Origin: Candidatus Staskawiczbacteria bacterium
GTDB taxonomy: Bacteria; Patescibacteriota; Minisyncoccia; Minisyncoccales; Staskawiczbacteraceae
Assembly (NCBI GenBank): GCA_963761865.1
Contig: CAVXIE010000002.1
Span: forward strand, 274,595 to 338,594
Reading direction: 5' to 3'
DNA: 64,000 nt
The number at the start of each line of letters is the position of its first letter. Within the stretch, counting starts at the first letter, position 1. Below, one piece after another: positions 1 through 64,000 of the stretch. The position numbers were made by a program, and so were the translations under genes. The notes beneath the pieces were generated by a model. It saw only the letters and a list, made by a program, of their open reading frames with translations, made no database searches and was not told where the DNA came from.

Positions 1-1
1 C

Positions 2-356
2 GTTTTATACTTTATCTTGGTCATTATCTTTACTTATTTTTATACCGCCGTTACTTTTGACCCAAAAACGGTTTCAGAAAATTTGCAAAAAATGGGAGGA
101 TTTCATTCCGGGAGTAAGACCTGGCGAATCAACAACAAAATTTTTAGCCCATATTTTAAATAGGGTATTGTTCACCGGAGCTATTTTCTTGGGATTAATT
201 GCAGTGTTGCCAAGCATTATCGCCGCTGCCACGGGAATTACCGGTTTCACCTTTTTGATTGGAGGTACTTCACTTTTAATTATCGTCAGCGTGGTATTGG
301 ATACCATGCGTCAGGTAAATTCTCAATTGGAAATGAGAGAGTACGATACGTTCTAG
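2..356 (+). pseudogene. secY: SecY translocase subunit, C-terminal part (gene starts upstream of window); apparent 1-nt insertion near 104
   Basis: Frame 2 reads ..LYFILVIIFTYFYTAVTFDPKTVSENLQKMGGF, then the track ORF frame continues IPGVRPGESTTKFLAHILNRV..; together a typical SecY C-terminus; followed by adk-map as in spc operons. Confidence 0.85.
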
Positions 357-391
357 CTTTTAAGTGTTAGCTTATAGGTTTTAGTCAAAAA

Positions 392-414
392 ATCTGCCTT
401 CTGGCAGATTTTTT
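392..414 (+). terminator. intrinsic terminator after secY
   Basis: hairpin atctgcc/ggcagat followed by T-run. Confidence 0.6.
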
Positions 415-427
415 GATGAATTAAAAA

Positions 428-460
428 TAAAAAAATAGCCCCGAACGCGTTGCGTCGGGG
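428..460 (-). terminator. intrinsic terminator for the minus-strand gene 509..808
   Basis: GC hairpin ccccgaacgc/gcgtcgggg followed (minus strand) by T-run. Confidence 0.55.
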
Positions 461-508
461 ACCTGAAGTCGGTTGATTATTTAAACCTACGTTCTTTGAT
501 ATTTGCTT

Positions 509-808
509 TTACTTCTTCTTTTTGCGTTTAGCGCGGATTTTCCTTTTTAAATTGATTTTTTTCCATACTTTCCTGTGTTCTCTCAGTTCTTCTCGGATCT
601 CCTCGTCAATTTCTAAACCAGTTTCGATAAGGAACTCTTTGAGTTCAGCTGGCTCAACCCCGATTATATCTGCCTGTTCCTCAAAATAATCAGGATCAGT
701 TTCCCAAGTACCTTGAAGCCCCTCATTTTTGGGAGACAGATACCACTCGTCTATGAGTTCTTGAATTTCACTCTTACGTTCGGGAGTTAACATGATAAAT
801 CCTTTCAA
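509..808 (-). CDS. hypothetical acidic protein with K/R-rich C-terminal tail
   Basis: 99-aa ORF with its own terminator; no family recognised. Confidence 0.5.
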   Translation of the reverse strand: MKGFIMLTPERKSEIQELIDEWYLSPKNEGLQGTWETDPDYFEEQADIIGVEPAELKEFLIETGLEIDEEIREELREHRKVWKKINLKRKIRAKRKKKK

Positions 809-949
809 TCTAGTGACGTTTTTGTTGTTTTGAAGGGCAATGCACCCCTATGTTCTAATATTACATAATTTATATATAATGTCAACGGTTGCCGAAATTT
901 AAAATTCTGATACAATAAAAACGTAAATCTAAATATTAAATTAAATTTA

Positions 950-1660
950 ATGCCAAAACAAGTTGTAATTTTGTTCGGACCGCCGGGAGCTGGGAAGGGG
1001 ACTCAATCAGAGCTCTTATCTGAAAAGATGGGGCTGTATTTATTTGAAACGAGCAAAATGCTTGAGAAGGAATTCAAAAGAGCCGAAGCTATGCCGGAAA
1101 ATTCGCCGGAAAGATTTGTTGAAGTTGAAGGTGAAAAATTTGATGTTTTAAACGAAAAAGAAATTTGGAAAAAAGGAGAATTATGCAGTCCGCCGTGGGT
1201 AACTTATCTTACAATGAAAGAATTTAAACGATTGGCAGATAATGGAGATAGTTTAATTATTGCCGGTTCTCCAAGAACCGTTTACGAAGCCGAAAGAGAA
1301 ATGCCGATGCTGGCGGAGCTTTATGGTAAAGAAAACATTCATATTGCCATGATTGAAATTTCTGCAGAAGTCACAGTTTTTAGAAATACTCACAGAAAAA
1401 TTTGCGAGCTAATCAGGCATTCAATTTTGTTTAATGATGAAACTAAAGATTTAAAACTTTGTCCGCTTGACGGCTCAAATCTCATGAAAAGAAAAGATTT
1501 GGATGATCCCGAAACCATCAAGACAAGGCTTGATCAGTATAAAGAAAGAACTTTGCCTTTGTTTAATTACTTTAAAAAAAGCGGCTATAACGTGGCAAAA
1601 ATAAACGGGGAAAAATATGTGGCTCAGGTTCACGATCAGATTTTAAAAGCAATAAGTTAA
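950..1660 (+). CDS. adk: adenylate kinase
   Basis: P-loop ILFGPPGAGKGTQ, position between secY and map. Confidence 0.9.
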   Translation: MPKQVVILFGPPGAGKGTQSELLSEKMGLYLFETSKMLEKEFKRAEAMPENSPERFVEVEGEKFDVLNEKEIWKKGELCSPPWVTYLTMKEFKRLADNGDSLIIAGSPRTVYEAEREMPMLAELYGKENIHIAMIEISAEVTVFRNTHRKICELIRHSILFNDETKDLKLCPLDGSNLMKRKDLDDPETIKTRLDQYKERTLPLFNYFKKSGYNVAKINGEKYVAQVHDQILKAIS

Positions 1661-2406
1661 TGAATTTAATTAAAACTCCGGAAGAAATTAAAATTATGGC
1701 TGAGGGAGGTAAAATCCTGGCTGAGGTTTTAAAAGAGGTTGAAAAAATGGTAAAGCCAGGGATTACCACCTTGGAGTTAGACAGAGCCGCTGAGGCTCTG
1801 ATTTTGAAACGCGGAGCAAAACCGGCGTTTAAGGGCTATGAAGGATTTCCTTTTACACTATGCGCCTCTGTAAACGAAGTTGTCGTTCATGGATTTCCGT
1901 CAAATTACATTCTGAAAGAAGGTGATATCATTGGGCTGGATTTGGGAGTTTTGTATAAAGGTTTTAACACAGATATGGCTTCAACATTGGCGGTTGGTGA
2001 AATTTCATTTGAAGCGCGAAGATTAATTCAGGCGACAAAAAAATCGTTGCGGCTGGGAATTAAAAAAGCGCGAGCCGGAGTTACAACTGGAGATATTGGC
2101 AATACTATTCAAAGATTTTTGGAAGGCCAAGGATATGGTGTTATAAAAGATTTATGCGGACACGGAATTGGCAGGGAAGTGCACGAAGATCCGTTGGTCC
2201 CAAATTATGGCGAACGGCACAAGGGATTTGAATTAAAAGAGGGAATGGTAATTTGCATAGAGCCGATGGTTTCAATTGGAAGCTGGCAGATTAAAAAAGC
2301 TAAGGACGGGTATGGTTTTGCCACCAAAGATAATTCGCTGGCGGCTCATTTTGAACACACCCTGGCAATAACAAAAGATGGGTGTAAAGTTCTTACGGAG
2401 TTATAA
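1660..2406 (+). CDS. map: type I methionine aminopeptidase
   Basis: motifs VVHGFP, DIIGLDLG, CGHGIGREVHE, FEHT; overlapping TAATG junction with adk. Confidence 0.95.
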   Translation: MNLIKTPEEIKIMAEGGKILAEVLKEVEKMVKPGITTLELDRAAEALILKRGAKPAFKGYEGFPFTLCASVNEVVVHGFPSNYILKEGDIIGLDLGVLYKGFNTDMASTLAVGEISFEARRLIQATKKSLRLGIKKARAGVTTGDIGNTIQRFLEGQGYGVIKDLCGHGIGREVHEDPLVPNYGERHKGFELKEGMVICIEPMVSIGSWQIKKAKDGYGFATKDNSLAAHFEHTLAITKDGCKVLTEL

Positions 2407-2473
2407 TCCATAAGATGTTGTTTGGCTCCTCTTGGGGCTTTTTTGTTTGTAAAAAATATATTACAATTAATAC

Positions 2474-3274
2474 ATGAAACAAATAATTATTGCCAATTGG
2501 AAAATGAATCCAGCTACCCAAAAAGAGGCTAAGCAACTTTTTGATGGTGTAAAAAAGGGCATTAAGAACACTAAAATAGATGTTGTTATTTGTCCGCCGT
2601 TTGTTTATCTTGAAGAAATATCCGGTCTGACACTTGGCGCACAGGACGTTTTTTATAAAGAAAAAGGCGCGTTTACCGGAGAAATTTCACCGCAGATGTT
2701 AAAAGACTTAAGGGTTGAATATGTAATAGTTGGCCATTCGGAAAGAAGAAGATATTTTGGCGAAACGGATGAAACGATAAATAAAAAGATAAAAGCCGTG
2801 CTTGATTCCAAACTAAAGCCTATTTTTTGTGTTGGCGAAAATGAGGGAGAAGATAAGCAAACGGTTGTTGAAAGGCAGATTGCAGAAGGCTTGAAAGATA
2901 TTTCGCGCGATAGCTTAAAAAATATTATTGTAGCTTATGAGCCGGTGTGGGCGATTAGCTCGTCCCCCACTAACTTTGAATCAAGACAGGGGAGGGGCGA
3001 CATGAGTTCAAAACTAAATTCAAAGTTAGTGGGGGATAAAGTAAAAAATTGCTCTATTGATGAGACTATGAAATCCATTCTGCTGATAAGAAAGACTCTT
3101 TCAAATTTATTTAGCAGGCAATTGGCCGACAAAATGCCAATTCTTTATGGTGGAAGTGTTACCTCCAAAAATTCGGCGCAATACTTAAAAGATGCTGGCG
3201 TAGATGGTTTGTTAGTTGGCGGAGCGTCGCTGGACGCCGTAGAATTCTCAGAAATAGTAAAATCCGCTGATTAG
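2474..3274 (+). CDS. tpiA: triosephosphate isomerase with a 24-25 aa in-frame insertion in the AIGTG lid region
   Basis: NWKMN, VGHSERR, AYEPVWAI, LYGGSV motifs; insertion SSSPTNFESRQGRGDMSSKLNSKLV between WAI and GDK. Confidence 0.85.
   Translation: MKQIIIANWKMNPATQKEAKQLFDGVKKGIKNTKIDVVICPPFVYLEEISGLTLGAQDVFYKEKGAFTGEISPQMLKDLRVEYVIVGHSERRRYFGETDETINKKIKAVLDSKLKPIFCVGENEGEDKQTVVERQIAEGLKDISRDSLKNIIVAYEPVWAISSSPTNFESRQGRGDMSSKLNSKLVGDKVKNCSIDETMKSILLIRKTLSNLFSRQLADKMPILYGGSVTSKNSAQYLKDAGVDGLLVGGASLDAVEFSEIVKSAD
2964..3035. repeat. 72-nt palindromic element inside tpiA (perfect 18-bp arms, 36-nt loop), in frame
   Basis: cccccactaactttgaat (2964-2981) is the exact reverse complement of attcaaagttagtggggg (3018-3035). 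Confidence 0.9.
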
Positions 3275-3308
3275 TTTGACTTTTTTTTGGGTTGACGTAT
3301 ATTGAAGA

Positions 3309-3842
3309 ATGGAAAGCGAAATGCAAAATGGGGAATTTTTTAGCCCGACCAAGGGTAATTTGGAGTTTAAACAAGTAATAAGAGAAATTTTTGATTATAT
3401 TTCGGAGCAGCCGGAATTTTTTTATGATATTATTGTCGGGTGCGATTCGCCGTCATCGGAAAAACCGTTTTTTCCAATTGCTATTGTTGTTTTAAGAACC
3501 GGCTCGGGTGGCAGGTTTTTCCTTAAGAAAATGCATTATCCTGACAATTTTTTAAAGAAATTTGCAAATGTCACCACTAATTGGAAAAACAGAATTTTGC
3601 AGGAAGTCTATTTGTCTTGCGAGTTGGCGTTAACTTTGCGCGAGACTCTAGAAAAAGAATTTGGCAAAGCAACGCCAACTTTTAATTATCAATTTCAGTA
3701 TATCCACGCCGACGTGGGGGAGAAAGGCAAAACCAGGGAAATGGTAAAAGAAGTGACCGGCTTGATTCGCGCCAACGGATTTGAACCGATGATAAAACCA
3801 TATTCTTTTGCGGCGTCAGTAGTGGCGGATCGATATACATAA
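3309..3842 (+). CDS. YkuK/DUF458-like (RNase H-like fold) protein
   Basis: size about 177 aa, IIVGCDS.. and C-terminal AASVVADRYT resemble the YkuK family; recollection only. Confidence 0.45.
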   Translation: MESEMQNGEFFSPTKGNLEFKQVIREIFDYISEQPEFFYDIIVGCDSPSSEKPFFPIAIVVLRTGSGGRFFLKKMHYPDNFLKKFANVTTNWKNRILQEVYLSCELALTLRETLEKEFGKATPTFNYQFQYIHADVGEKGKTREMVKEVTGLIRANGFEPMIKPYSFAASVVADRYT

Positions 3843-3882
3843 AAAGCGTCTCAAATGGTGGAAATGAGCCGCTTTTTAGTTA

Positions 3883-3911
3883 TTGCGTATAAAGTCTTTG
3901 TGTTATATAAT
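3883..3911 (+). promoter_or_regulatory. sigma70-like promoter upstream of alaS
   Basis: TTGCGT - 17 nt - TATAAT. Confidence 0.4.
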
Positions 3912-3933
3912 GGAGCAATGAAATCGTCAAGAA

Positions 3934-5622
3934 TTGCGGCAAAAGTTTCTCAGTTTTTTTGAAAAGCATGGGCACATGATAATTCCCAGCGCTTCTTTAA
4001 TTCCGAAAGATTCCACTGTATTATTTGTAACCGCCGGAATGCAGCCGCTGGTGCCTTTTTTGTTAGGAGAGACGCATCCTAAAGGGGAAAGGCTGGTTAA
4101 TTATCAAAAATGTATTCGAACAAACGATATCGCGGAAGTTGGCGACGATACTCATTTAACTTTTTTTGAAATGCTTGGCAACTGGTCGCTGGGCGATTAC
4201 TGGAAAAATGAATCAATTAAATGGAGCTTTGAATTTTTAACCAAGGAACTAGAAATTCCAATTGAAAGACTGGCGGTGTCATGTTTTATTGGAGACGAAA
4301 ATGCGCCAAAAGATCGGGAATCAGCAGATATTTGGGAAAACCTGGGAATAAAAAAAGAGCGGATTGCGTTTTTGCCAAAGGAGGATAATTGGTGGGGTCC
4401 GGTTTCAGATTCGGGTCCGTGCGGTCCTGACACAGAAATTTTCTATTGGAAATCAAATGATATTCTGGCGCCGGTTGCATTTGATCCAACCGACAAAAAT
4501 TGGGTTGAAATTTGGAATAATGTTTTCATGCAATACGTAAAAACTCAGGATGGAACATATGCGTTGGCCGAGCAAAAAAATGTTGATACCGGCATGGGGT
4601 TTGAACGGATTGTTGCGATGTTGAACAATAAAAAAAGCGTGTATGAAATTGATGTGTTTGAACCGATAATGAACCTTTTTCCCGGCGAGTTTGATGAACG
4701 GAAAAAACGAATTATTGCTGACCATGCCAAAGCCTCAATGTTTTTAATCTCTGATGGAGTAATCCCCTCAAATAAAGATCAAGGATATGTGCTAAGACGA
4801 TTATTAAGAAGAATGATAGTTCATCTAAGAGGAGTGAGCGGAGTTGAATTATTGGAGCCAGTAAAAAAATGCATAGAAATTTATAAAGATCTGTATGAAT
4901 TAGATGAAAATAAAATTCTATCGGTGATAAAAGAAGAAGCGGATAAATTTGAAAAAACTCTTACATCCGGATTAAAAACCATAGAAAAAATTGATGTGAT
5001 TAATGGCAAAGAAGCTTTTTTGCTGTATGAAACGTATGGATTTCCGCTGGAAGTGCTGGAAGAAATGCGCGAGGTTGATAATCGGGAACAATTTTTTGAA
5101 GAATTAAAAAAACATCAGGAGCTTTCAAGAACCGCTTCGGCCGGAATGTTTAAGGGTGGATTGGCAGATCATGAACCAAAAACTATAAAATTACATACGG
5201 CTCATCATTTACTTTTGGCTGCTCTGCAAGAAATGTTTGGGAAGCAAGTAAAGCAAAAAGGAAGCAATATAAATTCTGAAAGACTAAGATTGGATTTTTC
5301 TTTTGACAGAAAATTAACCGATGAGGAAAAAAAGAAAATTGAAAATATGGTACAATCAAAGATAGACGAAGCCTTGGATGTGGTAAAAAAAGAAATGCCA
5401 AAAGAGGAAGCCGAAAAAATTGGCGCAGAAATGGAATTTGGTGTAAAATACGGTAATACGGTGTTCGTTTATTTTGTTGAAGATAAAAAGGGAAATGTTT
5501 TCAGCAAAGAATTTTGCGGAGGTCCGCATGTAAAAAATACCTCAGAGCTGGGTAAGTTTTATATTATAAAGGAAGAGGCCGTAAGTTCTGGGGTGCGAAG
5601 AATAAAAGCAGGGTTAAAGTGA
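3934..5622 (+). CDS. alaS: alanine--tRNA ligase, short form lacking the C-terminal (C-Ala) domain
   Basis: RQKFLSFFEKHGH, TNDIAEVGDDTHLTFFEMLGNWS, HTAHHLL, CGGPHV; TTG start at 3934 (an out-of-frame ATG lies at 3918, start uncertain). Confidence 0.85.
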   Translation: MRQKFLSFFEKHGHMIIPSASLIPKDSTVLFVTAGMQPLVPFLLGETHPKGERLVNYQKCIRTNDIAEVGDDTHLTFFEMLGNWSLGDYWKNESIKWSFEFLTKELEIPIERLAVSCFIGDENAPKDRESADIWENLGIKKERIAFLPKEDNWWGPVSDSGPCGPDTEIFYWKSNDILAPVAFDPTDKNWVEIWNNVFMQYVKTQDGTYALAEQKNVDTGMGFERIVAMLNNKKSVYEIDVFEPIMNLFPGEFDERKKRIIADHAKASMFLISDGVIPSNKDQGYVLRRLLRRMIVHLRGVSGVELLEPVKKCIEIYKDLYELDENKILSVIKEEADKFEKTLTSGLKTIEKIDVINGKEAFLLYETYGFPLEVLEEMREVDNREQFFEELKKHQELSRTASAGMFKGGLADHEPKTIKLHTAHHLLLAALQEMFGKQVKQKGSNINSERLRLDFSFDRKLTDEEKKKIENMVQSKIDEALDVVKKEMPKEEAEKIGAEMEFGVKYGNTVFVYFVEDKKGNVFSKEFCGGPHVKNTSELGKFYIIKEEAVSSGVRRIKAGLK

Positions 5623-5688
5623 TTAGCTTTTAGCTTATAGGTGTTAGCTTATAGTCAAAACTAAAAGCCAAAACCTAGAAGCTAAAAA
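5623..5688. repeat. TAG/CTA-word palindromic element (family C)
   Basis: ttttagcttataggtgttagcttatagt / actaaaagccaaaacctagaagctaaaa, about 24 of 28 complementary. Confidence 0.7.
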
Positions 5689-5698
5689 TTTAAAATCG

Positions 5699-6979
5699 AT
5701 GAAGAAAAAAATCTACGATATTTTACCGCCAAAGTTGGCAAAAAAAATAGAAAAAGATTCCAAGTTGGCAGGTGGTATCACGATAAGCAAACGTAAACCG
5801 CAGAAAGCAATTTCTCATAGAAAGACAGAAAGAAAGTTTCCGATTTGGCAGGTCGTTGCCGGCGTTTTGGTTATTATTATCGTAATTGGTGTTTATTTAT
5901 ATAACACTTTGCCGTATGTTAAAATACAGGTTTCGCCTAAATTCAGTGACGTAAATATTCAGGACAGTTTGACAGCTGATAAATCTTTTCAAAATGTAGA
6001 TTTAACTCAAAAAACTATTCCTGCACAATATATAGAAATTGAAAAAGACGGCGCCCAGGATTTTTTGGCAACCGGAAGCGCGACAAATGGCGGAAATGCT
6101 TCAGGGACTATCACTGTATATAACAAAGTAACTCCGGCAACTCCCATTATACTAAAAGCCGGTACTCACTTTTTATCAGATTCCGGTAAATATTTTAAAT
6201 CTGTAAGCAAAATTACAATTCCGCCAATGAAAGGCAAGACACCCGGTTCTGTAAGTGTTGCGGTTCAGGCAGAACAAACAGGGGCAGATTTTAATATCGG
6301 CGCATCTAATTTTTCTGTACCGGGACTTTCCGGTACTTCATATTATTATGGGGTTTGGGCAGTATCAACATCTGCAATGTCCGGAGGTTTTTCAGGAAAC
6401 GTAAAAAAGGTTACTGCTGATGACATACAAACTGCTCAGGGCATTTTGACTAAAAAACTATCAGACGATGCCATTTCTTCAATAAAAAGCTCTCTTACTC
6501 AAGACGAAATTTTGCTTGATGGCGCAGTGTCAACAAATATGTTAAGCGCGAATTCTGATACTGATGCAAACTCAATCAAAGACAGTTTTAACGAAAGCGT
6601 AAAAGTGCAAGCTTCGGCGCTGGTATTTAAAAAATCTGATTTACAACAATTTGTTAAAAACGATATTTCAGCTCAATTAACCGATGGGCAAAGTCTGCTG
6701 GAGAAAAGTTTGAGTGTAAATTACAGTGCAGACTCAGTTGATTTGCAGGGCGGAACCGAAAAAATAAATCTGCAAATTTTGGCAAAAAGTTATTATAATT
6801 TAGATCTGCAAAGCCTGGTCGGTTCATTAAGCGGAAAATCGTCTTCCGATATAAAAGCAATCATCAGTTCAAAATACAGTGGGGAAGTCGCCAGCACCAA
6901 AGTAAACTTCTGGCCATTATGGGTAAATTCCGCCCCAACAAATCAAAAGCGAATAAATATCAGCTTGAATTTACAATAA
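5699..6979 (+). CDS. hypothetical membrane-anchored protein
   Basis: 426-aa ORF, one N-terminal TM segment (IWQVVAGVLVIIIVIGVYLY), Ser/Thr-rich extracytoplasmic part. Confidence 0.6.
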   Translation: MKKKIYDILPPKLAKKIEKDSKLAGGITISKRKPQKAISHRKTERKFPIWQVVAGVLVIIIVIGVYLYNTLPYVKIQVSPKFSDVNIQDSLTADKSFQNVDLTQKTIPAQYIEIEKDGAQDFLATGSATNGGNASGTITVYNKVTPATPIILKAGTHFLSDSGKYFKSVSKITIPPMKGKTPGSVSVAVQAEQTGADFNIGASNFSVPGLSGTSYYYGVWAVSTSAMSGGFSGNVKKVTADDIQTAQGILTKKLSDDAISSIKSSLTQDEILLDGAVSTNMLSANSDTDANSIKDSFNESVKVQASALVFKKSDLQQFVKNDISAQLTDGQSLLEKSLSVNYSADSVDLQGGTEKINLQILAKSYYNLDLQSLVGSLSGKSSSDIKAIISSKYSGEVASTKVNFWPLWVNSAPTNQKRINISLNLQ

Positions 6980-6996
6980 CAATGAACGCAAGTAAA

Positions 6997-7023
6997 AATC
7001 GCCGATAAAAACGGCGATTTTTA
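6997..7023 (+). terminator. intrinsic terminator
   Basis: aatcgccg/cggcgatt hairpin plus T-run. Confidence 0.65.
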
Positions 7024-7061
7024 CTTGCAGAACATTTTCATCGCTTCTGGACCTCCTTTGT

Positions 7062-7286
7062 TATGGAGAGGGAAAGGAGCAGAACAGGCGTATCGTCTAC
7101 ATCGAAGCGCGTACGGTGGCTATGCGGGGTGTTTGGGACGAAGCCAAGCAGAAGATCGTGCCGTCCAAGGATACGGACGATGGCCTGATCAAGAATTGGC
7201 TTGCGGCCATGGTCTTCTCGAAACTGTTCCCTGCGTTACAAGTAAGCCGGGAAGATAGAGTTTCGTCGTTCGACCCGCCGGCATGA
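7062..7286 (+). pseudogene. GC-richer fragment resembling the 3' end of a foreign gene
   Basis: frame 3 reads ..EQNRRIVYIEARTVAMRGVWDEAKQKIVPSKDTDDGLIKNWLAAMVFSKLFPALQVSREDRVSSFDPPA*; no plausible start; composition unlike flanks. Confidence 0.3.
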
Positions 7287-7415
7287 GGAAAACCTTCAGC
7301 CGCAGTTCACAAACCACACTGCGAAATCAAAAGTGGATGATATATTTTAAAGGCCCAAGGATGGTTATCCAAGGGCTTTTACATTGTACAAAAATCCGCT
7401 AATACAACGCCCCGA

Positions 7416-7447
7416 TACTCTATTTTAAAAGCTTTTAAAATAGAGTA
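7416..7447. repeat. perfect 32-nt palindrome centred on AAGCTT, nested in an outer stem (7409-7418 / 7493-7501) plus T-run
   Basis: tactctattttaaaagcttttaaaatagagta equals its own reverse complement. Confidence 0.85.
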
Positions 7448-7590
7448 TAAAATTCCAAATTCTTGATACTTACTTCTTAATACTTAATTCTCGTATCGGG
7501 CTTTTATTTCGTACAATTATCTGTTATAGTTACCAATAATCACCAGAGATATTGACTATTATATATATTTTTGTTAGTATCTATTCATTG

Positions 7591-7833
7591 ATGCAAGAAG
7601 CTATAAACAGCGAACAAAATTCTAAAAAGATATTCAAACTGGAAGGCAGAGTTATGGAGGCTTTACCAAACGCCTCTTTTAAAGTATTGTTGCCCGACGG
7701 CAGAGAAATTCTGGGATTTTTATCCGGAAAAATGAGATTGAATAAAATCAAAATTTTGGCCGGTGATAAAGTAACTTTAGAAATGACTCCCTATGATGTA
7801 AATAAAGGGAGAATAGTATATAGACTAAAGTAG
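7591..7833 (+). CDS. infA: translation initiation factor IF-1
   Basis: KLEGRVMEALPNASFKVLLPDGREILGFLSGKMRLNKIKILAGDKVTLEMTPYDVNKGRIVYR; ATG at 7591 preferred over track start. Confidence 0.9.
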   Translation: MQEAINSEQNSKKIFKLEGRVMEALPNASFKVLLPDGREILGFLSGKMRLNKIKILAGDKVTLEMTPYDVNKGRIVYRLK

Positions 7834-7952
7834 CTAATTAACCTAATTATTCTAATTGACCTAATCAAATCCCAGTACACATGTCAAAATTGGAAATTAG
7901 GATTTAGGCATTATTTAGAATAATTAGAGCAATTAGTATAATTAGAATAATT
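7834..7952. repeat. CTAATTAG-word inverted-repeat element, ORF-less copy (family B)
   Basis: collinear with both arms of the element at 54629-55103; fills the infA stop to rpmJ start gap. Confidence 0.75.
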
Positions 7953-7955
7953 CAC

Positions 7956-8072
7956 ATGAAAGTACGACCATCGGTAAAAAAAATTTGTAATGACTGCAAA
8001 ATCGTCAAACGAGAGGGTTGTATTTATGTTATTTGCAAAAAGAATCCAAAACATAAACAAAGACAGGGCTAA
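7956..8072 (+). CDS. rpmJ: 50S ribosomal protein L36
   Basis: [38 protein letters not shown] (38 aa, below the ORF-track cut-off). Confidence 0.9.
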
Positions 8073-8118
8073 TTCTAAGTTATATTTAAGATATTATTTA
8101 AATTAAACATCATTTAAC

Positions 8119-8508
8119 ATGCCAAGAATTGCGGGAGTAAGTATCCCAGAAAATAAAAGAATAGAAATTGCTTTAACCTATATTTATGGAATAGGCAATA
8201 CTTTGTCTAAGAAAATTTTAAAAGAAACTCAGATTGATTTCAATAAGAAAGCAAAAGACTTAACCCCAAAAGAAGTTAACGACTTAAAAGATCTTATTGA
8301 AAAGAATTACAAAATTGAAGGAGATTTAAGGAGACAGGTTATGATCCAAATCAAAAGATTGAAAGACATAGGAACCTGGAGAGGATCAAGACATTCTAAA
8401 AAATTACCGGTAAGAGGACAAAGAACAAAAACAAATACAAGAACTGTCAGGGGAAATGTAAGAAAGACCATGGGTTCTGGTAGAAAGCCATCGGCAAGCC
8501 CAACATAA
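8119..8508 (+). CDS. rpsM: 30S ribosomal protein S13
   Basis: [43 protein letters not shown]. Confidence 0.95.
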
Positions 8509-8510
8509 AC

Positions 8511-8579
8511 GAGCCGCAGCGAAGACTTACCCCGCCCTCTATGCTAGATGAGAAATTCAAAAGCTTAGAGGGCGGGGTA
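8511..8579. repeat. GC-stem palindromic element (family A)
   Basis: gagccgcagcgaagactt + taccccgccctcta (8528-8541) ... tagagggcggggta (8566-8579). Confidence 0.85.
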
Positions 8580-8609
8580 ATAATTAATTCACTACGTTCA
8601 TAAATTATT

Positions 8610-9050
8610 ATGGCAAAAAAAATAGAAGAAAAAAAACAAGAAGATAAAAAAGAAACTGCCGCCACCGAAGTAAAAAAAGAAGTTAAAACCGCAAAAGCTG
8701 ATAAGGTTTCTGAAGGAAAAATTTACGTATCTTCTTCGTATAATAACACCATTATCACTCTTACCAATGCTAAGGGACAAGTTTTGTCTTCTAAATCAGC
8801 AGGCGCGGTAGGATTTAAAGGAACGAAAAAATCAACATCGTTTGCAGCTTCAAAAGTTGCGGAAGTAATTGCCGGTATCTGCAAGAAATTAATGGTTGAA
8901 AAAGTTGAAGTTATGATAAAAGGGATTGGAGCCGGAAGAGAATCAGCCGTAAGAACGTTGGTTAACCAAGGATTGAATGTTGTTTCGATAAAAGATATTA
9001 CGCCAATTCCACATAACGGAATTACGCCAAGAAAAATAAGAAGAGTATAA
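8610..9050 (+). CDS. rpsK: 30S ribosomal protein S11 with short K/E-rich N-terminal extension
   Basis: YVSSSYNNTIITLTN, GFKGTKKSTSFAA, ITPIPHNG. Confidence 0.95.
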   Translation: MAKKIEEKKQEDKKETAATEVKKEVKTAKADKVSEGKIYVSSSYNNTIITLTNAKGQVLSSKSAGAVGFKGTKKSTSFAASKVAEVIAGICKKLMVEKVEVMIKGIGAGRESAVRTLVNQGLNVVSIKDITPIPHNGITPRKIRRV

Positions 9051-9068
9051 TCCAATATATTTAAAACA

Positions 9069-9668
9069 ATGGAAACAAAAGATACACAAGTCAAAGTAAA
9101 TACTCAGCCTGGCAAACCAACCGTTCCGGGAGGCGCACCGGCTCCTGATTTTGGTAAACGGAGAAAATCAAGAGGAACCGTTTCTGAATACAAAAAGTCT
9201 TTACAGGAAAAACAGACGCTTAAAAGGCTTTATGGACTTTCTGAAAGGCAATTTAAAAGATATGTATTGGAAACTCTTGATAAAATGCAAAGAGTTGAAA
9301 ACGTTTCCGATGAGCTCATAAAACGGCTTGAAAAAAGGCTTGATAATGTAGTTTTCAGATTGGGATTTGCAAAATCCAGAAGCCACGCAAGGCAATTGGT
9401 AAACCACGCATACTTTTTAATCAACGGAAAGCCGGTAAATATTCCGTCGTTTCAGGTTAAAAAAGGAGATGTTGTTGCAATAAAAGAAACCAAAAAGAAA
9501 AAGATGGTTTTTGAAAATTTGGTTGCAATATTAAAAAAGACAGAAGCCCCGGTTTGGTTGAAGTTAAATAAAGAAAAGTTTTCCGCTGAAACGGTTGGTG
9601 ATCCAAGTCTTGCAGAAGTAAATCCACCGGTAGAAATTTCATTGATATTTGAGTTTTATTCAAGGTAA
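9069..9668 (+). CDS. rpsD: 30S ribosomal protein S4
   Basis: LYGLSERQFKRY, RLDNVVFRLGFAKSRSHARQLVNHAYFLING. Confidence 0.95.
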   Translation: METKDTQVKVNTQPGKPTVPGGAPAPDFGKRRKSRGTVSEYKKSLQEKQTLKRLYGLSERQFKRYVLETLDKMQRVENVSDELIKRLEKRLDNVVFRLGFAKSRSHARQLVNHAYFLINGKPVNIPSFQVKKGDVVAIKETKKKKMVFENLVAILKKTEAPVWLKLNKEKFSAETVGDPSLAEVNPPVEISLIFEFYSR

Positions 9669-9695
9669 AATAATAAAGGTAAAAAAATTATTAAC

Positions 9696-9770
9696 TTGGT
9701 GTTCGATGTTAGGTGTTCGGTAATCGTCTTTCGACGTACCTAGCACCTAAAACCTAATACCTAAAAACTA
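9696..9770. repeat. TAG/CTA-word palindromic element (family C)
   Basis: ggtgttcgatgttaggtgttcggta ... tacctagcacctaaaacctaatacc, tip hairpin cgtc/gacg. Confidence 0.6.
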
Positions 9771-9773
9771 ATT

Positions 9774-10712
9774 ATGATTCCATTACCATTGCCCCCAAAA
9801 GTTATTGAAAAAGGCAAAAACAAGGCAATCTTTGAAGTCCAGGGGCTTTATCCCGGATACGGAGTAACTATTGGAAATGCACTAAGAAGAGTGTTACTTA
9901 CCTCGCTTGAAGGAGTTGCAGTAACCGAAGCAAAAATAAAAGGAGCAAGTCACGAATTTTCAACAATTCCCGGAATTTTGGAAGACGCGATAATGATTGT
10001 TTTAAATCTTAAGAATTTAAGGTTTAAAATACATGAAGGCACATCTCAAAAGGTTACATTAAAAGTTAAAGGAGAAAAAGAAGTCCACGGCTCAGATTTT
10101 AAACTATTTCCGCAGATTGCGCTCGCAAACCCTGAATTAAAAATTGCAACAATAACCGATGCCAAGACTGAACTGGAAATAGAAATTACCATTGAAAAAG
10201 GAATCGGATATGAACCAAGAGAACAAAGAAAAGTTGCCAAGCCGGAAATTGGCTCAATTCTATTTGATGCCATTTACACTCCAATTAAAAACGTAAGCTT
10301 TAATGTTGAAAATATGCGAGTGGGCGATAGGACAGACTTTGATAAATTATCTTTAGAAATAGAAACTGATGGGACAATCACCCCGGAAGAAGCATTTTAT
10401 CAGTCTTGTGAAATTTTAATAAGACATTTCAATATTATATTTGAAGGAAAAGTTCCTGAAAAAGCTTCAGAAAAAGAAGTGGAAAAAGCGGAAGTATCAG
10501 ATCCAAAAGAAGTCAGCGTTGAAGATTTAAAGCTTTCAGCGAGGACGCTTAATGCTTTAGTGGCAAATAAAATAAAAACAGTCGGCGATATTGTTAAAAA
10601 ATCAGAAAAGCAAATTGAAGATTTGGACGGAATGGGAGAAAAGGCAATGTCGGAAATAAAAAGGAAAGTAAAAAAATTAGGTTTAGAAATGAAAAATGAG
10701 GAAGCTAAATAA
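9774..10712 (+). CDS. rpoA: DNA-directed RNA polymerase subunit alpha
   Basis: YGVTIGNALRRVLLTSLEG, C-terminal LSARTLNAL helix-hairpin-helix region; operon position. Confidence 0.95.
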   Translation: MIPLPLPPKVIEKGKNKAIFEVQGLYPGYGVTIGNALRRVLLTSLEGVAVTEAKIKGASHEFSTIPGILEDAIMIVLNLKNLRFKIHEGTSQKVTLKVKGEKEVHGSDFKLFPQIALANPELKIATITDAKTELEIEITIEKGIGYEPREQRKVAKPEIGSILFDAIYTPIKNVSFNVENMRVGDRTDFDKLSLEIETDGTITPEEAFYQSCEILIRHFNIIFEGKVPEKASEKEVEKAEVSDPKEVSVEDLKLSARTLNALVANKIKTVGDIVKKSEKQIEDLDGMGEKAMSEIKRKVKKLGLEMKNEEAK

Positions 10713-11049
10713 TAAAGGTAAAATATTTTCAAGGCCAAAAAACCAAAGAGTAGCGCTTTTTAAAGCGTTAGCCACCGGTCTTTTTTTGAACGGTAAAATT
10801 AAAACTACAGAAGCCAAGGCAAAAGAGTTAAGGTCCTATGCCGAAAAATGCATTACAAGAGCCAGGGAAAATACTTTGGCTAACAGGAGAGTTTTGGCTA
10901 AAACTTTTGCTCCGCAGGTTATTAAAAGGTTATTTGATGAAATTGCTCCTAAATATGTGGCAAGAAAAGGCGGCTATACAAGAATTATCAATATGGGTCC
11001 GAGAAAATCAGACAGCGCAAGAATGTCTATTATTGAACTTATAAAATAA
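10696..11049 (+). CDS. rplQ: 50S ribosomal protein L17
   Basis: operon position after rpoA; RRVLAKTF.., GGYTRIINMGPRKSDSA. Confidence 0.9.
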   Translation: MRKLNNKGKIFSRPKNQRVALFKALATGLFLNGKIKTTEAKAKELRSYAEKCITRARENTLANRRVLAKTFAPQVIKRLFDEIAPKYVARKGGYTRIINMGPRKSDSARMSIIELIK

Positions 11050-11056
11050 CACGAAA

Positions 11057-11419
11057 ATGGAAATTATCAAAAGAGAAAATCATATTATTGATGCAAAAGA
11101 CAAAGTGCTGGGAAAACTGGCAACCGAGATTGCTGTTTTGCTGCGAGGAAAAAACAAAGTTGGTTTTGCTCCATATAAAGATATCGGCGACTTTGTGACG
11201 ATAAAAAATGTTGACCTGATGAAATTTACCGGTAATAAATTTAAAAATAAAATATATTACCACCACACGTTATATCTTGGAGGTTTGAAAAAGGCGACAA
11301 TGAAAGAAGTAACAATCAAAAAAGGTTATCCTGAGGTGCTAAGAATGGCAGTTATGGGTATGTTGACCAAAAACAAATTAAGAGCCAAACAAATTAAACG
11401 ATTAAAGTTTGAGCGATAG
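11057..11419 (+). CDS. rplM: 50S ribosomal protein L13
   Basis: IIDAKDKVLGKLATEIAVLLRGKNK, YYHHTLYLGGLK. Confidence 0.9.
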   Translation: MEIIKRENHIIDAKDKVLGKLATEIAVLLRGKNKVGFAPYKDIGDFVTIKNVDLMKFTGNKFKNKIYYHHTLYLGGLKKATMKEVTIKKGYPEVLRMAVMGMLTKNKLRAKQIKRLKFER

Positions 11420-11543
11420 CGAAAACCCAGCCTTCTATGCAGTCGTATGGAAGCTGGAAAAATATATTAATTGAAAAAAATACAATAAAGCACGCCGCGC
11501 TTCAATAATAGCTTAGAAGGCTGGGTGCTCACATTATTCGCAT
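11411..11543. repeat. GC-stem palindromic element (family A), variant stem CCCAGCCTTCTA
   Basis: gagcgatagcgaaaa + cccagccttcta (11426-11437) ... tagaaggctggg (11514-11525) + tgctcacattattcgcat. Confidence 0.85.
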
Positions 11544-11546
11544 AAA

Positions 11547-12122
11547 ATGGCTGAAGCAAAAATAAAAAAACCAAAAGTTAAAGAAACCAAAGAGATTGAA
11601 AAACCGAAAGAAGTTGTGGCGCCGGTAAAGGAGATGACAAAAGAAACGGTAAAAGAAATTCTTTCTGAAAACCAGCTTGATAATTTGGCTTTGGAGGATT
11701 TTCCTATAGAAAAAGAATTGGCGGCAAAGCCGGACAGGTATTTTGAGGCAATTGGAAGGAGAAAAACCGCCGTGGCTCGTGTCAGGCTTTTCACTCGCGG
11801 AGATAAGCAATTTTTGGTGAATAAAAAAACCTATCAAGAATATTTCCCATTACAAGAAGATCAACTCACTGCTACCGCTTCAATGAGAAAAATGAAATGC
11901 CTTGATAAATTCAAAATCATGGTGATTGTCAGGGGTGGAGGCAGGAGCGCTCAGGCAGAAGCCGTAAGACACGGAACTGCAAGAGTATTAGTTGATTTTA
12001 ACAATAACTTCAAAAAGAGATTAAGAAAAGTAGGATATCTAACCAGAGACCCAAGAATGAGAGAAAGAAAGAAGTTCGGATTAAAGCGAGCAAGAAAAGC
12101 ACCTCAGTGGGCTAAACGATAA
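11547..12122 (+). CDS. rpsI: 30S ribosomal protein S9 with about 60-aa K/E-rich N-terminal extension
   Basis: GRRKTAVARVRLF, GGGRSAQAEAVRHGTARVL, RKKFGLKRARKAPQWAKR. Confidence 0.95.
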   Translation: MAEAKIKKPKVKETKEIEKPKEVVAPVKEMTKETVKEILSENQLDNLALEDFPIEKELAAKPDRYFEAIGRRKTAVARVRLFTRGDKQFLVNKKTYQEYFPLQEDQLTATASMRKMKCLDKFKIMVIVRGGGRSAQAEAVRHGTARVLVDFNNNFKKRLRKVGYLTRDPRMRERKKFGLKRARKAPQWAKR

Positions 12123-12147
12123 CACGACCCGTCCGAATTGTCAACAA

Positions 12148-12172
12148 ACCACCTCATCTCGGGGTGGTTTTT
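12148..12172 (+). terminator. intrinsic terminator after rpsI
   Basis: accacctc/ggggtggt hairpin plus T-run. Confidence 0.6.
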
Positions 12173-12181
12173 GCTTTAGTC

Positions 12182-12210
12182 TTGACTTATAAAATAACAT
12201 AGACTAATAT
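12182..12210 (+). promoter_or_regulatory. sigma70-like promoter
   Basis: TTGACT - 17 nt - TAATAT. Confidence 0.4.
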
Positions 12211-12246
12211 ACTAACTACAAACAAAGTTATCCACAGTATGTGTTG

Positions 12247-12276
12247 TTGACAGGTGTTTTCATGAAAAGGTAATAT
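12247..12276 (+). promoter_or_regulatory. sigma70-like promoter
   Basis: TTGACA - 18 nt - TAATAT. Confidence 0.4.
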
Positions 12277-12336
12277 TAAGTTGCGATATCATTTTTATTA
12301 TAAAGGTAAAATTGAAATAACAACTTAATTATTGGT

Positions 12337-12443
12337 AACTCGTTTTTATGAGGTGCGACGTCAGAAATGATGTCGCAATCAGTACTAAAGGATATTTCAA
12401 ATATTTTCTTTATAACTGACGTCGTACCTTATGGAAGCGAGTT
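12337..12443 (+). promoter_or_regulatory. long plus-strand RNA hairpin (28-bp stem with G-U pairs) with alternative local hairpin, followed by U-tract: candidate leader/attenuator
   Basis: aactcgtttttatgaggtgcgacgtcag (12337-12364) pairs with ctgacgtcgtaccttatggaagcgagtt (12416-12443); all non-Watson-Crick positions are G-U only on the plus strand. Confidence 0.5.
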
Positions 12444-12502
12444 TTTATTTACTTGCTCTGGCCGATCTTAGGGGCACAAATAGTCACAATAACTAAATAA
12501 TT

Positions 12503-12712
12503 ATGGCAGAACCAAATAAAGTTTTCATTGAGCAACGAGATGAGGGAGATTACGCAGTCCGTAAACCGGATTCCGATAGAGCCTCAACGGTAACGCCGAC
12601 TCAGAAAGAGGCTATCGAAGAAGCCAAGGAAATGTTTCCGAATTCAACTATTCTAGTTGAACGTGTTCGGGATACAGACATCGGCGGACGCGACAAATGG
12701 CGCAAACCTTAG
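12503..12712 (+). CDS. small DUF2188-like protein
   Basis: 69 aa, ..GDYAVRKPDSDRASTVTPTQKEAIEEAKE.. pattern recalled from DUF2188. Confidence 0.5.
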   Translation: MAEPNKVFIEQRDEGDYAVRKPDSDRASTVTPTQKEAIEEAKEMFPNSTILVERVRDTDIGGRDKWRKP

Positions 12713-12828
12713 CTCTCTGACAAATAACGATAGATTAAAAAGTCGAGCATGTACTCGGCTTTTTAATCGGGTTGAAATTTTATCAAAAAAGTAGCAAAAT
12801 AAAATAAGCAAACTATAAAATTTACCAC

Positions 12829-13611
12829 ATGCCGATTTTTAATGACTTAAACTTAGATAATTGGAAAGAATCTGAAATTTGGACTGACAGTCTTTGGATT
12901 ATTCCCGAAAGGGATAATACGGGAAAGCACAGCGGATTTTACCACGGGAATTTTATTCCACAGATTCCGCGACAGTTGATACTGAGGTACACAAAAGAAA
13001 ACGAAACTGTATTTGATCCATTTCTCGGCAGTGGTACTACTGCCTTCGAAGCCGAAAGTTTAAATCGAAATTTTATTGGCGTTGATATTCAAAAAAGTTT
13101 AATTGATTATGTCGGAAAAAACATCGAGCCGAAAAATAACTTTTCTGAATTAATCGCAGCAGACAGCACAAAGATTGAATCGATAGAAAAAATTAAAGAA
13201 ATCTTAAAAGATCAGAAAAAAGAGAACGTCCAGTTAGCAGTCCTGCATCCGCCCTACGCAAATATAATTAAGTTCAGTAATATGGAGGGAGACTTATCAA
13301 ATACTAATTCTCTTAAAGAATTTTTAGATAAATTTTCCGCTGTTTTAAAAAATACTCTCGAGATATTAGAAAAGGGGAGATATATGGCAATTGTGATAGG
13401 CGACAAATACACCGCCGGAGAATGGATACCTTTAAGTTTTTATTGTATGTACGAAGCACAGAAGTTGGGTTTAAAGTTAAAAAGCATTATAATCAAGAAC
13501 ATGGCAGGTAATCGGGCGAAGCAAAATAAAGAAGCCATTTGGCGCTATAGAGCGCTTACAAGCGATTATTATATTTTTAAGCATGAATATATTTTAATTT
13601 TTAAGAAATAA
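12829..13611 (+). CDS. DNA methyltransferase (N6-A/N4-C type, permuted motif order)
   Basis: motif I VFDPFLGSGTTAFEAESLNRNFIGVDI precedes motif IV-like LHPPY. Confidence 0.75.
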   Translation: MPIFNDLNLDNWKESEIWTDSLWIIPERDNTGKHSGFYHGNFIPQIPRQLILRYTKENETVFDPFLGSGTTAFEAESLNRNFIGVDIQKSLIDYVGKNIEPKNNFSELIAADSTKIESIEKIKEILKDQKKENVQLAVLHPPYANIIKFSNMEGDLSNTNSLKEFLDKFSAVLKNTLEILEKGRYMAIVIGDKYTAGEWIPLSFYCMYEAQKLGLKLKSIIIKNMAGNRAKQNKEAIWRYRALTSDYYIFKHEYILIFKK

Positions 13612-13613
13612 CT

Positions 13614-14513
13614 ATGGAATACATCAAGTCGAAACTATCAGAAGATTTAGCGAAAAAGATACTTGGTAGCAAAGATAATGCTTTAAAGTATTTGTTGCAC
13701 ATTAATAAACATAAACAGGTTGTAGGGTTGGATTTTAAAATTTGTAGTCGTGGTAAAAACAAAGGCCAAAATAAACCCTGTGTCGACCCTAAAGATATTT
13801 GGAAAATTGTGGTTAATAACTGGGATTACGAATTAAGCAAAAACACGATACGTGAATTGTTTAAGGAAACGGAAAAATACAAAAGCGGAAAAGATGCTAA
13901 CAATGTTATGGATTTATTGGTTAAAGAATGGGAATCATTGAAGTTAGGAAATATCGAATGGCCTTTTTCACAAGGTGATTTCGACGGTTTCGTTCAAAGG
14001 ATAAACTCGGAAAACAATAACGGGATTGTTAAGGATGAAAAAGTAAAAGTAGCTGCGGTTAAATATAGAAGAATTAAGGAAATTAACACTGTTAGAAATG
14101 ATTTTATTGAAACTTTAATTTTTGAAAAGAATGAGAATATTTTACCTACGCTAAACCATCGTAGGGGAGTCGACTTTTTTATCGACGGCATTTCCTTTGA
14201 TCAAAAAGTTGCGAAAAGTCCAACTAATCAGTTTAAGGCAAAATTCAAAGATGGCTGGAAAGAAGAAGCAATTAAAAATCCTGGGATCGTTGCCGAATAT
14301 TTGTACAGATACCAAGATGAGGGAAGATTCGGAGCAGACCCAAGATTGTTGGTGGTTTATTTGGATGAAGATATTTCGATTCAAAAGATTCGAGAAATAA
14401 TAAAAAATACTGATCTGAGTAAACCAATTGAAATTAATTTCAGTTTTAAGCACAAAGTTCAGGGAGATAAAAGTTATAAGGTGCCATGTTTCGTAATCTT
14501 GTTGCATAAATAA
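13614..14513 (+). CDS. putative type II restriction endonuclease (PD-(D/E)xK-like)
   Basis: sandwiched between two methyltransferase genes with 2-8 nt gaps; candidate catalytic GVDFFIDGISFDQKV. Confidence 0.55.
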   Translation: MEYIKSKLSEDLAKKILGSKDNALKYLLHINKHKQVVGLDFKICSRGKNKGQNKPCVDPKDIWKIVVNNWDYELSKNTIRELFKETEKYKSGKDANNVMDLLVKEWESLKLGNIEWPFSQGDFDGFVQRINSENNNGIVKDEKVKVAAVKYRRIKEINTVRNDFIETLIFEKNENILPTLNHRRGVDFFIDGISFDQKVAKSPTNQFKAKFKDGWKEEAIKNPGIVAEYLYRYQDEGRFGADPRLLVVYLDEDISIQKIREIIKNTDLSKPIEINFSFKHKVQGDKSYKVPCFVILLHK

Positions 14514-14521
14514 TTAAAATT

Positions 14522-15589
14522 ATGAATTATATCGGCAGTAAGTTGTCATTATTGGAATTTCTGGAAGATTCGATAAATAAAGTGGTTGATAAAAACTGCC
14601 GAACTTTTTGTGACCTATTTGCAGGAACAGGAATTGTCGGAAGCTATTTTAAAAGGAAAGGCTATAAAATAATTGCAAATGATATACAATATTATAGCTA
14701 TGTTTTGAATAGGCATTATATCGGGAATCATAAGGAGTTGAAGTTTGATAAATTAACAAAAGAAATTGTTGAGTTAAAAAATATAAAGGAAAATGATCGG
14801 AAAAATTTTGTCTGTAGTCACCTGGAAAACCTGAATGGTGTAAAAGGATTTATTTATAAAAATTATTGCCTCGGTGGAACAAAAAATAAAAAAGAGCCAC
14901 GCCAATATTTCTCTGATGAGAACGGAATGCGTTGCGATGCTATTCGCCAAAAAATTGAAAACTGGAAAGAGAGAAAGTTGATTTCTGATGATGAATATTA
15001 TTTTTTAATTACGAGCTTGCTTGAATCAATAGATAAACATGCAAACACGGCTTCCGTTTATGGTGCTTTTTTAAAACAACTCAAGAAAACTGCCCAAAAG
15101 AGTTTGGTTTTTAAGCCAGCCGAATTAATTATAAACGAACAAGATCACGAAGTTTTTAATGCCGACATAAACGAAATGGCAACTAAGGTGAGTGGCGATA
15201 TTTTATATTTAGATCCGCCATATAATCAACGTCAGTACGCTACGAACTATCACCTTTTGGAAACAATCGCAAAATATGATAATCCGAAAATCTTCGGGAA
15301 AACAGGGTTGCGTAATTATGAAAAAGAAAAATCCCTTTATTGTTCAAGAACGCAGGTAAAAAAAGCATTTAAGGATTTAATTTTGAAAGCCCAAGCAAAA
15401 TATATTTTTCTTAGCTATAATAATGAGGGATTGATGACAATAGATGATATTAAGGAAATAATGAGCCTACGTGGCAAATACGGCCACTTTACGAGGGGAT
15501 ACAATAGATTTAAGGCCGATAAATCGAAAAATAGGAACTATACAGCAGATAAAACCACAGAATATCTGCATTATGTAATTTGCAATTAA
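14522..15589 (+). CDS. D12-class (Dam-like) N6-adenine DNA methyltransferase
   Basis: N-terminal NYIGSK, DLFAGTGIVG, catalytic LDPPY. Confidence 0.8.
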   Translation: MNYIGSKLSLLEFLEDSINKVVDKNCRTFCDLFAGTGIVGSYFKRKGYKIIANDIQYYSYVLNRHYIGNHKELKFDKLTKEIVELKNIKENDRKNFVCSHLENLNGVKGFIYKNYCLGGTKNKKEPRQYFSDENGMRCDAIRQKIENWKERKLISDDEYYFLITSLLESIDKHANTASVYGAFLKQLKKTAQKSLVFKPAELIINEQDHEVFNADINEMATKVSGDILYLDPPYNQRQYATNYHLLETIAKYDNPKIFGKTGLRNYEKEKSLYCSRTQVKKAFKDLILKAQAKYIFLSYNNEGLMTIDDIKEIMSLRGKYGHFTRGYNRFKADKSKNRNYTADKTTEYLHYVICN

Positions 15590-15592
15590 ATT

Positions 15593-15889
15593 ATGCCTAT
15601 ACAAGTTGAGGGGTATCAATTTTCGGGACCATACTATCACACAAAAAAATTTAATCAGAATTTTGGTTGTGTTTATATAATTTTAAATAATAACAATCAA
15701 GTTGTCGACGTTGGAGAAACGAATGACATAAATTCTCGTATTATTAATCATGAACGAAAAATGTGTTGGTATAAAAACGGAGTTGGTGAAACCGGATTGT
15801 ACATTTACATAAGTAACGACCAGAATTTTCGTTTGCTGCTCGAAAAATTAATTAGAAATAAGTACCACCCTTTTTGTGGTGACAGATAA
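15593..15889 (+). CDS. small GIY-YIG-like domain protein
   Basis: GCVYIIL..NQVVDVGETNDINSRIINHE fits GIY..YIG..R..H spacing; 98 aa. Confidence 0.4.
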   Translation: MPIQVEGYQFSGPYYHTKKFNQNFGCVYIILNNNNQVVDVGETNDINSRIINHERKMCWYKNGVGETGLYIYISNDQNFRLLLEKLIRNKYHPFCGDR

Positions 15890-15891
15890 TT

Positions 15892-16572
15892 ATGGATAAC
15901 AGAGGATATTTTATTATAGACGGATCTCATCTGTTTTCGAGCATTCACGAATTGCAAAGGACGAAAATAGAATATGCCGGGAAAAAACTGAATATCTCTC
16001 TTCTAACAGAAGCCTTAATGAGAAAGTGGTCTTTATGGGTTGGGGCGACAATTCGTGTAGTATATTATTTTAAGAAGAATGATAATCGCTTGAGAACAAT
16101 GCTTGATATTCCAGCGGAAGACGAGCCCGGCAAGAAAAATCATTGGCAAATTAAAGAATGCGGAGAGCCGGTTGACGCGGTGCCCGATGAACAATTGCAA
16201 AAATTAGATGCTCAATATAGAGATCATTTTGTTCGTCAAGAAAAAGGGTTGGACGGCAAACTTATTTGTGATGTTCTCATGTCGGTATCTAGCGGAAATG
16301 CATCGAATATAGTATTTTTAGTTAACGATAGAGACTATATCCCGCTTTTTGAATCCGTGCAAGCATTAGGTGGAAATACTTATTTAACCGCATTAGATGG
16401 ATCTCAAAATATTCAAAAAAAGTTAGCAAAACTTGCTGACAAATATCTTACTCTAGATTCGGAATTAGATGCAATTTTCGGAGTTGTTCGCCAGCCGCCT
16501 CAACCAGAACCACAAGTTCTGCAACAGGATCCGATGCCGGAGGCTTCAGCTGAAACGCCAACACAACAATAG
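15892..16572 (+). CDS. NYN/LabA-like (PIN-like nuclease fold) domain protein with P/Q-rich tail
   Basis: YFIIDGSHLF, GLDGKLICDVL, IVFLVNDRDYIPLFESVQALGGNTYL. Confidence 0.6.
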   Translation: MDNRGYFIIDGSHLFSSIHELQRTKIEYAGKKLNISLLTEALMRKWSLWVGATIRVVYYFKKNDNRLRTMLDIPAEDEPGKKNHWQIKECGEPVDAVPDEQLQKLDAQYRDHFVRQEKGLDGKLICDVLMSVSSGNASNIVFLVNDRDYIPLFESVQALGGNTYLTALDGSQNIQKKLAKLADKYLTLDSELDAIFGVVRQPPQPEPQVLQQDPMPEASAETPTQQ

Positions 16573-16590
16573 CCTTGTGCAAAATTGGCC

Positions 16591-16618
16591 TTGACTGGGT
16601 AAACCATCGCGGTATAAT
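16591..16618 (+). promoter_or_regulatory. near-consensus sigma70 promoter with no ORF downstream
   Basis: TTGACT - 16 nt - TATAAT. Confidence 0.6.
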
Positions 16619-16624
16619 GGACTT

Positions 16625-16811
16625 GAAGCTGATAGCTTCCTTGGGAGACTGCTGGGTTATAACTGGTTATTGATTATTGGATATTGTTCTCTGGTTTTGT
16701 GGAAATAATCTGAGGTAATCACGATTCTCGCCCGCGTTTGTGGTGAGAAAGCGGAGCACCTCAGTGGGCAAAGAGATAAAAAAATCTTCCGCATCTCGCG
16801 GAGGTTTTTTT
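16625..16811 (+). ncRNA. unidentified structured RNA (promoter to intrinsic terminator)
   Basis: nested stems ctgaggt/acctcag and ttctcgcc/ggtgagaa, terminator cttccgc/gcggagg plus T7; no convincing ORF. Confidence 0.4.
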
Positions 16812-16816
16812 ATCGT

Positions 16817-16959
16817 TGCCCACTGTGGCACAAAGGGGGTTGGGGAAATTGGGTATTTCCCCGTGAAGGAAAACAGTGCCGCGAATAGCGGACACGTTAG
16901 AAACTGTGAGTTTCTAAGGAGCGAGCTTGCGAGCGACGCCATAGTGGGCAAAGAGATAA
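16817..16959 (+). repeat. conserved hairpin-rich core element, copy 1 (family H), flanked by 17-nt direct repeats
   Basis: core 16828-16938 nearly identical to 41974-42091; agtgggcaaagagataa at 16763-16779 and 16943-16959; tgcccactgtggc / gccatagtgggca closing stem. Confidence 0.8.
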
Positions 16960-16962
16960 TCG

Positions 16963-16996
16963 AAAAAAAAGAACCTCGCACTCGAGGTTCTTTTTT
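16963..16996. terminator. bidirectional intrinsic terminator
   Basis: A8 - gaacctcg/cgaggttc - T6. Confidence 0.75.
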
Positions 16997-17005
16997 AATG
17001 CTGAG

Positions 17006-18355
17006 TTAAGGAATAATCGGCTCAGAAACAAGCAGGTTATTTTGGGTTAACATATATAATTTTTTATCTTGTTGATTGAAAAAGATATTAGGTTTTTCAA
17101 TTGAAAAGCTTTTACCGCTTAATGATATTGTTGATGGCAAGGTGATTTTGTTTATTGCACCCCTGGTATCAAGCTCTGATATGATAATAGAGTCTCCTGA
17201 TGTGAAAACAATATAATCGCTATTAAGCCACAGACAATTACCAATTTGATTCATATTTGAGGCCAAGATGCCATTTTTTTGATCAACCGAAGTCGGATAA
17301 TAAAGCATAATGCCACTATCATTATAATAAATAAATTTTTGCCCGTCGGGCGAACCCTTTATATCAATAATGGGCTGGTAGAAAGGTTCAAATTTACCGG
17401 TTGCTTCATTTAAAATAAACAAAGAACCGCCTTCTTCTAAAAATGTTTTTCCACCGATAATTTTTAGCTGGTAAATATCATTCTTATTAACAGAAAATGC
17501 CAGTTCCGTTATTTTAGCGGTTGAATTGTCGCTATTGCTGAAATTATACAAAAACCCATCCTGGGCAAAATATATAATATTTTGGTTTTGTATTTGATAC
17601 GAGATAATATTTTTTATGATTGCTGAGGTTTGTAAAGTTGAATAAAGGTTTTTATTTTTTATATAAAATATTTCGTTTAAGTCTTGAGGGTTAAAGCGCA
17701 GTTCTTTGGCGCCAACCAGGGATGGTATTGCAGAAATTACAGGCTTTCCCGAAGATAAGTCCAAAAGATAATAAGTATTGTTAATAGCAAGTATCGCTTT
17801 ATTTGAATTATCAGACCACTGAGTGTTTACTATTGCTCCATTCTTGAACACCAGTAAAAAAGGTTGCGCTTGGTTGGTGTTTAAATCTATTATTTGAAAG
17901 TTAATGTTTTTAGCATTAAACTCTGCTGTTAGCAAGGAAGTGTTGTTTGGCGCAGTGGAAAAGTAGTCAACATTTTCCGCCAAAGGAGTAAAGTTTATAT
18001 TCTTTTTGAATAAAACAACATTCTCAAGTTTAGTAACGGTATTTTCTTTAACCGGAAGGTTTTTTTGGTAATCATAATAGCCATCTTTTTGGATTAAGAC
18101 GTTATGCTGTGTTGGCAAAAGATTTTGCACGAAAATAGAATTTGAGAATATGCCGGTGGTATTTTTTATCTTTGAATCAATAGTGATATAAGCTCCCGTA
18201 GGAACTTCTCTGACGTATATTCCGCCGGTTGCTATAACCCTTAGGTTGATAAGGTCAATTCTATATCCCAAAGAGTAAAGAATGATAAGCGGTACCACTA
18301 TTACAAACAGCAGAATACATACGGCAAGCATTATTAGTTTGGTTTTTAGTTTCAT
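17006..18355 (-). CDS. membrane-anchored PEGA-domain / beta-propeller-like protein
   Basis: N-terminal TM, VLIQKDGYYDYQKNLPVKENTVTKLENVVLF (PEGA-like), long repetitive beta-rich region. Confidence 0.6.
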   Translation of the reverse strand: MKLKTKLIMLAVCILLFVIVVPLIILYSLGYRIDLINLRVIATGGIYVREVPTGAYITIDSKIKNTTGIFSNSIFVQNLLPTQHNVLIQKDGYYDYQKNLPVKENTVTKLENVVLFKKNINFTPLAENVDYFSTAPNNTSLLTAEFNAKNINFQIIDLNTNQAQPFLLVFKNGAIVNTQWSDNSNKAILAINNTYYLLDLSSGKPVISAIPSLVGAKELRFNPQDLNEIFYIKNKNLYSTLQTSAIIKNIISYQIQNQNIIYFAQDGFLYNFSNSDNSTAKITELAFSVNKNDIYQLKIIGGKTFLEEGGSLFILNEATGKFEPFYQPIIDIKGSPDGQKFIYYNDSGIMLYYPTSVDQKNGILASNMNQIGNCLWLNSDYIVFTSGDSIIISELDTRGAINKITLPSTISLSGKSFSIEKPNIFFNQQDKKLYMLTQNNLLVSEPIIP

Positions 18356-18515
18356 TTTGATTAATTGGCAATTCAGTATATGATACCCGATTTTTAGCTC
18401 AAAATCAAGCTTGCCTTCCGTGACTCAAAATTGAAGTTTGATTTTATCTATTCTTTGATATAGCATTATCGTAATCGTTTGTTCCTGTACAACTTAACAA
18501 GAAAGGCAGGTTTTT

Positions 18516-19424
18516 ATGATTACGCTTTCTAATGGCCATAGTTTTGAATATATGGTCTCAAGCGGGGCGCTGGCATTTGACGGTAAGGGTTGGCCGTGGG
18601 AACGGCTCCTCGTTCGGCTTGGGCTGATAATGCCGGAGCTTTTTACGGTTGTTCTTAAAACATTGACCTTAAAACCACGCAAAGGAAATTTACGATGGTG
18701 GAAGCCCTGGGAATGTGTTCGTTTGATTCCCGGCGGTTCGGACAACAAAGTCGGCCTCACCAACAAGGGAAATGACTGGTGGTGCGATAAGGTTGCGCCA
18801 CACATCAATTTCAAAAAGTATTCTATCGTGGGGTCAATCTACGGCTCCAGAACCGAATTGGTTCAAATGGCAGAGACATTTAACAGATTTGAAGTAAAGT
18901 CCCTTGAGGTCAATGCTTCCTGCCCTAATACCGGTCACCCCATGGAAGATGTAGGGATTGTTGTCGAAGATGTTAAAGCAGTCAAAAACGTTTCAGGGCA
19001 TCCGATTATCGTAAAAGTGTCGGTCGCTCAAGATTATTTGGCTATTGCCCAGGGTTTGAAAGGAATTGCAGAAGCAATATCTTTAAACAGCGTTCCGTGG
19101 GAAATAGTTTTTCCGGGCAAAAGAAGTCCGCTTTGGCGGCTTGAAAAGAAAGTTGGCGGCGGCGGAGGCGGAGTTTCAGGCAAGCCGGCCCAAAAATATA
19201 ATTGGGCGGCGGTTGAAGCTCTTGCTAAGCAGGGAGGGCTTCAGGTTATCGCTCCAAGTATCATGGAATTTGAAGACATTGACCATGTCAGAGACTTGGG
19301 CGCCGGCGCCGTAAGTTTTGGCACAATACACCTTCCCAGCCATCCGGTTTGGCTAAAACCTTGGACGATTTTCACCAACCCCTGCAAACCAACCCGTTTT
19401 GTTATGAGGGAAATTTTCGGATAA
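18516..19424 (+). CDS. dihydroorotate dehydrogenase-like TIM-barrel flavoprotein
   Basis: LEVNASCPNTGHP, IIVKVS, GGGGGGVSGKP, GAGAVSFGT; visibly GC-richer than flanks. Confidence 0.6.
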   Translation: MITLSNGHSFEYMVSSGALAFDGKGWPWERLLVRLGLIMPELFTVVLKTLTLKPRKGNLRWWKPWECVRLIPGGSDNKVGLTNKGNDWWCDKVAPHINFKKYSIVGSIYGSRTELVQMAETFNRFEVKSLEVNASCPNTGHPMEDVGIVVEDVKAVKNVSGHPIIVKVSVAQDYLAIAQGLKGIAEAISLNSVPWEIVFPGKRSPLWRLEKKVGGGGGGVSGKPAQKYNWAAVEALAKQGGLQVIAPSIMEFEDIDHVRDLGAGAVSFGTIHLPSHPVWLKPWTIFTNPCKPTRFVMREIFG

Positions 19425-19546
19425 TATCCGGATTTTTTCAAAGCTTTGTCGTTATCTTTTCGACAGAGCTTTTTATTTTTATGCTTACAGTCGGGTTGAT
19501 TTTGGGGGGAGTATGCGATATAATCAAAATATAATAAGTAAATCAA

Positions 19547-20692
19547 ATGAGGAAAAATATTGTAATAAATGACCCTAATGAGGCCGTTTTAATTAACGAA
19601 TTGAAAAAAAAGGCTGATGTTAAGTCAGAAAGAATTAAGCGACTGCTAGAATTTCAAGATTTAACAAAAAAAGAGCGCTCTCCGGTTAAAATTTTAATTG
19701 ACCGGATAACAAGTTTGCCAAGATTTAACAATTTTGACTTAGTTGATTTACCAAGAATTGTAACGGTTGAACAAAATTTTAACTTGTTAAACGCGCCGCA
19801 AGACCATCCAAGCCGAAGTGAATCTGATACCTATTATCTTGACGATTCTCATATTTTACGAACCCAAATGACCGTAATGTGGCCATTTTATTTAAAAGAT
19901 AAGAAAGTTTTGGAAACCTTACAAAAAGACGGCGAGGTAATGGCATTGGCTTCGGGAATTGTATTCAGAAAAGATGAGATAGACAGAAAGCATTTTCCGG
20001 CATTTCACCAAATAGACGGATTGCTCATTTGCAAAAAAGAAAAAAAAGTCATAACTTTGGATGACTTAAAAGAGGTTGAAACTGAAATGACGAAAAGCAT
20101 CTTTGGAGATGATGTTGAATACAGATTTTTGGTTGATGCTTTTCCATTTACGGATCCTTCTGTGCAGATTGAAATTAAATTTAACAACGATTGGATGGAG
20201 GTGGTTGGATCGGGTTTGGTTCATTCTCAAGTTCTCAAGAACTTAGGAATAAACCCGGAGGAATATAACGGCTGGGCATTTGGTTTTGGGATTGAAAGAT
20301 TAGCTATGGTGAAAATGCAAATTCCGGATATTAGAATTTTTTGGTCAGATGATCCAAGAATTATCAGTCAGTTTAAAGATATAAACAGCAAATATAAAGA
20401 AATCAGCAAATATCCGCCAATCTTAAGAGACATTTCTTTTATAATCAGCAAAGATGTAAATTTGAATAATTATTATGAATTGGTTCGTGACGAAGCAGGA
20501 GATTTAATTGAAGAAGTTAAGTTGACCGACGAATATGAAAACGACGAAAAATTCGGTAAAGATAAAAAAAGCTATACGTTTCATATAGTTTATAGATCCC
20601 TGGAAAAAACTTTGACCGACGGGGAAGTGGGTAAGATTCACGATAAAATTACGGAAAAAACAAAAAAGGAATTAGGCGCGTTAATCAGATAA
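19547..20692 (+). CDS. pheS: phenylalanine--tRNA ligase alpha subunit
   Basis: HPSRSESDTYYL, FRKDEIDRKHFPAFHQIDG, GWAFGFGIERLAM. Confidence 0.9.
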   Translation: MRKNIVINDPNEAVLINELKKKADVKSERIKRLLEFQDLTKKERSPVKILIDRITSLPRFNNFDLVDLPRIVTVEQNFNLLNAPQDHPSRSESDTYYLDDSHILRTQMTVMWPFYLKDKKVLETLQKDGEVMALASGIVFRKDEIDRKHFPAFHQIDGLLICKKEKKVITLDDLKEVETEMTKSIFGDDVEYRFLVDAFPFTDPSVQIEIKFNNDWMEVVGSGLVHSQVLKNLGINPEEYNGWAFGFGIERLAMVKMQIPDIRIFWSDDPRIISQFKDINSKYKEISKYPPILRDISFIISKDVNLNNYYELVRDEAGDLIEEVKLTDEYENDEKFGKDKKSYTFHIVYRSLEKTLTDGEVGKIHDKITEKTKKELGALIR

Positions 20693-20761
20693 TTTTTAAA
20701 TAAAAACCCAATAACATATTAGCTATTGGGTGTGGCGTATCACCTGAACGGAAAAACCATT

Positions 20762-20932
20762 TTAGTCTGTTTCTGGAAGTTTTTCGGTTTTTATGATTCT
20801 GGCGACTTGAACGTGATGGCGCATTTTATGTTGTGCATCTTCAGCGCTTTTAGCAGTAATCCATTCAGTTTTTTTTACTAGACCAAGAAGATGGATAGAT
20901 ACTTCAGCGGTTACAGCGTAGCAATGCTCCAT
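20762..20932 (-). CDS. small hypothetical protein (56 aa)
   Basis: AGGAG 7 nt upstream of ATG; followed by hairpin plus T-run (20701-20730, minus strand); MEHCYAVTAEVSIHLLGLVKK.. Confidence 0.4.
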   Translation of the reverse strand: MEHCYAVTAEVSIHLLGLVKKTEWITAKSAEDAQHKMRHHVQVARIIKTEKLPETD

Positions 20933-21020
20933 GGCGTTACTCCTTAAAGAACAAAATAGGGAATATTTTCAAAATTGTAAACAATTAGATTATTAAACTA
21001 TTTGAAACCTTTGTCAATGA

Positions 21021-21049
21021 TTGCCTGAGGATTAAGAATTTGGTAAAAT
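21021..21049 (+). promoter_or_regulatory. sigma70-like promoter with extended -10, upstream of gyrB
   Basis: TTGCCT - 17 nt (ending TGg) - TAAAAT. Confidence 0.5.
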
Positions 21050-21060
21050 GTACGTAATTG

Positions 21061-23350
<2,290 letters not shown>

Positions 23351-23354
23351 TAAA

Positions 23355-23663
23355 ATGGATTTTAAGGAAATAGAGGGAAAGGTTGTAAAAACTGCGGTTG
23401 ATTACGGTAAAAAATATAATATAAAGATTGATGAAGATTTTGCTTTGTTAAAATTATATGAAGAGGTTGGTGAGTTTTCGCAAGCAGTTTTGATACATAG
23501 AAAAAAGAGCAGACCGGAAAAATATATTAATCAGGAAAAATCTAAAGAGGAATTATCAAAAGAATTGGCAGATGTTTTGGGTTTAGTGATTATTAATGCA
23601 TATTTATTGGATATTGATTTAGAAAAGGCTTTAGATAGGAAATGGTTTAACCGTAAAAATTAG
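23355..23663 (+). CDS. MazG-like nucleotide pyrophosphohydrolase domain protein
   Basis: LKLYEEVGEFSQA and ELADVLGLVI motifs. Confidence 0.6.
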   Translation: MDFKEIEGKVVKTAVDYGKKYNIKIDEDFALLKLYEEVGEFSQAVLIHRKKSRPEKYINQEKSKEELSKELADVLGLVIINAYLLDIDLEKALDRKWFNRKN

Positions 23664-23680
23664 AAATTTAATTTAAATAA

Positions 23681-23703
23681 AAAACCGTCCTTAGGCGGTT
23701 TTT
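23681..23703 (+). terminator. intrinsic terminator
   Basis: ccgtcc/ggcgg hairpin plus T-run. Confidence 0.6.
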
Positions 23704-23759
23704 GATTGGTTGAAAAATATATTTAAAAGAGTAAGATGAAGAAGATAAAATACTAAAAC

Positions 23760-24371
23760 ATGAAAGTAATTATTGTAAGACACGCGCAAACCTATGAAAA
23801 TGTCAAAACAAATGATGTTGGTTATGATTTACAAACAAAATTAAATGAAGAAGGAATCAAGCAAGCCCAAAAAATATCCAAAAGATTAAAAAGCGAAGAT
23901 ATAAGTTATGCTTACACGAGTCCGCAAATAAGAACAGTTCATACTGCAAAGGAAATTTTAAAATATCATCCAAAAGCTAAGTTAATAAAAACAGAATATT
24001 TAAAAGAGCATAATCTGGGGATTTACGAAACAGTGCCAAAGAATATTTGGAAAGAAGTAAGAGCAAAATCAAAGAAACCATTTCATCTTTTTAAACCTAA
24101 AAACGGAGAATCTTATGCAGATTTACAAAAAAGAGTGAAAACATTTTTCAGTAATTTATTAGATAAACACGAGAACGATACCATACTAATTGTCAGCCAT
24201 GGAGTAACGATCGGAATGTTGCTGCTTAGTATATTTAATAAGCCGATTACCGAAGAAAACTATAGAGCTTTTAAGCCGGATAATACTGCGTTAACTGTGT
24301 TAGAAATTTTTAAAGATAAACCTGCAAAAATTCATTATTTCAATAACCTTGACCATCTTAATGAAACATAG
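23760..24371 (+). CDS. histidine phosphatase family protein
   Basis: IVRHAQT (RHG motif), SPQIRTVHTA, VSHG. Confidence 0.8.
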   Translation: MKVIIVRHAQTYENVKTNDVGYDLQTKLNEEGIKQAQKISKRLKSEDISYAYTSPQIRTVHTAKEILKYHPKAKLIKTEYLKEHNLGIYETVPKNIWKEVRAKSKKPFHLFKPKNGESYADLQKRVKTFFSNLLDKHENDTILIVSHGVTIGMLLLSIFNKPITEENYRAFKPDNTALTVLEIFKDKPAKIHYFNNLDHLNET

Positions 24372-24771
24372 AACCGGCCATTTCAGAATATTTAAAAGAG
24401 TAATAAAAATATATCGTCGCAGTCTTAAAGGCAAACGAAGTGATTATCTAAAATATAAAGAAACTGCAAGAATATTGGTGAAAAACAGAATTGATTATTT
24501 TAACAAGATATATAATTTTAAGGTAAATCGTGTTACTATAAAAAATCAGCGGAGTCGGTGGGGAAGCTGCAGTAAAAAAGGAAATTTAAATTTTAATTAT
24601 AAAATTGCTTTGCTTCCGAGCAGCTTAGCGGATTACGTGATTGTACACGAATTGTGCCATTTGAAGGAATTTAACCACTCAAAAAACTTCTGGGATTTGG
24701 TGAAAATATCCGTTCCGAATTATAAAGAAATAAGGAGAAAATTCAGACAACCCAACACCAATTTCAATTAA
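24361..24771 (+). CDS. YgjP-like (DUF45/M48-type) metal-dependent hydrolase
   Basis: RSRWGSCS and HELCHLKEFNHSKNFW zinc motif. Confidence 0.75.
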   Translation: MKHRTGHFRIFKRVIKIYRRSLKGKRSDYLKYKETARILVKNRIDYFNKIYNFKVNRVTIKNQRSRWGSCSKKGNLNFNYKIALLPSSLADYVIVHELCHLKEFNHSKNFWDLVKISVPNYKEIRRKFRQPNTNFN

Positions 24772-24928
24772 TTTTAGTGGTATGTCGTGTTAATTAGGCG
24801 AAGCGCCTCCGGCTGTCAATATAGTAATATAGGGTTTGTTGGTAAAATTGGTGAATGGGTTTCGCGGTGGCAAGGTAATTATATTCCGCCGCTCAAGAAA
24901 GAATTTAAAAAAATAATACTATAAACAT

Positions 24929-25183
24929 ATGTTCGACAACCTTAAAAAATTGCACGAGTTAAAGAAAATGCAGGATTCGTTTAAAAAAGAAAGGCTAACC
25001 GTTGAAAAAAAGGGAGTGTCGGTTACACTTAACGGAAATTTTGAAGTTGAAGACATCAAATTGAATTCGGAACTTGGTGTTGAAGATCAGCAAAATACGC
25101 TGAAAAGCGCGTTAAATGAAGCAAGGGAAAGTATTCAAAAAACCTTGGCGCAAAAAATGATGGCCTCTGGCATCGGGTTTTAA
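24929..25183 (+). CDS. ybaB: YbaB/EbfC family nucleoid-associated protein
   Basis: size 84 aa, LKKMQDSFKKERLTVEKKGVSVTLNGNFEVEDIKL pattern. Confidence 0.7.
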   Translation: MFDNLKKLHELKKMQDSFKKERLTVEKKGVSVTLNGNFEVEDIKLNSELGVEDQQNTLKSALNEARESIQKTLAQKMMASGIGF

Positions 25184-25193
25184 TTTTAAAAAT

Positions 25194-25946
25194 ATGTCAA
25201 AATATTATAATGCACATAGAGTAAGGGGATTATATGATCCAAAGTCATCGGAGCCATTTCGATTAAGTAGAAGTAGAATTGATTTATTCTTAAATTGTCC
25301 TCGTTGTTTTTATATTGATCGAAGACTTGGCACCGACCGGCCGCCGGGATTTCCATTTAGTTTAAACTCCGCAGTAGACAAACTTTTGAAAAAAGAATTT
25401 GATATACATAGAGCCGCGGGTACAGTCCATCCTTTAATGAAAGAGTACGGAATTGATGCAGTGCCTTTGGCGCACGAAAAAATGGATGAATGGCGTGATG
25501 CGCTCAGGCGAGGCATAACCTATTATGATAAGGCCACAAACTTTATGATAACCGGAGGAGTGGACGATGTATGGGTAAATCCAAAAGGAGAATTGATTAT
25601 TGTGGATTATAAAGCAACATCAAAAGATGACGAAGTAAGTTTGGATGCCGATTGGCAAATTGGATATAAACGTCAGATGGAAATATATCAATGGTTATTC
25701 AGAAAAAATGGGTTTAAAGTTTATAAAACGGGATATTTTGTATATTGCAATGGTGACAGCGACAAAGAGGCGTTTGATGCAAAATTGGAGTTTGATATAA
25801 AAGTTCTTCCATATACCGGCGATGATTCGTGGGTTGAAAAAACTATTGTTGATGCGTATAACTGCTTGAATGGCGATAAAATCCCGCCAGCAGGCGCTGA
25901 TTGCGATTATTGTCGTTACGTTAAGGCATTGGCAGCTTATACTTAA
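25194..25946 (+). CDS. PD-(D/E)xK nuclease superfamily protein, Cas4/RecB-like with four Cys
   Basis: N-terminal CPRC, DDVWV...IVDYKAT core, C-terminal CDYC. Confidence 0.65.
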   Translation: MSKYYNAHRVRGLYDPKSSEPFRLSRSRIDLFLNCPRCFYIDRRLGTDRPPGFPFSLNSAVDKLLKKEFDIHRAAGTVHPLMKEYGIDAVPLAHEKMDEWRDALRRGITYYDKATNFMITGGVDDVWVNPKGELIIVDYKATSKDDEVSLDADWQIGYKRQMEIYQWLFRKNGFKVYKTGYFVYCNGDSDKEAFDAKLEFDIKVLPYTGDDSWVEKTIVDAYNCLNGDKIPPAGADCDYCRYVKALAAYT

Positions 25947-25993
25947 CAGATATTGAGTCTTCACCCAAATTGCGCAATAATTTGAGTGAAGAC

Positions 25994-26022
25994 TTGACTT
26001 ACTGGTTTATTTCGGCTATATT
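25994..26022 (+). promoter_or_regulatory. sigma70-like promoter upstream of secE
   Basis: TTGACT - 17 nt - TATATT. Confidence 0.45.
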
Positions 26023-26040
26023 ATGTATATAAACAAATAT

Positions 26041-26058
26041 GGCCTTCGGGCCTTTTTT
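26041..26058 (+). terminator. UUCG-tetraloop hairpin plus T6 inside the secE leader (possible attenuator)
   Basis: ggccttcgggcc tttttt, 22 nt before the secE ATG. Confidence 0.5.
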
Positions 26059-26080
26059 AAAGCATTAAAACTGAATTTAT

Positions 26081-26278
26081 ATGGTAAATATAATAGAAAA
26101 AACAAAGTATTTTTTTAAGGAAGTATATGTTGAATTGAAAAAAGTCAGCTGGCTTTCCCGCAATGAAGTAATTCGCTATACCGTTATTGTGTTGGCAGTT
26201 ACTATCGTGGTGGCAGCATTTTTGGGCGGACTTGATTATTTCTTTTCGTCAGCAGTACAATCATTTGTATTAAAATAA
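26081..26278 (+). CDS. secE: preprotein translocase subunit SecE
   Basis: 65 aa, one C-terminal TM, ELKKVSWLSRNEV, directly upstream of nusG. Confidence 0.85.
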   Translation: MVNIIEKTKYFFKEVYVELKKVSWLSRNEVIRYTVIVLAVTIVVAAFLGGLDYFFSSAVQSFVLK

Positions 26279-26280
26279 AA

Positions 26281-26353
26281 ACTAGCTTCTAGGTTATAGC
26301 TTTTAGGTTATAGTCAGCAACTAACACCTAACACCTAAAACCTAAAACCTAAT
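26281..26353. repeat. TAG/CTA-word palindromic element (family C) with 7-nt periodic right arm
   Basis: actagcttctaggttatagcttttaggttatagtc ... actaacacctaacacctaaaacctaaaacctaat. Confidence 0.65.
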
Positions 26354-26356
26354 CAA

Positions 26357-26906
26357 GTGCCAAAACAAGTTATAGAACAAGAAAAAAATTGGTACGTTAT
26401 TCATACCTATTCCGGATATGAGGACGCAGTAGCAAAAAACCTTAAGCAAAGGATTGAGAGTTTAGGTATGGAAGGAAAAATTTTCAACGTGATTGTGCCT
26501 AAAGAAAAGAAAATAAAAATTAAAAACGGAAAAAGAAAAACCGTTGAAGAAAAAATTTATCCCGGGCTATGTATTGGTGGAAATGGTGGTTGATGATGAA
26601 TCCTGGTATGTGGTCAGAAACACGCCAAGAGTTACCGGATTTTTAGGAGCGGGGACTACGCCAATTCCTGTTTCAAAGGCAGATATGGATGATTTGATGA
26701 AACGAATGAATGTCGGCGAACCTGAATTTCAAATTGACTTTGAGATTGGCGCGAATGTTAAAATTGTTGACGGGCCATTTAAGGGATTTGAAGGAAAGGT
26801 TTCAGAAATTGATCAGGCAAGAGGAAAAATTAAAGTGTTGGTCAATATGTTTGGCAGAGATACACCGGTAGAGTTAGATTCATTGCAAATTCAGCTTATT
26901 AAATAA
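26357..26906 (+). pseudogene. nusG: transcription antiterminator NusG, one frameshift in a G-run near 26565
   Basis: NWYVIHTYSGYE ... IYPG | YVLVEMVVDDESWYVVRNTPRVTGFLG ... KVLVNMFGRDTPVEL in two frames; GTG start. Confidence 0.9.
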
Positions 26907-27046
26907 GCGAGCGTAGCGAAGACTTACCCCGCCCTCTATAAAATATGGAGCGCGGATAATTTAAAAATTAATTTAATGATAATGTAGCGTATTCGTTCAA
27001 CTAAGTTCCAAAAGCTTAGAGGGCGGGGTGCTCATTACATTAGTAA
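26907..27046. repeat. GC-stem palindromic element (family A)
   Basis: gcgagcgtagcgaagactta + ccccgccctcta (26927-26938) ... tagagggcgggg (27017-27028) + tgctcattacat. Confidence 0.85.
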
Positions 27047-27048
27047 AT

Positions 27049-27471
27049 ATGGCAAAAGAAGTTAAGGCAATAGTAAAAATTCAAATCGCAGCCGGGAAAG
27101 CAAATCCTGCGCCGCCAATCGGTCCAGCTTTAGCTCAGCATGGTTTAAATATTGCGGAATTTTGTCAAAAATTTAACGAGGCAACAAAGGATAAGATGGG
27201 TTATGTGATTCCGGCCGAAGTTACTATTTATAAAGACAGAAGCTATGTATTTAAACTGAAAACTCCATTAACTTCGGGTTTATTAAAAAAAGCCGCCGGA
27301 GTTGAAAAGGGATCAGGTGAACCAAACAAAAAAATGGTTGGAAAAATTACCAAAGCCCAATTAAAAGAAATTGCCGAAATGAAAATGGCAGACTTGAATA
27401 CAACCGACATTGAGCAGGCAATGAAAGTAGTAGGGGGAACAGCAAAGAATATGGGAATAGAAATTAAATAA
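27049..27471 (+). CDS. rplK: 50S ribosomal protein L11
   Basis: [33 protein letters not shown]. Confidence 0.95.
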
Positions 27472-27477
27472 AAAATA

Positions 27478-27504
27478 AAAGCCGCCTAATATGGGTGGTT
27501 TTTA
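27478..27504 (+). terminator. intrinsic terminator after rplK
   Basis: ccgcc/ggtgg hairpin plus T-run. Confidence 0.6.
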
Positions 27505-27596
27505 TTTGCGATGCGCCTTATTGACAAAATACTATAAATAGTGTTATTATTAGCAAAACAGAAACGAACTGAAACTCTTATCTCTAGGAGGTTACG

Positions 27597-28136
27597 ATGA
27601 ACGCGATTAAGTTCTTTGAAAGGGCCATTGGCATAGTGTCGGGCGCTATGTCTTACATTCTTGCCTTGGCAGCAATCGGGCTATTGCTGTGGATTTACCA
27701 GCGCGAGGGATTTGGCGGCTTACTGGAAGCTGTAACAATTCAGATAAAAAATGTCGCGATAAAATATGCATGGATTGTGTTTATGTTTATCGTGATTGCA
27801 GGGGCAATTGACCATCTTGCTAAGAAGAATCCCGAAGACGTAAAGGACTTGATTTCCGGGAAGCGAGGCGAGGCGCCAATGATCATTGTTTCAACGATCC
27901 TCCCCGGTCCAGCTGGTGCAAATCAGCTAAGGGAAGAATGGGAAAGCGGCGAGAACCGAGGAAACGTCATTGTCTGTTTGACCGCCATGATGGCGCTGAG
28001 CATTACAATGTTCATTTTTCGAGCAAGGTTCTTGGGTGGCCAGCTCACACTTATATGGGTTGGCATCGCGGGAGTGATGTTATTTCAGGTTTGGTTTGTT
28101 TGTAAACTCAAACCATGGGAGTGGTTTAAAACTTGA
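27597..28136 (+). CDS. hypothetical polytopic membrane protein (GC-richer, strong SD)
   Basis: TAGGAGG 5 nt before ATG; four hydrophobic segments; sits where rplA is normally found. Confidence 0.6.
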   Translation: MNAIKFFERAIGIVSGAMSYILALAAIGLLLWIYQREGFGGLLEAVTIQIKNVAIKYAWIVFMFIVIAGAIDHLAKKNPEDVKDLISGKRGEAPMIIVSTILPGPAGANQLREEWESGENRGNVIVCLTAMMALSITMFIFRARFLGGQLTLIWVGIAGVMLFQVWFVCKLKPWEWFKT

Positions 28137-28149
28137 AACCGGCTCAACA

Positions 28150-28181
28150 GAGGTCTTTCGTCAGATGCGGAAGACCTTTTC
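28150..28181 (+). terminator. intrinsic terminator
   Basis: aggtctttc/ggaagacct hairpin plus T-run. Confidence 0.6.
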
Positions 28182-28374
28182 ATTTTAAAAATTTCGTAAA
28201 ATAACTTTAGCTATACCCTAATTTAAAAGCTTTTAATTTAGGGCATAGATGGTTTAGGATTAAGGTTAATTTTGAATTTTAAATTGTGATTTTGAGATTT
28301 GATTTTTTAATTTTGATTTAGGTTTTCTATTTGACTTTACGGGGGAAATCACATAGTATAATAGCATTGCGTTA

Positions 28375-28445
28375 CAGGTTTTAGGCGCTAGGTTTTGGGC
28401 TCTAGTCGGCAACTAAAAGCTACAACCTATAAGCTAAAAGCTAAA
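28375..28445. repeat. TAG/CTA-word palindromic element (family C)
   Basis: caggttttaggcgctaggttttgggctctagtc ... aactaaaagctacaacctataagctaaaagctaaa. Confidence 0.6.
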
Positions 28446-28451
28446 CGAAAA

Positions 28452-29714
28452 ATGGATAAATTCGTCATAAATGGAGGTAGGGAATTGTCCGGAGAAATTG
28501 AAGTGAGAGGATCAAAAAATGCGGCAGGACCATGTCTTGCGGCGGTTTTGCTTACCAAAGAAGAATGCGTGATTGATAATTTACCAATGATTTCTGATAT
28601 TAAAAGCATGTTGGATATTTTAAAAAGTTTGGGGGTGAGTGTTGAATTTATTTCAGAACGAAAAGTAAAATTACGGGCTGAAAATATCAATGCGGAAAAA
28701 ATGGATTTGGAAAAGTTTTCAAAAACCAGAATGTCGGTGGTATTGGTCGGGTCGCTGTTAACACGATTTCATTATTTCCAATTTTCGTCGCCCGGTGGAG
28801 ATAAAATTGGGCTGCGTCCGATAAATATTCAGTTGAAAGCCTTAGAAAAACTGGGAGCTAAAATTAAAAAAGAAGGAGATTTTTATAATGTGTATAGAGA
28901 AGAACTTATCGGTTCAGAAATTATTTTAACTGAATTTAGCCCAACTGCCACTGAGGCATTGATGCTGGCCGCGGTTTTAGCAAAAGGAAAAACAATTATT
29001 AAGGGTGCGGCATCTGAATCTTCTGTGCAGGATTTAGGCAGAATGCTTTTAAAAATGGGAGCCAGGATAAAAGGCAACGGAACTCATACCCTGGAAATTG
29101 AAGGAGTTGAAAAATTGTTCGGATGCCAGCACGCCGTTGTTTCTGATCATTTGGAAGCGGGAACGTTTATTGTTGCCGGCGCCTTAACTCAAGGGCAGGT
29201 CACCGTAAAGAATGTTGATTTTGAATATTTAGATTTATTTTTAGAAAAATTAAAAGAAATTGGAGTTGTTTTTGAAAAAGGCGAAAATAGTGTGACAATT
29301 TTTAACTCGCCAAGTCTGGGCGCGGCAAAAGTTCAGGCGCTTCCGCATCCGGGATTTCCAACAGATTTGTTGCCGATGGTGGTAACATTACTAACACGGG
29401 CAAGCGGGAAAAGTTTAATTCACGACCCGTTATACGAAGGAAGGTTTGGTTATATGCATGAACTGAAAAAAATGGGAGCTGATATTGAAGTGGTTGACCC
29501 GCACCGGGCGTTTGTGTTTGGTCCGAAAGAAATCAAAGGAGTGAATGTTGATTCGCTTGATGTGCGAGCCGGAGCTGTTATGATTTTAGCCGGATTAATG
29601 GCAGAAGGAAAAACAGTAATTGACAATGTCTTTCAAATTGACCGAGGATATGAGAGAATAGAAGAGCGACTTCAAAGGCTGGGAGCGGATATTAAGCGAG
29701 TGCAAGGAGCTTAA
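28452..29714 (+). CDS. murA: UDP-N-acetylglucosamine 1-carboxyvinyltransferase
   Basis: MDKFVINGG.ELSGEIEVRGSKNAAG, HPGFPTDL, IDRGYERIEERL; ATG 28452 preferred. Confidence 0.9.
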   Translation: MDKFVINGGRELSGEIEVRGSKNAAGPCLAAVLLTKEECVIDNLPMISDIKSMLDILKSLGVSVEFISERKVKLRAENINAEKMDLEKFSKTRMSVVLVGSLLTRFHYFQFSSPGGDKIGLRPINIQLKALEKLGAKIKKEGDFYNVYREELIGSEIILTEFSPTATEALMLAAVLAKGKTIIKGAASESSVQDLGRMLLKMGARIKGNGTHTLEIEGVEKLFGCQHAVVSDHLEAGTFIVAGALTQGQVTVKNVDFEYLDLFLEKLKEIGVVFEKGENSVTIFNSPSLGAAKVQALPHPGFPTDLLPMVVTLLTRASGKSLIHDPLYEGRFGYMHELKKMGADIEVVDPHRAFVFGPKEIKGVNVDSLDVRAGAVMILAGLMAEGKTVIDNVFQIDRGYERIEERLQRLGADIKRVQGA

Positions 29715-29827
29715 CCCCGCCCTCTATGCTGTCATAAATTTTAGCGTAGGCTTAGTTTGTAAATAATATAATAAAGCATTTTGCCTTCTTTTATTAGCTT
29801 AGAGGGCGGGGTGCTCACATTATTCGC
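29715..29827. repeat. GC-stem palindromic element (family A)
   Basis: ccccgccctcta (29715-29726) ... tagagggcgggg (29800-29811) + tgctcacattattcgc directly abutting the mreB ATG. Confidence 0.85.
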
Positions 29828-30835
29828 ATGTTTAATAATAAAATAGCAATTGATTTTGGAACTTGCAATTCTCTTGTGTATGTTCAGGGAAAAGGGATTG
29901 TTTTAACTGAGCCTTCGGTGGTTGCGGTTTCTTTGTCTGATAACAGAATTTTGGCAGTAGGTGAGGAGGCGAAAGAAATGATTGGCAGAACGCCTTCTGA
30001 TATTAGAGTTTATCGGCCATTAAAAGATGGAGTTATTGCTGATTATAAAGTTACTCAGGCAATGATGCGTTATTTTATTACGACAGCGATGCCAAGATTC
30101 AGGTTTTTAAAACCGGAATTAGTCATTTCTGTTCCTGCCGGAATTACCAGTACCGAAAGAAGGGCAGTCATTGAAGCTGCATTATCGGCTGGAGCCAAAC
30201 AAGCTTTTGTTGCCAAAGAGCCAATTTTGGCGGCAATTGGAGCCGGAATTCCTATAAATTCTTGTTCCGGGCATATGATTATTGATATTGGCGGAGGAAC
30301 TTCAGAAGTTGCCGTAATTTCGCTGGGCGGAATTGTAACTACTCATTCAGTCAGAGTTGCCGGAGACAAAATAGACACTGCTATTGCCGAATACATAAAG
30401 AAAAAATATAATTTGGCGATTGGAACACAATCTGCCGAAGAAATAAAAATAAAAGTTGGTACAGCCTTGCCTCAAAAAGAGTTAAGATTTATGGAAATTC
30501 AGGGCAGGGATTTAATTTTAGGTTTGCCAAGAAACATTAAAATTTCAAACAATGAAGTTTGCGAAGCTATTTCCGATGTGCTTGCCGAAATTATTCAGGC
30601 GGCAAAACATGTGTTATCGGAAACTCCGCCGGAACTGTCAGCCGATATTATGAACAAAGGAATTATTATGTCGGGTGGGGGAGCGTTGCTTCCAAAAATT
30701 AACGAATTGGTTGCGCAAAGCACCGGAGTACCATGTTTTGTCGCCGAAGAGCCATTATTTTGCGTTATCAAAGGCACAGGAATTGTTTTGGAACATTTGG
30801 AGGAATATAAGAAAGTAGTGATGAGTAAGAAGTAA
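29828..30835 (+). CDS. mreB: rod shape-determining protein MreB (intact paralogue)
   Basis: [47 protein letters not shown]. Confidence 0.9.
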   Translation: MFNNKIAIDFGTCNSLVYVQGKGIVLTEPSVVAVSLSDNRILAVGEEAKEMIGRTPSDIRVYRPLKDGVIADYKVTQAMMRYFITTAMPRFRFLKPELVISVPAGITSTERRAVIEAALSAGAKQAFVAKEPILAAIGAGIPINSCSGHMIIDIGGGTSEVAVISLGGIVTTHSVRVAGDKIDTAIAEYIKKKYNLAIGTQSAEEIKIKVGTALPQKELRFMEIQGRDLILGLPRNIKISNNEVCEAISDVLAEIIQAAKHVLSETPPELSADIMNKGIIMSGGGALLPKINELVAQSTGVPCFVAEEPLFCVIKGTGIVLEHLEEYKKVVMSKK

Positions 30836-31062
30836 GGACGCTCGGGCATTTTCCCAAAAGAGCCCGGGGGCGCTAGGCGAGGCACTTTTGGCGAAAATGC
30901 CCTCGCTATAGGTTTTAAGCCAGTTGTAGAACCCAGCCCTCTATGCTATATGAAAAAGTTCAAATGCTTAGAGGGCTGGGTTGCCTGCGGGCTCTGCAAC
31001 TGGAAATGTTGTGGATTTATATAAAAAATTAAACCCACGAGCGTGATGCTCGTGGGTTTTTA
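30836..31062 (+). ncRNA. conserved structured element downstream of mreB, copy 1 (family G), ends in its own terminator
   Basis: first 70 nt differ at about 1 position from 36490-36560; long hairpin, ccagttgtag/ctgcaactgg stem, terminator acccacgagc/gctcgtgggt plus T-run. Confidence 0.55.
30932..30980. repeat. GC-stem palindromic element (family A) nested inside the family G element
   Basis: cccagccctcta ... tagagggctggg; the paralogous copy at 36583-36602 has an unrelated small hairpin here. Confidence 0.8.
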
Positions 31063-31069
31063 TTTCGGT

Positions 31070-31249
31070 TCAAGCCAACTTTCTGATTCGTTCTTTCATC
31101 TCTTGGTCGGCAAGAACTAAACGTTCGTGCAAATCTTCTGTAAAATTAGGCCGAGGATTTGTTGTGTATAGGAGATCAAAAATCACACTTCGCCATTTTC
31201 TCAGTTGATTTCTGTCGATACTAATGCGAACAGTTTTCTCTTTTTTCAC
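31070..31249 (-). CDS. small hypothetical protein (59 aa, GTG start)
   Basis: GGAGG 5 nt upstream of GTG; VKKEKTVRISIDRNQLRKW.. ; below ORF-track cut-off. Confidence 0.35.
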   Translation of the reverse strand: MKKEKTVRISIDRNQLRKWRSVIFDLLYTTNPRPNFTEDLHERLVLADQEMKERIRKLA

Positions 31250-31379
31250 GACATCCTCCTTTAAAGGTATTTTTCATATACGGAGCCCATCTCACAACCA
31301 AAGTTTATCATTATAAATATAAATTGTCAAGTCTTTCGCTGGGTTGATAATTCTGTTAAGATGAACTCAAGAAATTTGT

Positions 31380-32222
31380 ATGGAATATCAAAAACAGTGG
31401 AATTTTTTAAAGGATAAATTTGAATCGGGAAAGCTGTCGCATGCCTATTTATTTTCCGGGAAAGACGAAGAGGCTATCAAATATTTTGCCAAAAATTTTG
31501 CTAAGGTTATTAATTGTTTGGGCAAGGAAAAGCCGTGCAATGAGTGTCAAAATTGTAAAATGATTGAGAAGGTAATCTTCGCTGACCTATTAATAATAAA
31601 ATCTGCCGACAGTCCAAGTTCTATAAAGAATGGGAAAGATATGATGGAAATTTCCATTGAACAGATTCGCGATGCGCAGGATTTTTTATCGCTCAAGTCC
31701 TATTATAGAAGCTATAAAACTGTTATAATATACGATGCCGAGAGAATGAATCTTGAAGCGCAGGATTGTTTTTTAAAAAACCTTGAAGAACCAAAGGGAA
31801 ATACCTTAATTATGCTTATTTCTTCAAAGCCCGATTTGCTCTTGCCGACAATTTTCTCAAGATGCCAGCAGATTAAATTTTTTTCAAATAGCACACACGA
31901 TTATTCAAAAGAAGAAACGGCAATTTTGCAAAGTTTATTGAAAATTATTAATTCTAATTTAGCTGAAAAATTTAAATTTGCAAAAAGTTTCAACGTAGAG
32001 GGGGAAAATCTAAACAGAGTTTTGGTGTTATTACAAAATTATTTCAGAAACCTAATGCTTGCCAAGATTGGCGCGATAGAAAAACAGCAGTATCCGATTG
32101 AACAATATTCAGTGTCAAAAATAAAAAGTATATTAGCTTTAATTGAAAATATTAATCATCAGTTAAGTATTTCTAATGTCAATCCAAAATTAGCGTTGGA
32201 AATAGTTTTAATGGAAATATAA
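31380..32222 (+). CDS. holB: DNA polymerase III subunit delta prime
   Basis: LSHAYLFSG, CNECQNC zinc module, FLKNLEEP, SRCQ. Confidence 0.8.
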   Translation: MEYQKQWNFLKDKFESGKLSHAYLFSGKDEEAIKYFAKNFAKVINCLGKEKPCNECQNCKMIEKVIFADLLIIKSADSPSSIKNGKDMMEISIEQIRDAQDFLSLKSYYRSYKTVIIYDAERMNLEAQDCFLKNLEEPKGNTLIMLISSKPDLLLPTIFSRCQQIKFFSNSTHDYSKEETAILQSLLKIINSNLAEKFKFAKSFNVEGENLNRVLVLLQNYFRNLMLAKIGAIEKQQYPIEQYSVSKIKSILALIENINHQLSISNVNPKLALEIVLMEI

Positions 32223-32224
32223 TT

Positions 32225-32782
32225 ATGGCCACATACAAAGAATTTATAGATAGCGTAAAGCCGGAATTTGAAAAAGCGTTCAAATTTTTGGAGGGTGAAA
32301 TTGCAAAAATCAGAACATCCAGGTCTTCACCGGCGTTGGTTGAAGATATTGAGGTAGTCTGTTTTGATAATAAATTTTCGTTAAAGCAGTTGGCGGCTAT
32401 ATCTTGCCCTCAACTAAACCAAATTTTAATTCAGCCGTGGGATACTTCATATATTGAACCGATTGAAAAAGCTATTTTGAAATCAGGATTGGGAATGTCT
32501 TCTGCTGTTGATAAAAATACCATCAGATTGAGTTTGCCTTTATTGACAGAAGAATACAGACACAGTTTGGTAAAGGTGTTAAACGAAAAATCTGAGCAAT
32601 GCAGACAAACAATTAGACATTGGAGAGAAGATGCTTGGAACAAAATTCAGACAGCTCAAAAAGACAAGAAACTTTCTGAAGACGATAAATTTAAGGGAAG
32701 AGACGGATTACAGAAGTTAATTGATGAATATTCAGAGAAAATAAAGGCACTGGTTGAGAAAAAGAGCGGGGAAGTGATTTAG
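32225..32782 (+). CDS. frr: ribosome recycling factor
   Basis: IAKIRTSRSSPALVEDI, LTEEYRHSLVK, DDKFKG..LQKLIDEY. Confidence 0.9.
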   Translation: MATYKEFIDSVKPEFEKAFKFLEGEIAKIRTSRSSPALVEDIEVVCFDNKFSLKQLAAISCPQLNQILIQPWDTSYIEPIEKAILKSGLGMSSAVDKNTIRLSLPLLTEEYRHSLVKVLNEKSEQCRQTIRHWREDAWNKIQTAQKDKKLSEDDKFKGRDGLQKLIDEYSEKIKALVEKKSGEVI

Positions 32783-32786
32783 AATT

Positions 32787-32908
32787 TCTAATTAATCTAA
32801 TTATACTAATTGATCTAAATAAATCCTAAATCCCAATGTTCAAAAGTTTAGGAGTTAGCTTTTAGGATTTGATTAGAGTAATTAGAAATTAGAATAATTA
32901 GAATAATT
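32787..32908. repeat. CTAATTAG-word inverted-repeat element, ORF-less copy (family B)
   Basis: collinear with both arms of 54629-55103; loop begins cccaATGTTCAAAAG. Confidence 0.75.
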
Positions 32909-32912
32909 GTTT

Positions 32913-34043
32913 ATGCTATTAACTTTGCTTATTGCTTTCTTTAGTCTTATTGCCTTGATGATTATCCATGAATTTGGACATTTTTTAGTTGCCAAAAAGT
33001 TTGGCGTTAAGGTTGAGGAGTTTGGCATAGGATATCCGCCAAGAATTTTTGGAAAGCAAATCGGCGAAACAGTATATTCTGTAAACTTGATTCCTCTTGG
33101 CGCGTTTGTTAGAATTTATGGGGAAGAAGGCGGACTGGATGATTACAGAAGTTTTTCAAATTTTAAATTTTGGAAAGAATTTTAATTGTATTAGGTGGCG
33201 TGGTCGGCGTTTTGGGTGGCGGCCATTATTATTTTTTCTGTGGTATTTTGCAATGGGAGCGAGTGTGCCGATAGGAGATCAGGATATTGTATGGAGCAGG
33301 GAATCCGCATCAGTTGTAGTAATAGAAACTGTCGCCAATTCCCGGCGCCAATTGCCGGATTAGAACCGGGAGATAAAATTACAGATGTTAAAGTTATAAC
33401 TAGAAACAAAATGTTGCTGTAAATAAAGTTGCAGATTTTCAAAAATTTGTATGCGATGCAATAAAGGGAATCAAATAGCTCTAAATATTATGAGAGACGC
33501 AAGCAAATTTCGATGTTAATTTAACTCCCAGGGCTTATTACCCTTCAGGTCAAGGATCGTTCGGTGTTGGTACTAGAAAGAATGGCGAACTTTGATTAAA
33601 AAATATCCATGGTATAGGCTCCATTTCAGGGAGTTATTATTTACCTGGCAGACAACAGTAAGCGGAATCGCTTTGGGCTATATTTACATGTTATTGCAAA
33701 TTTAGTCAGCGGAAAGGGTGTGCCAAAAGGCGCTGAGCTTGCCGGGCCGTTGGCATTACTGTATTTTTATCACAAGCAGCAAGCTTTGGGCACGGATTTT
33801 TTCTATATTTTATAGGGTTGATTTCAGTTTTTTGCAATATTTAATTTATTTCCAATTCCTGCGCTTGACGGCGGAAAATTGTTATTTTTAATCATTGAAG
33901 CAATAAGGAAAAAGCCAATATCCGAGGCAGTAGAACAAAATTTAACCGTTACGTTTTTTATTATTATTATTTCATTATCACTTTTTATAACAATAAAATT
34001 TGATATTCCAAGAGTGATGGACTTTTGGAAGGCTGGACTTTAA
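32913..34043 (+). pseudogene. rseP: RseP-like M50 site-2 protease, several frameshifts
   Basis: HEFGHFLVAKKFGVKVEEFGIG at start, ..[24 protein letters not shown] near end, PDZ-like middle in other frames. Confidence 0.8.
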
Positions 34044-34062
34044 TATAAAATAATCATTAAAT

Positions 34063-34140
34063 AGTGGAGCGTCGTAATTTTGGCCACAAAGACTATTATA
34101 TATTTGGCCAAAATTACGACGTGAATTTATTCGTTCCACT
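34063..34140. repeat. palindromic element (family D) with perfect 17-bp arms
   Basis: cgtcgtaattttggcca (34070-34086) / tggccaaaattacgacg (34105-34121); collinear with 52535-52615. Confidence 0.8.
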
Positions 34141-34152
34141 CTATAAATTCAA

Positions 34153-35394
<1,242 letters not shown>

Positions 35395-35404
35395 AATAAG
35401 AGAT

Positions 35405-36477
35405 ATGAAAAATCCAATAAGAAAACTGTTTTCTTTTTTGTCGCTTGATATGGCAATTGATTTGGGCACTGCCAATTCTTTGGTTTATGTAAAGGATAGA
35501 GGAATAATTATCAATGAACCTTCAGTTGTTGCGGTAAATAATAAAACCGGCCAGATTTTAGCTATTGGAGAAGAGGCAAAAAAAATGGTTGGTAGAACCC
35601 CCGCATACATTTCTGCAACAAGGCCATTGGTTAATGGAGTTATTTCTGATTTTGAAGTTACCGAGCAAATGCTAAAATATTTTATTGAAAAGGCGGTGGC
35701 AGGTTCAAGAAAAATGTTTGGTTTGGGATATACTCCACGAGTTATTATCGGAATTCCCTGCGGAGTTACAGAAGTTGAAAGAAAAGCAGTCAGAGACGCG
35801 GCAAAAAATGCCGGGGCCAGAACAGTATTTTTAATTGAAGAACCATTAGCTTCGGCAATTGGAGCAAAACTTGCCAATTCAAGAAGCCGGCGGAAATTTT
35901 ATTGTTGATATTGGCGGAGGAACAACAGAAGTGGCGGTAATTTCTTTGGGCGGAATTGTGACTTTCAGAAGCTTGCGAGTCGCCGGAGATAAATTAAATG
36001 ATGACATTGTTCAATTTGCGCAAAAAGAATACAAACTTTTAATTGGAGAAAGAACTGCAGAATTAATTAAAATAAATATTGGTTCGGCGCATGCCTCTAA
36101 AAGAGAAAAAAGAAATGCCAATGCGCGGCAGAAATTTGGTTACAGGTTTGCCTGAAGAGGTGGTGATTTTTAATGACGATATTCAAAGAGCGTTGGAAAG
36201 GTCTGTAAAACACATTATTGCGGCTATTAAAACAACAATTGAAGAAACTCCGCCGGAACTTTTGGCTGATGTTATGACTAACGGAATTTATTTGGCCGGA
36301 GGAGGATCATTACTGAGAGGACTTGACGTTTTAATTTCGCAGGAAACAAAAATGCCTTGCAAAATAATTGATGATCCGTTAACTTCGGTTGTCCGAGGCT
36401 GCGGAATTGCTTTGGAAAATATTGATACGCTTGCCGGTTTGGTGCAAAAAGACGAAGAATGGGGAGCACCGGTGTAA
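35405..36477 (+). pseudogene. mreB: MreB paralogue with two frameshifts
   Basis: IDLGTANSLVYV, EPSVVAV | [21 protein letters not shown] | LAGGGSLLRGLD in three track ORFs. Confidence 0.85.
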
Positions 36478-36489
36478 TACTCAGGCATT

Positions 36490-36693
36490 GACGCTCGGGC
36501 ATTTTCCCAAAAGAGCCCGGGGGCGCTAGGCGAGGCACTTTTGGCGAAAACGCCCTCGCTATTTTTTTAAAACCAGTTGCAGGATTTTTCCGCTGAAAAA
36601 TCGCCGTATTCTCGGCTCTGCAACTGGAAATGTTGCGGATTTTATACAAAAAAAATAAGCCCACATTGCGCCGATGCGCGTCGTGGGCTTTTG
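36490..36693 (+). ncRNA. conserved structured element downstream of mreB, copy 2 (family G)
   Basis: same order of blocks as 30836-31062; ccagttgcag/ctgcaactgg stem; terminator gcccacg.../...cgtgggc plus T-run. Confidence 0.55.
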
Positions 36694-36714
36694 CTTGATT
36701 CTAGTTCTTATCTC

Positions 36715-36924
36715 TTAGTGCTGCTTTGGCTTATCTTTGCTTTCAGTTGAGATGAAGGCGGCTAAGAAAAAGAAGGTTACCATAGCAAAGAGTGACGGAA
36801 TCATCCATTCACCCCACGCTTTTCCCGACATTACTCCTGCGATGTATAATACGGTAATGGCGCACATGATAATAACGGCAACTATGCCGATTAAACAAAA
36901 GGCAACCGACAGATTTTTCCCCAT
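36715..36924 (-). CDS. small two-TM membrane protein
   Basis: 69 aa, two hydrophobic helices. Confidence 0.45.
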   Translation of the reverse strand: MGKNLSVAFCLIGIVAVIIMCAITVLYIAGVMSGKAWGEWMIPSLFAMVTFFFLAAFISTESKDKPKQH

Positions 36925-37063
36925 GATTATAACCTTTCGAAATAGAGTAATGTTTCGTTCCCGGATTAATTCTACTATAAGTAGCTAAATTGTCAAGTCT
37001 TTTATTGGGTTCTCAATTCTGCTAAAATAAACAAATAATTTCGCGTTACATGTTACAAGGTTT

Positions 37064-37342
37064 ATGATTTCAAAAGAGGAGGTAGCTCATATCGCTAAAC
37101 TTGCCCGTCTGGAACTGACTGAACAAGAAATTGAAAAAATGCAGAAAGATCTGTCGGCGGTTTTGGATTACTTTGTTATTCTCAAAAATGCGCCGGAAAT
37201 TAAGATTCAAAATCCAAAATCCAAAATCCAACATTTACGAAAAGATGAAGCGGCGGAAAAGCCGGCAAGTTTGGCAAATAATTTGTTGGCGGCGGCACCC
37301 GATAGAAAAGAAGATTATATTAAAGTAAAGCAAATTTTATAA
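37064..37342 (+). CDS. gatC: Asp/Glu-tRNA amidotransferase subunit C
   Basis: [36 protein letters not shown]; TAATG junction with gatA. Confidence 0.9.
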
Positions 37343-38760
37343 TGGATTTGACTGAATTAACAATTAAACAAGCTCACGAAGGACTTAAAAAAGGAGATTT
37401 TACTTCTGTTGATTTAACAAAAGCTTATTTGGAAAAAATCAAGAACGCGGATAAAGAAATAAATGCATTCTTATCCGTTGATGAAGATTTTGCGATACAT
37501 CAGGCAGAAGAGGCTGACAAAAAAATTGCCCAAGCCAAGGGAGATTTTGGAATTTTAATGGGAATTCCTTGTGCTATCAAAGACGCCATTATGGTTGAGG
37601 GACAAAAATGCACTGCGGCTTCAAAAATTTTAGAAAACTATGTTGCTCCATATAGCGCGACTGTTGTTCAAAAACTATGGCATCAAGGATCGGTCATTCT
37701 AGGAAAAACAAATTTGGATGAGTTTGCAATGGGCGGTTCCGGAGAGAATTCCGCATTTGGAGCAACAAAAAATCCGCACGATAAAACTCGGGTTGCCGGA
37801 GGAAGTTCATCGGGTTCGGCTGCCTCTGTGGCTGCGAATATGGCCTGCTTTTCATTGGGCTCTGATACTGGTGGCTCAATCAGGTTGCCGGCATCTTTTT
37901 GCGGGGTTGTAGGGCTAAAACCGACCTATGGGGCTGTTTCACGATATGGTTTGATTGCCTTTGCTTCGTCGTTGGATCAAATTGGTCCGATTACTAAAAC
38001 AGTTGAGGACGCAGGTATTGTGTTCGATGCAATTAGCGGAAAAGATAAAATGGATGCGACCAGTGTTGACTATAAGCTAGAAGCTAAAAGTTATAAGCTA
38101 GACGGCTTACGGATTGGTGTTCCGAAGGAATATTTTGTAAAAGGAATTGACCCTGAGGTTGAGAAAATCATCCGCGGCGCAATTAAAAAAGCAGAAGATG
38201 CCGGAGCTAAAATTGTTGAAATAAGTTTGCCGAGCGTTGAGTTTGCTTTGGCCTGTTATTACATTATTGCGCCGTCTGAAGCTTCGGCAAACCTGGCGCG
38301 ATTTGATGGAATACGATATGGTTTGTCAGAGCCTGCTGAAAATTTATTGGATGTATATTTAAAATCAAAAGGGTATGGGTTCGGCGCTGAAGTAAAACGC
38401 AGGATTATGCTTGGGACTTACGCCTTGTCGTCGGGATATTATGATGCCTATTACAAAAAAGCGCAGCAAGTTAGAGAATTTATTAAAGAAGATTTTGCTA
38501 AAGCGTTTGCAAAAGTAGATTTGATTTTTTGTCCGGTTTCGCCGGTTCCGGCAATTAAAATAGGGGAGCGAACCGGAGACCCGCTTTCAATGTATTTGAT
38601 GGATATTTATACGGTGTCAGTCAACTTGGCCGGTTTGCCGGCAATTTCGATACCGGCCGGAAAAAGCGGAGACTTGCCGGTTGGTTTGCAAATAATTGGA
38701 AACCATTTTGAGGAAGCTAAGATTTTGTCGATTGCTCAAGAAATAGAAAAAATGCTATAA
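37342..38760 (+). CDS. gatA: Asp/Glu-tRNA amidotransferase subunit A
   Basis: amidase signature [30 protein letters not shown]. Confidence 0.95.
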
Positions 38761-38772
38761 TGGCATTAGTTA

Positions 38773-38834
38773 AAAGTTATCAAGTTATAAAGTTATCAAG
38801 TACAATAAACTTTGTAACTTTAAAACTTTAAACT
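38773..38834. repeat. AAGTTAT-word imperfect palindrome (family E)
   Basis: aaagttatcaagttataaagttatcaagt ... aaactttgtaactttaaaactttaaact. Confidence 0.55.
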
Positions 38835-38837
38835 GCG

Positions 38838-39389
38838 ATGGCAACAGTTACTTGGGATCAAGTTTATCAATTACTTGGAATAAAAGATTTTATTTACTTC
38901 ATTGATTCTCCCAGCATACAAGATGCGCTTTTTCCTATAAAATTAGTTTTTATTGCTTTTACGTTATTTTTTCTTTGCGCAGTAATTTATTTTTATTATA
39001 ACAGCACTTATCTTAAATATAAATTTTTACAGGACACTTCAGAATTCCTTTCGTGGCGCGCCTATGGTTTGGGCGACGTAAGTAAACGATGGGAAGCTAT
39101 AATGAAGAAGACCCAGTCGGGGTTAGAGAGCGAATATAAGTTGGCGATTATTGATGCTGATGATTTTTTGTATCAAACTCTTGAGGAAAAAGGTTTTAAT
39201 GGAGAAAATTTTGAGGAATTACTGAATGATGCTAAAAAGAGAATAAGTATTGATGCGGATACAATTATGGAAGACCATAGAATAAGAAACACTATAGTAT
39301 ATGAACCGGATTATAAATTAGATTCAAAACTGGCTGAAAAAATGTTATCCGAATATGAAACCGTTATAAAAAACACCGCAATATCATAA
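38838..39389 (+). CDS. hypothetical membrane-anchored protein
   Basis: 183-aa ORF, one TM (LVFIAFTLFFLCAVIYFYY). Confidence 0.55.
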   Translation: MATVTWDQVYQLLGIKDFIYFIDSPSIQDALFPIKLVFIAFTLFFLCAVIYFYYNSTYLKYKFLQDTSEFLSWRAYGLGDVSKRWEAIMKKTQSGLESEYKLAIIDADDFLYQTLEEKGFNGENFEELLNDAKKRISIDADTIMEDHRIRNTIVYEPDYKLDSKLAEKMLSEYETVIKNTAIS

Positions 39390-39396
39390 ATAAAAA

Positions 39397-39425
39397 GCCA
39401 GCTTAATGATAGACTGGCCTTTTTC
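39397..39425 (+). terminator. intrinsic terminator
   Basis: gccag/ctggc hairpin plus T-run. Confidence 0.5.
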
Positions 39426-39600
39426 TTTCTTATGGAAGAAGGGGTTAGTGCTGAAAGCCTATGCTGACAGTCCAAAGGATAGTACTGAGAGCTACTAAAA
39501 TTATTATAACCGTCCAGAAAATTTTAAAAAGTTTTTTAGATTTCATATTTAATGTATATTTTTGTTATCTTGCGCTGCAAATAATAATGTATTAGTACTA

Positions 39601-40011
39601 ATGGTAACACATTTTAAGAAAAATAAAAGCGTATCGCGTCAGATTATATTTAAACTCGGAGCTTTTTTTGTTATCTTAGTGGTAGTGATATTAATTATTG
39701 CGGACATCAGGTTATATGACAGAAAAAAATTGGTAGATGCGCAAACGCAGGCTCTGCAGGGTAAGATACAATCCATGCAAGATCAAAACGACGCCTTGAA
39801 GGAAAAAATTTCAAATACTGATAACAGCCAATATATTGATAAAGTGGCGAGAGAAGATTTTGATTTGCAAAAACCGGGCGAAAAAGTAGTTTCTTTTATA
39901 GTGCCGCAAAGTCAGCCGCAAGAAGTTAATAGTGCCCCAAAGAGCGGTTTTCAAATTTGGCTGGGCTGGGTTTCGGGCAGTTGGAATTGGGTGAAAGGTT
40001 TATTCCATTAG
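39601..40011 (+). CDS. FtsB/DivIC-like septum formation initiator
   Basis: TM then coiled coil, YIDKVAREDFDLQKPGEKVV; start uncertain (track 39562). Confidence 0.6.
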   Translation: MVTHFKKNKSVSRQIIFKLGAFFVILVVVILIIADIRLYDRKKLVDAQTQALQGKIQSMQDQNDALKEKISNTDNSQYIDKVAREDFDLQKPGEKVVSFIVPQSQPQEVNSAPKSGFQIWLGWVSGSWNWVKGLFH

Positions 40012-40027
40012 CTTCATGCTAAAATTC

Positions 40028-40098
40028 GCGAGGTTGGTATAGTGGCATTATGTAACCTTCCCAAGGTTAAGACGCGGGTTCGATTCCCGTACCTCGCT
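40028..40098 (+). tRNA. tRNA-Gly (CCC)
   Basis: acceptor gcgaggt/acctcgc, anticodon arm taacc-ttCCCaa-ggtta, T-arm gcggg-ttcgatt-cccgt. Confidence 0.8.
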
Positions 40099-40225
40099 TA
40101 TCAAATTTCGGTGTGGGGGCAAGAGGTAGAAGTATGAGTCCGACTCTCATTGTCCGCTCAGATATTTTTTGTGGGGGACAAGAGGTTAAGGCACGGGTTC
40201 GATTTCTGTTACCCGCTCATATTAA

Positions 40226-40250
40226 AGACCGCCTTAGTGGGCGGTTTTTG
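40226..40250 (+). terminator. intrinsic terminator
   Basis: accgcc/ggcggt hairpin plus T-run. Confidence 0.65.
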
Positions 40251-40305
40251 ACATTCTGCAAAATTTTAGTTAACATATCGGTGTCAATCGGGCGGTTCGG
40301 TTGGC

Positions 40306-41010
40306 TTGCACTTTTTACCTCGAGGTGAAACACTGAAATCGTCTGACGCGGAAAACTTCATTAATTATGCGCTTTGCATCAGAGCAATAGAATTCGGGCT
40401 CTGGAAGTTAAAGGGCGATCGTGATTCGCCATATTTTTTCAATGCCGGTGTTTTTAATACCGGAAGACATTTGAATTACCTTGCCGAACATTATGCAAGA
40501 ATACTTTCCCTGATTTTGGAAAGTCATCCTTTCGACGTCGTGCTCGGTCCGGCATACAGAGGCATTCCACTTGCCTTAACGGTTGTTGAAGCTTTGTATA
40601 ACGAGGGCCATGATATTGGTTATGCCTATGGCCGAAAAGAGAAAAATACTTACGGTGATAGGGGTGTTATTTCAGGCTATCCCATAAAGGGAAAAAAAGT
40701 CCTGGTTGCCGATGACGTTATGGGCAGGGGCGAGGTTGCTAATCATTGGATTAAGAATGTCAAGGAAGCCGGCGGCGAAGTCGTTGTCTATATTGTTATT
40801 TTCGACAGGCAGGAACGTTGTATTAATTGTGACAACTTGACTGCATCTGACTCGATTAGCCGCGAGCACAATTTCCCTGTCATTTCTATCGCAGGGGCTT
40901 CAGATCTTGTCGCCGTCCTTCAAGACCAGGAGCTTCCGGAGGCAAAGCAAATGTTGCCTCGTATTAGAGAATATCTTGAAAAGTTTGGGCCAAGCTCAAA
41001 AGCGGCGTAA
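40306..41010 (+). CDS. pyrE: orotate phosphoribosyltransferase
   Basis: SPYFFNAG, GPAYRGIPLA, VLVADDVMGRG PRPP motif; TTG start uncertain; GC-richer than flanks. Confidence 0.75.
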   Translation: MHFLPRGETLKSSDAENFINYALCIRAIEFGLWKLKGDRDSPYFFNAGVFNTGRHLNYLAEHYARILSLILESHPFDVVLGPAYRGIPLALTVVEALYNEGHDIGYAYGRKEKNTYGDRGVISGYPIKGKKVLVADDVMGRGEVANHWIKNVKEAGGEVVVYIVIFDRQERCINCDNLTASDSISREHNFPVISIAGASDLVAVLQDQELPEAKQMLPRIREYLEKFGPSSKAA

Positions 41011-41020
41011 CCCAAACAAA

Positions 41021-41049
41021 GGTTGCTATCTCGGTAGCAATCTTTTTTT
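41021..41049 (+). terminator. intrinsic terminator
   Basis: ttgcta/tagcaa hairpin plus T7. Confidence 0.6.
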
Positions 41050-41168
41050 ATTTGATTTTTGCTGTTTCTAATGATAAACCTGGAAGAAAGAAGCGGTCAG
41101 TTGTAGTTTGCCAATAGGTGCTAACTTCGTCAACTATCCCGCTACAATATTATTAAAATAATAAAATT

Positions 41169-41750
41169 ATGAACGAAGAATATCGAAGTAGCTTAGAAGA
41201 TGAATCTGGAAAAGAGATTCCAACGGAAACTAGTGAATCAAACAAGCTGAAAAAGAGAAAACCAAAATTATCCGGACTTAGAAAACTTGCAGCATCAGCG
41301 GTATTAGGGGTTTCTGCTTTGGGTGTTGTAAATACGCCGGAAGCAAGTGGCCAACAAAAACCAATAGCAAGAAAAGTAGAACAGAAAGAATCTTTGGCGG
41401 AAAAAAAAAGGGAATCGATTAATCTTTTTGATAAAATTTATAATTTACCAGAACAAGATTCTGAAAATAAAGACAATGACAGGCTGAAAAAAATACAAAC
41501 TGCAAATATTCTTATTCAAAGATTCGCGTTGCAAAGAAAACTTGGATACCCAGAACCCAAGGATGGGTTATTAAAGATATCTGGGACAGTGACTCCCGAA
41601 GATTTATATGATGGTCTCAGGGCTTTAGAAAGACATTTGGATTATTTTCCTAGTTTTCGGGAAGTAGCGCCCTCAAATCCCGGAATGACTGCGTTAAAAT
41701 CATTGATGGATACCTACTTTGCCGATCCTCGTTTTCAAAATAGAAAATAG
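41169..41750 (+). CDS. hypothetical protein with one TM/signal-anchor
   Basis: 193-aa ORF, LAASAVLGVSALGVV. Confidence 0.5.
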   Translation: MNEEYRSSLEDESGKEIPTETSESNKLKKRKPKLSGLRKLAASAVLGVSALGVVNTPEASGQQKPIARKVEQKESLAEKKRESINLFDKIYNLPEQDSENKDNDRLKKIQTANILIQRFALQRKLGYPEPKDGLLKISGTVTPEDLYDGLRALERHLDYFPSFREVAPSNPGMTALKSLMDTYFADPRFQNRK

Positions 41751-41886
41751 CCATCTGAAAATGGCTATTGCTGAAGCTATTTATTCTAATTTAAACACCT
41801 CAAGCGGCGGAAATGAGGTGTTTATTTCGTTTGCGGAAATTGATTTTTGGCGTTTTCGGTGATAAACTTGGCTTAGATAAATATTT

Positions 41887-41958
41887 GCCACCTTAGCTCA
41901 GCGGCAGAGCATTGGTATCGTAAACCAAGGGTCCCGGGTTCAAATCCCGGAGGTGGCT
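41887..41958 (+). tRNA. tRNA-Thr (CGT)
   Basis: acceptor gccacct/aggtggc, D gctc..gagc, anticodon arm ttggt-atCGTaa-accaa, T-arm ccggg-ttcaaat-cccgg. Confidence 0.85.
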
Positions 41959-41959
41959 C

Positions 41960-42114
41960 CGAGATTTGAACCCGCACAAAGGGGGTTCGGGGAAATTGGG
42001 TATTTCCCCGTGAAGGAAAACAGTGCCGCGAGCTTTGCGAGCGGACACGTTAGAAACTGTGAGTTTCTAAGGAGCTAGCTTGCGAACGACGGGGTCTAAT
42101 CCCGGAGGTGGCTC
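41960..42114 (+). repeat. conserved hairpin-rich core element, copy 2 (family H), followed by a duplicate of the tRNA-Thr 3' end
   Basis: core 41974-42091 matches 16828-16938; atcccggaggtggctc at 41944-41959 and 42099-42114. Confidence 0.8.
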
Positions 42115-42230
42115 AAATAGCCGAATAAATTGGAGTTTAGTATTTCATTTTTATATAGGTATGGTAGAAAGGAATCAGCCCTTTCAATTTTGTGTTCATT
42201 TCGTTTCTCCACTTCAAAAGGAGTTTGCAA

Positions 42231-42890
42231 ATGTTTAGGCACATCATTTCGGTTGTATTTTTGTTGTTTGTCTTCAATATATCGGCAAGTGTAGCTCAAG
42301 AACTGGCGCTTGAGAAGACAAAAAAAATTGTCAAAGACTTTGGTGATAGCTATTGGCCAATACGGGAAAAAGCCAGCGACGAGCTTGATAAGATTATCAC
42401 GTTTGATATTTGTAAATGGCTGATTTCCAGAAAAACAAATGACTCTGAAGTCCAGCTTCGCATAGAGCAGGGCATTACTGTATATTCCCGCAGATTGCGT
42501 TTAAAATATAGCGCTAATCTGAAGGGTTATCCCAAGTGGCCGTGGATTGATGAGCTAGTTTCGTGTTGCTATTACGACATTCCATATAAAGGATTGCATT
42601 ACTCAGGTGTAGCTAGCGGATATGTAGACCTTGCAGTGTCGCGTGGCGCGGCAAGGGATGGTTCTCCTAATTGGGAAAACTATCGGGAAGCAACTCGAAT
42701 CTGGACAGAAGAAAGAGTTGATTTTCAATTTGGAAAAGCGTTTTGGGAATCCAAAGATGCAAAGGAATTTAATAGCCGGATATCAGAAAACATGGATTGT
42801 ATAGATAGGGATATCGCGCGTCTCGTTGAAAGAGAAAACAAGTTTTGGAAAGACAAAGGAATGAAAAATCCATTACTTGAAAAAAAGTAA
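42231..42890 (+). CDS. hypothetical secreted protein
   Basis: AAAGGAG 8 nt before ATG 42231; signal-like MFRHIISVVFLLFVFNISASVAQE. Confidence 0.55.
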   Translation: MFRHIISVVFLLFVFNISASVAQELALEKTKKIVKDFGDSYWPIREKASDELDKIITFDICKWLISRKTNDSEVQLRIEQGITVYSRRLRLKYSANLKGYPKWPWIDELVSCCYYDIPYKGLHYSGVASGYVDLAVSRGAARDGSPNWENYREATRIWTEERVDFQFGKAFWESKDAKEFNSRISENMDCIDRDIARLVERENKFWKDKGMKNPLLEKK

Positions 42891-42917
42891 TCGTCGGACG
42901 GCGAACAAACAGTAATA

Positions 42918-42944
42918 AGGAGAGACGTTAACGTCTCTCCTTTA
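42918..42944 (+). terminator. perfect palindromic hairpin after 42231..42890
   Basis: aggagagacgt ta acgtctctcct then ttt. Confidence 0.5.
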
Positions 42945-43004
42945 ATGTATTTAATTTTTTTTGAAAATATGGTAAGTTTAATTATATAAATTAAGCCCAT
43001 TATT

Positions 43005-44114
43005 ATGGCTGACGAATCTAAAGATACTCAAAAGCTGGAAGAGCAAGTCCAATATATGATGGACCGTTTTTGATTTAGAAACCAAAGAAAAAGAACTTGC
43101 AGGTTTGGAAAAAGATTCGGAGCAGCCGGATTTTTGGAAAGATCAAAAGAACGCGGCGGAAATAAGCCAAAAAATTTCTGAACTGAAAGAAGAAATTGGG
43201 GTGATGGAATTGCTGAAAAAGGAATTGGCCGAAGTAAAAGAATTAGAGTCTATGTCCGTTGAAGATGAAGCCTTGTCTAAAGAATTTATCGTAACATATA
43301 ATAAGCTTGCACAGGATATCAAACAACAGGAATTTAGGATTTATTTGTCTGATACATATGATAAAGACAATGCAATTATGGAAATATTTTCCGGAGCCGG
43401 TGGACAGGACAGTCAAGATTGGGCGACGATATTGCTACGGATGTATGAAAAATATTTTGCCAAAAAGGGTTTTAAAGTAAATGTATTGCACCAGTCATTT
43501 GGCGATGGTGGCGGACCTGATGGAAGAATTGGAACAAAATCGGTAACAATGGAAGTGAAGGGAAATTATGCATACGGTTTTTTAAAAAGAGAAACTGGAG
43601 TGCATCGGTTAGTAAGAATTTCACCGTTTAACGCGCAAAAATTACGGCATACATCGTTTGCGTTGGTTGAAGTATTGCCGGAGATAAAAGAAGATAACGC
43701 TGAAATTTTGATAAAGCCGGAAGAGTTAAAAGTTGATACGTTCAGGTCTTCAGGTCCGGGCGGACAATATGTAAATAAAACAGAATCAGCAATAAGAATA
43801 ACGCATTTGCCGACAGGAATCGTAGTTGCTTCTCAGACGGAAAGATTGCAGGGGAAGAATAAAGAAAACGCAATGAAAATTTTGCATGGCAAAACTTGTA
43901 TCAGCAAAAAAAGAAAGAACACAAAGAAGAACTGAAAGAAATAAAAGGGGATTCAATTTCGGCAAGCTGGGGAAACCAAATAAGGTCTTATGTTTTGCAT
44001 CCCTATAAAATGGTAAAAGATTTAAGAACGCAATATGAAACCTCAGACACCGAAGGAGTACTAGACGGAGATTTGGAAGATTTTATTGAAGCGGAACTTA
44101 AATTAACAGATTAA
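43005..44114 (+). pseudogene. prfB: peptide chain release factor 2: programmed +1 frameshift site at 43068-43073 plus one extra shift in an A-run near 43891
   Basis: MADESKDTQKLEEQVQYMMDRF-TGA then +1 DLETKEKELAGLEKDSEQPDFWKD; SGAGGQ, SPF, GPGGQYVNKTESAIRITH (GGQ), [13 protein letters not shown]. Confidence 0.85.
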
Positions 44115-44116
44115 AA

Positions 44117-44794
44117 ATGATAAAATTTAATAAAGTAACAAAAATTTATCAGCCGGACTCAATCGTTTTGCAAGATGTTTCTTTTGAAATAAAAAAGGAG
44201 AATTTGTTTCTATTGTTGGAAGATCAGGAGCCGGTAAAACAACAATTGTAAAATTAATTCTGGGGCTGGAGAATCCAACTTACGGAGATGTTTTTTTTAA
44301 GGGTGAAAGTGTAGTAATATGGATAATAATTCGCTTCAGGATATAAGAAGAAAAATCGGAGGTATTTATCAGGACTATAAATTGTTGCCGAAGAAAACCG
44401 TCTATGAAAATGTGGCTTATATTATGGAAATTGAGGGCAAAAAAAATAATGAAATTGAAACAGAAGTGCCGAAAGTTTTGGAGCTTATCGGACTTCAAGA
44501 AAAAATGGACAATTTCCCAAGCCAACTTTCCGGCGGAGAACAGCAAAGGTTAGTTATTGCGAGAGCCATAGTAAATCATCCTGAAGTTATAATTGCCGAC
44601 GAGCCAACAGGGAATCTTGATCCGTATAATACTTATGAGGTGATTTCTTTTTGGAAAAAATAAATCAGGCCGGCAAAACAATTATTTTATCAACTCATGA
44701 CAAAGAAATGATAAACAAACTCGGAAAAAGAGTTATAACTATAGAAAATGGAAAAATTATAAGAGACGAAGAAAAAGGGCGATTTTTAATTTAG
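44117..44794 (+). pseudogene. ftsE: cell division ATP-binding protein FtsE, frameshifted
   Basis: MIKFNKVTKIY.., GRSGAGKTT (Walker A), LSGGEQQR, IIADEPTGNLD across frames. Confidence 0.85.
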
Positions 44795-44862
44795 CTTATA
44801 GATTATAGCTTCTAGCTTTTAGTCCGTGACTAAAACCTAAAACCTAGCACCTAAAACCTAAT
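44792..44862. repeat. TAG/CTA-word palindromic element (family C)
   Basis: tagcttatagattatagcttctagcttttagtc cgtg actaaaacctaaaacctagcacctaaaacctaat. Confidence 0.6.
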
Positions 44863-44868
44863 ATCAAA

Positions 44869-45798
44869 ATGCTGACAAATTTAAAAAGAGTTTTTCGCCT
44901 TGCGTTCGTTGATTTTTACCGGAACAAAGGAATGTCCGTTGCAGCGATTTTTGTTTTAACAATAACAATTATGCTTGTCACCGGGCTTTTCTTTTTTCAT
45001 GGAGTTAGCAATTTTTTAATTTTACAGATTCAAAACAAAATTGATATTACAGCCTATTTTAAATCAGATGCGCAAGAACAGGATATTTTTACCGTAAGAG
45101 ATTCGCTTAAAAGTAAATTTCCTTCAATAAAAGATATTGAGTATGTTTCCAAAGATCATGCGTTGAACTCTTTCACGCAAAAAAACCAGGATAGTACAGT
45201 TTTTTCAAAAGCTCTTTCGGAAGTGGGGGATAACCCGTTTTTGCCATCTTTAAACATTATGACCGATGGCAATGTTCAGCAGTACCAGCAAATTGCCAAC
45301 CTGCTTAACCAAGACAGATTATAGCAGTATTATTGATAAGGTTGATTTTTCCCAGAAAAAAGATACAATTGAAAAGGTTTATTCAATAACTTCAGAGATA
45401 TAAACACGGGGGGTTAATCCTTAGCGAATATTTTGATTATCATTGCAATGCTGGTTGTTTTTAATACAATAAAACTTGCCATAGAAAATTCAAAAGACGA
45501 AATTGCAACAATGAAAATAGTCGGCGCCTCAAATTGGTTTATCAGCGCGCCGTTCGTGATTCAAGGGGGCATTTTATGGGTTTGTGTCTTTTGATTTGAT
45601 TTTGTTTTCTGATAACATTGGCGGCTTACTTATGTGTCGTCTATTTGGAGTTTCGTCGGTTATACTGGGATTTAATTTGTTCGGTTATTTCAATTGCCAA
45701 ATTGGTGGATTTTTTGTTAGTCAATTAGTTTTGCCGTTGGGTTGGGCGTATTTATCAAGCTTGATTGTTGTCAAAAAATATTTAGAAAGTTTAAATTT
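44869..45798 (+). pseudogene. ftsX: cell division permease FtsX, frameshifted; 3' end uncertain
   Basis: FRLAFVDFYRNKGMSVAAIFVLTI, periplasmic domain, MKIVGASNWFISAPFVIQGG in other frame. Confidence 0.75.
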
Positions 45799-45872
45799 TG
45801 CGGGATCGTCTAATGGTAGGACACATCCCTCTGGAGGATGGTATCTTGGTTCGAGTCCAAGTCCCGCAGCCA
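45799..45872 (+). tRNA. tRNA-Gln (CTG), CCA encoded
   Basis: U1-A72 acceptor tgcggga/tcccgca, anticodon arm catcc-ctCTGga-ggatg, T-arm cttgg-ttcgagt-ccaag, gcca tail. Confidence 0.85.
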
Positions 45873-45897
45873 TCACATGCTAAGTCAGGCGACTTAG

Positions 45898-46929
45898 ATG
45901 CGTGCGATTATTAAAAATAAATTTATGAAAAATTATTACAAATTTTTTATATTATTAATAGTTGTTTTTTTTATTATCCCCTCAATAGTTTCGGCTGACA
46001 TTCTTACGCCGGTAGTTACTGGGGTTACTCCGGTTGGGAATGTAGTCCCTGGTATTACCAAAATCTGTGTAAACGGAAAAAACTTTGGGACAAGCGCCGA
46101 AGGATGGACAACTAATAGTAGTATAACCGTGGGAGCCATTAAGATAACAAAAGCTTTGTGGACCGACAACTCCATTTGTTTTATAGCCCCAAACGGTCTT
46201 CCATATGGAGGTATTATGATGAGCGTTCTTCTGCACATTAACAACGGTTCTACTAGTATTGATGGTGGTGGTAACATAATAACGCTTGGCGGTGTATTTG
46301 ATAATAGTTTAATCCTTAATGATACTTACATAAAGAAACAATATTATTTATATAATATCCATGCGTTTGACGGTTGGTCAATTCAACCCAACGGTAATAA
46401 TGTTGTAGTTGCAGTTATAGACTAAGGTATATACTTGAATCATCCAGATTTACGCGATGACATTTGGACAAATCAAAAAGAAATTGGTGGCAATGGAAAA
46501 GATGATGATAATAATGGATATATAGATGACACATATGGTTGGAATTTTATTTCTGATACAAAAGATATGACTCCAACTGGGAGCCATGGAACTATGGTAG
46601 CTGGGATCATCGGTGCAGTAAAAAATAATTCAACTGGAATTTCTGGAATAGCATCTGGAGTGAAATTAATGTCTTTAATTGCTTACGATAGCAGCGGTGG
46701 TTGCCAGGTAGATGCTGTCACAAAAGCTATAAAATATGCTGCCGATAATGGCGCCAATATAATAAATTTAAGCCTTGGTACATCGGGAGCAACAAATTAT
46801 ACAGATAAATATAACGATGTAATTTGTTATGCCTATAACAAAGGAGTGGTTGTTGTGGCCTCGGCGGGTAAGGTAGCACACCGGCTTATCGGCGTAAAGA
46901 GCATTGACAATAATATGTATGTATGCTAA
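45898..46929 (+). pseudogene. secreted S8 subtilase-like protease: in-frame TAA at 46423-46425 inside the catalytic D-T/S-G motif and 3' truncation (no catalytic Ser region)
   Basis: signal/TM, VVVAVID*GIYLNHPDL, GSHGTMVAGIIGA, VVVASAG then sequence changes character near 46868. Confidence 0.7.
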
Positions 46930-47071
46930 TATTTAGAGTATTAGTTTGGGTATGTATATATGCCTGAACTACGTTCGTTGAAAGAGAGCAAATGGAGTCA
47001 GGGAGTATTTGCGGCACGATGTGTGCTTCAGGCTTCTTGGTTTCAACATTTCTGTTAAAGGAGTTTCTGTA

Positions 47072-48622
47072 ATGCTTAGTTCCACCAAGCGTTCCGTAGG
47101 TTTCCGTCCCCTCGTTGAGCAGTTGGAAGACCGTTGTTTGTTGGCCGGGGGATTGTCTCCCGTCCCGACGTCATCTTTCGCGATACCGGAGCCATTTATT
47201 AAGGTTATTGAATCGCCGGTTCAGGGGCCGTCCATTCAGCCGAATTCTTCAGATCAAACGATTGCCCAGGTGACAATTGCTTCCGCGAATTCGCGGAGCT
47301 TTGAAAATCTGGGCGAAATGATTTTCGTTCCGAGTGGCAACGCGTTCGTTTCCAATGCGATTAACTTCAAGTTGGAAGCCGATTTGACCGGCAATCCAAA
47401 AATAATGTCGGTCATTGCCAATGCCACTCCTGACCCCACTACCGGTCTGCTTGATTTCATTGACTATCAGCCGGTATGGATTCGGCCCGGTCAAAACTTG
47501 CTTGTGCAGGTTGATGCGAACATTAGTTTTTCGCCTGCCAGCGGACCCATTGGGGCTGATCTGGCTGTGGCGGGTTTTTACGACCTGCACAACAATCAGG
47601 TTCCTGATGGTAATGTGACGTACCTCGGGAATTCGTCGGTCAGGAATGTCCTGCCGATGGAACTGGAGGTTTCAGAGAATTGGATGCCAGCGCGTGCGAC
47701 GACAATCATTGCCGGAGCCAAGAACGTGGAAGTCTTTGACTCCTACATTTGGTCCAATGGAGCGACAGTCGGTACCGAGACGTTTGTTGCTACCCAAGGA
47801 AGTCTTTTGAATGCGACTAACTATTCGCTCCAGATTGACTCCAATTACGATGGCGTGGCGGACATCACTGTCCGTGGCGTAGTGTCGGGCGGCAAACTGA
47901 CTTTCATTTTGCCCAAGGGGAGTCAAGGGACGGAAAAGGTGTTTGCTGACGTGGCAGTCAATCCTGTCGCCGGCAATCCCTACCTGCAACTGGGCTTCAG
48001 TACGACTACGCCTGTCACTGGCAAGGACGCTGCGACGGGCAGGCCGTTGCAGGGGTCAATCATCACCAATGGAATCGGTGTCGGTCAGATGGCAGTTTTT
48101 TCGTATCCGACGTCGGCGACCATCTTTACGGTTTGCAAAAACCCTGAGGTGATCGTCAATGAAATTGCCATGGATGGCATTTCTACTCCACCCAAGGCCG
48201 GGGACGCTGTCGTGTTGGACAAGTTTGACGTCGCTGCTGCTATCAGCAGCGACGTTATCTCTCATGCTTCAATCAATGCGCTTTACGGCGACTTTGGCAG
48301 TATGGGAAATATCACACTTTGGGCCGGGACTGACTCCAGCTCAATGGCGCAAGTTGCCATTGGTCAGCTTATCAACGTTGGTTCTATGGCCAGGGTTTCT
48401 TTTGACAGTTTTTACTTGACGCTACCGGTTGGAACTGCCCTTCACTTTGAAGTGCGGGCCATGGTCGCCAACAATCCCGTCGGGATTTTGGAGGCAGAAC
48501 TGGATGGCATCGGCGCTATCGGATTTAAGCACAGCGACGGTTCGTCGCTTGACCCGAGCGCGATTTGGACGAACTTCGTTGGCGGACCGCTTTATAATTT
48601 CAGCGGCTCTGCTCTTGGATGA
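47072..48622 (+). CDS. GC-rich foreign hypothetical extracellular protein with planctomycete-style N-terminal LEDRCLLA motif
   Basis: AGGAG before ATG 47072; MLSSTKRSVGFRPLVEQLEDRCLLAGG; composition unlike the rest of the window; shadow ORFs in all frames. Confidence 0.7.
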   Translation: MLSSTKRSVGFRPLVEQLEDRCLLAGGLSPVPTSSFAIPEPFIKVIESPVQGPSIQPNSSDQTIAQVTIASANSRSFENLGEMIFVPSGNAFVSNAINFKLEADLTGNPKIMSVIANATPDPTTGLLDFIDYQPVWIRPGQNLLVQVDANISFSPASGPIGADLAVAGFYDLHNNQVPDGNVTYLGNSSVRNVLPMELEVSENWMPARATTIIAGAKNVEVFDSYIWSNGATVGTETFVATQGSLLNATNYSLQIDSNYDGVADITVRGVVSGGKLTFILPKGSQGTEKVFADVAVNPVAGNPYLQLGFSTTTPVTGKDAATGRPLQGSIITNGIGVGQMAVFSYPTSATIFTVCKNPEVIVNEIAMDGISTPPKAGDAVVLDKFDVAAAISSDVISHASINALYGDFGSMGNITLWAGTDSSSMAQVAIGQLINVGSMARVSFDSFYLTLPVGTALHFEVRAMVANNPVGILEAELDGIGAIGFKHSDGSSLDPSAIWTNFVGGPLYNFSGSALG

Positions 48623-48665
48623 AATAGTTTAACCACTCATCAATAATGGTGATTGGTTTACGAAA

Positions 48666-48705
48666 ATGCCCCGACAAGAAGGATTCTTGTCGGGGCATAT
48701 TTATT
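48666..48705 (+). terminator. intrinsic terminator
   Basis: atgccccgacaaga/tcttgtcggggcat hairpin plus T-rich tail. Confidence 0.65.
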
Positions 48706-48766
48706 TGCAGATTTGTAAATTTTTTTACTTCATATTACAATATTTTAATATAATTAATATAAAAAC

Positions 48767-49450
48767 ATGAGTAAATCAAAAATATTAATCATAATTATTA
48801 TTGTGTTAGTAATCTTGGGAGCAGGGGTAGCGTATTATTTTTTAAAGCAGAATCAACAAACGCCGCAAAATGGAAATGCAAATACCGCCTTGAATCAATC
48901 CATAAATAATAGTACAGGTAATCAGTCGGTGAATAATACAAATAATTCAACTGTAAAAAATATGAGTCACGTTATAACAATAAAAACAAATATGGGAGAT
49001 ATCAGTTTTACTACCTATGATGCAGATGCTCCAAACACAGTTAAGAATTTTATCACTCTTGCAGAGAAGGGATTTTATGACGGATTGATTTTTCATAGAG
49101 TAATTCCGGGATTTATGATTCAAGGCGGAGATCCAACCGGAACTGGAATGGGTGGGCCTGGCTACAAGTTTGATGATGAATTAAATCCTGATACTCAGTC
49201 ATATAAAGCGGGTTATCAAACGGGCGTGGTCGCTATGGCTAACTCGGGACCAAATACCAACGGCAGTCAGTTTTTCATTATGGTGGCGGATTATCCTTTG
49301 CCAAATAATTATTCTATTTTTGGGAAAGTTATTTTGGGGCAAGATGTGGCAGATGCAATTTCTAAAGTTCAAAGGGATTCAAGTGATAAACCGTTAACTA
49401 ATGTTGTAATGAAAAAGGTAACCGTGGCGGACAGTCAACCAACTCAATAG
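48767..49450 (+). CDS. cyclophilin-type peptidyl-prolyl isomerase with N-terminal TM anchor and N-rich linker
   Basis: FHRVIPGFMIQGGDPTGTGMGGPGY, NTNGSQFFI. Confidence 0.9.
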   Translation: MSKSKILIIIIIVLVILGAGVAYYFLKQNQQTPQNGNANTALNQSINNSTGNQSVNNTNNSTVKNMSHVITIKTNMGDISFTTYDADAPNTVKNFITLAEKGFYDGLIFHRVIPGFMIQGGDPTGTGMGGPGYKFDDELNPDTQSYKAGYQTGVVAMANSGPNTNGSQFFIMVADYPLPNNYSIFGKVILGQDVADAISKVQRDSSDKPLTNVVMKKVTVADSQPTQ

Positions 49451-49471
49451 TTAACCTTAAAATATTTATAA

Positions 49472-49511
49472 ATAAACACCTCGTTTCTATTATTTGAGGT
49501 GTTTATTTTTT
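49472..49511 (+). terminator. intrinsic terminator
   Basis: aaacacctc/gaggtgttt hairpin plus T-run. Confidence 0.65.
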
Positions 49512-49561
49512 GACTAAATACATTTTTTTTGCTATATTTTAATTGAATTCAATCTGCAAAT

Positions 49562-49594
49562 TGGCTCATAGTTCAGTGGTAGAACGCTATCCTG
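49562..49594 (+). pseudogene. tRNA-Ile 5' fragment (positions 1 to about 34)
   Basis: tggctcatagttcagtggtagaacgctatcctg versus gggcccgtagttcagtggtagaacgctgtcctg of the intact gene. Confidence 0.7.
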
Positions 49595-49609
49595 TTCTTG
49601 AAAATTGGT

Positions 49610-49684
49610 GGGCCCGTAGTTCAGTGGTAGAACGCTGTCCTGATAAGACAGAGGTCAAAGGTCCGATTCCTTTCGGGCCCACCA
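49610..49684 (+). tRNA. tRNA-Ile (GAT), CCA encoded; unusual T-loop TCCGATT
   Basis: acceptor gggcccg/cgggccc, D gttc..gaac, anticodon arm ctgtc-ctGATaa-gacag, T-arm aaagg-tccgatt-ccttt. Confidence 0.8.
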
Positions 49685-49725
49685 ATTCTCAAGGAACAGA
49701 TTCAAATAAAAAATAAATGAAAGAT

Positions 49726-49768
49726 GCTCCTAAGACAGAGGTCAAAGGTCATATTCCTTTCGGGCTTA
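49726..49768 (+). pseudogene. tRNA-Ile 3' fragment (anticodon stem to acceptor)
   Basis: gctcctaagacagaggtcaaaggtcatattcctttcgggctta versus the intact gene. Confidence 0.7.
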
Positions 49769-49812
49769 CAATATTGTTATAGAATATTTGCCCGGAGATT
49801 TTGCTAAAATTT

Positions 49813-50556
49813 ATGGCAAAAGTTAAAGTATTAGTTGATGGTTATTTGTCCGATGATAGAAATGATAAGGCTGCGGCCACGATAAGTTTGGTTGTGCATG
49901 ATAATATCAAGATGGTGGTGGACCCTGGATTTTTGGAAGATAAGCAAATTCTGATTGATGCTCTGAAAGCAGAAGGGCTTTCAACGGACGATATTAATTT
50001 TATCTTTATTACGCATTCGCATTTGGATCACTATAGAAGTATTGGAATGTTCCCTAATGCCAGCATCATAGAATATTTTGGTCAAACCGACAAAAATGGT
50101 ATGAAGCAAGATTGGAAAGAAAGGCTTAGCGACCATATTCAAATTATGAAAACCTTAGGACACGACCATACTTCCATAACTCTTTTTGTAAAAACTGACG
50201 ATGGCGTTGTGGCAATCTGTGGAGATGTTTTCTGGAAAGAAAACTATCCGGAAGTTGACCCATATGCGGTTGATTTAAAACAGCTGGACCACAGTAGGCA
50301 ATTAGTCCAGGAAATGTCCCATTATATTATTCCGGGACACGCGGGAATGTATAAAACAAAAAACGGCCATCGTTTGGAAAAAGTAAAAAATGGCTCCAAA
50401 ACGGGCATTGATGTCATAGGAAAATGCAGAAAATGTCATAAGCTTTTTACAAAAATAACTGATAAATGTTTTTGTCAGGAATGGCTTTGCTATCGTTGCT
50501 GCGAGTGTGCGGCTGATTGCAAGGTATGTAATTGCAAAGAAAGAGCTAGAAATTGA
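49813..50556 (+). CDS. MBL-fold metallo-hydrolase with C-terminal Cys-rich tail
   Basis: ITHSHLDHY motif, GHD, tail CRKCHKLFTKITDKCFCQEWLCYRCCECAADCKVCNC. Confidence 0.75.
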   Translation: MAKVKVLVDGYLSDDRNDKAAATISLVVHDNIKMVVDPGFLEDKQILIDALKAEGLSTDDINFIFITHSHLDHYRSIGMFPNASIIEYFGQTDKNGMKQDWKERLSDHIQIMKTLGHDHTSITLFVKTDDGVVAICGDVFWKENYPEVDPYAVDLKQLDHSRQLVQEMSHYIIPGHAGMYKTKNGHRLEKVKNGSKTGIDVIGKCRKCHKLFTKITDKCFCQEWLCYRCCECAADCKVCNCKERARN

Positions 50557-50566
50557 AAATAGGAAT

Positions 50567-50788
50567 ATGAAAATTATTGTAAAGGCAAAACCAAACAGCA
50601 GAGAAAATAAAATCGAAAAAGTTGACGAGTATAATTTTATCGTTCACGTAAAAGCTCCTCCAATCGCAGGCAAAGCAAATGCTGAAATTATAAAATCATT
50701 GGCAAAGTACTTTGATATCAGCCAATCACTTATAGAGATTATCTCGGGTCATATGTCAAAGAATAAAGTTATTGAAATTAATAATTAA
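50567..50788 (+). CDS. DUF167 (YggU) family protein
   Basis: IVKAKPNSRENKIEKV...VHVKAPPIAGKANAEIIKSLAKYF. Confidence 0.7.
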   Translation: MKIIVKAKPNSRENKIEKVDEYNFIVHVKAPPIAGKANAEIIKSLAKYFDISQSLIEIISGHMSKNKVIEINN

Positions 50789-50872
50789 AAATCGCCCGTT
50801 AGGGTTGATTTTTTTTAAGCAAAAGGTAGACTATAGTATACACAATATCTTGGAGTTTATTATCGTAAAATA

Positions 50873-52432
50873 ATGGTAAAAAGAGGTAATAAAAAATTAG
50901 ACAATAAAAAATCGGTGGTTTTAGGAAAGAAAAAAACGGCGTTAAAAAAAACCAAGAAAGTTTTGCCTGTTAAAAATATAAAAAAAACCGTTAAACGGAT
51001 TATAAAAAAAATTCAACCGCAAAGGAAAGACAGAATTGTAAAAAAAGAAAAACCATCATTTAGAAAACCAAAATTAATCGGAAAGAAGCCGGCGGTAAGA
51101 AAATCAAAAAATGTCAAGGAAGAAAATATGGAGCCGAATTTTTCTGCGAAAACTTTTTTTAAAGCAAAAATAAAAGTTATCGGGATTGGCGGCGGGGGAG
51201 GGTCTATTGTTTCTGAAATCGGCAGGTCATTGCATAAAGCTACTTTTGTTATAGCAGATACGGATTCAAGGGCATTTAAAAAGAGAGCCGGAATCAAATA
51301 TCTTTTATTCGGTCAGGAATTGACTCACGGGCTTGGCACCGGCCTGGACACTGATTTGGCAAAACGCGCGGCACAGAAAGAAACAGAAAAAATAAAAAAA
51401 CTTTTTGACGAACAAGATATTGTTATTTTTATCGCCTCATTGGGCGGGGGATTGGGGTCAGGAGCGACACAGATTTTTGCAGAAGCCACTAGAGATTTCA
51501 ACGGGATAACGTTTGGAATTTTTACTCTGCCATTTAAATTTGAAGGAAAAAATAAGTTCAGGATTGCCACAAAGGCGCTTGGAGAACTAAGGAAATTGCT
51601 TAATGTTTCTATAACTATCCCCAATGAAAGAATTTTCAAGATAATCGGTGAAGATACGGCAATTGTAAAAGCCTTTTCAATGGTGAACAAAAGCCTTATT
51701 GAATCCTTGGAAAGCCTGATAGATTTAATTTACAGTCCCGGTATCATAAATATAGACTTCGCCGATTTAAGGGCGATACTCCAAGGCAAAGGGAATTTGG
51801 CTTATTTAAATACAACTGAGGCGTCAGGGAAGAATAAAGCGGATAAAATTACCGGAGAAATTTTAAATAATCCTCTGTATCAAAATAATAATTTTATTGC
51901 CGAGAAAATCCTTTTTAATGTTTCCGGCGGTGACAGTTTGACGATGTTTGAGGTTGATAAAATAAGCCGCGTAATTTCTGAAAAAAATCCTAAGGCAAAA
52001 ATAATTTTTGGTATTTCCAAAAATCAAAAGCAAAAAGACAAAATAAAAACCACGCTTTTAATGACCGGTCCGTCAACTGCGGCTGAAAAACAACCAACTC
52101 CGATAAAAGACATTGTTAAAAAGATTAAAACTGCGGTAAAATTAAGTAAACCTAAGAAAAAACCGGAAAAGAAGGAACCGAAAGATAAATTTGCCGAGAA
52201 ACTGGCAGATCTAAATTTACTGCCGCCGGTATTCAGCAACACGCCGATTGTTCAGGAAGCTGCTAAGAAGATAAGTATTACGTCTAACGAGAATTTGAAT
52301 AACAAAAAAACTATCAGAAGAAACGCGCTGGAAATTAAAAAGGCTGAAGAGATTGAAGAAAACAAAAGGTCCAAACAGGAAGAAGAGTGGGAAATTCCCG
52401 CATTTTTAAGAAAAATTCATAGGGTTAAATAA
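50873..52432 (+). CDS. ftsZ: cell division GTPase FtsZ with about 95-aa K-rich N-terminal extension and long C-terminal linker
   Basis: IKVIGIGGGGGSIV, GLGTGLD, ASLGGGLGSGA, C-terminal EIPAFLRK. Confidence 0.9.
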   Translation: MVKRGNKKLDNKKSVVLGKKKTALKKTKKVLPVKNIKKTVKRIIKKIQPQRKDRIVKKEKPSFRKPKLIGKKPAVRKSKNVKEENMEPNFSAKTFFKAKIKVIGIGGGGGSIVSEIGRSLHKATFVIADTDSRAFKKRAGIKYLLFGQELTHGLGTGLDTDLAKRAAQKETEKIKKLFDEQDIVIFIASLGGGLGSGATQIFAEATRDFNGITFGIFTLPFKFEGKNKFRIATKALGELRKLLNVSITIPNERIFKIIGEDTAIVKAFSMVNKSLIESLESLIDLIYSPGIINIDFADLRAILQGKGNLAYLNTTEASGKNKADKITGEILNNPLYQNNNFIAEKILFNVSGGDSLTMFEVDKISRVISEKNPKAKIIFGISKNQKQKDKIKTTLLMTGPSTAAEKQPTPIKDIVKKIKTAVKLSKPKKKPEKKEPKDKFAEKLADLNLLPPVFSNTPIVQEAAKKISITSNENLNNKKTIRRNALEIKKAEEIEENKRSKQEEEWEIPAFLRKIHRVK

Positions 52433-52534
52433 CTAATGCAATAAGGTTCTTCGCAATTTCAAGCTCCAAAATATTTTATCGGGCTTTCGTTGGGAAGTTA
52501 TTTTATTCGCTTTACTAAATAGCAGGTTAATAAA

Positions 52535-52615
52535 GGTTCGTCGCTTACGTTGGTCGCAAGAAATATTATATATCTGGCCAACGCCGCGACGTGATTTTAT
52601 CCGCTTCGCTACATA
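52535..52615. repeat. palindromic element (family D), degenerate copy
   Basis: ggttcgtcgcttacgttggtcgcaagaaatattatatatctggccaacgccgcgacgtga.. collinear with 34063-34140. Confidence 0.65.
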
Positions 52616-52622
52616 AAATCAA

Positions 52623-53519
52623 ATGATTGAAGAATTCTCTGATGGAATAAAAAAAGCAATAATTCCGGTGGCCGGCTTGGGAACAAGATTCTTGCCTCTT
52701 TCTCTGGCAGTTTCAAAGGAGTTTTTTCCTTTAGTGGATAAGCCTATTTTACAGTATATTATTGAAGAGGCAAAAGCTTCCGGCATCACGGAAATTGTTT
52801 TTGTGGTGAGCCCAAAGCAGAAGATGATTATAAGCTATCTGCAAAAATCTCCGGAACTTGAAAAATTATTAATTAAAAGAAAAAAAGAAAAGGCGCTGGC
52901 TGATCTAAAGAATTTTGAAAGCGTGTTAGATGGAATTTCCTTTTCATTTGTCACTCAAAAAAATCCGCTAGGCGACGGAAACGCGATTTTGCAGGCGGCA
53001 AAAATGGTAGGAAATCAACCGGTGGCGGTCTCATTTGGGGATGATGTCATTGACTCAAAAGATCCTGCGTTGGCACAATTGATTCATATTTTTAAAACCT
53101 GTAATGCGCCTGTGATTGCATTAAAATCAATGCAAAGAGAGAAAATTCCGGCATATGGTTCAGTTGCCGTTGAAAAAATTGCCAGTAATCTTTATAAAAT
53201 CAGGAAAATAATTGAAAAGCCGGACCCGTCAAAAATTCAGTCAAATTTAGTGATTGTCGGTAAATATATTTTGACCCCGCAAGTTTTTGAATATTTGAAA
53301 AAAGCCAAAGCTTCGGAAAAAGGAGAAGTAATTTTAGGAGAAGTGTTTGACGCAATGCTCAGCGACGGCTTGCCGATTTACGGATACGAAATAAAAGGAG
53401 AGTGGCTTGAATGTGGAGATAAGCTAAAATGGTTAAAATCTTTTATATACCTGGCCTTGAAAGATTCTGTTTATGGGAAAGAGCTGAAAGATTATATAAA
53501 AAATATAAAGTACCAATAA
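52623..53519 (+). CDS. galU: UTP--glucose-1-phosphate uridylyltransferase
   Basis: KAIIPVAGLGTRFLPLSLAVSKE, GDG, VEKP motif region. Confidence 0.9.
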   Translation: MIEEFSDGIKKAIIPVAGLGTRFLPLSLAVSKEFFPLVDKPILQYIIEEAKASGITEIVFVVSPKQKMIISYLQKSPELEKLLIKRKKEKALADLKNFESVLDGISFSFVTQKNPLGDGNAILQAAKMVGNQPVAVSFGDDVIDSKDPALAQLIHIFKTCNAPVIALKSMQREKIPAYGSVAVEKIASNLYKIRKIIEKPDPSKIQSNLVIVGKYILTPQVFEYLKKAKASEKGEVILGEVFDAMLSDGLPIYGYEIKGEWLECGDKLKWLKSFIYLALKDSVYGKELKDYIKNIKYQ

Positions 53520-53525
53520 TCCAGA

Positions 53526-53560
53526 ACCAAAAATCGCCGGGAAACGGCGATTTTTGGTTG
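53526..53560 (+). terminator. intrinsic terminator
   Basis: aaccaaaaatcgccg g gaaa cggcgatttttggtt. Confidence 0.65.
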
Positions 53561-53628
53561 CAAAAGTGGAAGGTTTTTTAAAAATATAGTAAAATAGGAC
53601 AATAGTAAAAGTTATCAATCTTACGAAT

Positions 53629-54633
53629 ATGAAAATTGCTTTCTTCGAAATAGAAAATTGGGAGACAGAATATCTAAAAAACCAGTATAAAAATGATGAA
53701 GCCGTTTTTTTCCCTGAAAAACTTTCTTTGGAAAATATCGGTCTGGTTAAAGATTGTGAAATAATTTCTGTGTTTACGGACTCGCGCGTAGATGAAAAAA
53801 TAATTTCCCAACTGCCAAATGTAAAAATGATTGCAACGCGCTCAACGGGTTTTGATCATATAGATTTAGTTCAGGCAAACAAACAAAAAATCACGGTGTG
53901 CAATGTACCAATCTACGGTGAAAATACCGTTGCCGAACATACTTTTGCATTATTGCTCGATTTATCCAGAAATATTTATAAATCAATTCAAAGTGTCAAA
54001 GAAAAAGGTTTTTCGGTGCACGGGTTGCGAGGATTTGATTTAAAGGGTAAGACATTGGGAATCATCGGTACCGGTCACATTGGAAAGCACATCGCCAGAA
54101 TTGCAAAAGGTTTTGAAATGAATGTTATTGCTTTTGATCCGTTTCCGGATAAAAAAGCGGCAAAACAGCTTGATTTCAAATATGTTTCAATGGAAGAATT
54201 GTTGAAAAATGCCGATGTGATTACTTTGCATGTTCCCGATAACGAAAAAACTCACCATTTGATAAACTCAGGGAATATAAACTTAATTAAAAAAGGTGCG
54301 TATTTAATCAATACTTCGCGTGGTGGCATTATTGAAACTGCGACTTTGGTCAGCGCGCTGGATTGCGGAATTCTAGCCGGCGCAGGACTGGATGTGTTGG
54401 AGGGCGAATGCGATATAAAAGAAGAAAGCCAGCTTTTATCAAAAGAACTGCCGGCAACCTGTGATATACGAACAATGTTACAAGATCATATGTTAATGGA
54501 ACGTGATAATGTGATAATCACTCCGCATAACGCATTTAACTCAAAAGAAGCCCTGGAAAGAATTTTGGAAACCACGGTAGAAAACATTAAGGCGTTCGAA
54601 AAAAATAAACCAATCAACACTGTAAATTTCTAA
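53629..54633 (+). CDS. D-isomer specific 2-hydroxyacid dehydrogenase (D-lactate dehydrogenase-like)
   Basis: GIIGTGHIGKHIA NAD motif, NTSRGGII, ITPHNAF. Confidence 0.85.
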   Translation: MKIAFFEIENWETEYLKNQYKNDEAVFFPEKLSLENIGLVKDCEIISVFTDSRVDEKIISQLPNVKMIATRSTGFDHIDLVQANKQKITVCNVPIYGENTVAEHTFALLLDLSRNIYKSIQSVKEKGFSVHGLRGFDLKGKTLGIIGTGHIGKHIARIAKGFEMNVIAFDPFPDKKAAKQLDFKYVSMEELLKNADVITLHVPDNEKTHHLINSGNINLIKKGAYLINTSRGGIIETATLVSALDCGILAGAGLDVLEGECDIKEESQLLSKELPATCDIRTMLQDHMLMERDNVIITPHNAFNSKEALERILETTVENIKAFEKNKPINTVNF

Positions 54634-55103
54634 TTAACCTAATTGTTCTAATTATTCTAATCAAATCCCAATGTCTAATGACAAAAAAGAAAATAAATAT
54701 GATTTAGAAGAGCGAACAGCCAAATTTGGAGAAAATATCATAAATTTTGCAAAAAGTATTCCAGTAAATTCGGTTACCCAAAGAATTATTCCGCAGTTGG
54801 TGGCATCTGGAACATCGATGGGTTCAAACTACTGTGAGGCAGATGACGCAGAATCCGGCAGAGACTTCAAGCATAAGATTGGAATATGCAAAAAAGAGGG
54901 CAGAGAAACAAAATATTGGTTAAGGATGGTTGCGACAGCAGCTCCAGAGTTGAAAAATGAAGCAAAGATTTTTTGGCAGGAAGCAAAAGAATTACACTTA
55001 ATATTTAATGCTATCTATAAAAAAGTCGGTAAAAAATAATTTAGGGTTTAGTAATTAGTCATTATTTAGGTTAATTAGTATAATTAGATTAATTAGAATA
55101 ATT
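54629..55103 (+). mobile_element. CTAATTAG-word inverted-repeat cassette carrying a four-helix-bundle ORF (family B, full-length copy)
   Basis: left arm 54629-54670, ORF 54671-55039, right arm 55040-55103; ORF-less relatives at 7834-7952 and 32787-32908. Confidence 0.6.
54671..55039 (+). CDS. four-helix-bundle protein (23S rRNA intervening-sequence protein family)
   Basis: PQLVASGTSMGSNYCEADDAESGRDFKHKIGICKKEGRETKYWLRMV matches the family core recalled as QLxRSxxSIxANxxEg...S..DF..K..I..KE..ET.YWL. Confidence 0.85.
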   Translation: MSNDKKENKYDLEERTAKFGENIINFAKSIPVNSVTQRIIPQLVASGTSMGSNYCEADDAESGRDFKHKIGICKKEGRETKYWLRMVATAAPELKNEAKIFWQEAKELHLIFNAIYKKVGKK

Positions 55104-55107
55104 CGTT

Positions 55108-56028
55108 ATGATATACGATTTAATAATTATTGGCGCGGGGCCGGCAGGAGTTTCTGCCGGAATATATGCGGCTCGCCAGCAGCTCAAAATTTTGATTATT
55201 TCAAAAGATATCGGTGGCCAGGTTGCCAAAAAAGCGGTTGATATTGAGAATTATCCGGGATTTGAAAAAATTTCAGGTCCGGATTTGGTTGAGCTTTACC
55301 AAAAGCAAATTAAAGTCAATAATTTGGAAGTTGTTTTTGACGAAGTAACCGATATTAATAAAACTGATAAGTTTTCAACAAAAACAAGTTCCGGTAAAGA
55401 ATATCAGGCAATTTCAGTGGTTATTGCTTCCGGCGCAAAATCAAAAATGCTGAACGTTGAAGGCGAAGAAGCATTTGCCGGAAAGGGAGTAAGCTATTGT
55501 TCATTGTGCGACGGACCGGTATTCAAAGATAAAACCGTGGCGGTTATCGGCGGAGGCAATAATGGGTTTGAATCGGCGGTGTTTCTTTCCAATTACGTCA
55601 AAAAGATTTATATTTTAGAATTTAGCGACAAAATTGGTGCTGATAAAGAAAATCAGGATTTGGTTGCCAAACACAAAAATATAGAAGTTATCACAAATGC
55701 CAAAGTGTTAAAAATTGAGGGAAAAATATTTGTAAATTCAATTACATATCAGGATTTAAAAACAAACAAAGAAATAAAGCTTGATATTAACGGAGTTTTT
55801 GTTGAAATTGGATATCTGCCGGCAACTTCGTTTGCTAAAAATCTGGTTGATTTAAACGAAAAAAATGAAATTATGTTTGACGCCAAAACCCTAGAAACAA
55901 AGACTCAGGGATTATTTTCAGCAGGGGATTGCAACGTTTCAAAATACAAGCAAATCATTATGGCATCCGGCGACGGCGCAAAAGCAGCTCTGAGTGCATA
56001 TGAATATATCAAACGAAACAAGAACTAA
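55108..56028 (+). CDS. trxB: thioredoxin-disulfide reductase
   Basis: IIIGAGPAGVSAGIYAAR, CSLCDG redox pair, VIGGGNNGFE, GDC. Confidence 0.9.
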   Translation: MIYDLIIIGAGPAGVSAGIYAARQQLKILIISKDIGGQVAKKAVDIENYPGFEKISGPDLVELYQKQIKVNNLEVVFDEVTDINKTDKFSTKTSSGKEYQAISVVIASGAKSKMLNVEGEEAFAGKGVSYCSLCDGPVFKDKTVAVIGGGNNGFESAVFLSNYVKKIYILEFSDKIGADKENQDLVAKHKNIEVITNAKVLKIEGKIFVNSITYQDLKTNKEIKLDINGVFVEIGYLPATSFAKNLVDLNEKNEIMFDAKTLETKTQGLFSAGDCNVSKYKQIIMASGDGAKAALSAYEYIKRNKN

Positions 56029-56065
56029 GTACTAAAATTTTTGTAAAAAAACAACCCGATTATCG

Positions 56066-56335
56066 TTAATCGGGTTTTGCGTTATCATAATAGGCTATGA
56101 ACTTTTTAATTTCTTTAGACATTAGATCCATGCCGGACCTTTTCAATTTTTTCATATTGGGATAGGGGCCGTGCAGTTCTTTGTCAAGATAATAGTCGTT
56201 TTTGTTATATAGCCTCTCAAACTGGTTCTTTATATCTTCGCGTGCCTCTTTTTTGCTCTCAGCCTCAGCATACATAACGCCTTTAATACAATCAATGGCG
56301 TCAACCTGCTGTTTACGAAATTGAAGCCAGAACAT
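56066..56335 (-). CDS. hypothetical protein
   Basis: 89-aa ORF, stop inside a bidirectional hairpin (56055-56074). Confidence 0.45.
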   Translation of the reverse strand: MFWLQFRKQQVDAIDCIKGVMYAEAESKKEAREDIKNQFERLYNKNDYYLDKELHGPYPNMKKLKRSGMDLMSKEIKKFIAYYDNAKPD

Positions 56336-56481
56336 ACCAGTTCTCCCTTTGCTTTAGGTTAATGGAAAGGACAGGTTTAATAACTATACAAATAGTATAA
56401 CAATTAAAAATATTAGTCAATGGTTGTCTCATTATATTTTTTTTGCTACAATTTGGCTATAAAAGTAAAATAACAAAAAGT

Positions 56482-57708
56482 ATGTCAAAGATTAAAGAAA
56501 TTATTGCAAGAGAAATTAAAGATTCTAGAGGAAAGCCGACTGTGGAAGTGGAATTAACTACTGAAAAGGGTAGTTTTATTGCCTCTTGTCCTTCCGGCGC
56601 GTCAACGGGCAAAAATGAGGCTTTGGAGTTACGTGATGCGGACGGCAGGGGAGTTACCACCGCAATAGAAAACGTAAACAAAATTATTGCGCCAAAATTA
56701 AAAGGAAAAGATCCGGTCAACCAAAAAGAGTTAGATGATTTAATGATCCAATTAGATGGAACTGAAAATAAATCAAAATTGGGAGCCAATGCAATTTTAC
56801 CTGTTTCTATGGCAATTTGTCGAGCCGGAGCCGCTGCCAAAAAAGTGTCGTTGTATTCTCATATCGCCGAACTTGCGGGCTATAACCTAAAAGCTATAAG
56901 CTATAAGCTTCCGCGTCCTAGCTTCAATATTTTAAACGGCGGAGCTCATGCTAAAAACGAACTGGAAATTCAGGAATTTATGATTGTTCCGCAAAAGAAA
57001 TTATTCGCCGAAAATTTGGTGTTGGGAAGCAAAATTTTTAATACACTAACGGAGCTTTTGAAAACCCAGTTCGGGTCGGTTCCTGAAATGGGAGACGAAG
57101 GCGGATACGCGCCGTTAATTTCAAAACCGGAACAAGCGCTATATTTAATAAAAAGTTCAATTGGGGATAATAAAGATGTTGGCATTGCGCTTGATTGCGC
57201 CGCTTCAGAATTTTACCGCGACGGAAAATATGAACCGGAAGACGGAAAACAGCTTTCCAGAAGCGAAATGGTTGAATTTTATAAAGATTTGGTTGCCAGA
57301 TTCCCGATTATTTCCATTGAAGATCCGTTTTCAGAGGAAGATTGGGTTGGATTTGAAGAAATTCACCGCGAAATGGCAAACATCACTATTATTGGCGACG
57401 ATTTAACTACAACCAACATTAAAAAAATAAAAGAAGCGGAAAGCAAAAAAGCCTGCAATGGAATTATTATAAAATTAAACCAAATCGGGACAGTTTCAGA
57501 AACGATTGAAGCGGTAAATTTGGCAAAATCTTATGGTTGGAAAATTATGGTAAGCCACCGAAGCGGCGAAACAATGGATAATTTTATTGCTGATTTATCG
57601 GTTGGTGTCGGCGCAGACTTCATAAAATCCGGAGCTTATACCAAAGACGTAAGAAAAGTAAAATACGACCGGTTATTAGAAATTGAGCAAGAATTAAACA
57701 AAAAATAG
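56482..57708 (+). CDS. eno: enolase
   Basis: IIAREIKDSRGKPTVEVE, SGASTG.NEALELRD, NILNGGAHA, SHRSGETMDNFIADL; ATG 56482 preferred. Confidence 0.95.
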   Translation: MSKIKEIIAREIKDSRGKPTVEVELTTEKGSFIASCPSGASTGKNEALELRDADGRGVTTAIENVNKIIAPKLKGKDPVNQKELDDLMIQLDGTENKSKLGANAILPVSMAICRAGAAAKKVSLYSHIAELAGYNLKAISYKLPRPSFNILNGGAHAKNELEIQEFMIVPQKKLFAENLVLGSKIFNTLTELLKTQFGSVPEMGDEGGYAPLISKPEQALYLIKSSIGDNKDVGIALDCAASEFYRDGKYEPEDGKQLSRSEMVEFYKDLVARFPIISIEDPFSEEDWVGFEEIHREMANITIIGDDLTTTNIKKIKEAESKKACNGIIIKLNQIGTVSETIEAVNLAKSYGWKIMVSHRSGETMDNFIADLSVGVGADFIKSGAYTKDVRKVKYDRLLEIEQELNKK

Positions 57709-57713
57709 TTTTT

Positions 57714-58241
57714 ATGCCAGAAAATGAGAAAGGACAATCTGCACAAGAAAAATTTGTTGCTGGGAAAGAAATTTCACCAGAAGAAATTGAGGGTATAAGC
57801 TTGAGACGTGCTACTGTTGAAGATGTAGACGATATCTTGGCGGTTGAAAAAAGTTTGGAAGGGATAAAAACATACTCTCCATTAACCGACAGAGAAGAAG
57901 CGGTAAAAGAAATTACAGATAGCTTTGTTTATCTGATTGAGCAAAATTCTAGGGTTGTGGGAGATATATCCTACGAAATTCGAGACAAAAATCATGCATA
58001 TATAAGCGGTTTGGCGATTATGCCGGATTTTCAAAGACAGGGTATCGGCAGAAAAGCACTTGAAATGGTATTGGAAGATTTAAAAGACTTCGAGGTTATT
58101 GATCTTGTTACTCATCCTGATAATAAATCTATTGGTTTGTACAAATCATTTGGCTTTAAAGAAGCAGGAGAGAAAATAGAGAATTATTTTGGTGACGGAG
58201 AGTCAAGAATTAGGATGGTTTTAGAGAAAGAAAAGCAATAA
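57714..58241 (+). CDS. GNAT family N-acetyltransferase
   Basis: LAIMPDFQRQGIGRKAL acetyl-CoA motif. Confidence 0.8.
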   Translation: MPENEKGQSAQEKFVAGKEISPEEIEGISLRRATVEDVDDILAVEKSLEGIKTYSPLTDREEAVKEITDSFVYLIEQNSRVVGDISYEIRDKNHAYISGLAIMPDFQRQGIGRKALEMVLEDLKDFEVIDLVTHPDNKSIGLYKSFGFKEAGEKIENYFGDGESRIRMVLEKEKQ

Positions 58242-58308
58242 GCTAAAAAAGCGTATCAAATTGTGGAATTGATACGCTTTAAATAAAAAAAGTAAAAACA
58301 GTAAAAAT

Positions 58309-58980
58309 ATGAGCAAATTATATTTACAAAGGCATTTAAAATCACAGTGGAACTTAGATGACCGTTTTGCGGGGTGGACCGATGGTCCGTTAACCAAAGA
58401 TGGCGATTTGACCGCGAAAGAATTTTCAAAGCAATTTATAGGAGTTAATATTGATAAAGCATATTGTTCGGCGCAATTTAGAAGTATGGATACCCTGGCC
58501 AGTATTTATTATAATATTCCGGATAAATATCCTATGTTTATTCATATCGACGGCGGCAAAATGGAAAAGTGGGGCAAATATGGCAACCAAAACGATAGAG
58601 AATTGCCGGTGTTTACCACAGAGATATTAAATGAAAGATGTTATGGTAATCTTCAGGGGCTAAATAAAAAAGAAACTGCCGAAAAATTTGGGGAAGAGCA
58701 AGCTAAGCTATGGAGAAGAAGCTATGATGTTGCTCCGCCAAACGGCGAATCGCTGAAAGATGTATGCAAAAGAGTGGATCCGTTTTTCAAAAAGAACATT
58801 CAAAAAGATTTAGCCGATGGAAAAAATATATTGGTTGTTGCCAGTCATAATAGTTTAAGGGCAATCGTAAAACACATCGAAAATATTTCTGATACAGATA
58901 TTGTTAACCTGGAGTTGCCTTTTGGGTCGCTAGTTTCGTATAACTATAGTGAAGATGGAAGGTTTGAGAAATTGCAATAA
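58309..58980 (+). CDS. gpmA: 2,3-bisphosphoglycerate-dependent phosphoglycerate mutase-like histidine phosphatase
   Basis: LQRHLKSQWNLDDRFAGWTDGPLT, LWRRSYDVAPP, SHNSLRA. Confidence 0.8.
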   Translation: MSKLYLQRHLKSQWNLDDRFAGWTDGPLTKDGDLTAKEFSKQFIGVNIDKAYCSAQFRSMDTLASIYYNIPDKYPMFIHIDGGKMEKWGKYGNQNDRELPVFTTEILNERCYGNLQGLNKKETAEKFGEEQAKLWRRSYDVAPPNGESLKDVCKRVDPFFKKNIQKDLADGKNILVVASHNSLRAIVKHIENISDTDIVNLELPFGSLVSYNYSEDGRFEKLQ

Positions 58981-59033
58981 AATTTACATATGATACAATA
59001 CATAATTAATATTAAATTAAAAAAGTAAAAAAT

Positions 59034-59990
59034 ATGCAGATGAATAAAAATTCGATTCTTATTATTGTGGCAATCCTGGCGGTAGTTGTTACCGGTGTGT
59101 TGATTTATTTTAATTCTAACCCTGCTACAGATAATGTGCTTTCATTTTTGCAATTTAATTCTAAATCGGCAGATAGTGCAATTGCCAAAAAAGCGATAGA
59201 TTATATAAATCAAAACGGATTGGCCGGTCAAGGACAAACAGTTACTTTGGTAAGCGTTTCAGAACAAAGCGGTCTAGTTAAAATGAGCGTGAAAGTTGGA
59301 ACCAACAGTTTTGACAGTTACGTGACAAAAGACGGAAGCCTTTTGTTCCCGACATCAATTCCATTAACCGGGACAACCGCACAGGCAAATGCCAATTCGC
59401 AAACTCCTCCAGCTGGTTCGCAAACTGTAGACATCAGCAAAGTAAATATTACAGGAGAGCCATACACTGGTAACGTAAATGCTCCGGTAGTTATGGCATT
59501 TTGGTCTGATTACCAGTGTCCGTTCTGCAAAAAAGTTGAACAAGAAATTATTCCTCAACTAGTTAAAGATTACGTTGATACCGGAAAGTTAAAGATCGTT
59601 TTTAAAGATTATCCTTTCTTGGGTGTGGACTCACAGACGCTTGCTAAATTCAGCCGAGCCGTTTGGCAAGTAGCTCCGGCAAAGTTTTATGCTTGGAATA
59701 AAAATATGTATGACAACCAGGGCACAGAAAATACCGGATGGGCAACTCAGAGTGAAATTATGAAATTAACTACCAGTGTGCTTGGGGCTGGCGACGCGGC
59801 AAAAGTATTGGCGCTTGAACAGAGCAATTCAGATCAATATCAAAAATTATTGGATGCGGACAAAGCAGAAGGCGTAAGTTTTGGAATTCAAGGAACTCCT
59901 GGTACAATTATTGGCAAAAAGCTTATTTCAGGAGCTGATGTATATTCTTCATTCAGCGGCGCAATAGACGCAGTGCTTAACGGTAAATAA
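59034..59990 (+). CDS. DsbA-family thiol:disulfide oxidoreductase, membrane anchored
   Basis: N-terminal TM, WSDYQCPFCKK. Confidence 0.8.
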   Translation: MQMNKNSILIIVAILAVVVTGVLIYFNSNPATDNVLSFLQFNSKSADSAIAKKAIDYINQNGLAGQGQTVTLVSVSEQSGLVKMSVKVGTNSFDSYVTKDGSLLFPTSIPLTGTTAQANANSQTPPAGSQTVDISKVNITGEPYTGNVNAPVVMAFWSDYQCPFCKKVEQEIIPQLVKDYVDTGKLKIVFKDYPFLGVDSQTLAKFSRAVWQVAPAKFYAWNKNMYDNQGTENTGWATQSEIMKLTTSVLGAGDAAKVLALEQSNSDQYQKLLDADKAEGVSFGIQGTPGTIIGKKLISGADVYSSFSGAIDAVLNGK

Positions 59991-60132
59991 GAAATCGTAA
60001 ATCTAAAATTACAAATCACAAATAAATCCAAATAACCAAAATCCAAATAACCAAAACACGTTTTGAATTTTAAAAAATTAGAATTTAGATATTGTTTGTA
60101 ATTTGGTGCTTGTAATTTGGGATTTCACAATT

Positions 60133-60363
60133 ATGGTTACAATTTATTCAACGCCTACGTGTGTTTATTGTAAAACATTAAAAGAATATTTGACTGAAAA
60201 GAATATCAAATACCAAGATATTGATGTTTCCAAGGATGAAAAGGAACTGGAAAAAATGGTAAAAATCTCAGGGCAGATGGGTGTTCCGGTTATTGTTATT
60301 GAGGGAGAGGTTATAGTCGGCTTTGACAGGAGAAAAGTTGACGAATTACTAAAAATTAAATAG
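60133..60363 (+). CDS. glutaredoxin-like protein
   Basis: VTIYSTPTCVYCKTLKEYL, GVPVIVIEGEVIVGFD; ATG 60133 preferred. Confidence 0.85.
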   Translation: MVTIYSTPTCVYCKTLKEYLTEKNIKYQDIDVSKDEKELEKMVKISGQMGVPVIVIEGEVIVGFDRRKVDELLKIK

Positions 60364-60369
60364 AAACTT

Positions 60370-61374
60370 ATGGCTAATATAGCGATAAATGGTTTCGGCC
60401 GTATCGGAAGGCAGACATTTAAAAGGATATTGGAAAAATACCCGGATTTAAATGTCGTTGCTATCAATGACTTAACGGACACTAAAACCTTGGCTCATTT
60501 ATTGAAGTACGATTCTAATTATGGAATCTTTGGTAAAGAAATAAAAGAAGGAAAAGACTCTATAATAGTTGACGACAAGGAATATAAAGTTTTAGCCGAA
60601 AAAGATCCATTAAAATTGCCTTGGAAAAAGCTGGGCGTTGATATAGTTTTAGAATGTACCGGTTTTTTTGTTGATAAAGAGTCGGCAGATATGCATATAA
60701 AAGCCGGAGCAAAAAAAGTGATTATTTCGGCTCCGTGCAAGTCAAAAGAAATTCCAAGCTTTGTGTTGGGCGTAAATGAAAAAGATTATACTGATAAAGT
60801 TGATGTAATGGATATGGGTTCCTGCACAACTAATTGTTTGGCAACGGTTGCTAAGGTATTGCATGATAATTTTGGGATTGAAAAAGGTTTTATGACAACC
60901 GTGCATAGCTACACAAATGACCAGAAAATTTTAGATTTGCCACATAGAGATTTAAGAAGAGCCAGAGCGGCGGCATTAAATATTATTCCGACAAGCACAG
61001 GAGCGGCAATTGCCATCGGTAAAGTGATTTCTGAGCTGCAGGGTAAATTAGACGGTATCGCCATCAGAGTACCAACGCCGGTTGTTTCTATCTTAGATTT
61101 AATTGTGAACGTAAAAAAGCCAACAACTGTTGATGAAGTTAATGGCGCATTTAAAAAAGCGGCCACGCAAGATGGTTTCAAGGGAATTTTAGGAGTTGAT
61201 GACCAGCAATTGGTTTCTATGGATTTTAAAGGCGATTCCAGGTCTTCTGTTGTTGATTTACCCGAAACGATGGTAAACGGAAATTTGGTAAAAGTGGTTG
61301 CCTGGTATGACAACGAGTGGGGGTATAGTTGTAGACTCGCAGAGTTTGCTGATTACGTTGCCAAGAAAATGTAA
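60370..61374 (+). CDS. gap: type I glyceraldehyde-3-phosphate dehydrogenase
   Basis: INGFGRIGR, SCTTNCLA, WYDNEWGYS. Confidence 0.95.
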   Translation: MANIAINGFGRIGRQTFKRILEKYPDLNVVAINDLTDTKTLAHLLKYDSNYGIFGKEIKEGKDSIIVDDKEYKVLAEKDPLKLPWKKLGVDIVLECTGFFVDKESADMHIKAGAKKVIISAPCKSKEIPSFVLGVNEKDYTDKVDVMDMGSCTTNCLATVAKVLHDNFGIEKGFMTTVHSYTNDQKILDLPHRDLRRARAAALNIIPTSTGAAIAIGKVISELQGKLDGIAIRVPTPVVSILDLIVNVKKPTTVDEVNGAFKKAATQDGFKGILGVDDQQLVSMDFKGDSRSSVVDLPETMVNGNLVKVVAWYDNEWGYSCRLAEFADYVAKKM

Positions 61375-61520
61375 AATGTGGTCGAAATAATCAAAACTTT
61401 AAAATTATAAAAATATGACATTAAAAATGGGAGATGGCGCAGAAGAAACACCAACGGAGGAAGAAGAAGAGGACGACGATGATGATGAAACAGCCGATGA
61501 TATTGAAAAGGAATAATATA

Positions 61521-61546
61521 AAAGCCCTGATTTTGGGGCTTTTTTG
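61521..61546 (+). terminator. intrinsic terminator
   Basis: gccct/ggggc hairpin plus T-run. Confidence 0.6.
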
Positions 61547-61648
61547 TTGAAATTGAGATAATATAATAAAAATTTGGTAAACATTTATCAACTCTTGTTG
61601 CAGAATTTTTAGTGTAGTATAATTATTGAATATATTAAATTCTAAACT

Positions 61649-64000
61649 ATGGAAGAAAACGCAAAGATTGCTGCAAATCAAATTTTGCCCAAAAGCAAAA
61701 ATGTTTTGTGGTTTAGGGAGGTTGGCATTAAAGATGTCGGCTCTGTCGGCGGGAAAAACGCTTCGTTGGGCGAATTACGCAATAATCTGGTTGCAAAAGG
61801 AATAAATGTCCCGGATGGTTTTGCAACCACAGCCAATGCCTATTTTTATTTTATGGAAAAAAGCGGTCTGAGGAAGCAAATGGATGAAATCCTAAAAGAT
61901 GTTGATATTCATAATTTAAAAACACTTCACGAAAAGGGTCAAAAAGTACGGGAATTAATTTTGGCAGCCAGTTTGCCCGATGATTTAAACCAAGATATTC
62001 TTACCGCTTACCAGGAATTGTCAAAGCTTTATGGTGTAGAAAAAGTGGATGTTGCTGTAAGGTCTTCGGCTACCGCCGAGGATTTACCCGGGGCCAGTTT
62101 TGCCGGCCAGCAGGAAACTTATTTGAATATTAGCGGTGAAAAAAGTGTTTAACTGCGGTAAAAAAATGTTTTGCTTCGCTTTTTACCGATCGGGCAATCG
62201 TTTATAGGCAAGAAATGGGTTTTTCGCATTCAAAGGTTGGATTATCTGCCGGAATTCAAAAAATGGTAAGATCGGATTTGGGAGCTTCAGGAGTGATGTT
62301 TTCGTGCGATACAGAATCAGGGTTTGGCGACGTTGTTTTAATAAATGCCAGCTATGGACTGGGCGAAAACGTGGTGCATGGTAGAGTTGAGCCTGACCAA
62401 TATTATGTGTTTGAAACAACTCTTAAAAAAGGATTTAAGCCGGTGATAGAAAAAAAGATTGGTTCAAAAAATATCAGAATGGTTTATGACAAAAATCCGG
62501 AAAAACCGACGTAAAAATATTAAATCATCAAAAAAAGAACGGGAGACATTTGTGTTGCCAAACGAAGATATTTTAACATTGGCAAAGTGGTCGTTATTAG
62601 TTGAAGAACATTACGCAAAATCAATGGATATGGAATGGGCAAAAGACGGAAGAGACGGAAAGCTATATATTGTGCAGGCAAGACCCGAAACAGTGCAAAG
62701 CAAAAAGAATTTAAAGATTCTGGAAGAATATAAAATTGATACAAAAAAAGTTGGCAAGATATTGAGCCAGGGATTAAGCGTTGGAAGTAAAATAGGTTCA
62801 GGAAAGGCAAATGAAATAATGAGCCCCAAAGATATCGGCAAATTTAAAAAAGGAGAAGTTTTAGTAACAGGAATGACCGACCCTGATTGGGTTCCGGCAA
62901 TGAAACTGGCTTCGGCAATTGTCACTGATTCCGGCGGAAGAACTGCCATGCGGCAATTGTTTCACGAGAGCTTGGAATTCCGTGCGTAGTTGGAGCTACT
63001 GATGCAACCAAAGTTATAAAATCCGGAGATGAGGTTACAGTAGATTGCTCAAGCGGAGAAAATGGGTTTGTTTATCAGGGAATAATTCCGTTTGAAATTG
63101 TAAAAACCGATGTTTCTAGAATCCAAAAAACAAAAACAAAAATCGTGATGAATATCGCTGATCCGTCTAAGGTTTTAAATTTAAGCTTTATTCCAAACGA
63201 CGGCGTTGGTCTTGCCAGAGAAGAATTTATCATAGCCAATACGATAAAAATTCATCCTAATGCTCTGATAGATTATAAAAAGCTGAAAACTCCTCTGCGC
63301 AAAAAAATTGATGCGCTGACGTTAGGATATGAAAATAAGGTAGATTTTTACGTTGATAAATTAGCCGAAGGCATTGGAAAAATTGGAGCCGCATTTTATC
63401 CAAAACAGGTGATTGTCCGATTTTCCGATTTTAAAACCAATGAATATCGCCAGCTTTTGGGCGGAGATTTATACGAAATGCACGAAGACAACCCAATGAT
63501 TGGGTTTCGAGGAGCGGCCCGATATTATGACGTCCAGTTTAAGCAGGCGTTTTTGCTGGAGTGCAAAGCAATTAAAAAAGTTAGGGAAGAGTTTGGTATT
63601 GATAATATACAGGTGATGGTTCCGTTTTGCAGAACAGTTGATGAAGGCAGAAAAGTTGTAAAAGTTATTGAAGAGGCGGGATTAAAAAGCGGAGAAAACG
63701 GCTTAAAGATTTTTGTAATGTGCGAAATTCCGGCCAATGTTATTTTAGCTGAGCAATTTTTACAGGTTTTTGACGGATTTTCAATAGGTTCTAATGACCT
63801 AACCCAGTTGACCTTAGGACTTGATAGGGACAATTCAGTAATTGCCGGCATCGGAAATGAAAAAAATGAAGCAATTAAAGAGCTGATAGAAGAAGCGGTA
63901 AGAGTTTGCAAGTTAAACAATAAATACTCCGGAATTTGCGGGCAGGCGCCGTCAGATTTTCCTGATTTTGCAGAATTTTTAGTGGAGCTGGGAATTGAAT
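61649..64000 (+). pseudogene. ppsA: phosphoenolpyruvate synthase (pyruvate, water dikinase), at least three frameshifts; 3' end beyond window
   Basis: VGGKNASLGEL, SSATAEDLPGASFAGQQETYLN, GGRT(C)HAAIVSRELGIP needs a missing base near 62940, C-terminal PEP-utilising barrel open to 64000. Confidence 0.85.

Follow-up and report, generated by a model that had tools for sequence, protein, structure and literature searches.

The question raised by this locus is why a small gene framed by inverted repeats lies in the gap between two protein-coding genes. The window, i.e., the whole stretch of 64,000 nucleotides that was analysed, holds this gene in a 475-bp unit, which fits precisely into the gap from the stop codon of one gene to the start of its co-directional neighbour. 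The original prediction was that the unit is a cassette of the intervening-sequence (IVS) type known from 23S rRNA, here residing outside rRNA and able to move. The parts of the locus are as follows.

53629..54633, + strand: 2-hydroxyacid dehydrogenase gene (334 aa), the co-directional upstream host
54629..54670, + strand: left arm, four outer word units (in order tCTAATTAA, cCTAATTGT, tCTAATTAT, tCTAATCAA), then the inner word ATCCCA
54671..55039, + strand: four-helix-bundle gene (122 aa, PF05635 / TIGR02436, pI 9.2)
55040..55103, + strand: right arm, inner words tttagggtttag and ttagtcatta, then the outer units (in order TTTAGGTTAATTAG, TATAATTAG, ATTAATTAG, AATAATT)
55108..56028, + strand: thioredoxin-reductase-like (trxB-like) gene, the downstream host

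The predicted coordinates of the 122-aa ORF and of the trxB-like start were confirmed, and the ORF coordinates placed the TAA of the 2-hydroxyacid dehydrogenase gene (54631-54633) within the first repeat word, as had been claimed; the cassette terminus supplies the final codons and the stop of this gene. At the other end, the right arm stopped 4 nt upstream of the trxB-like ATG (55108), and the terminus, ...AGAATAATT, was followed by this start codon without a Shine-Dalgarno motif. The 13-bp perfect pairing ctaattaacctaa / ttaggttaattag was found at 54630-54642 with 55066-55078. Overall, the arms extended over 51 nt with 75% complementarity, and in the minimum-free-energy and centroid RNA structures alike a 30-bp interrupted stem enclosed the entire ORF, as an inverted-repeat stem does in an IVS. 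Pairing is possible between TTAGTCATTA at 55055-55064 and the first codons of the ORF, ATGTCTAATGAC, which are part of the inner arm. The genes around the cassette encode NTP_transferase, 2-Hacid_dh, Pyr_redox_2 and enolase proteins. No promoter of its own was identifiable for the four-helix-bundle gene. A single TAGTCA-17-TATAAT match in the right arm was rejected as a candidate, since the regional count of such matches was not above that of shuffles and the TATAAT-containing unit was just as common in either arm.

In the cassette and in two gene-less copies in the window, the arms consist of arrayed copies of one word, CTAATTNNN / NNNAATTAG. Both of these ORF-less relatives had been predicted, and both fold well (z -3.7 and -5.7).

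7834..7952, + strand: ORF-less copy e1, same word family, in the infA|rpmJ gap
32787..32908, + strand: ORF-less copy e2, same word family, from the stop of the upstream gene to the next ATG

Copy e1 starts right after the infA TAG and stops 3 nt short of the rpmJ ATG, and copy e2 follows an ORF (32225-32782) that is presumably ribosome-recycling-factor-like, as judged by inspection. The gene-less copies have outer and inner arms in common with the ORF-bearing copy. A cccaATGT junction had been ascribed to both; e2 retains it ('aaatcccaATGt'), whereas e1 reads cccaGTACACATGT. With up to 2 mismatches, TCTAATTAWYCTAATT was matched 17 times in the window against 0.77 expected, a number that no shuffle reached, and 16 of the 17 matches fell within the cassette and the two gene-less copies; for CTAATTNNNCTAAT, 19 matches were counted against 3.3 expected. 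The likeness of the three copies thus exceeded that of shuffled AT-rich sequence. The self-complementary word CTAATTAG, which had been proposed as the arm unit, fared differently: the exact 8-mer has zero occurrences in the window, and this description was therefore dropped. The actual unit of the left arm is the 9-nt CTAATT[AG][ATC][CT], elsewhere the 7-nt CTAATTT, with the complement on the right. Four further hairpins in the window, built from other words, also fold significantly (z -3.1 to -5.1); the CTAATT family is one among many word families.

The assignment of the ORF to the four-helix-bundle / 23S-IVS family proved correct, with 40.9 bits against PF05635 (cut-off 33.8) and 64.2 against TIGR02436 (cut-off 24). 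The AF2 model of the 14-kDa protein consisted of four helices (pLDDT 92.5). The top Foldseek matches were 2RLD, the best PDB match (TM 0.76-0.86), whose entry consists of five chains, and 2GSC; the phmmer comparison with 2RLD gave E 1.1e-11. The family motif is GxxRxxxSxxxNxxE (PMC3936711), of which the S...N..E part was found in the window protein (S49-N53-E56), while the clade has Ala in place of Arg (QLVASGTSMGSNYCEA). Over the subfamilies, Q42, N53, E56, E79 and L84 were invariant. PF05635 was the sole domain of the ORF, and profile searches recognised no transposase or nuclease domain in it. PADLOC and PHROG gave no match for the cassette protein either; with merely two weak phage matches besides, a defence or phage origin was rejected. 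Clustering at 50% identity divides the family into at least 6,023 groups, and to our knowledge no function has been established for it outside diversity-generating retroelements (DGRs).

Gene-plus-hairpin units and gene-less hairpins recurred across bacteria ranging from candidate phyla to cultured Nostoc, in hundreds of genomes. Among the 82 close (main-clade) homologues, 78 had CTAAT arms, the four exceptions being from high-GC hosts and having arms of different words. The carriers of CTAAT arms belonged to many CPR phyla, Omnitrophota, Bacteroidales and others, with host GC of 0.29-0.58, and the cassette occurred in unrelated phyla with 64-81% protein identity. Synonymous sites were saturated (pS 0.83; pN 0.22), and the CTAATT core was nonetheless invariant over the 78 loci; as judged from these alignments, purifying selection acts on both protein and core word. 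Loop lengths were bimodal, with 28 ORF-less loops of 26-131 nt and 64 ORF-bearing loops of 361-552 nt. The arm pairs were mostly in left-then-right order (94, vs 9 in reverse), and the upstream gene was co-directional in 75 of 78 loci, while the flanking genes differed at every homologous locus examined.

The word tracked the protein subfamily and not the host, and two or three word families could be present in one genome. Subfamily-specific words recurred in independent genomes: ATCAATT arms were found in L036 and L167, whose proteins are 80% identical; GAATCTT/CAAGATAC arms in L002, L036 and L166; and AATTCG[CT] arms on plasmids of Nostoc and Dolichospermum. One cassette encoded a GxxExxY protein in place of the four-helix bundle. 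A narrow HMM run over the infA metagenome loci gave no match. The claim that the IVS-type architecture occurs outside rRNA was borne out, since none of 80 homologous loci was in rRNA (blastn searches, with approximate fragments of the 23S and 16S sequences of E. coli as queries). Likewise, no rRNA was present in the window, where Rfam yielded four tRNAs only; the cassette lies between two protein genes and not within a helix of 23S or 16S rRNA.

If the unit is mobile, related genomes should differ in having it. Orthologous gaps were indeed filled, empty or gene-less, in keeping with the original prediction, and the unit was spread over phyla. The PrgI|TraC-like gap was empty in L167, where the tight host junction reads TAAaATG, contained a CTAATT cassette in L162, and held a decayed cassette of another word family in L166; a decayed, frameshifted copy thus exists. 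The TraC-like|VirB4-like gap had an ORF-bearing copy in L167 and an ORF-less one in L162. Several orthologous gaps were empty, down to 1-27 nt. The infA|rpmJ gap of relatives contained other-word hairpins or was empty, and a periodic-word hairpin was present there in about 10 of the 20 closest relatives. In cultured Nostoc, related plasmids differed in whether the cassette lay between a given pair of flanking genes. The plasmid copies have perfect heptamer arms. In the plasmids lacking the cassette, about 200 nt of unrelated sequence occupy the site, which is accordingly not a clean empty site.

The long and the short copies have terminal inverted repeats in common and are polymorphic for insertion at orthologous sites, as MITEs are. 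However, the long copy encodes neither the transposase of an autonomous MITE partner nor the HUH (Y1) transposase that lies between the repeats in REP/RAYT systems, and no transposase adjoined any cassette examined. No target-site duplication was visible at the compared filled/empty junctions, where flanks were AT-rich and diverged and no high-identity empty site was available. The proposal of an autonomous / MITE-like pair therefore held in part: the common arms and the ORF-bearing and ORF-less copies in one orthologous gap agree with it, but the protein has no recognisable transposase or nuclease domain. As neither a transposase or nuclease nor a target-site duplication was found, mobility is suggested by the presence/absence patterns only.

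A helix maintained in RNA should tolerate G.U pairs on the sense strand. In DNA-scored alignments of the arms, 108 G.U and 133 A.C mismatches were counted in the outer arms, i.e., no sense-strand G.U excess, and 26 G.U and 27 A.C in the inner arms. Arms of the same element matched each other marginally better than arms of different elements (0.60 vs 0.54; inner 9.6 vs 8.6). Selection for an RNA helix was rejected on these two grounds, the absence of a G.U bias and the weak signal of within-element over between-element complementarity. Accordingly, the arms behave like a conserved word arrayed in inverted orientation, not like an RNA helix kept by compensatory change; given the weak arm-to-arm matching, selection on the stem itself is weak in the CPR copies.

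On balance, we regard it as rather probable that the unit is an IVS-type hairpin cassette, very widespread, spreading horizontally and indel-polymorphic, with a promoter-less gene at its apex and arms of clade-specific 7-9-nt words. In such a cassette, read-through transcription of the host operon would also cover the gene. The arms would fold on the transcript and rejoin the upstream stop with the downstream start, and the fold may also present a site for a double-strand RNase, similar to the one known from rRNA IVSs. By either route, the insertion would be tolerated in operons that are tightly coupled and poor in Shine-Dalgarno motifs; in a crude scan, just 9 of 60 window genes had an SD-like motif. 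The protein, which is basic and homologous to pentameric proteins, would bind the arrays both in its own cassette and in the gene-less copies. Recognition of the conserved words by the cassette's own protein is probable.

Several features of the data could also be read as punctuation of operons in the service of the host, in which periodic-word hairpins would be a normal, largely vertical feature of CPR operons, acting in processing, stability, attenuation or coupling between cistrons, and the gene would be either a passenger in a hairpin loop or a dedicated hairpin regulator. Hairpins of other words, with no cognate gene in view, occupied about 8% of intercistronic gaps (23/284, window and infA loci pooled) and lay in further gaps of the window, where four fold significantly; a periodic-word hairpin lay at infA|rpmJ in about half of the 20 closest relatives; hairpins were kept at orthologous positions between contigs L084 and L095 and between L091 and L099; and in Xanthomonas the position of heptamer inverted pairs is 83-90% conserved between species (PMC4692102). 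We nevertheless consider this reading unlikely, in view of the empty orthologous gaps, the different word families in one gap among related genomes, the 64-81% protein identity across unrelated phyla, the CPR arms without G.U bias or compensatory signal, and the frameshifted copy. Since the infA|rpmJ gap of relatives contains other words or nothing, a host function of the gene-less hairpins is possible, and these at least may serve the host. The opposite extreme, a functionless by-product of replication slippage in AT-rich intergenic DNA with the likeness of the three copies a low-complexity coincidence, could appeal to the composition of the window (GC about 0.37) and to the heptamer number, which differs among Coxiella strains and suggests slippage (PMC4990558). 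It is very improbable, given word matches that no shuffle attains, a core that is invariant where synonymous sites are saturated, and the specific association with one protein clade.

A DNA-level repeat moved in trans by a transposase or recombinase encoded elsewhere, REP/RAYT- or MITE-like, would make the four-helix-bundle or GxxExxY gene a cargo, with the arms acting as terminal inverted arrays or as single-strand DNA hairpins. The strand-symmetric mismatches without an RNA signature, the conservation of the word itself and not of pairing, the two unrelated cargo families in one architecture and the frequency of gene-less copies would all suit it. Like the cassette, REP/REPIN with RAYT, Correia and other MITEs are short extragenic hairpins scattered between genes, have the same repeat inverted around a gene, form gene-specific families and are co-transcribed with operons, as the cassette would be. 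However, each word family surrounds its own protein subfamily, irrespective of host; the cassette gene encodes a small helical bundle and no HUH transposase or recognisable enzyme; its arms consist of words in periodic array and not of a unique palindrome; neither transposase nor target-site duplication was seen, as described above; and the mixed 7- and 9-nt spacing in one array would suit rigid double-strand DNA recognition poorly. We judge an enzyme acting in trans to be improbable. A remnant or accessory gene (Avd) of a DGR was also considered. DGRs are common in CPR, and Avd is a basic pentamer, part of a ribonucleoprotein (4DWL, 8UB7). The window model, of a related four-helix-bundle fold, aligned with both structures (TM about 0.6-0.7), 8UB7 being the solved DGR ribonucleoprotein that contains the Avd chain the fold resembles, and PF05635 proteins have been noted to resemble Avd (PMC10053308). 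Unlike Avd systems, the cassette has no reverse transcriptase in its 8-kb neighbourhood and no template or variable repeats nearby, the ORF matched neither the Avd equivalog NF033474 nor PF22296, and the neighbours change at each locus examined, which leaves a DGR origin extremely unlikely.

The hairpin cassette favoured here resembles the 23S rRNA IVSs of Leptospira, Coxiella, Xanthomonas and Brucella. They encode the same protein family (S23p/PF05635), with the ORF at the apex of a long stem of inverted repeats and short tandem repeats in the arm beside the start codon, and they too are distributed sporadically with suspected horizontal transfer. In the Coxiella IVS, three to four GACAGAT tandem heptamers lie upstream of the S23p ORF, and RNase III cuts it (PMC4990558). 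The cassette differs in its position between protein-coding cistrons, in its arms, which are longer arrays of a conserved word, and in the gene-less copies scattered elsewhere in its genome. RNase III is known to excise rRNA IVSs, whereas its action on the cassette is putative. Tandem heptamers are also known from cyanobacteria as short tandem repeats of the STRR type. Intergenic heptamer arrays of Xanthomonas and Nostoc, often in convergent hairpin-capable pairs, were described by Rehm et al. 2015 (PMC4692102), with conserved position, unknown function and no link to any gene reported (PMC4692102). The cassette arms are likewise tandem 7-nt intergenic units, often in convergent pairs; unlike the published arrays, those in the window, like those on plasmids of Nostoc and Dolichospermum, form the arms of four-helix-bundle cassettes or of their gene-less derivatives.

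A full-text literature search, covering few subscription journals, found no published description of the periodic-arm cassette or its gene-less derivatives. With the cassette, the genetic context of the four-helix-bundle family becomes defined. What rRNA intervening sequences do and where they come from have been open questions since about 1990, and rRNA IVSs, CPR gene-less hairpins and the cyanobacterial and Xanthomonas heptamer arrays may have one architecture in common. It is conceivable, if doubtful, that four-helix-bundle proteins (IVS/S23p/Avd-like) bind short-word arrays sequence-specifically, as the dedicated maintenance or mobility partner of periodic-word hairpins in all these settings, including the intercistronic ones. 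This would be a RAYT/REPIN-like partnership of gene and repeat in which the gene product is a ring protein without enzymatic activity; it might bring in a host polymerase or nuclease, much as Avd does with its reverse transcriptase. A gene annotated as 'associated' with a CRISPR locus or a secretion operon may be no more than an inserted cassette. Each protein is predicted to bind its own word, which is CTAATTNNN for the window protein, and two Nostoc flagelliforme paralogues, whose words are one base apart, offer a natural specificity swap in a cultured strain.

The cassette in the window was found in the gap that the original prediction had assigned to it, between a 334-aa 2-hydroxyacid dehydrogenase ORF ending at 54633 and a thioredoxin-reductase-like ORF starting at 55108. 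It is listed here with the two hairpins of the same word family that carry no gene (gene-less copies).

54629-54670: left arm, an array of CTAATT[AG][ATC][CT] (in other loci the 7-mer CTAATTT)
54671-55039: 122-aa ORF, forward strand
55040-55103: right arm, an array of the complementary word
7834-7952: gene-less copy in the infA-rpmJ gap, fold z -3.7
32787-32908: gene-less copy, fold z -5.7

The predicted pairing of the arms was present over 51 nt with 75% complementarity and included the claimed 13-bp perfect stretch. In the RNA fold, the MFE and centroid structures alike gave an interrupted 30-bp stem spanning the entire ORF. Both gene-less relatives were real and folded well. TCTAATTAWYCTAATT had 17 matches in the window vs 0.77 expected, which is far above chance, and 16 of the 17 were inside the three elements. 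The self-complementary 8-mer CTAATTAG, of which the arms had been said to be built, occurred nowhere in the window, and the 'cccaATGT' junction attributed to both gene-less copies was present in one and absent from the other. In both the window element and that of Nostoc sp. C052, the left terminus contained the stop of the preceding gene.

The 122-aa protein belongs to the four-helix-bundle/23S-IVS family, as had been proposed, scoring 40.9 bits against PF05635 (curated cut-off 33.8) and 64.2 against TIGR02436 (cut-off 24). The ColabFold model, built with 24 homologues, had four helices at high confidence (pLDDT 92.5), and its top structural matches were 2RLD (TM 0.76-0.86; BT_0352 of the 'S23 ribosomal protein family') and 2GSC (Xcc0516); Avd of diversity-generating retroelements was a more distant match. 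By sequence, 2RLD matched the window protein with an E value of 1.1e-11. Q42, N53, E56, E79, and L84 were invariant in all aligned subfamilies, the customary Arg of the family was replaced by Ala in the clade of the window ORF, and the window protein was basic (pI 9.2). PADLOC and PHROG searches with this protein gave zero matches, and reverse transcriptase was absent from the neighbouring genes checked. Since pN was 0.22 against a saturated mean pS of 0.83 in homologue pairs, and dN between the window ORF and its nearest relatives was 0.11-0.15, the gene is functional and the protein under selection.

The protein search reached saturation, with 7,996 of its 8,000 scored candidates significant; the best 120 matches listed shared 73-87% identity, several being named Staskawiczbacteria, Berkelbacteria, or Patescibacteria. 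An exhaustive search (E <= 1e-3) yielded 6,023 clusters at 50% identity. Many cluster representatives were 150-175 aa long and matched only from residue 40-65 onward, possibly because gene callers placed the start too early and read through the left arm. A comparison set of 80 loci from species-representative genomes covered many CPR phyla, Omnitrophota, Phycisphaerae, Verrucomicrobiota, and Bacteroidales, and rRNA was found in none of the 80. The flank order was near-universal: (CTAATTNNN)n, ...AAATCCCA-ATG, the ORF, its stop, ...TGGGATTT..., and (NNNAATTAG)n. CTAAT arms surrounded 78 of the 82 ORFs of the main clade, i.e. the close homologues of the window ORF, at host GC from 0.29 to 0.58; the four exceptions were in hosts with a GC of 0.54-0.61. 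Arm clusters were ordered left-then-right in 94 pairs vs 9 in reverse. Loop lengths were bimodal, at 26-131 nt for 28 gene-less copies and 361-552 nt for 64 ORF-bearing ones. The gene-less copies started 2-20 nt past a stop codon and ended approximately 10-28 nt short of the next start, and the upstream neighbour of the ORF was co-directional in 75 of 78 cases (median stop-to-ATG distance 49 nt). The anatomy, the co-orientation, and the tight stop-start fit are established. In five loci (L040, L053, L058, L073, and L081), a second left arm followed the ORF stop immediately; in the four whose right side was examined (all but L058), it completed a gene-less hairpin. Such a nested or tandem layout would allow alternative pairings.

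In DNA-only scoring, the outer-arm mismatches comprised 108 G.U-compatible, 133 A.C, and 259 transversions, and the inner-arm ones 26, 27, and 131. The arms matched slightly better within than between elements (0.60 vs 0.54, p 6e-4; inner arms 9.6 vs 8.6, p 0.002). The arms are thus unlike an RNA helix maintained through compensatory change, and their conserved feature is the word, the short unit of the array, which is itself under selection. A small vocabulary (CTAATTATT, CTAATTGAC, CTAATTAAC, and CTAATTT) was common to multiple phyla. Recent common descent cannot explain the invariant CTAATT core. Because the mismatches were strand-symmetric and 7- and 9-nt unit spacing was mixed in the arms, recognition may be on either DNA or RNA.

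A word-agnostic hairpin detector also found other-word hairpins with loops of 400-580 nt, and the ORFs in these loops encoded PF05635 proteins of other, divergent subfamilies.

L002, L036: GAATCTT/CAAGATAC arms
L020: AAAGTCCAT arms
L058: GAGTAGN arms
L036: ATCAATT arms
L003: AATTTTT arms

L036 held three word families in one genome, each with its own subfamily. The ATCAATT-cassette proteins of L036 and L167 were 80% identical, and the GAATCTT family recurred in L166 as a decayed copy. The pairing of word and subfamily is replicated across independent genomes. Furthermore, a cassette of the same architecture at L010:2170-2764, with ATACGAAC x4 / GTTCGTAT x4 arms, carried cargo unrelated to the four-helix bundle, a GxxExxY / PD-(D/E)XK_3 protein (PF13366, TIGR04256).

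Gain and loss at fixed sites were observed in three related genomes (L162, L166, and L167) sharing a TrbL-hyp-PrgI-TraC-like-VirB4-like T4SS-like operon that adjoins yidC/rnpA/dnaA, with cassettes in differing gaps.

PrgI/TraC-like gap, L162: CTAATT cassette
PrgI/TraC-like gap, L166: other-family cassette, decayed
PrgI/TraC-like gap, L167: empty, 'TAAaATG'
TraC-like/VirB4-like gap, L162: CTAATT element, gene-less
TraC-like/VirB4-like gap, L166: other-family cassette
TraC-like/VirB4-like gap, L167: CTAATT cassette with ORF

The element termini in the TraC-like/VirB4-like gap were near-identical between L162 and L167. The right terminus was often ...AATTAGAATAATTT(C/T)AAAAC and abutted the ATG of whichever gene came next; therefore, the element provides the leader of that gene. 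Cassettes of different four-helix-bundle subfamilies crowded each of the three operons, at two or three per operon; one cassette in the whole set was split by a frameshift.

Cassettes were also present in cultured cyanobacteria. Plasmids of Dolichospermum flos-aquae and Nostoc flagelliforme carried genes annotated as 'four helix bundle protein' between perfect inverted heptamer arrays, (TAATTCG)4-5 / (CGAATTA)4, with arms of 33-35 nt and 100% complementarity. With the same genes on either side, the cassette was present in N. flagelliforme and Nostoc sp. C052 pC052_A and missing from five other Nostoc plasmid records among those listed (H18-H23), two of which were aligned, N. punctiforme PCC 73102 pNPUN02 among them; the cassette-less plasmids had approximately 200 nt of unrelated DNA at this position. 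In Anabaena cylindrica pANACY.01 (L170 1492-1839), an (AAAAGTA)n-arm cassette was found between cas2 and cas1, in opposite orientation to both. A four-helix-bundle gene between cmr3 and cmr2 was reported earlier (PMC3936711), and the reported 'CRISPR association' of the family may represent cassette insertion. N. flagelliforme pNFSY06 (L171) carried three elements in one 50-kb stretch.

17524-17980: cassette 1, GCAATTC arms
18757-18961: short GCAATTC hairpin (z -10.5) with a perfect 34-bp stem, 800 nt from cassette 1
24775-25200: cassette 2, GTAATTC arms, protein 73% identical to that of cassette 1

The one-base change between the two cassette words was compensated in all units of both arms, and the pair is tractable for word-specificity tests.

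Further intercistronic gaps of the window contained hairpins with other words.

5622-5699, 9668-9774, 26278-26357, 38760-38838: significant folds, z -3.1 to -5.1
59990-60103: weak fifth candidate, z -2.4

Their words were periodic at 7-9 nt (TTAGCTT/AAGCTAA, TAGGTGT/ACCTAAN, TAGGTTA/ACCTAAN, and AAGTTAT/AACTTTA). All five began at a stop codon and finished just short of the next start, and no cognate gene was visible within the window. When the window and the infA loci were scanned together, 23 of 284 gaps (~8%) were hairpin-flagged, some hairpins being kept at orthologous positions between contigs. Mainly on this ground, we retain the alternative that the gene-less hairpins serve the host. 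In the 20 closest metagenomic relatives (L082-L101), the infA-rpmJ gap was empty in 7 (4-27 nt) and held other-word hairpins in approximately 10 (ACGAATKT, ACAATTG, AGAAAAT, ATGCTTC, ACGCAGAT, and others) and other insertions in the rest; CTAATT occurred there in 0 of the 20. Since this occupancy of ~50% far exceeds the ~8% of gaps overall, the position is either selected or a hot spot.

As for how the cassette works, it would be transcribed by read-through, and the arms would fold on the transcript, so that the stop of the upstream gene and the start of the downstream one come to lie side by side. SD-like motifs were seen upstream of only 9 of 60 window genes in a crude scan, and the only empty junction read at base level (PrgI/TraC-like gap of L167) was TAAaATG. 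By analogy with the rRNA IVS, the folded stem may also undergo cutting. The protein, which is basic and homologous to proteins that form pentameric rings, probably binds the word arrays.

No published account of the cassette was found in the full-text literature searched, which took in few subscription journals, and an earlier description is possible. The rRNA IVS is similarly built, and the Coxiella IVS has tandem heptamers beside the ORF start (PMC4990558); identity with an IVS was rejected, because the cassette is located outside rRNA, the defining location. Heptamer arrays have been described as convergent pairs in Xanthomonas and single arrays in Nostoc, with no gene linked (PMC4692102). 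REP/RAYT and MITE systems follow a similar logic, but the present element is without a transposase.

In the window, half of the arm word was weakly matched once more (GCTATTTATTCTAATT), in isolation, at 41776-41791, approximately 100 nt 5' of a tRNA gene, with its partner arm absent. Moreover, 58 of the 60 long ORFs were on the plus strand, and the GC skew was positive throughout.
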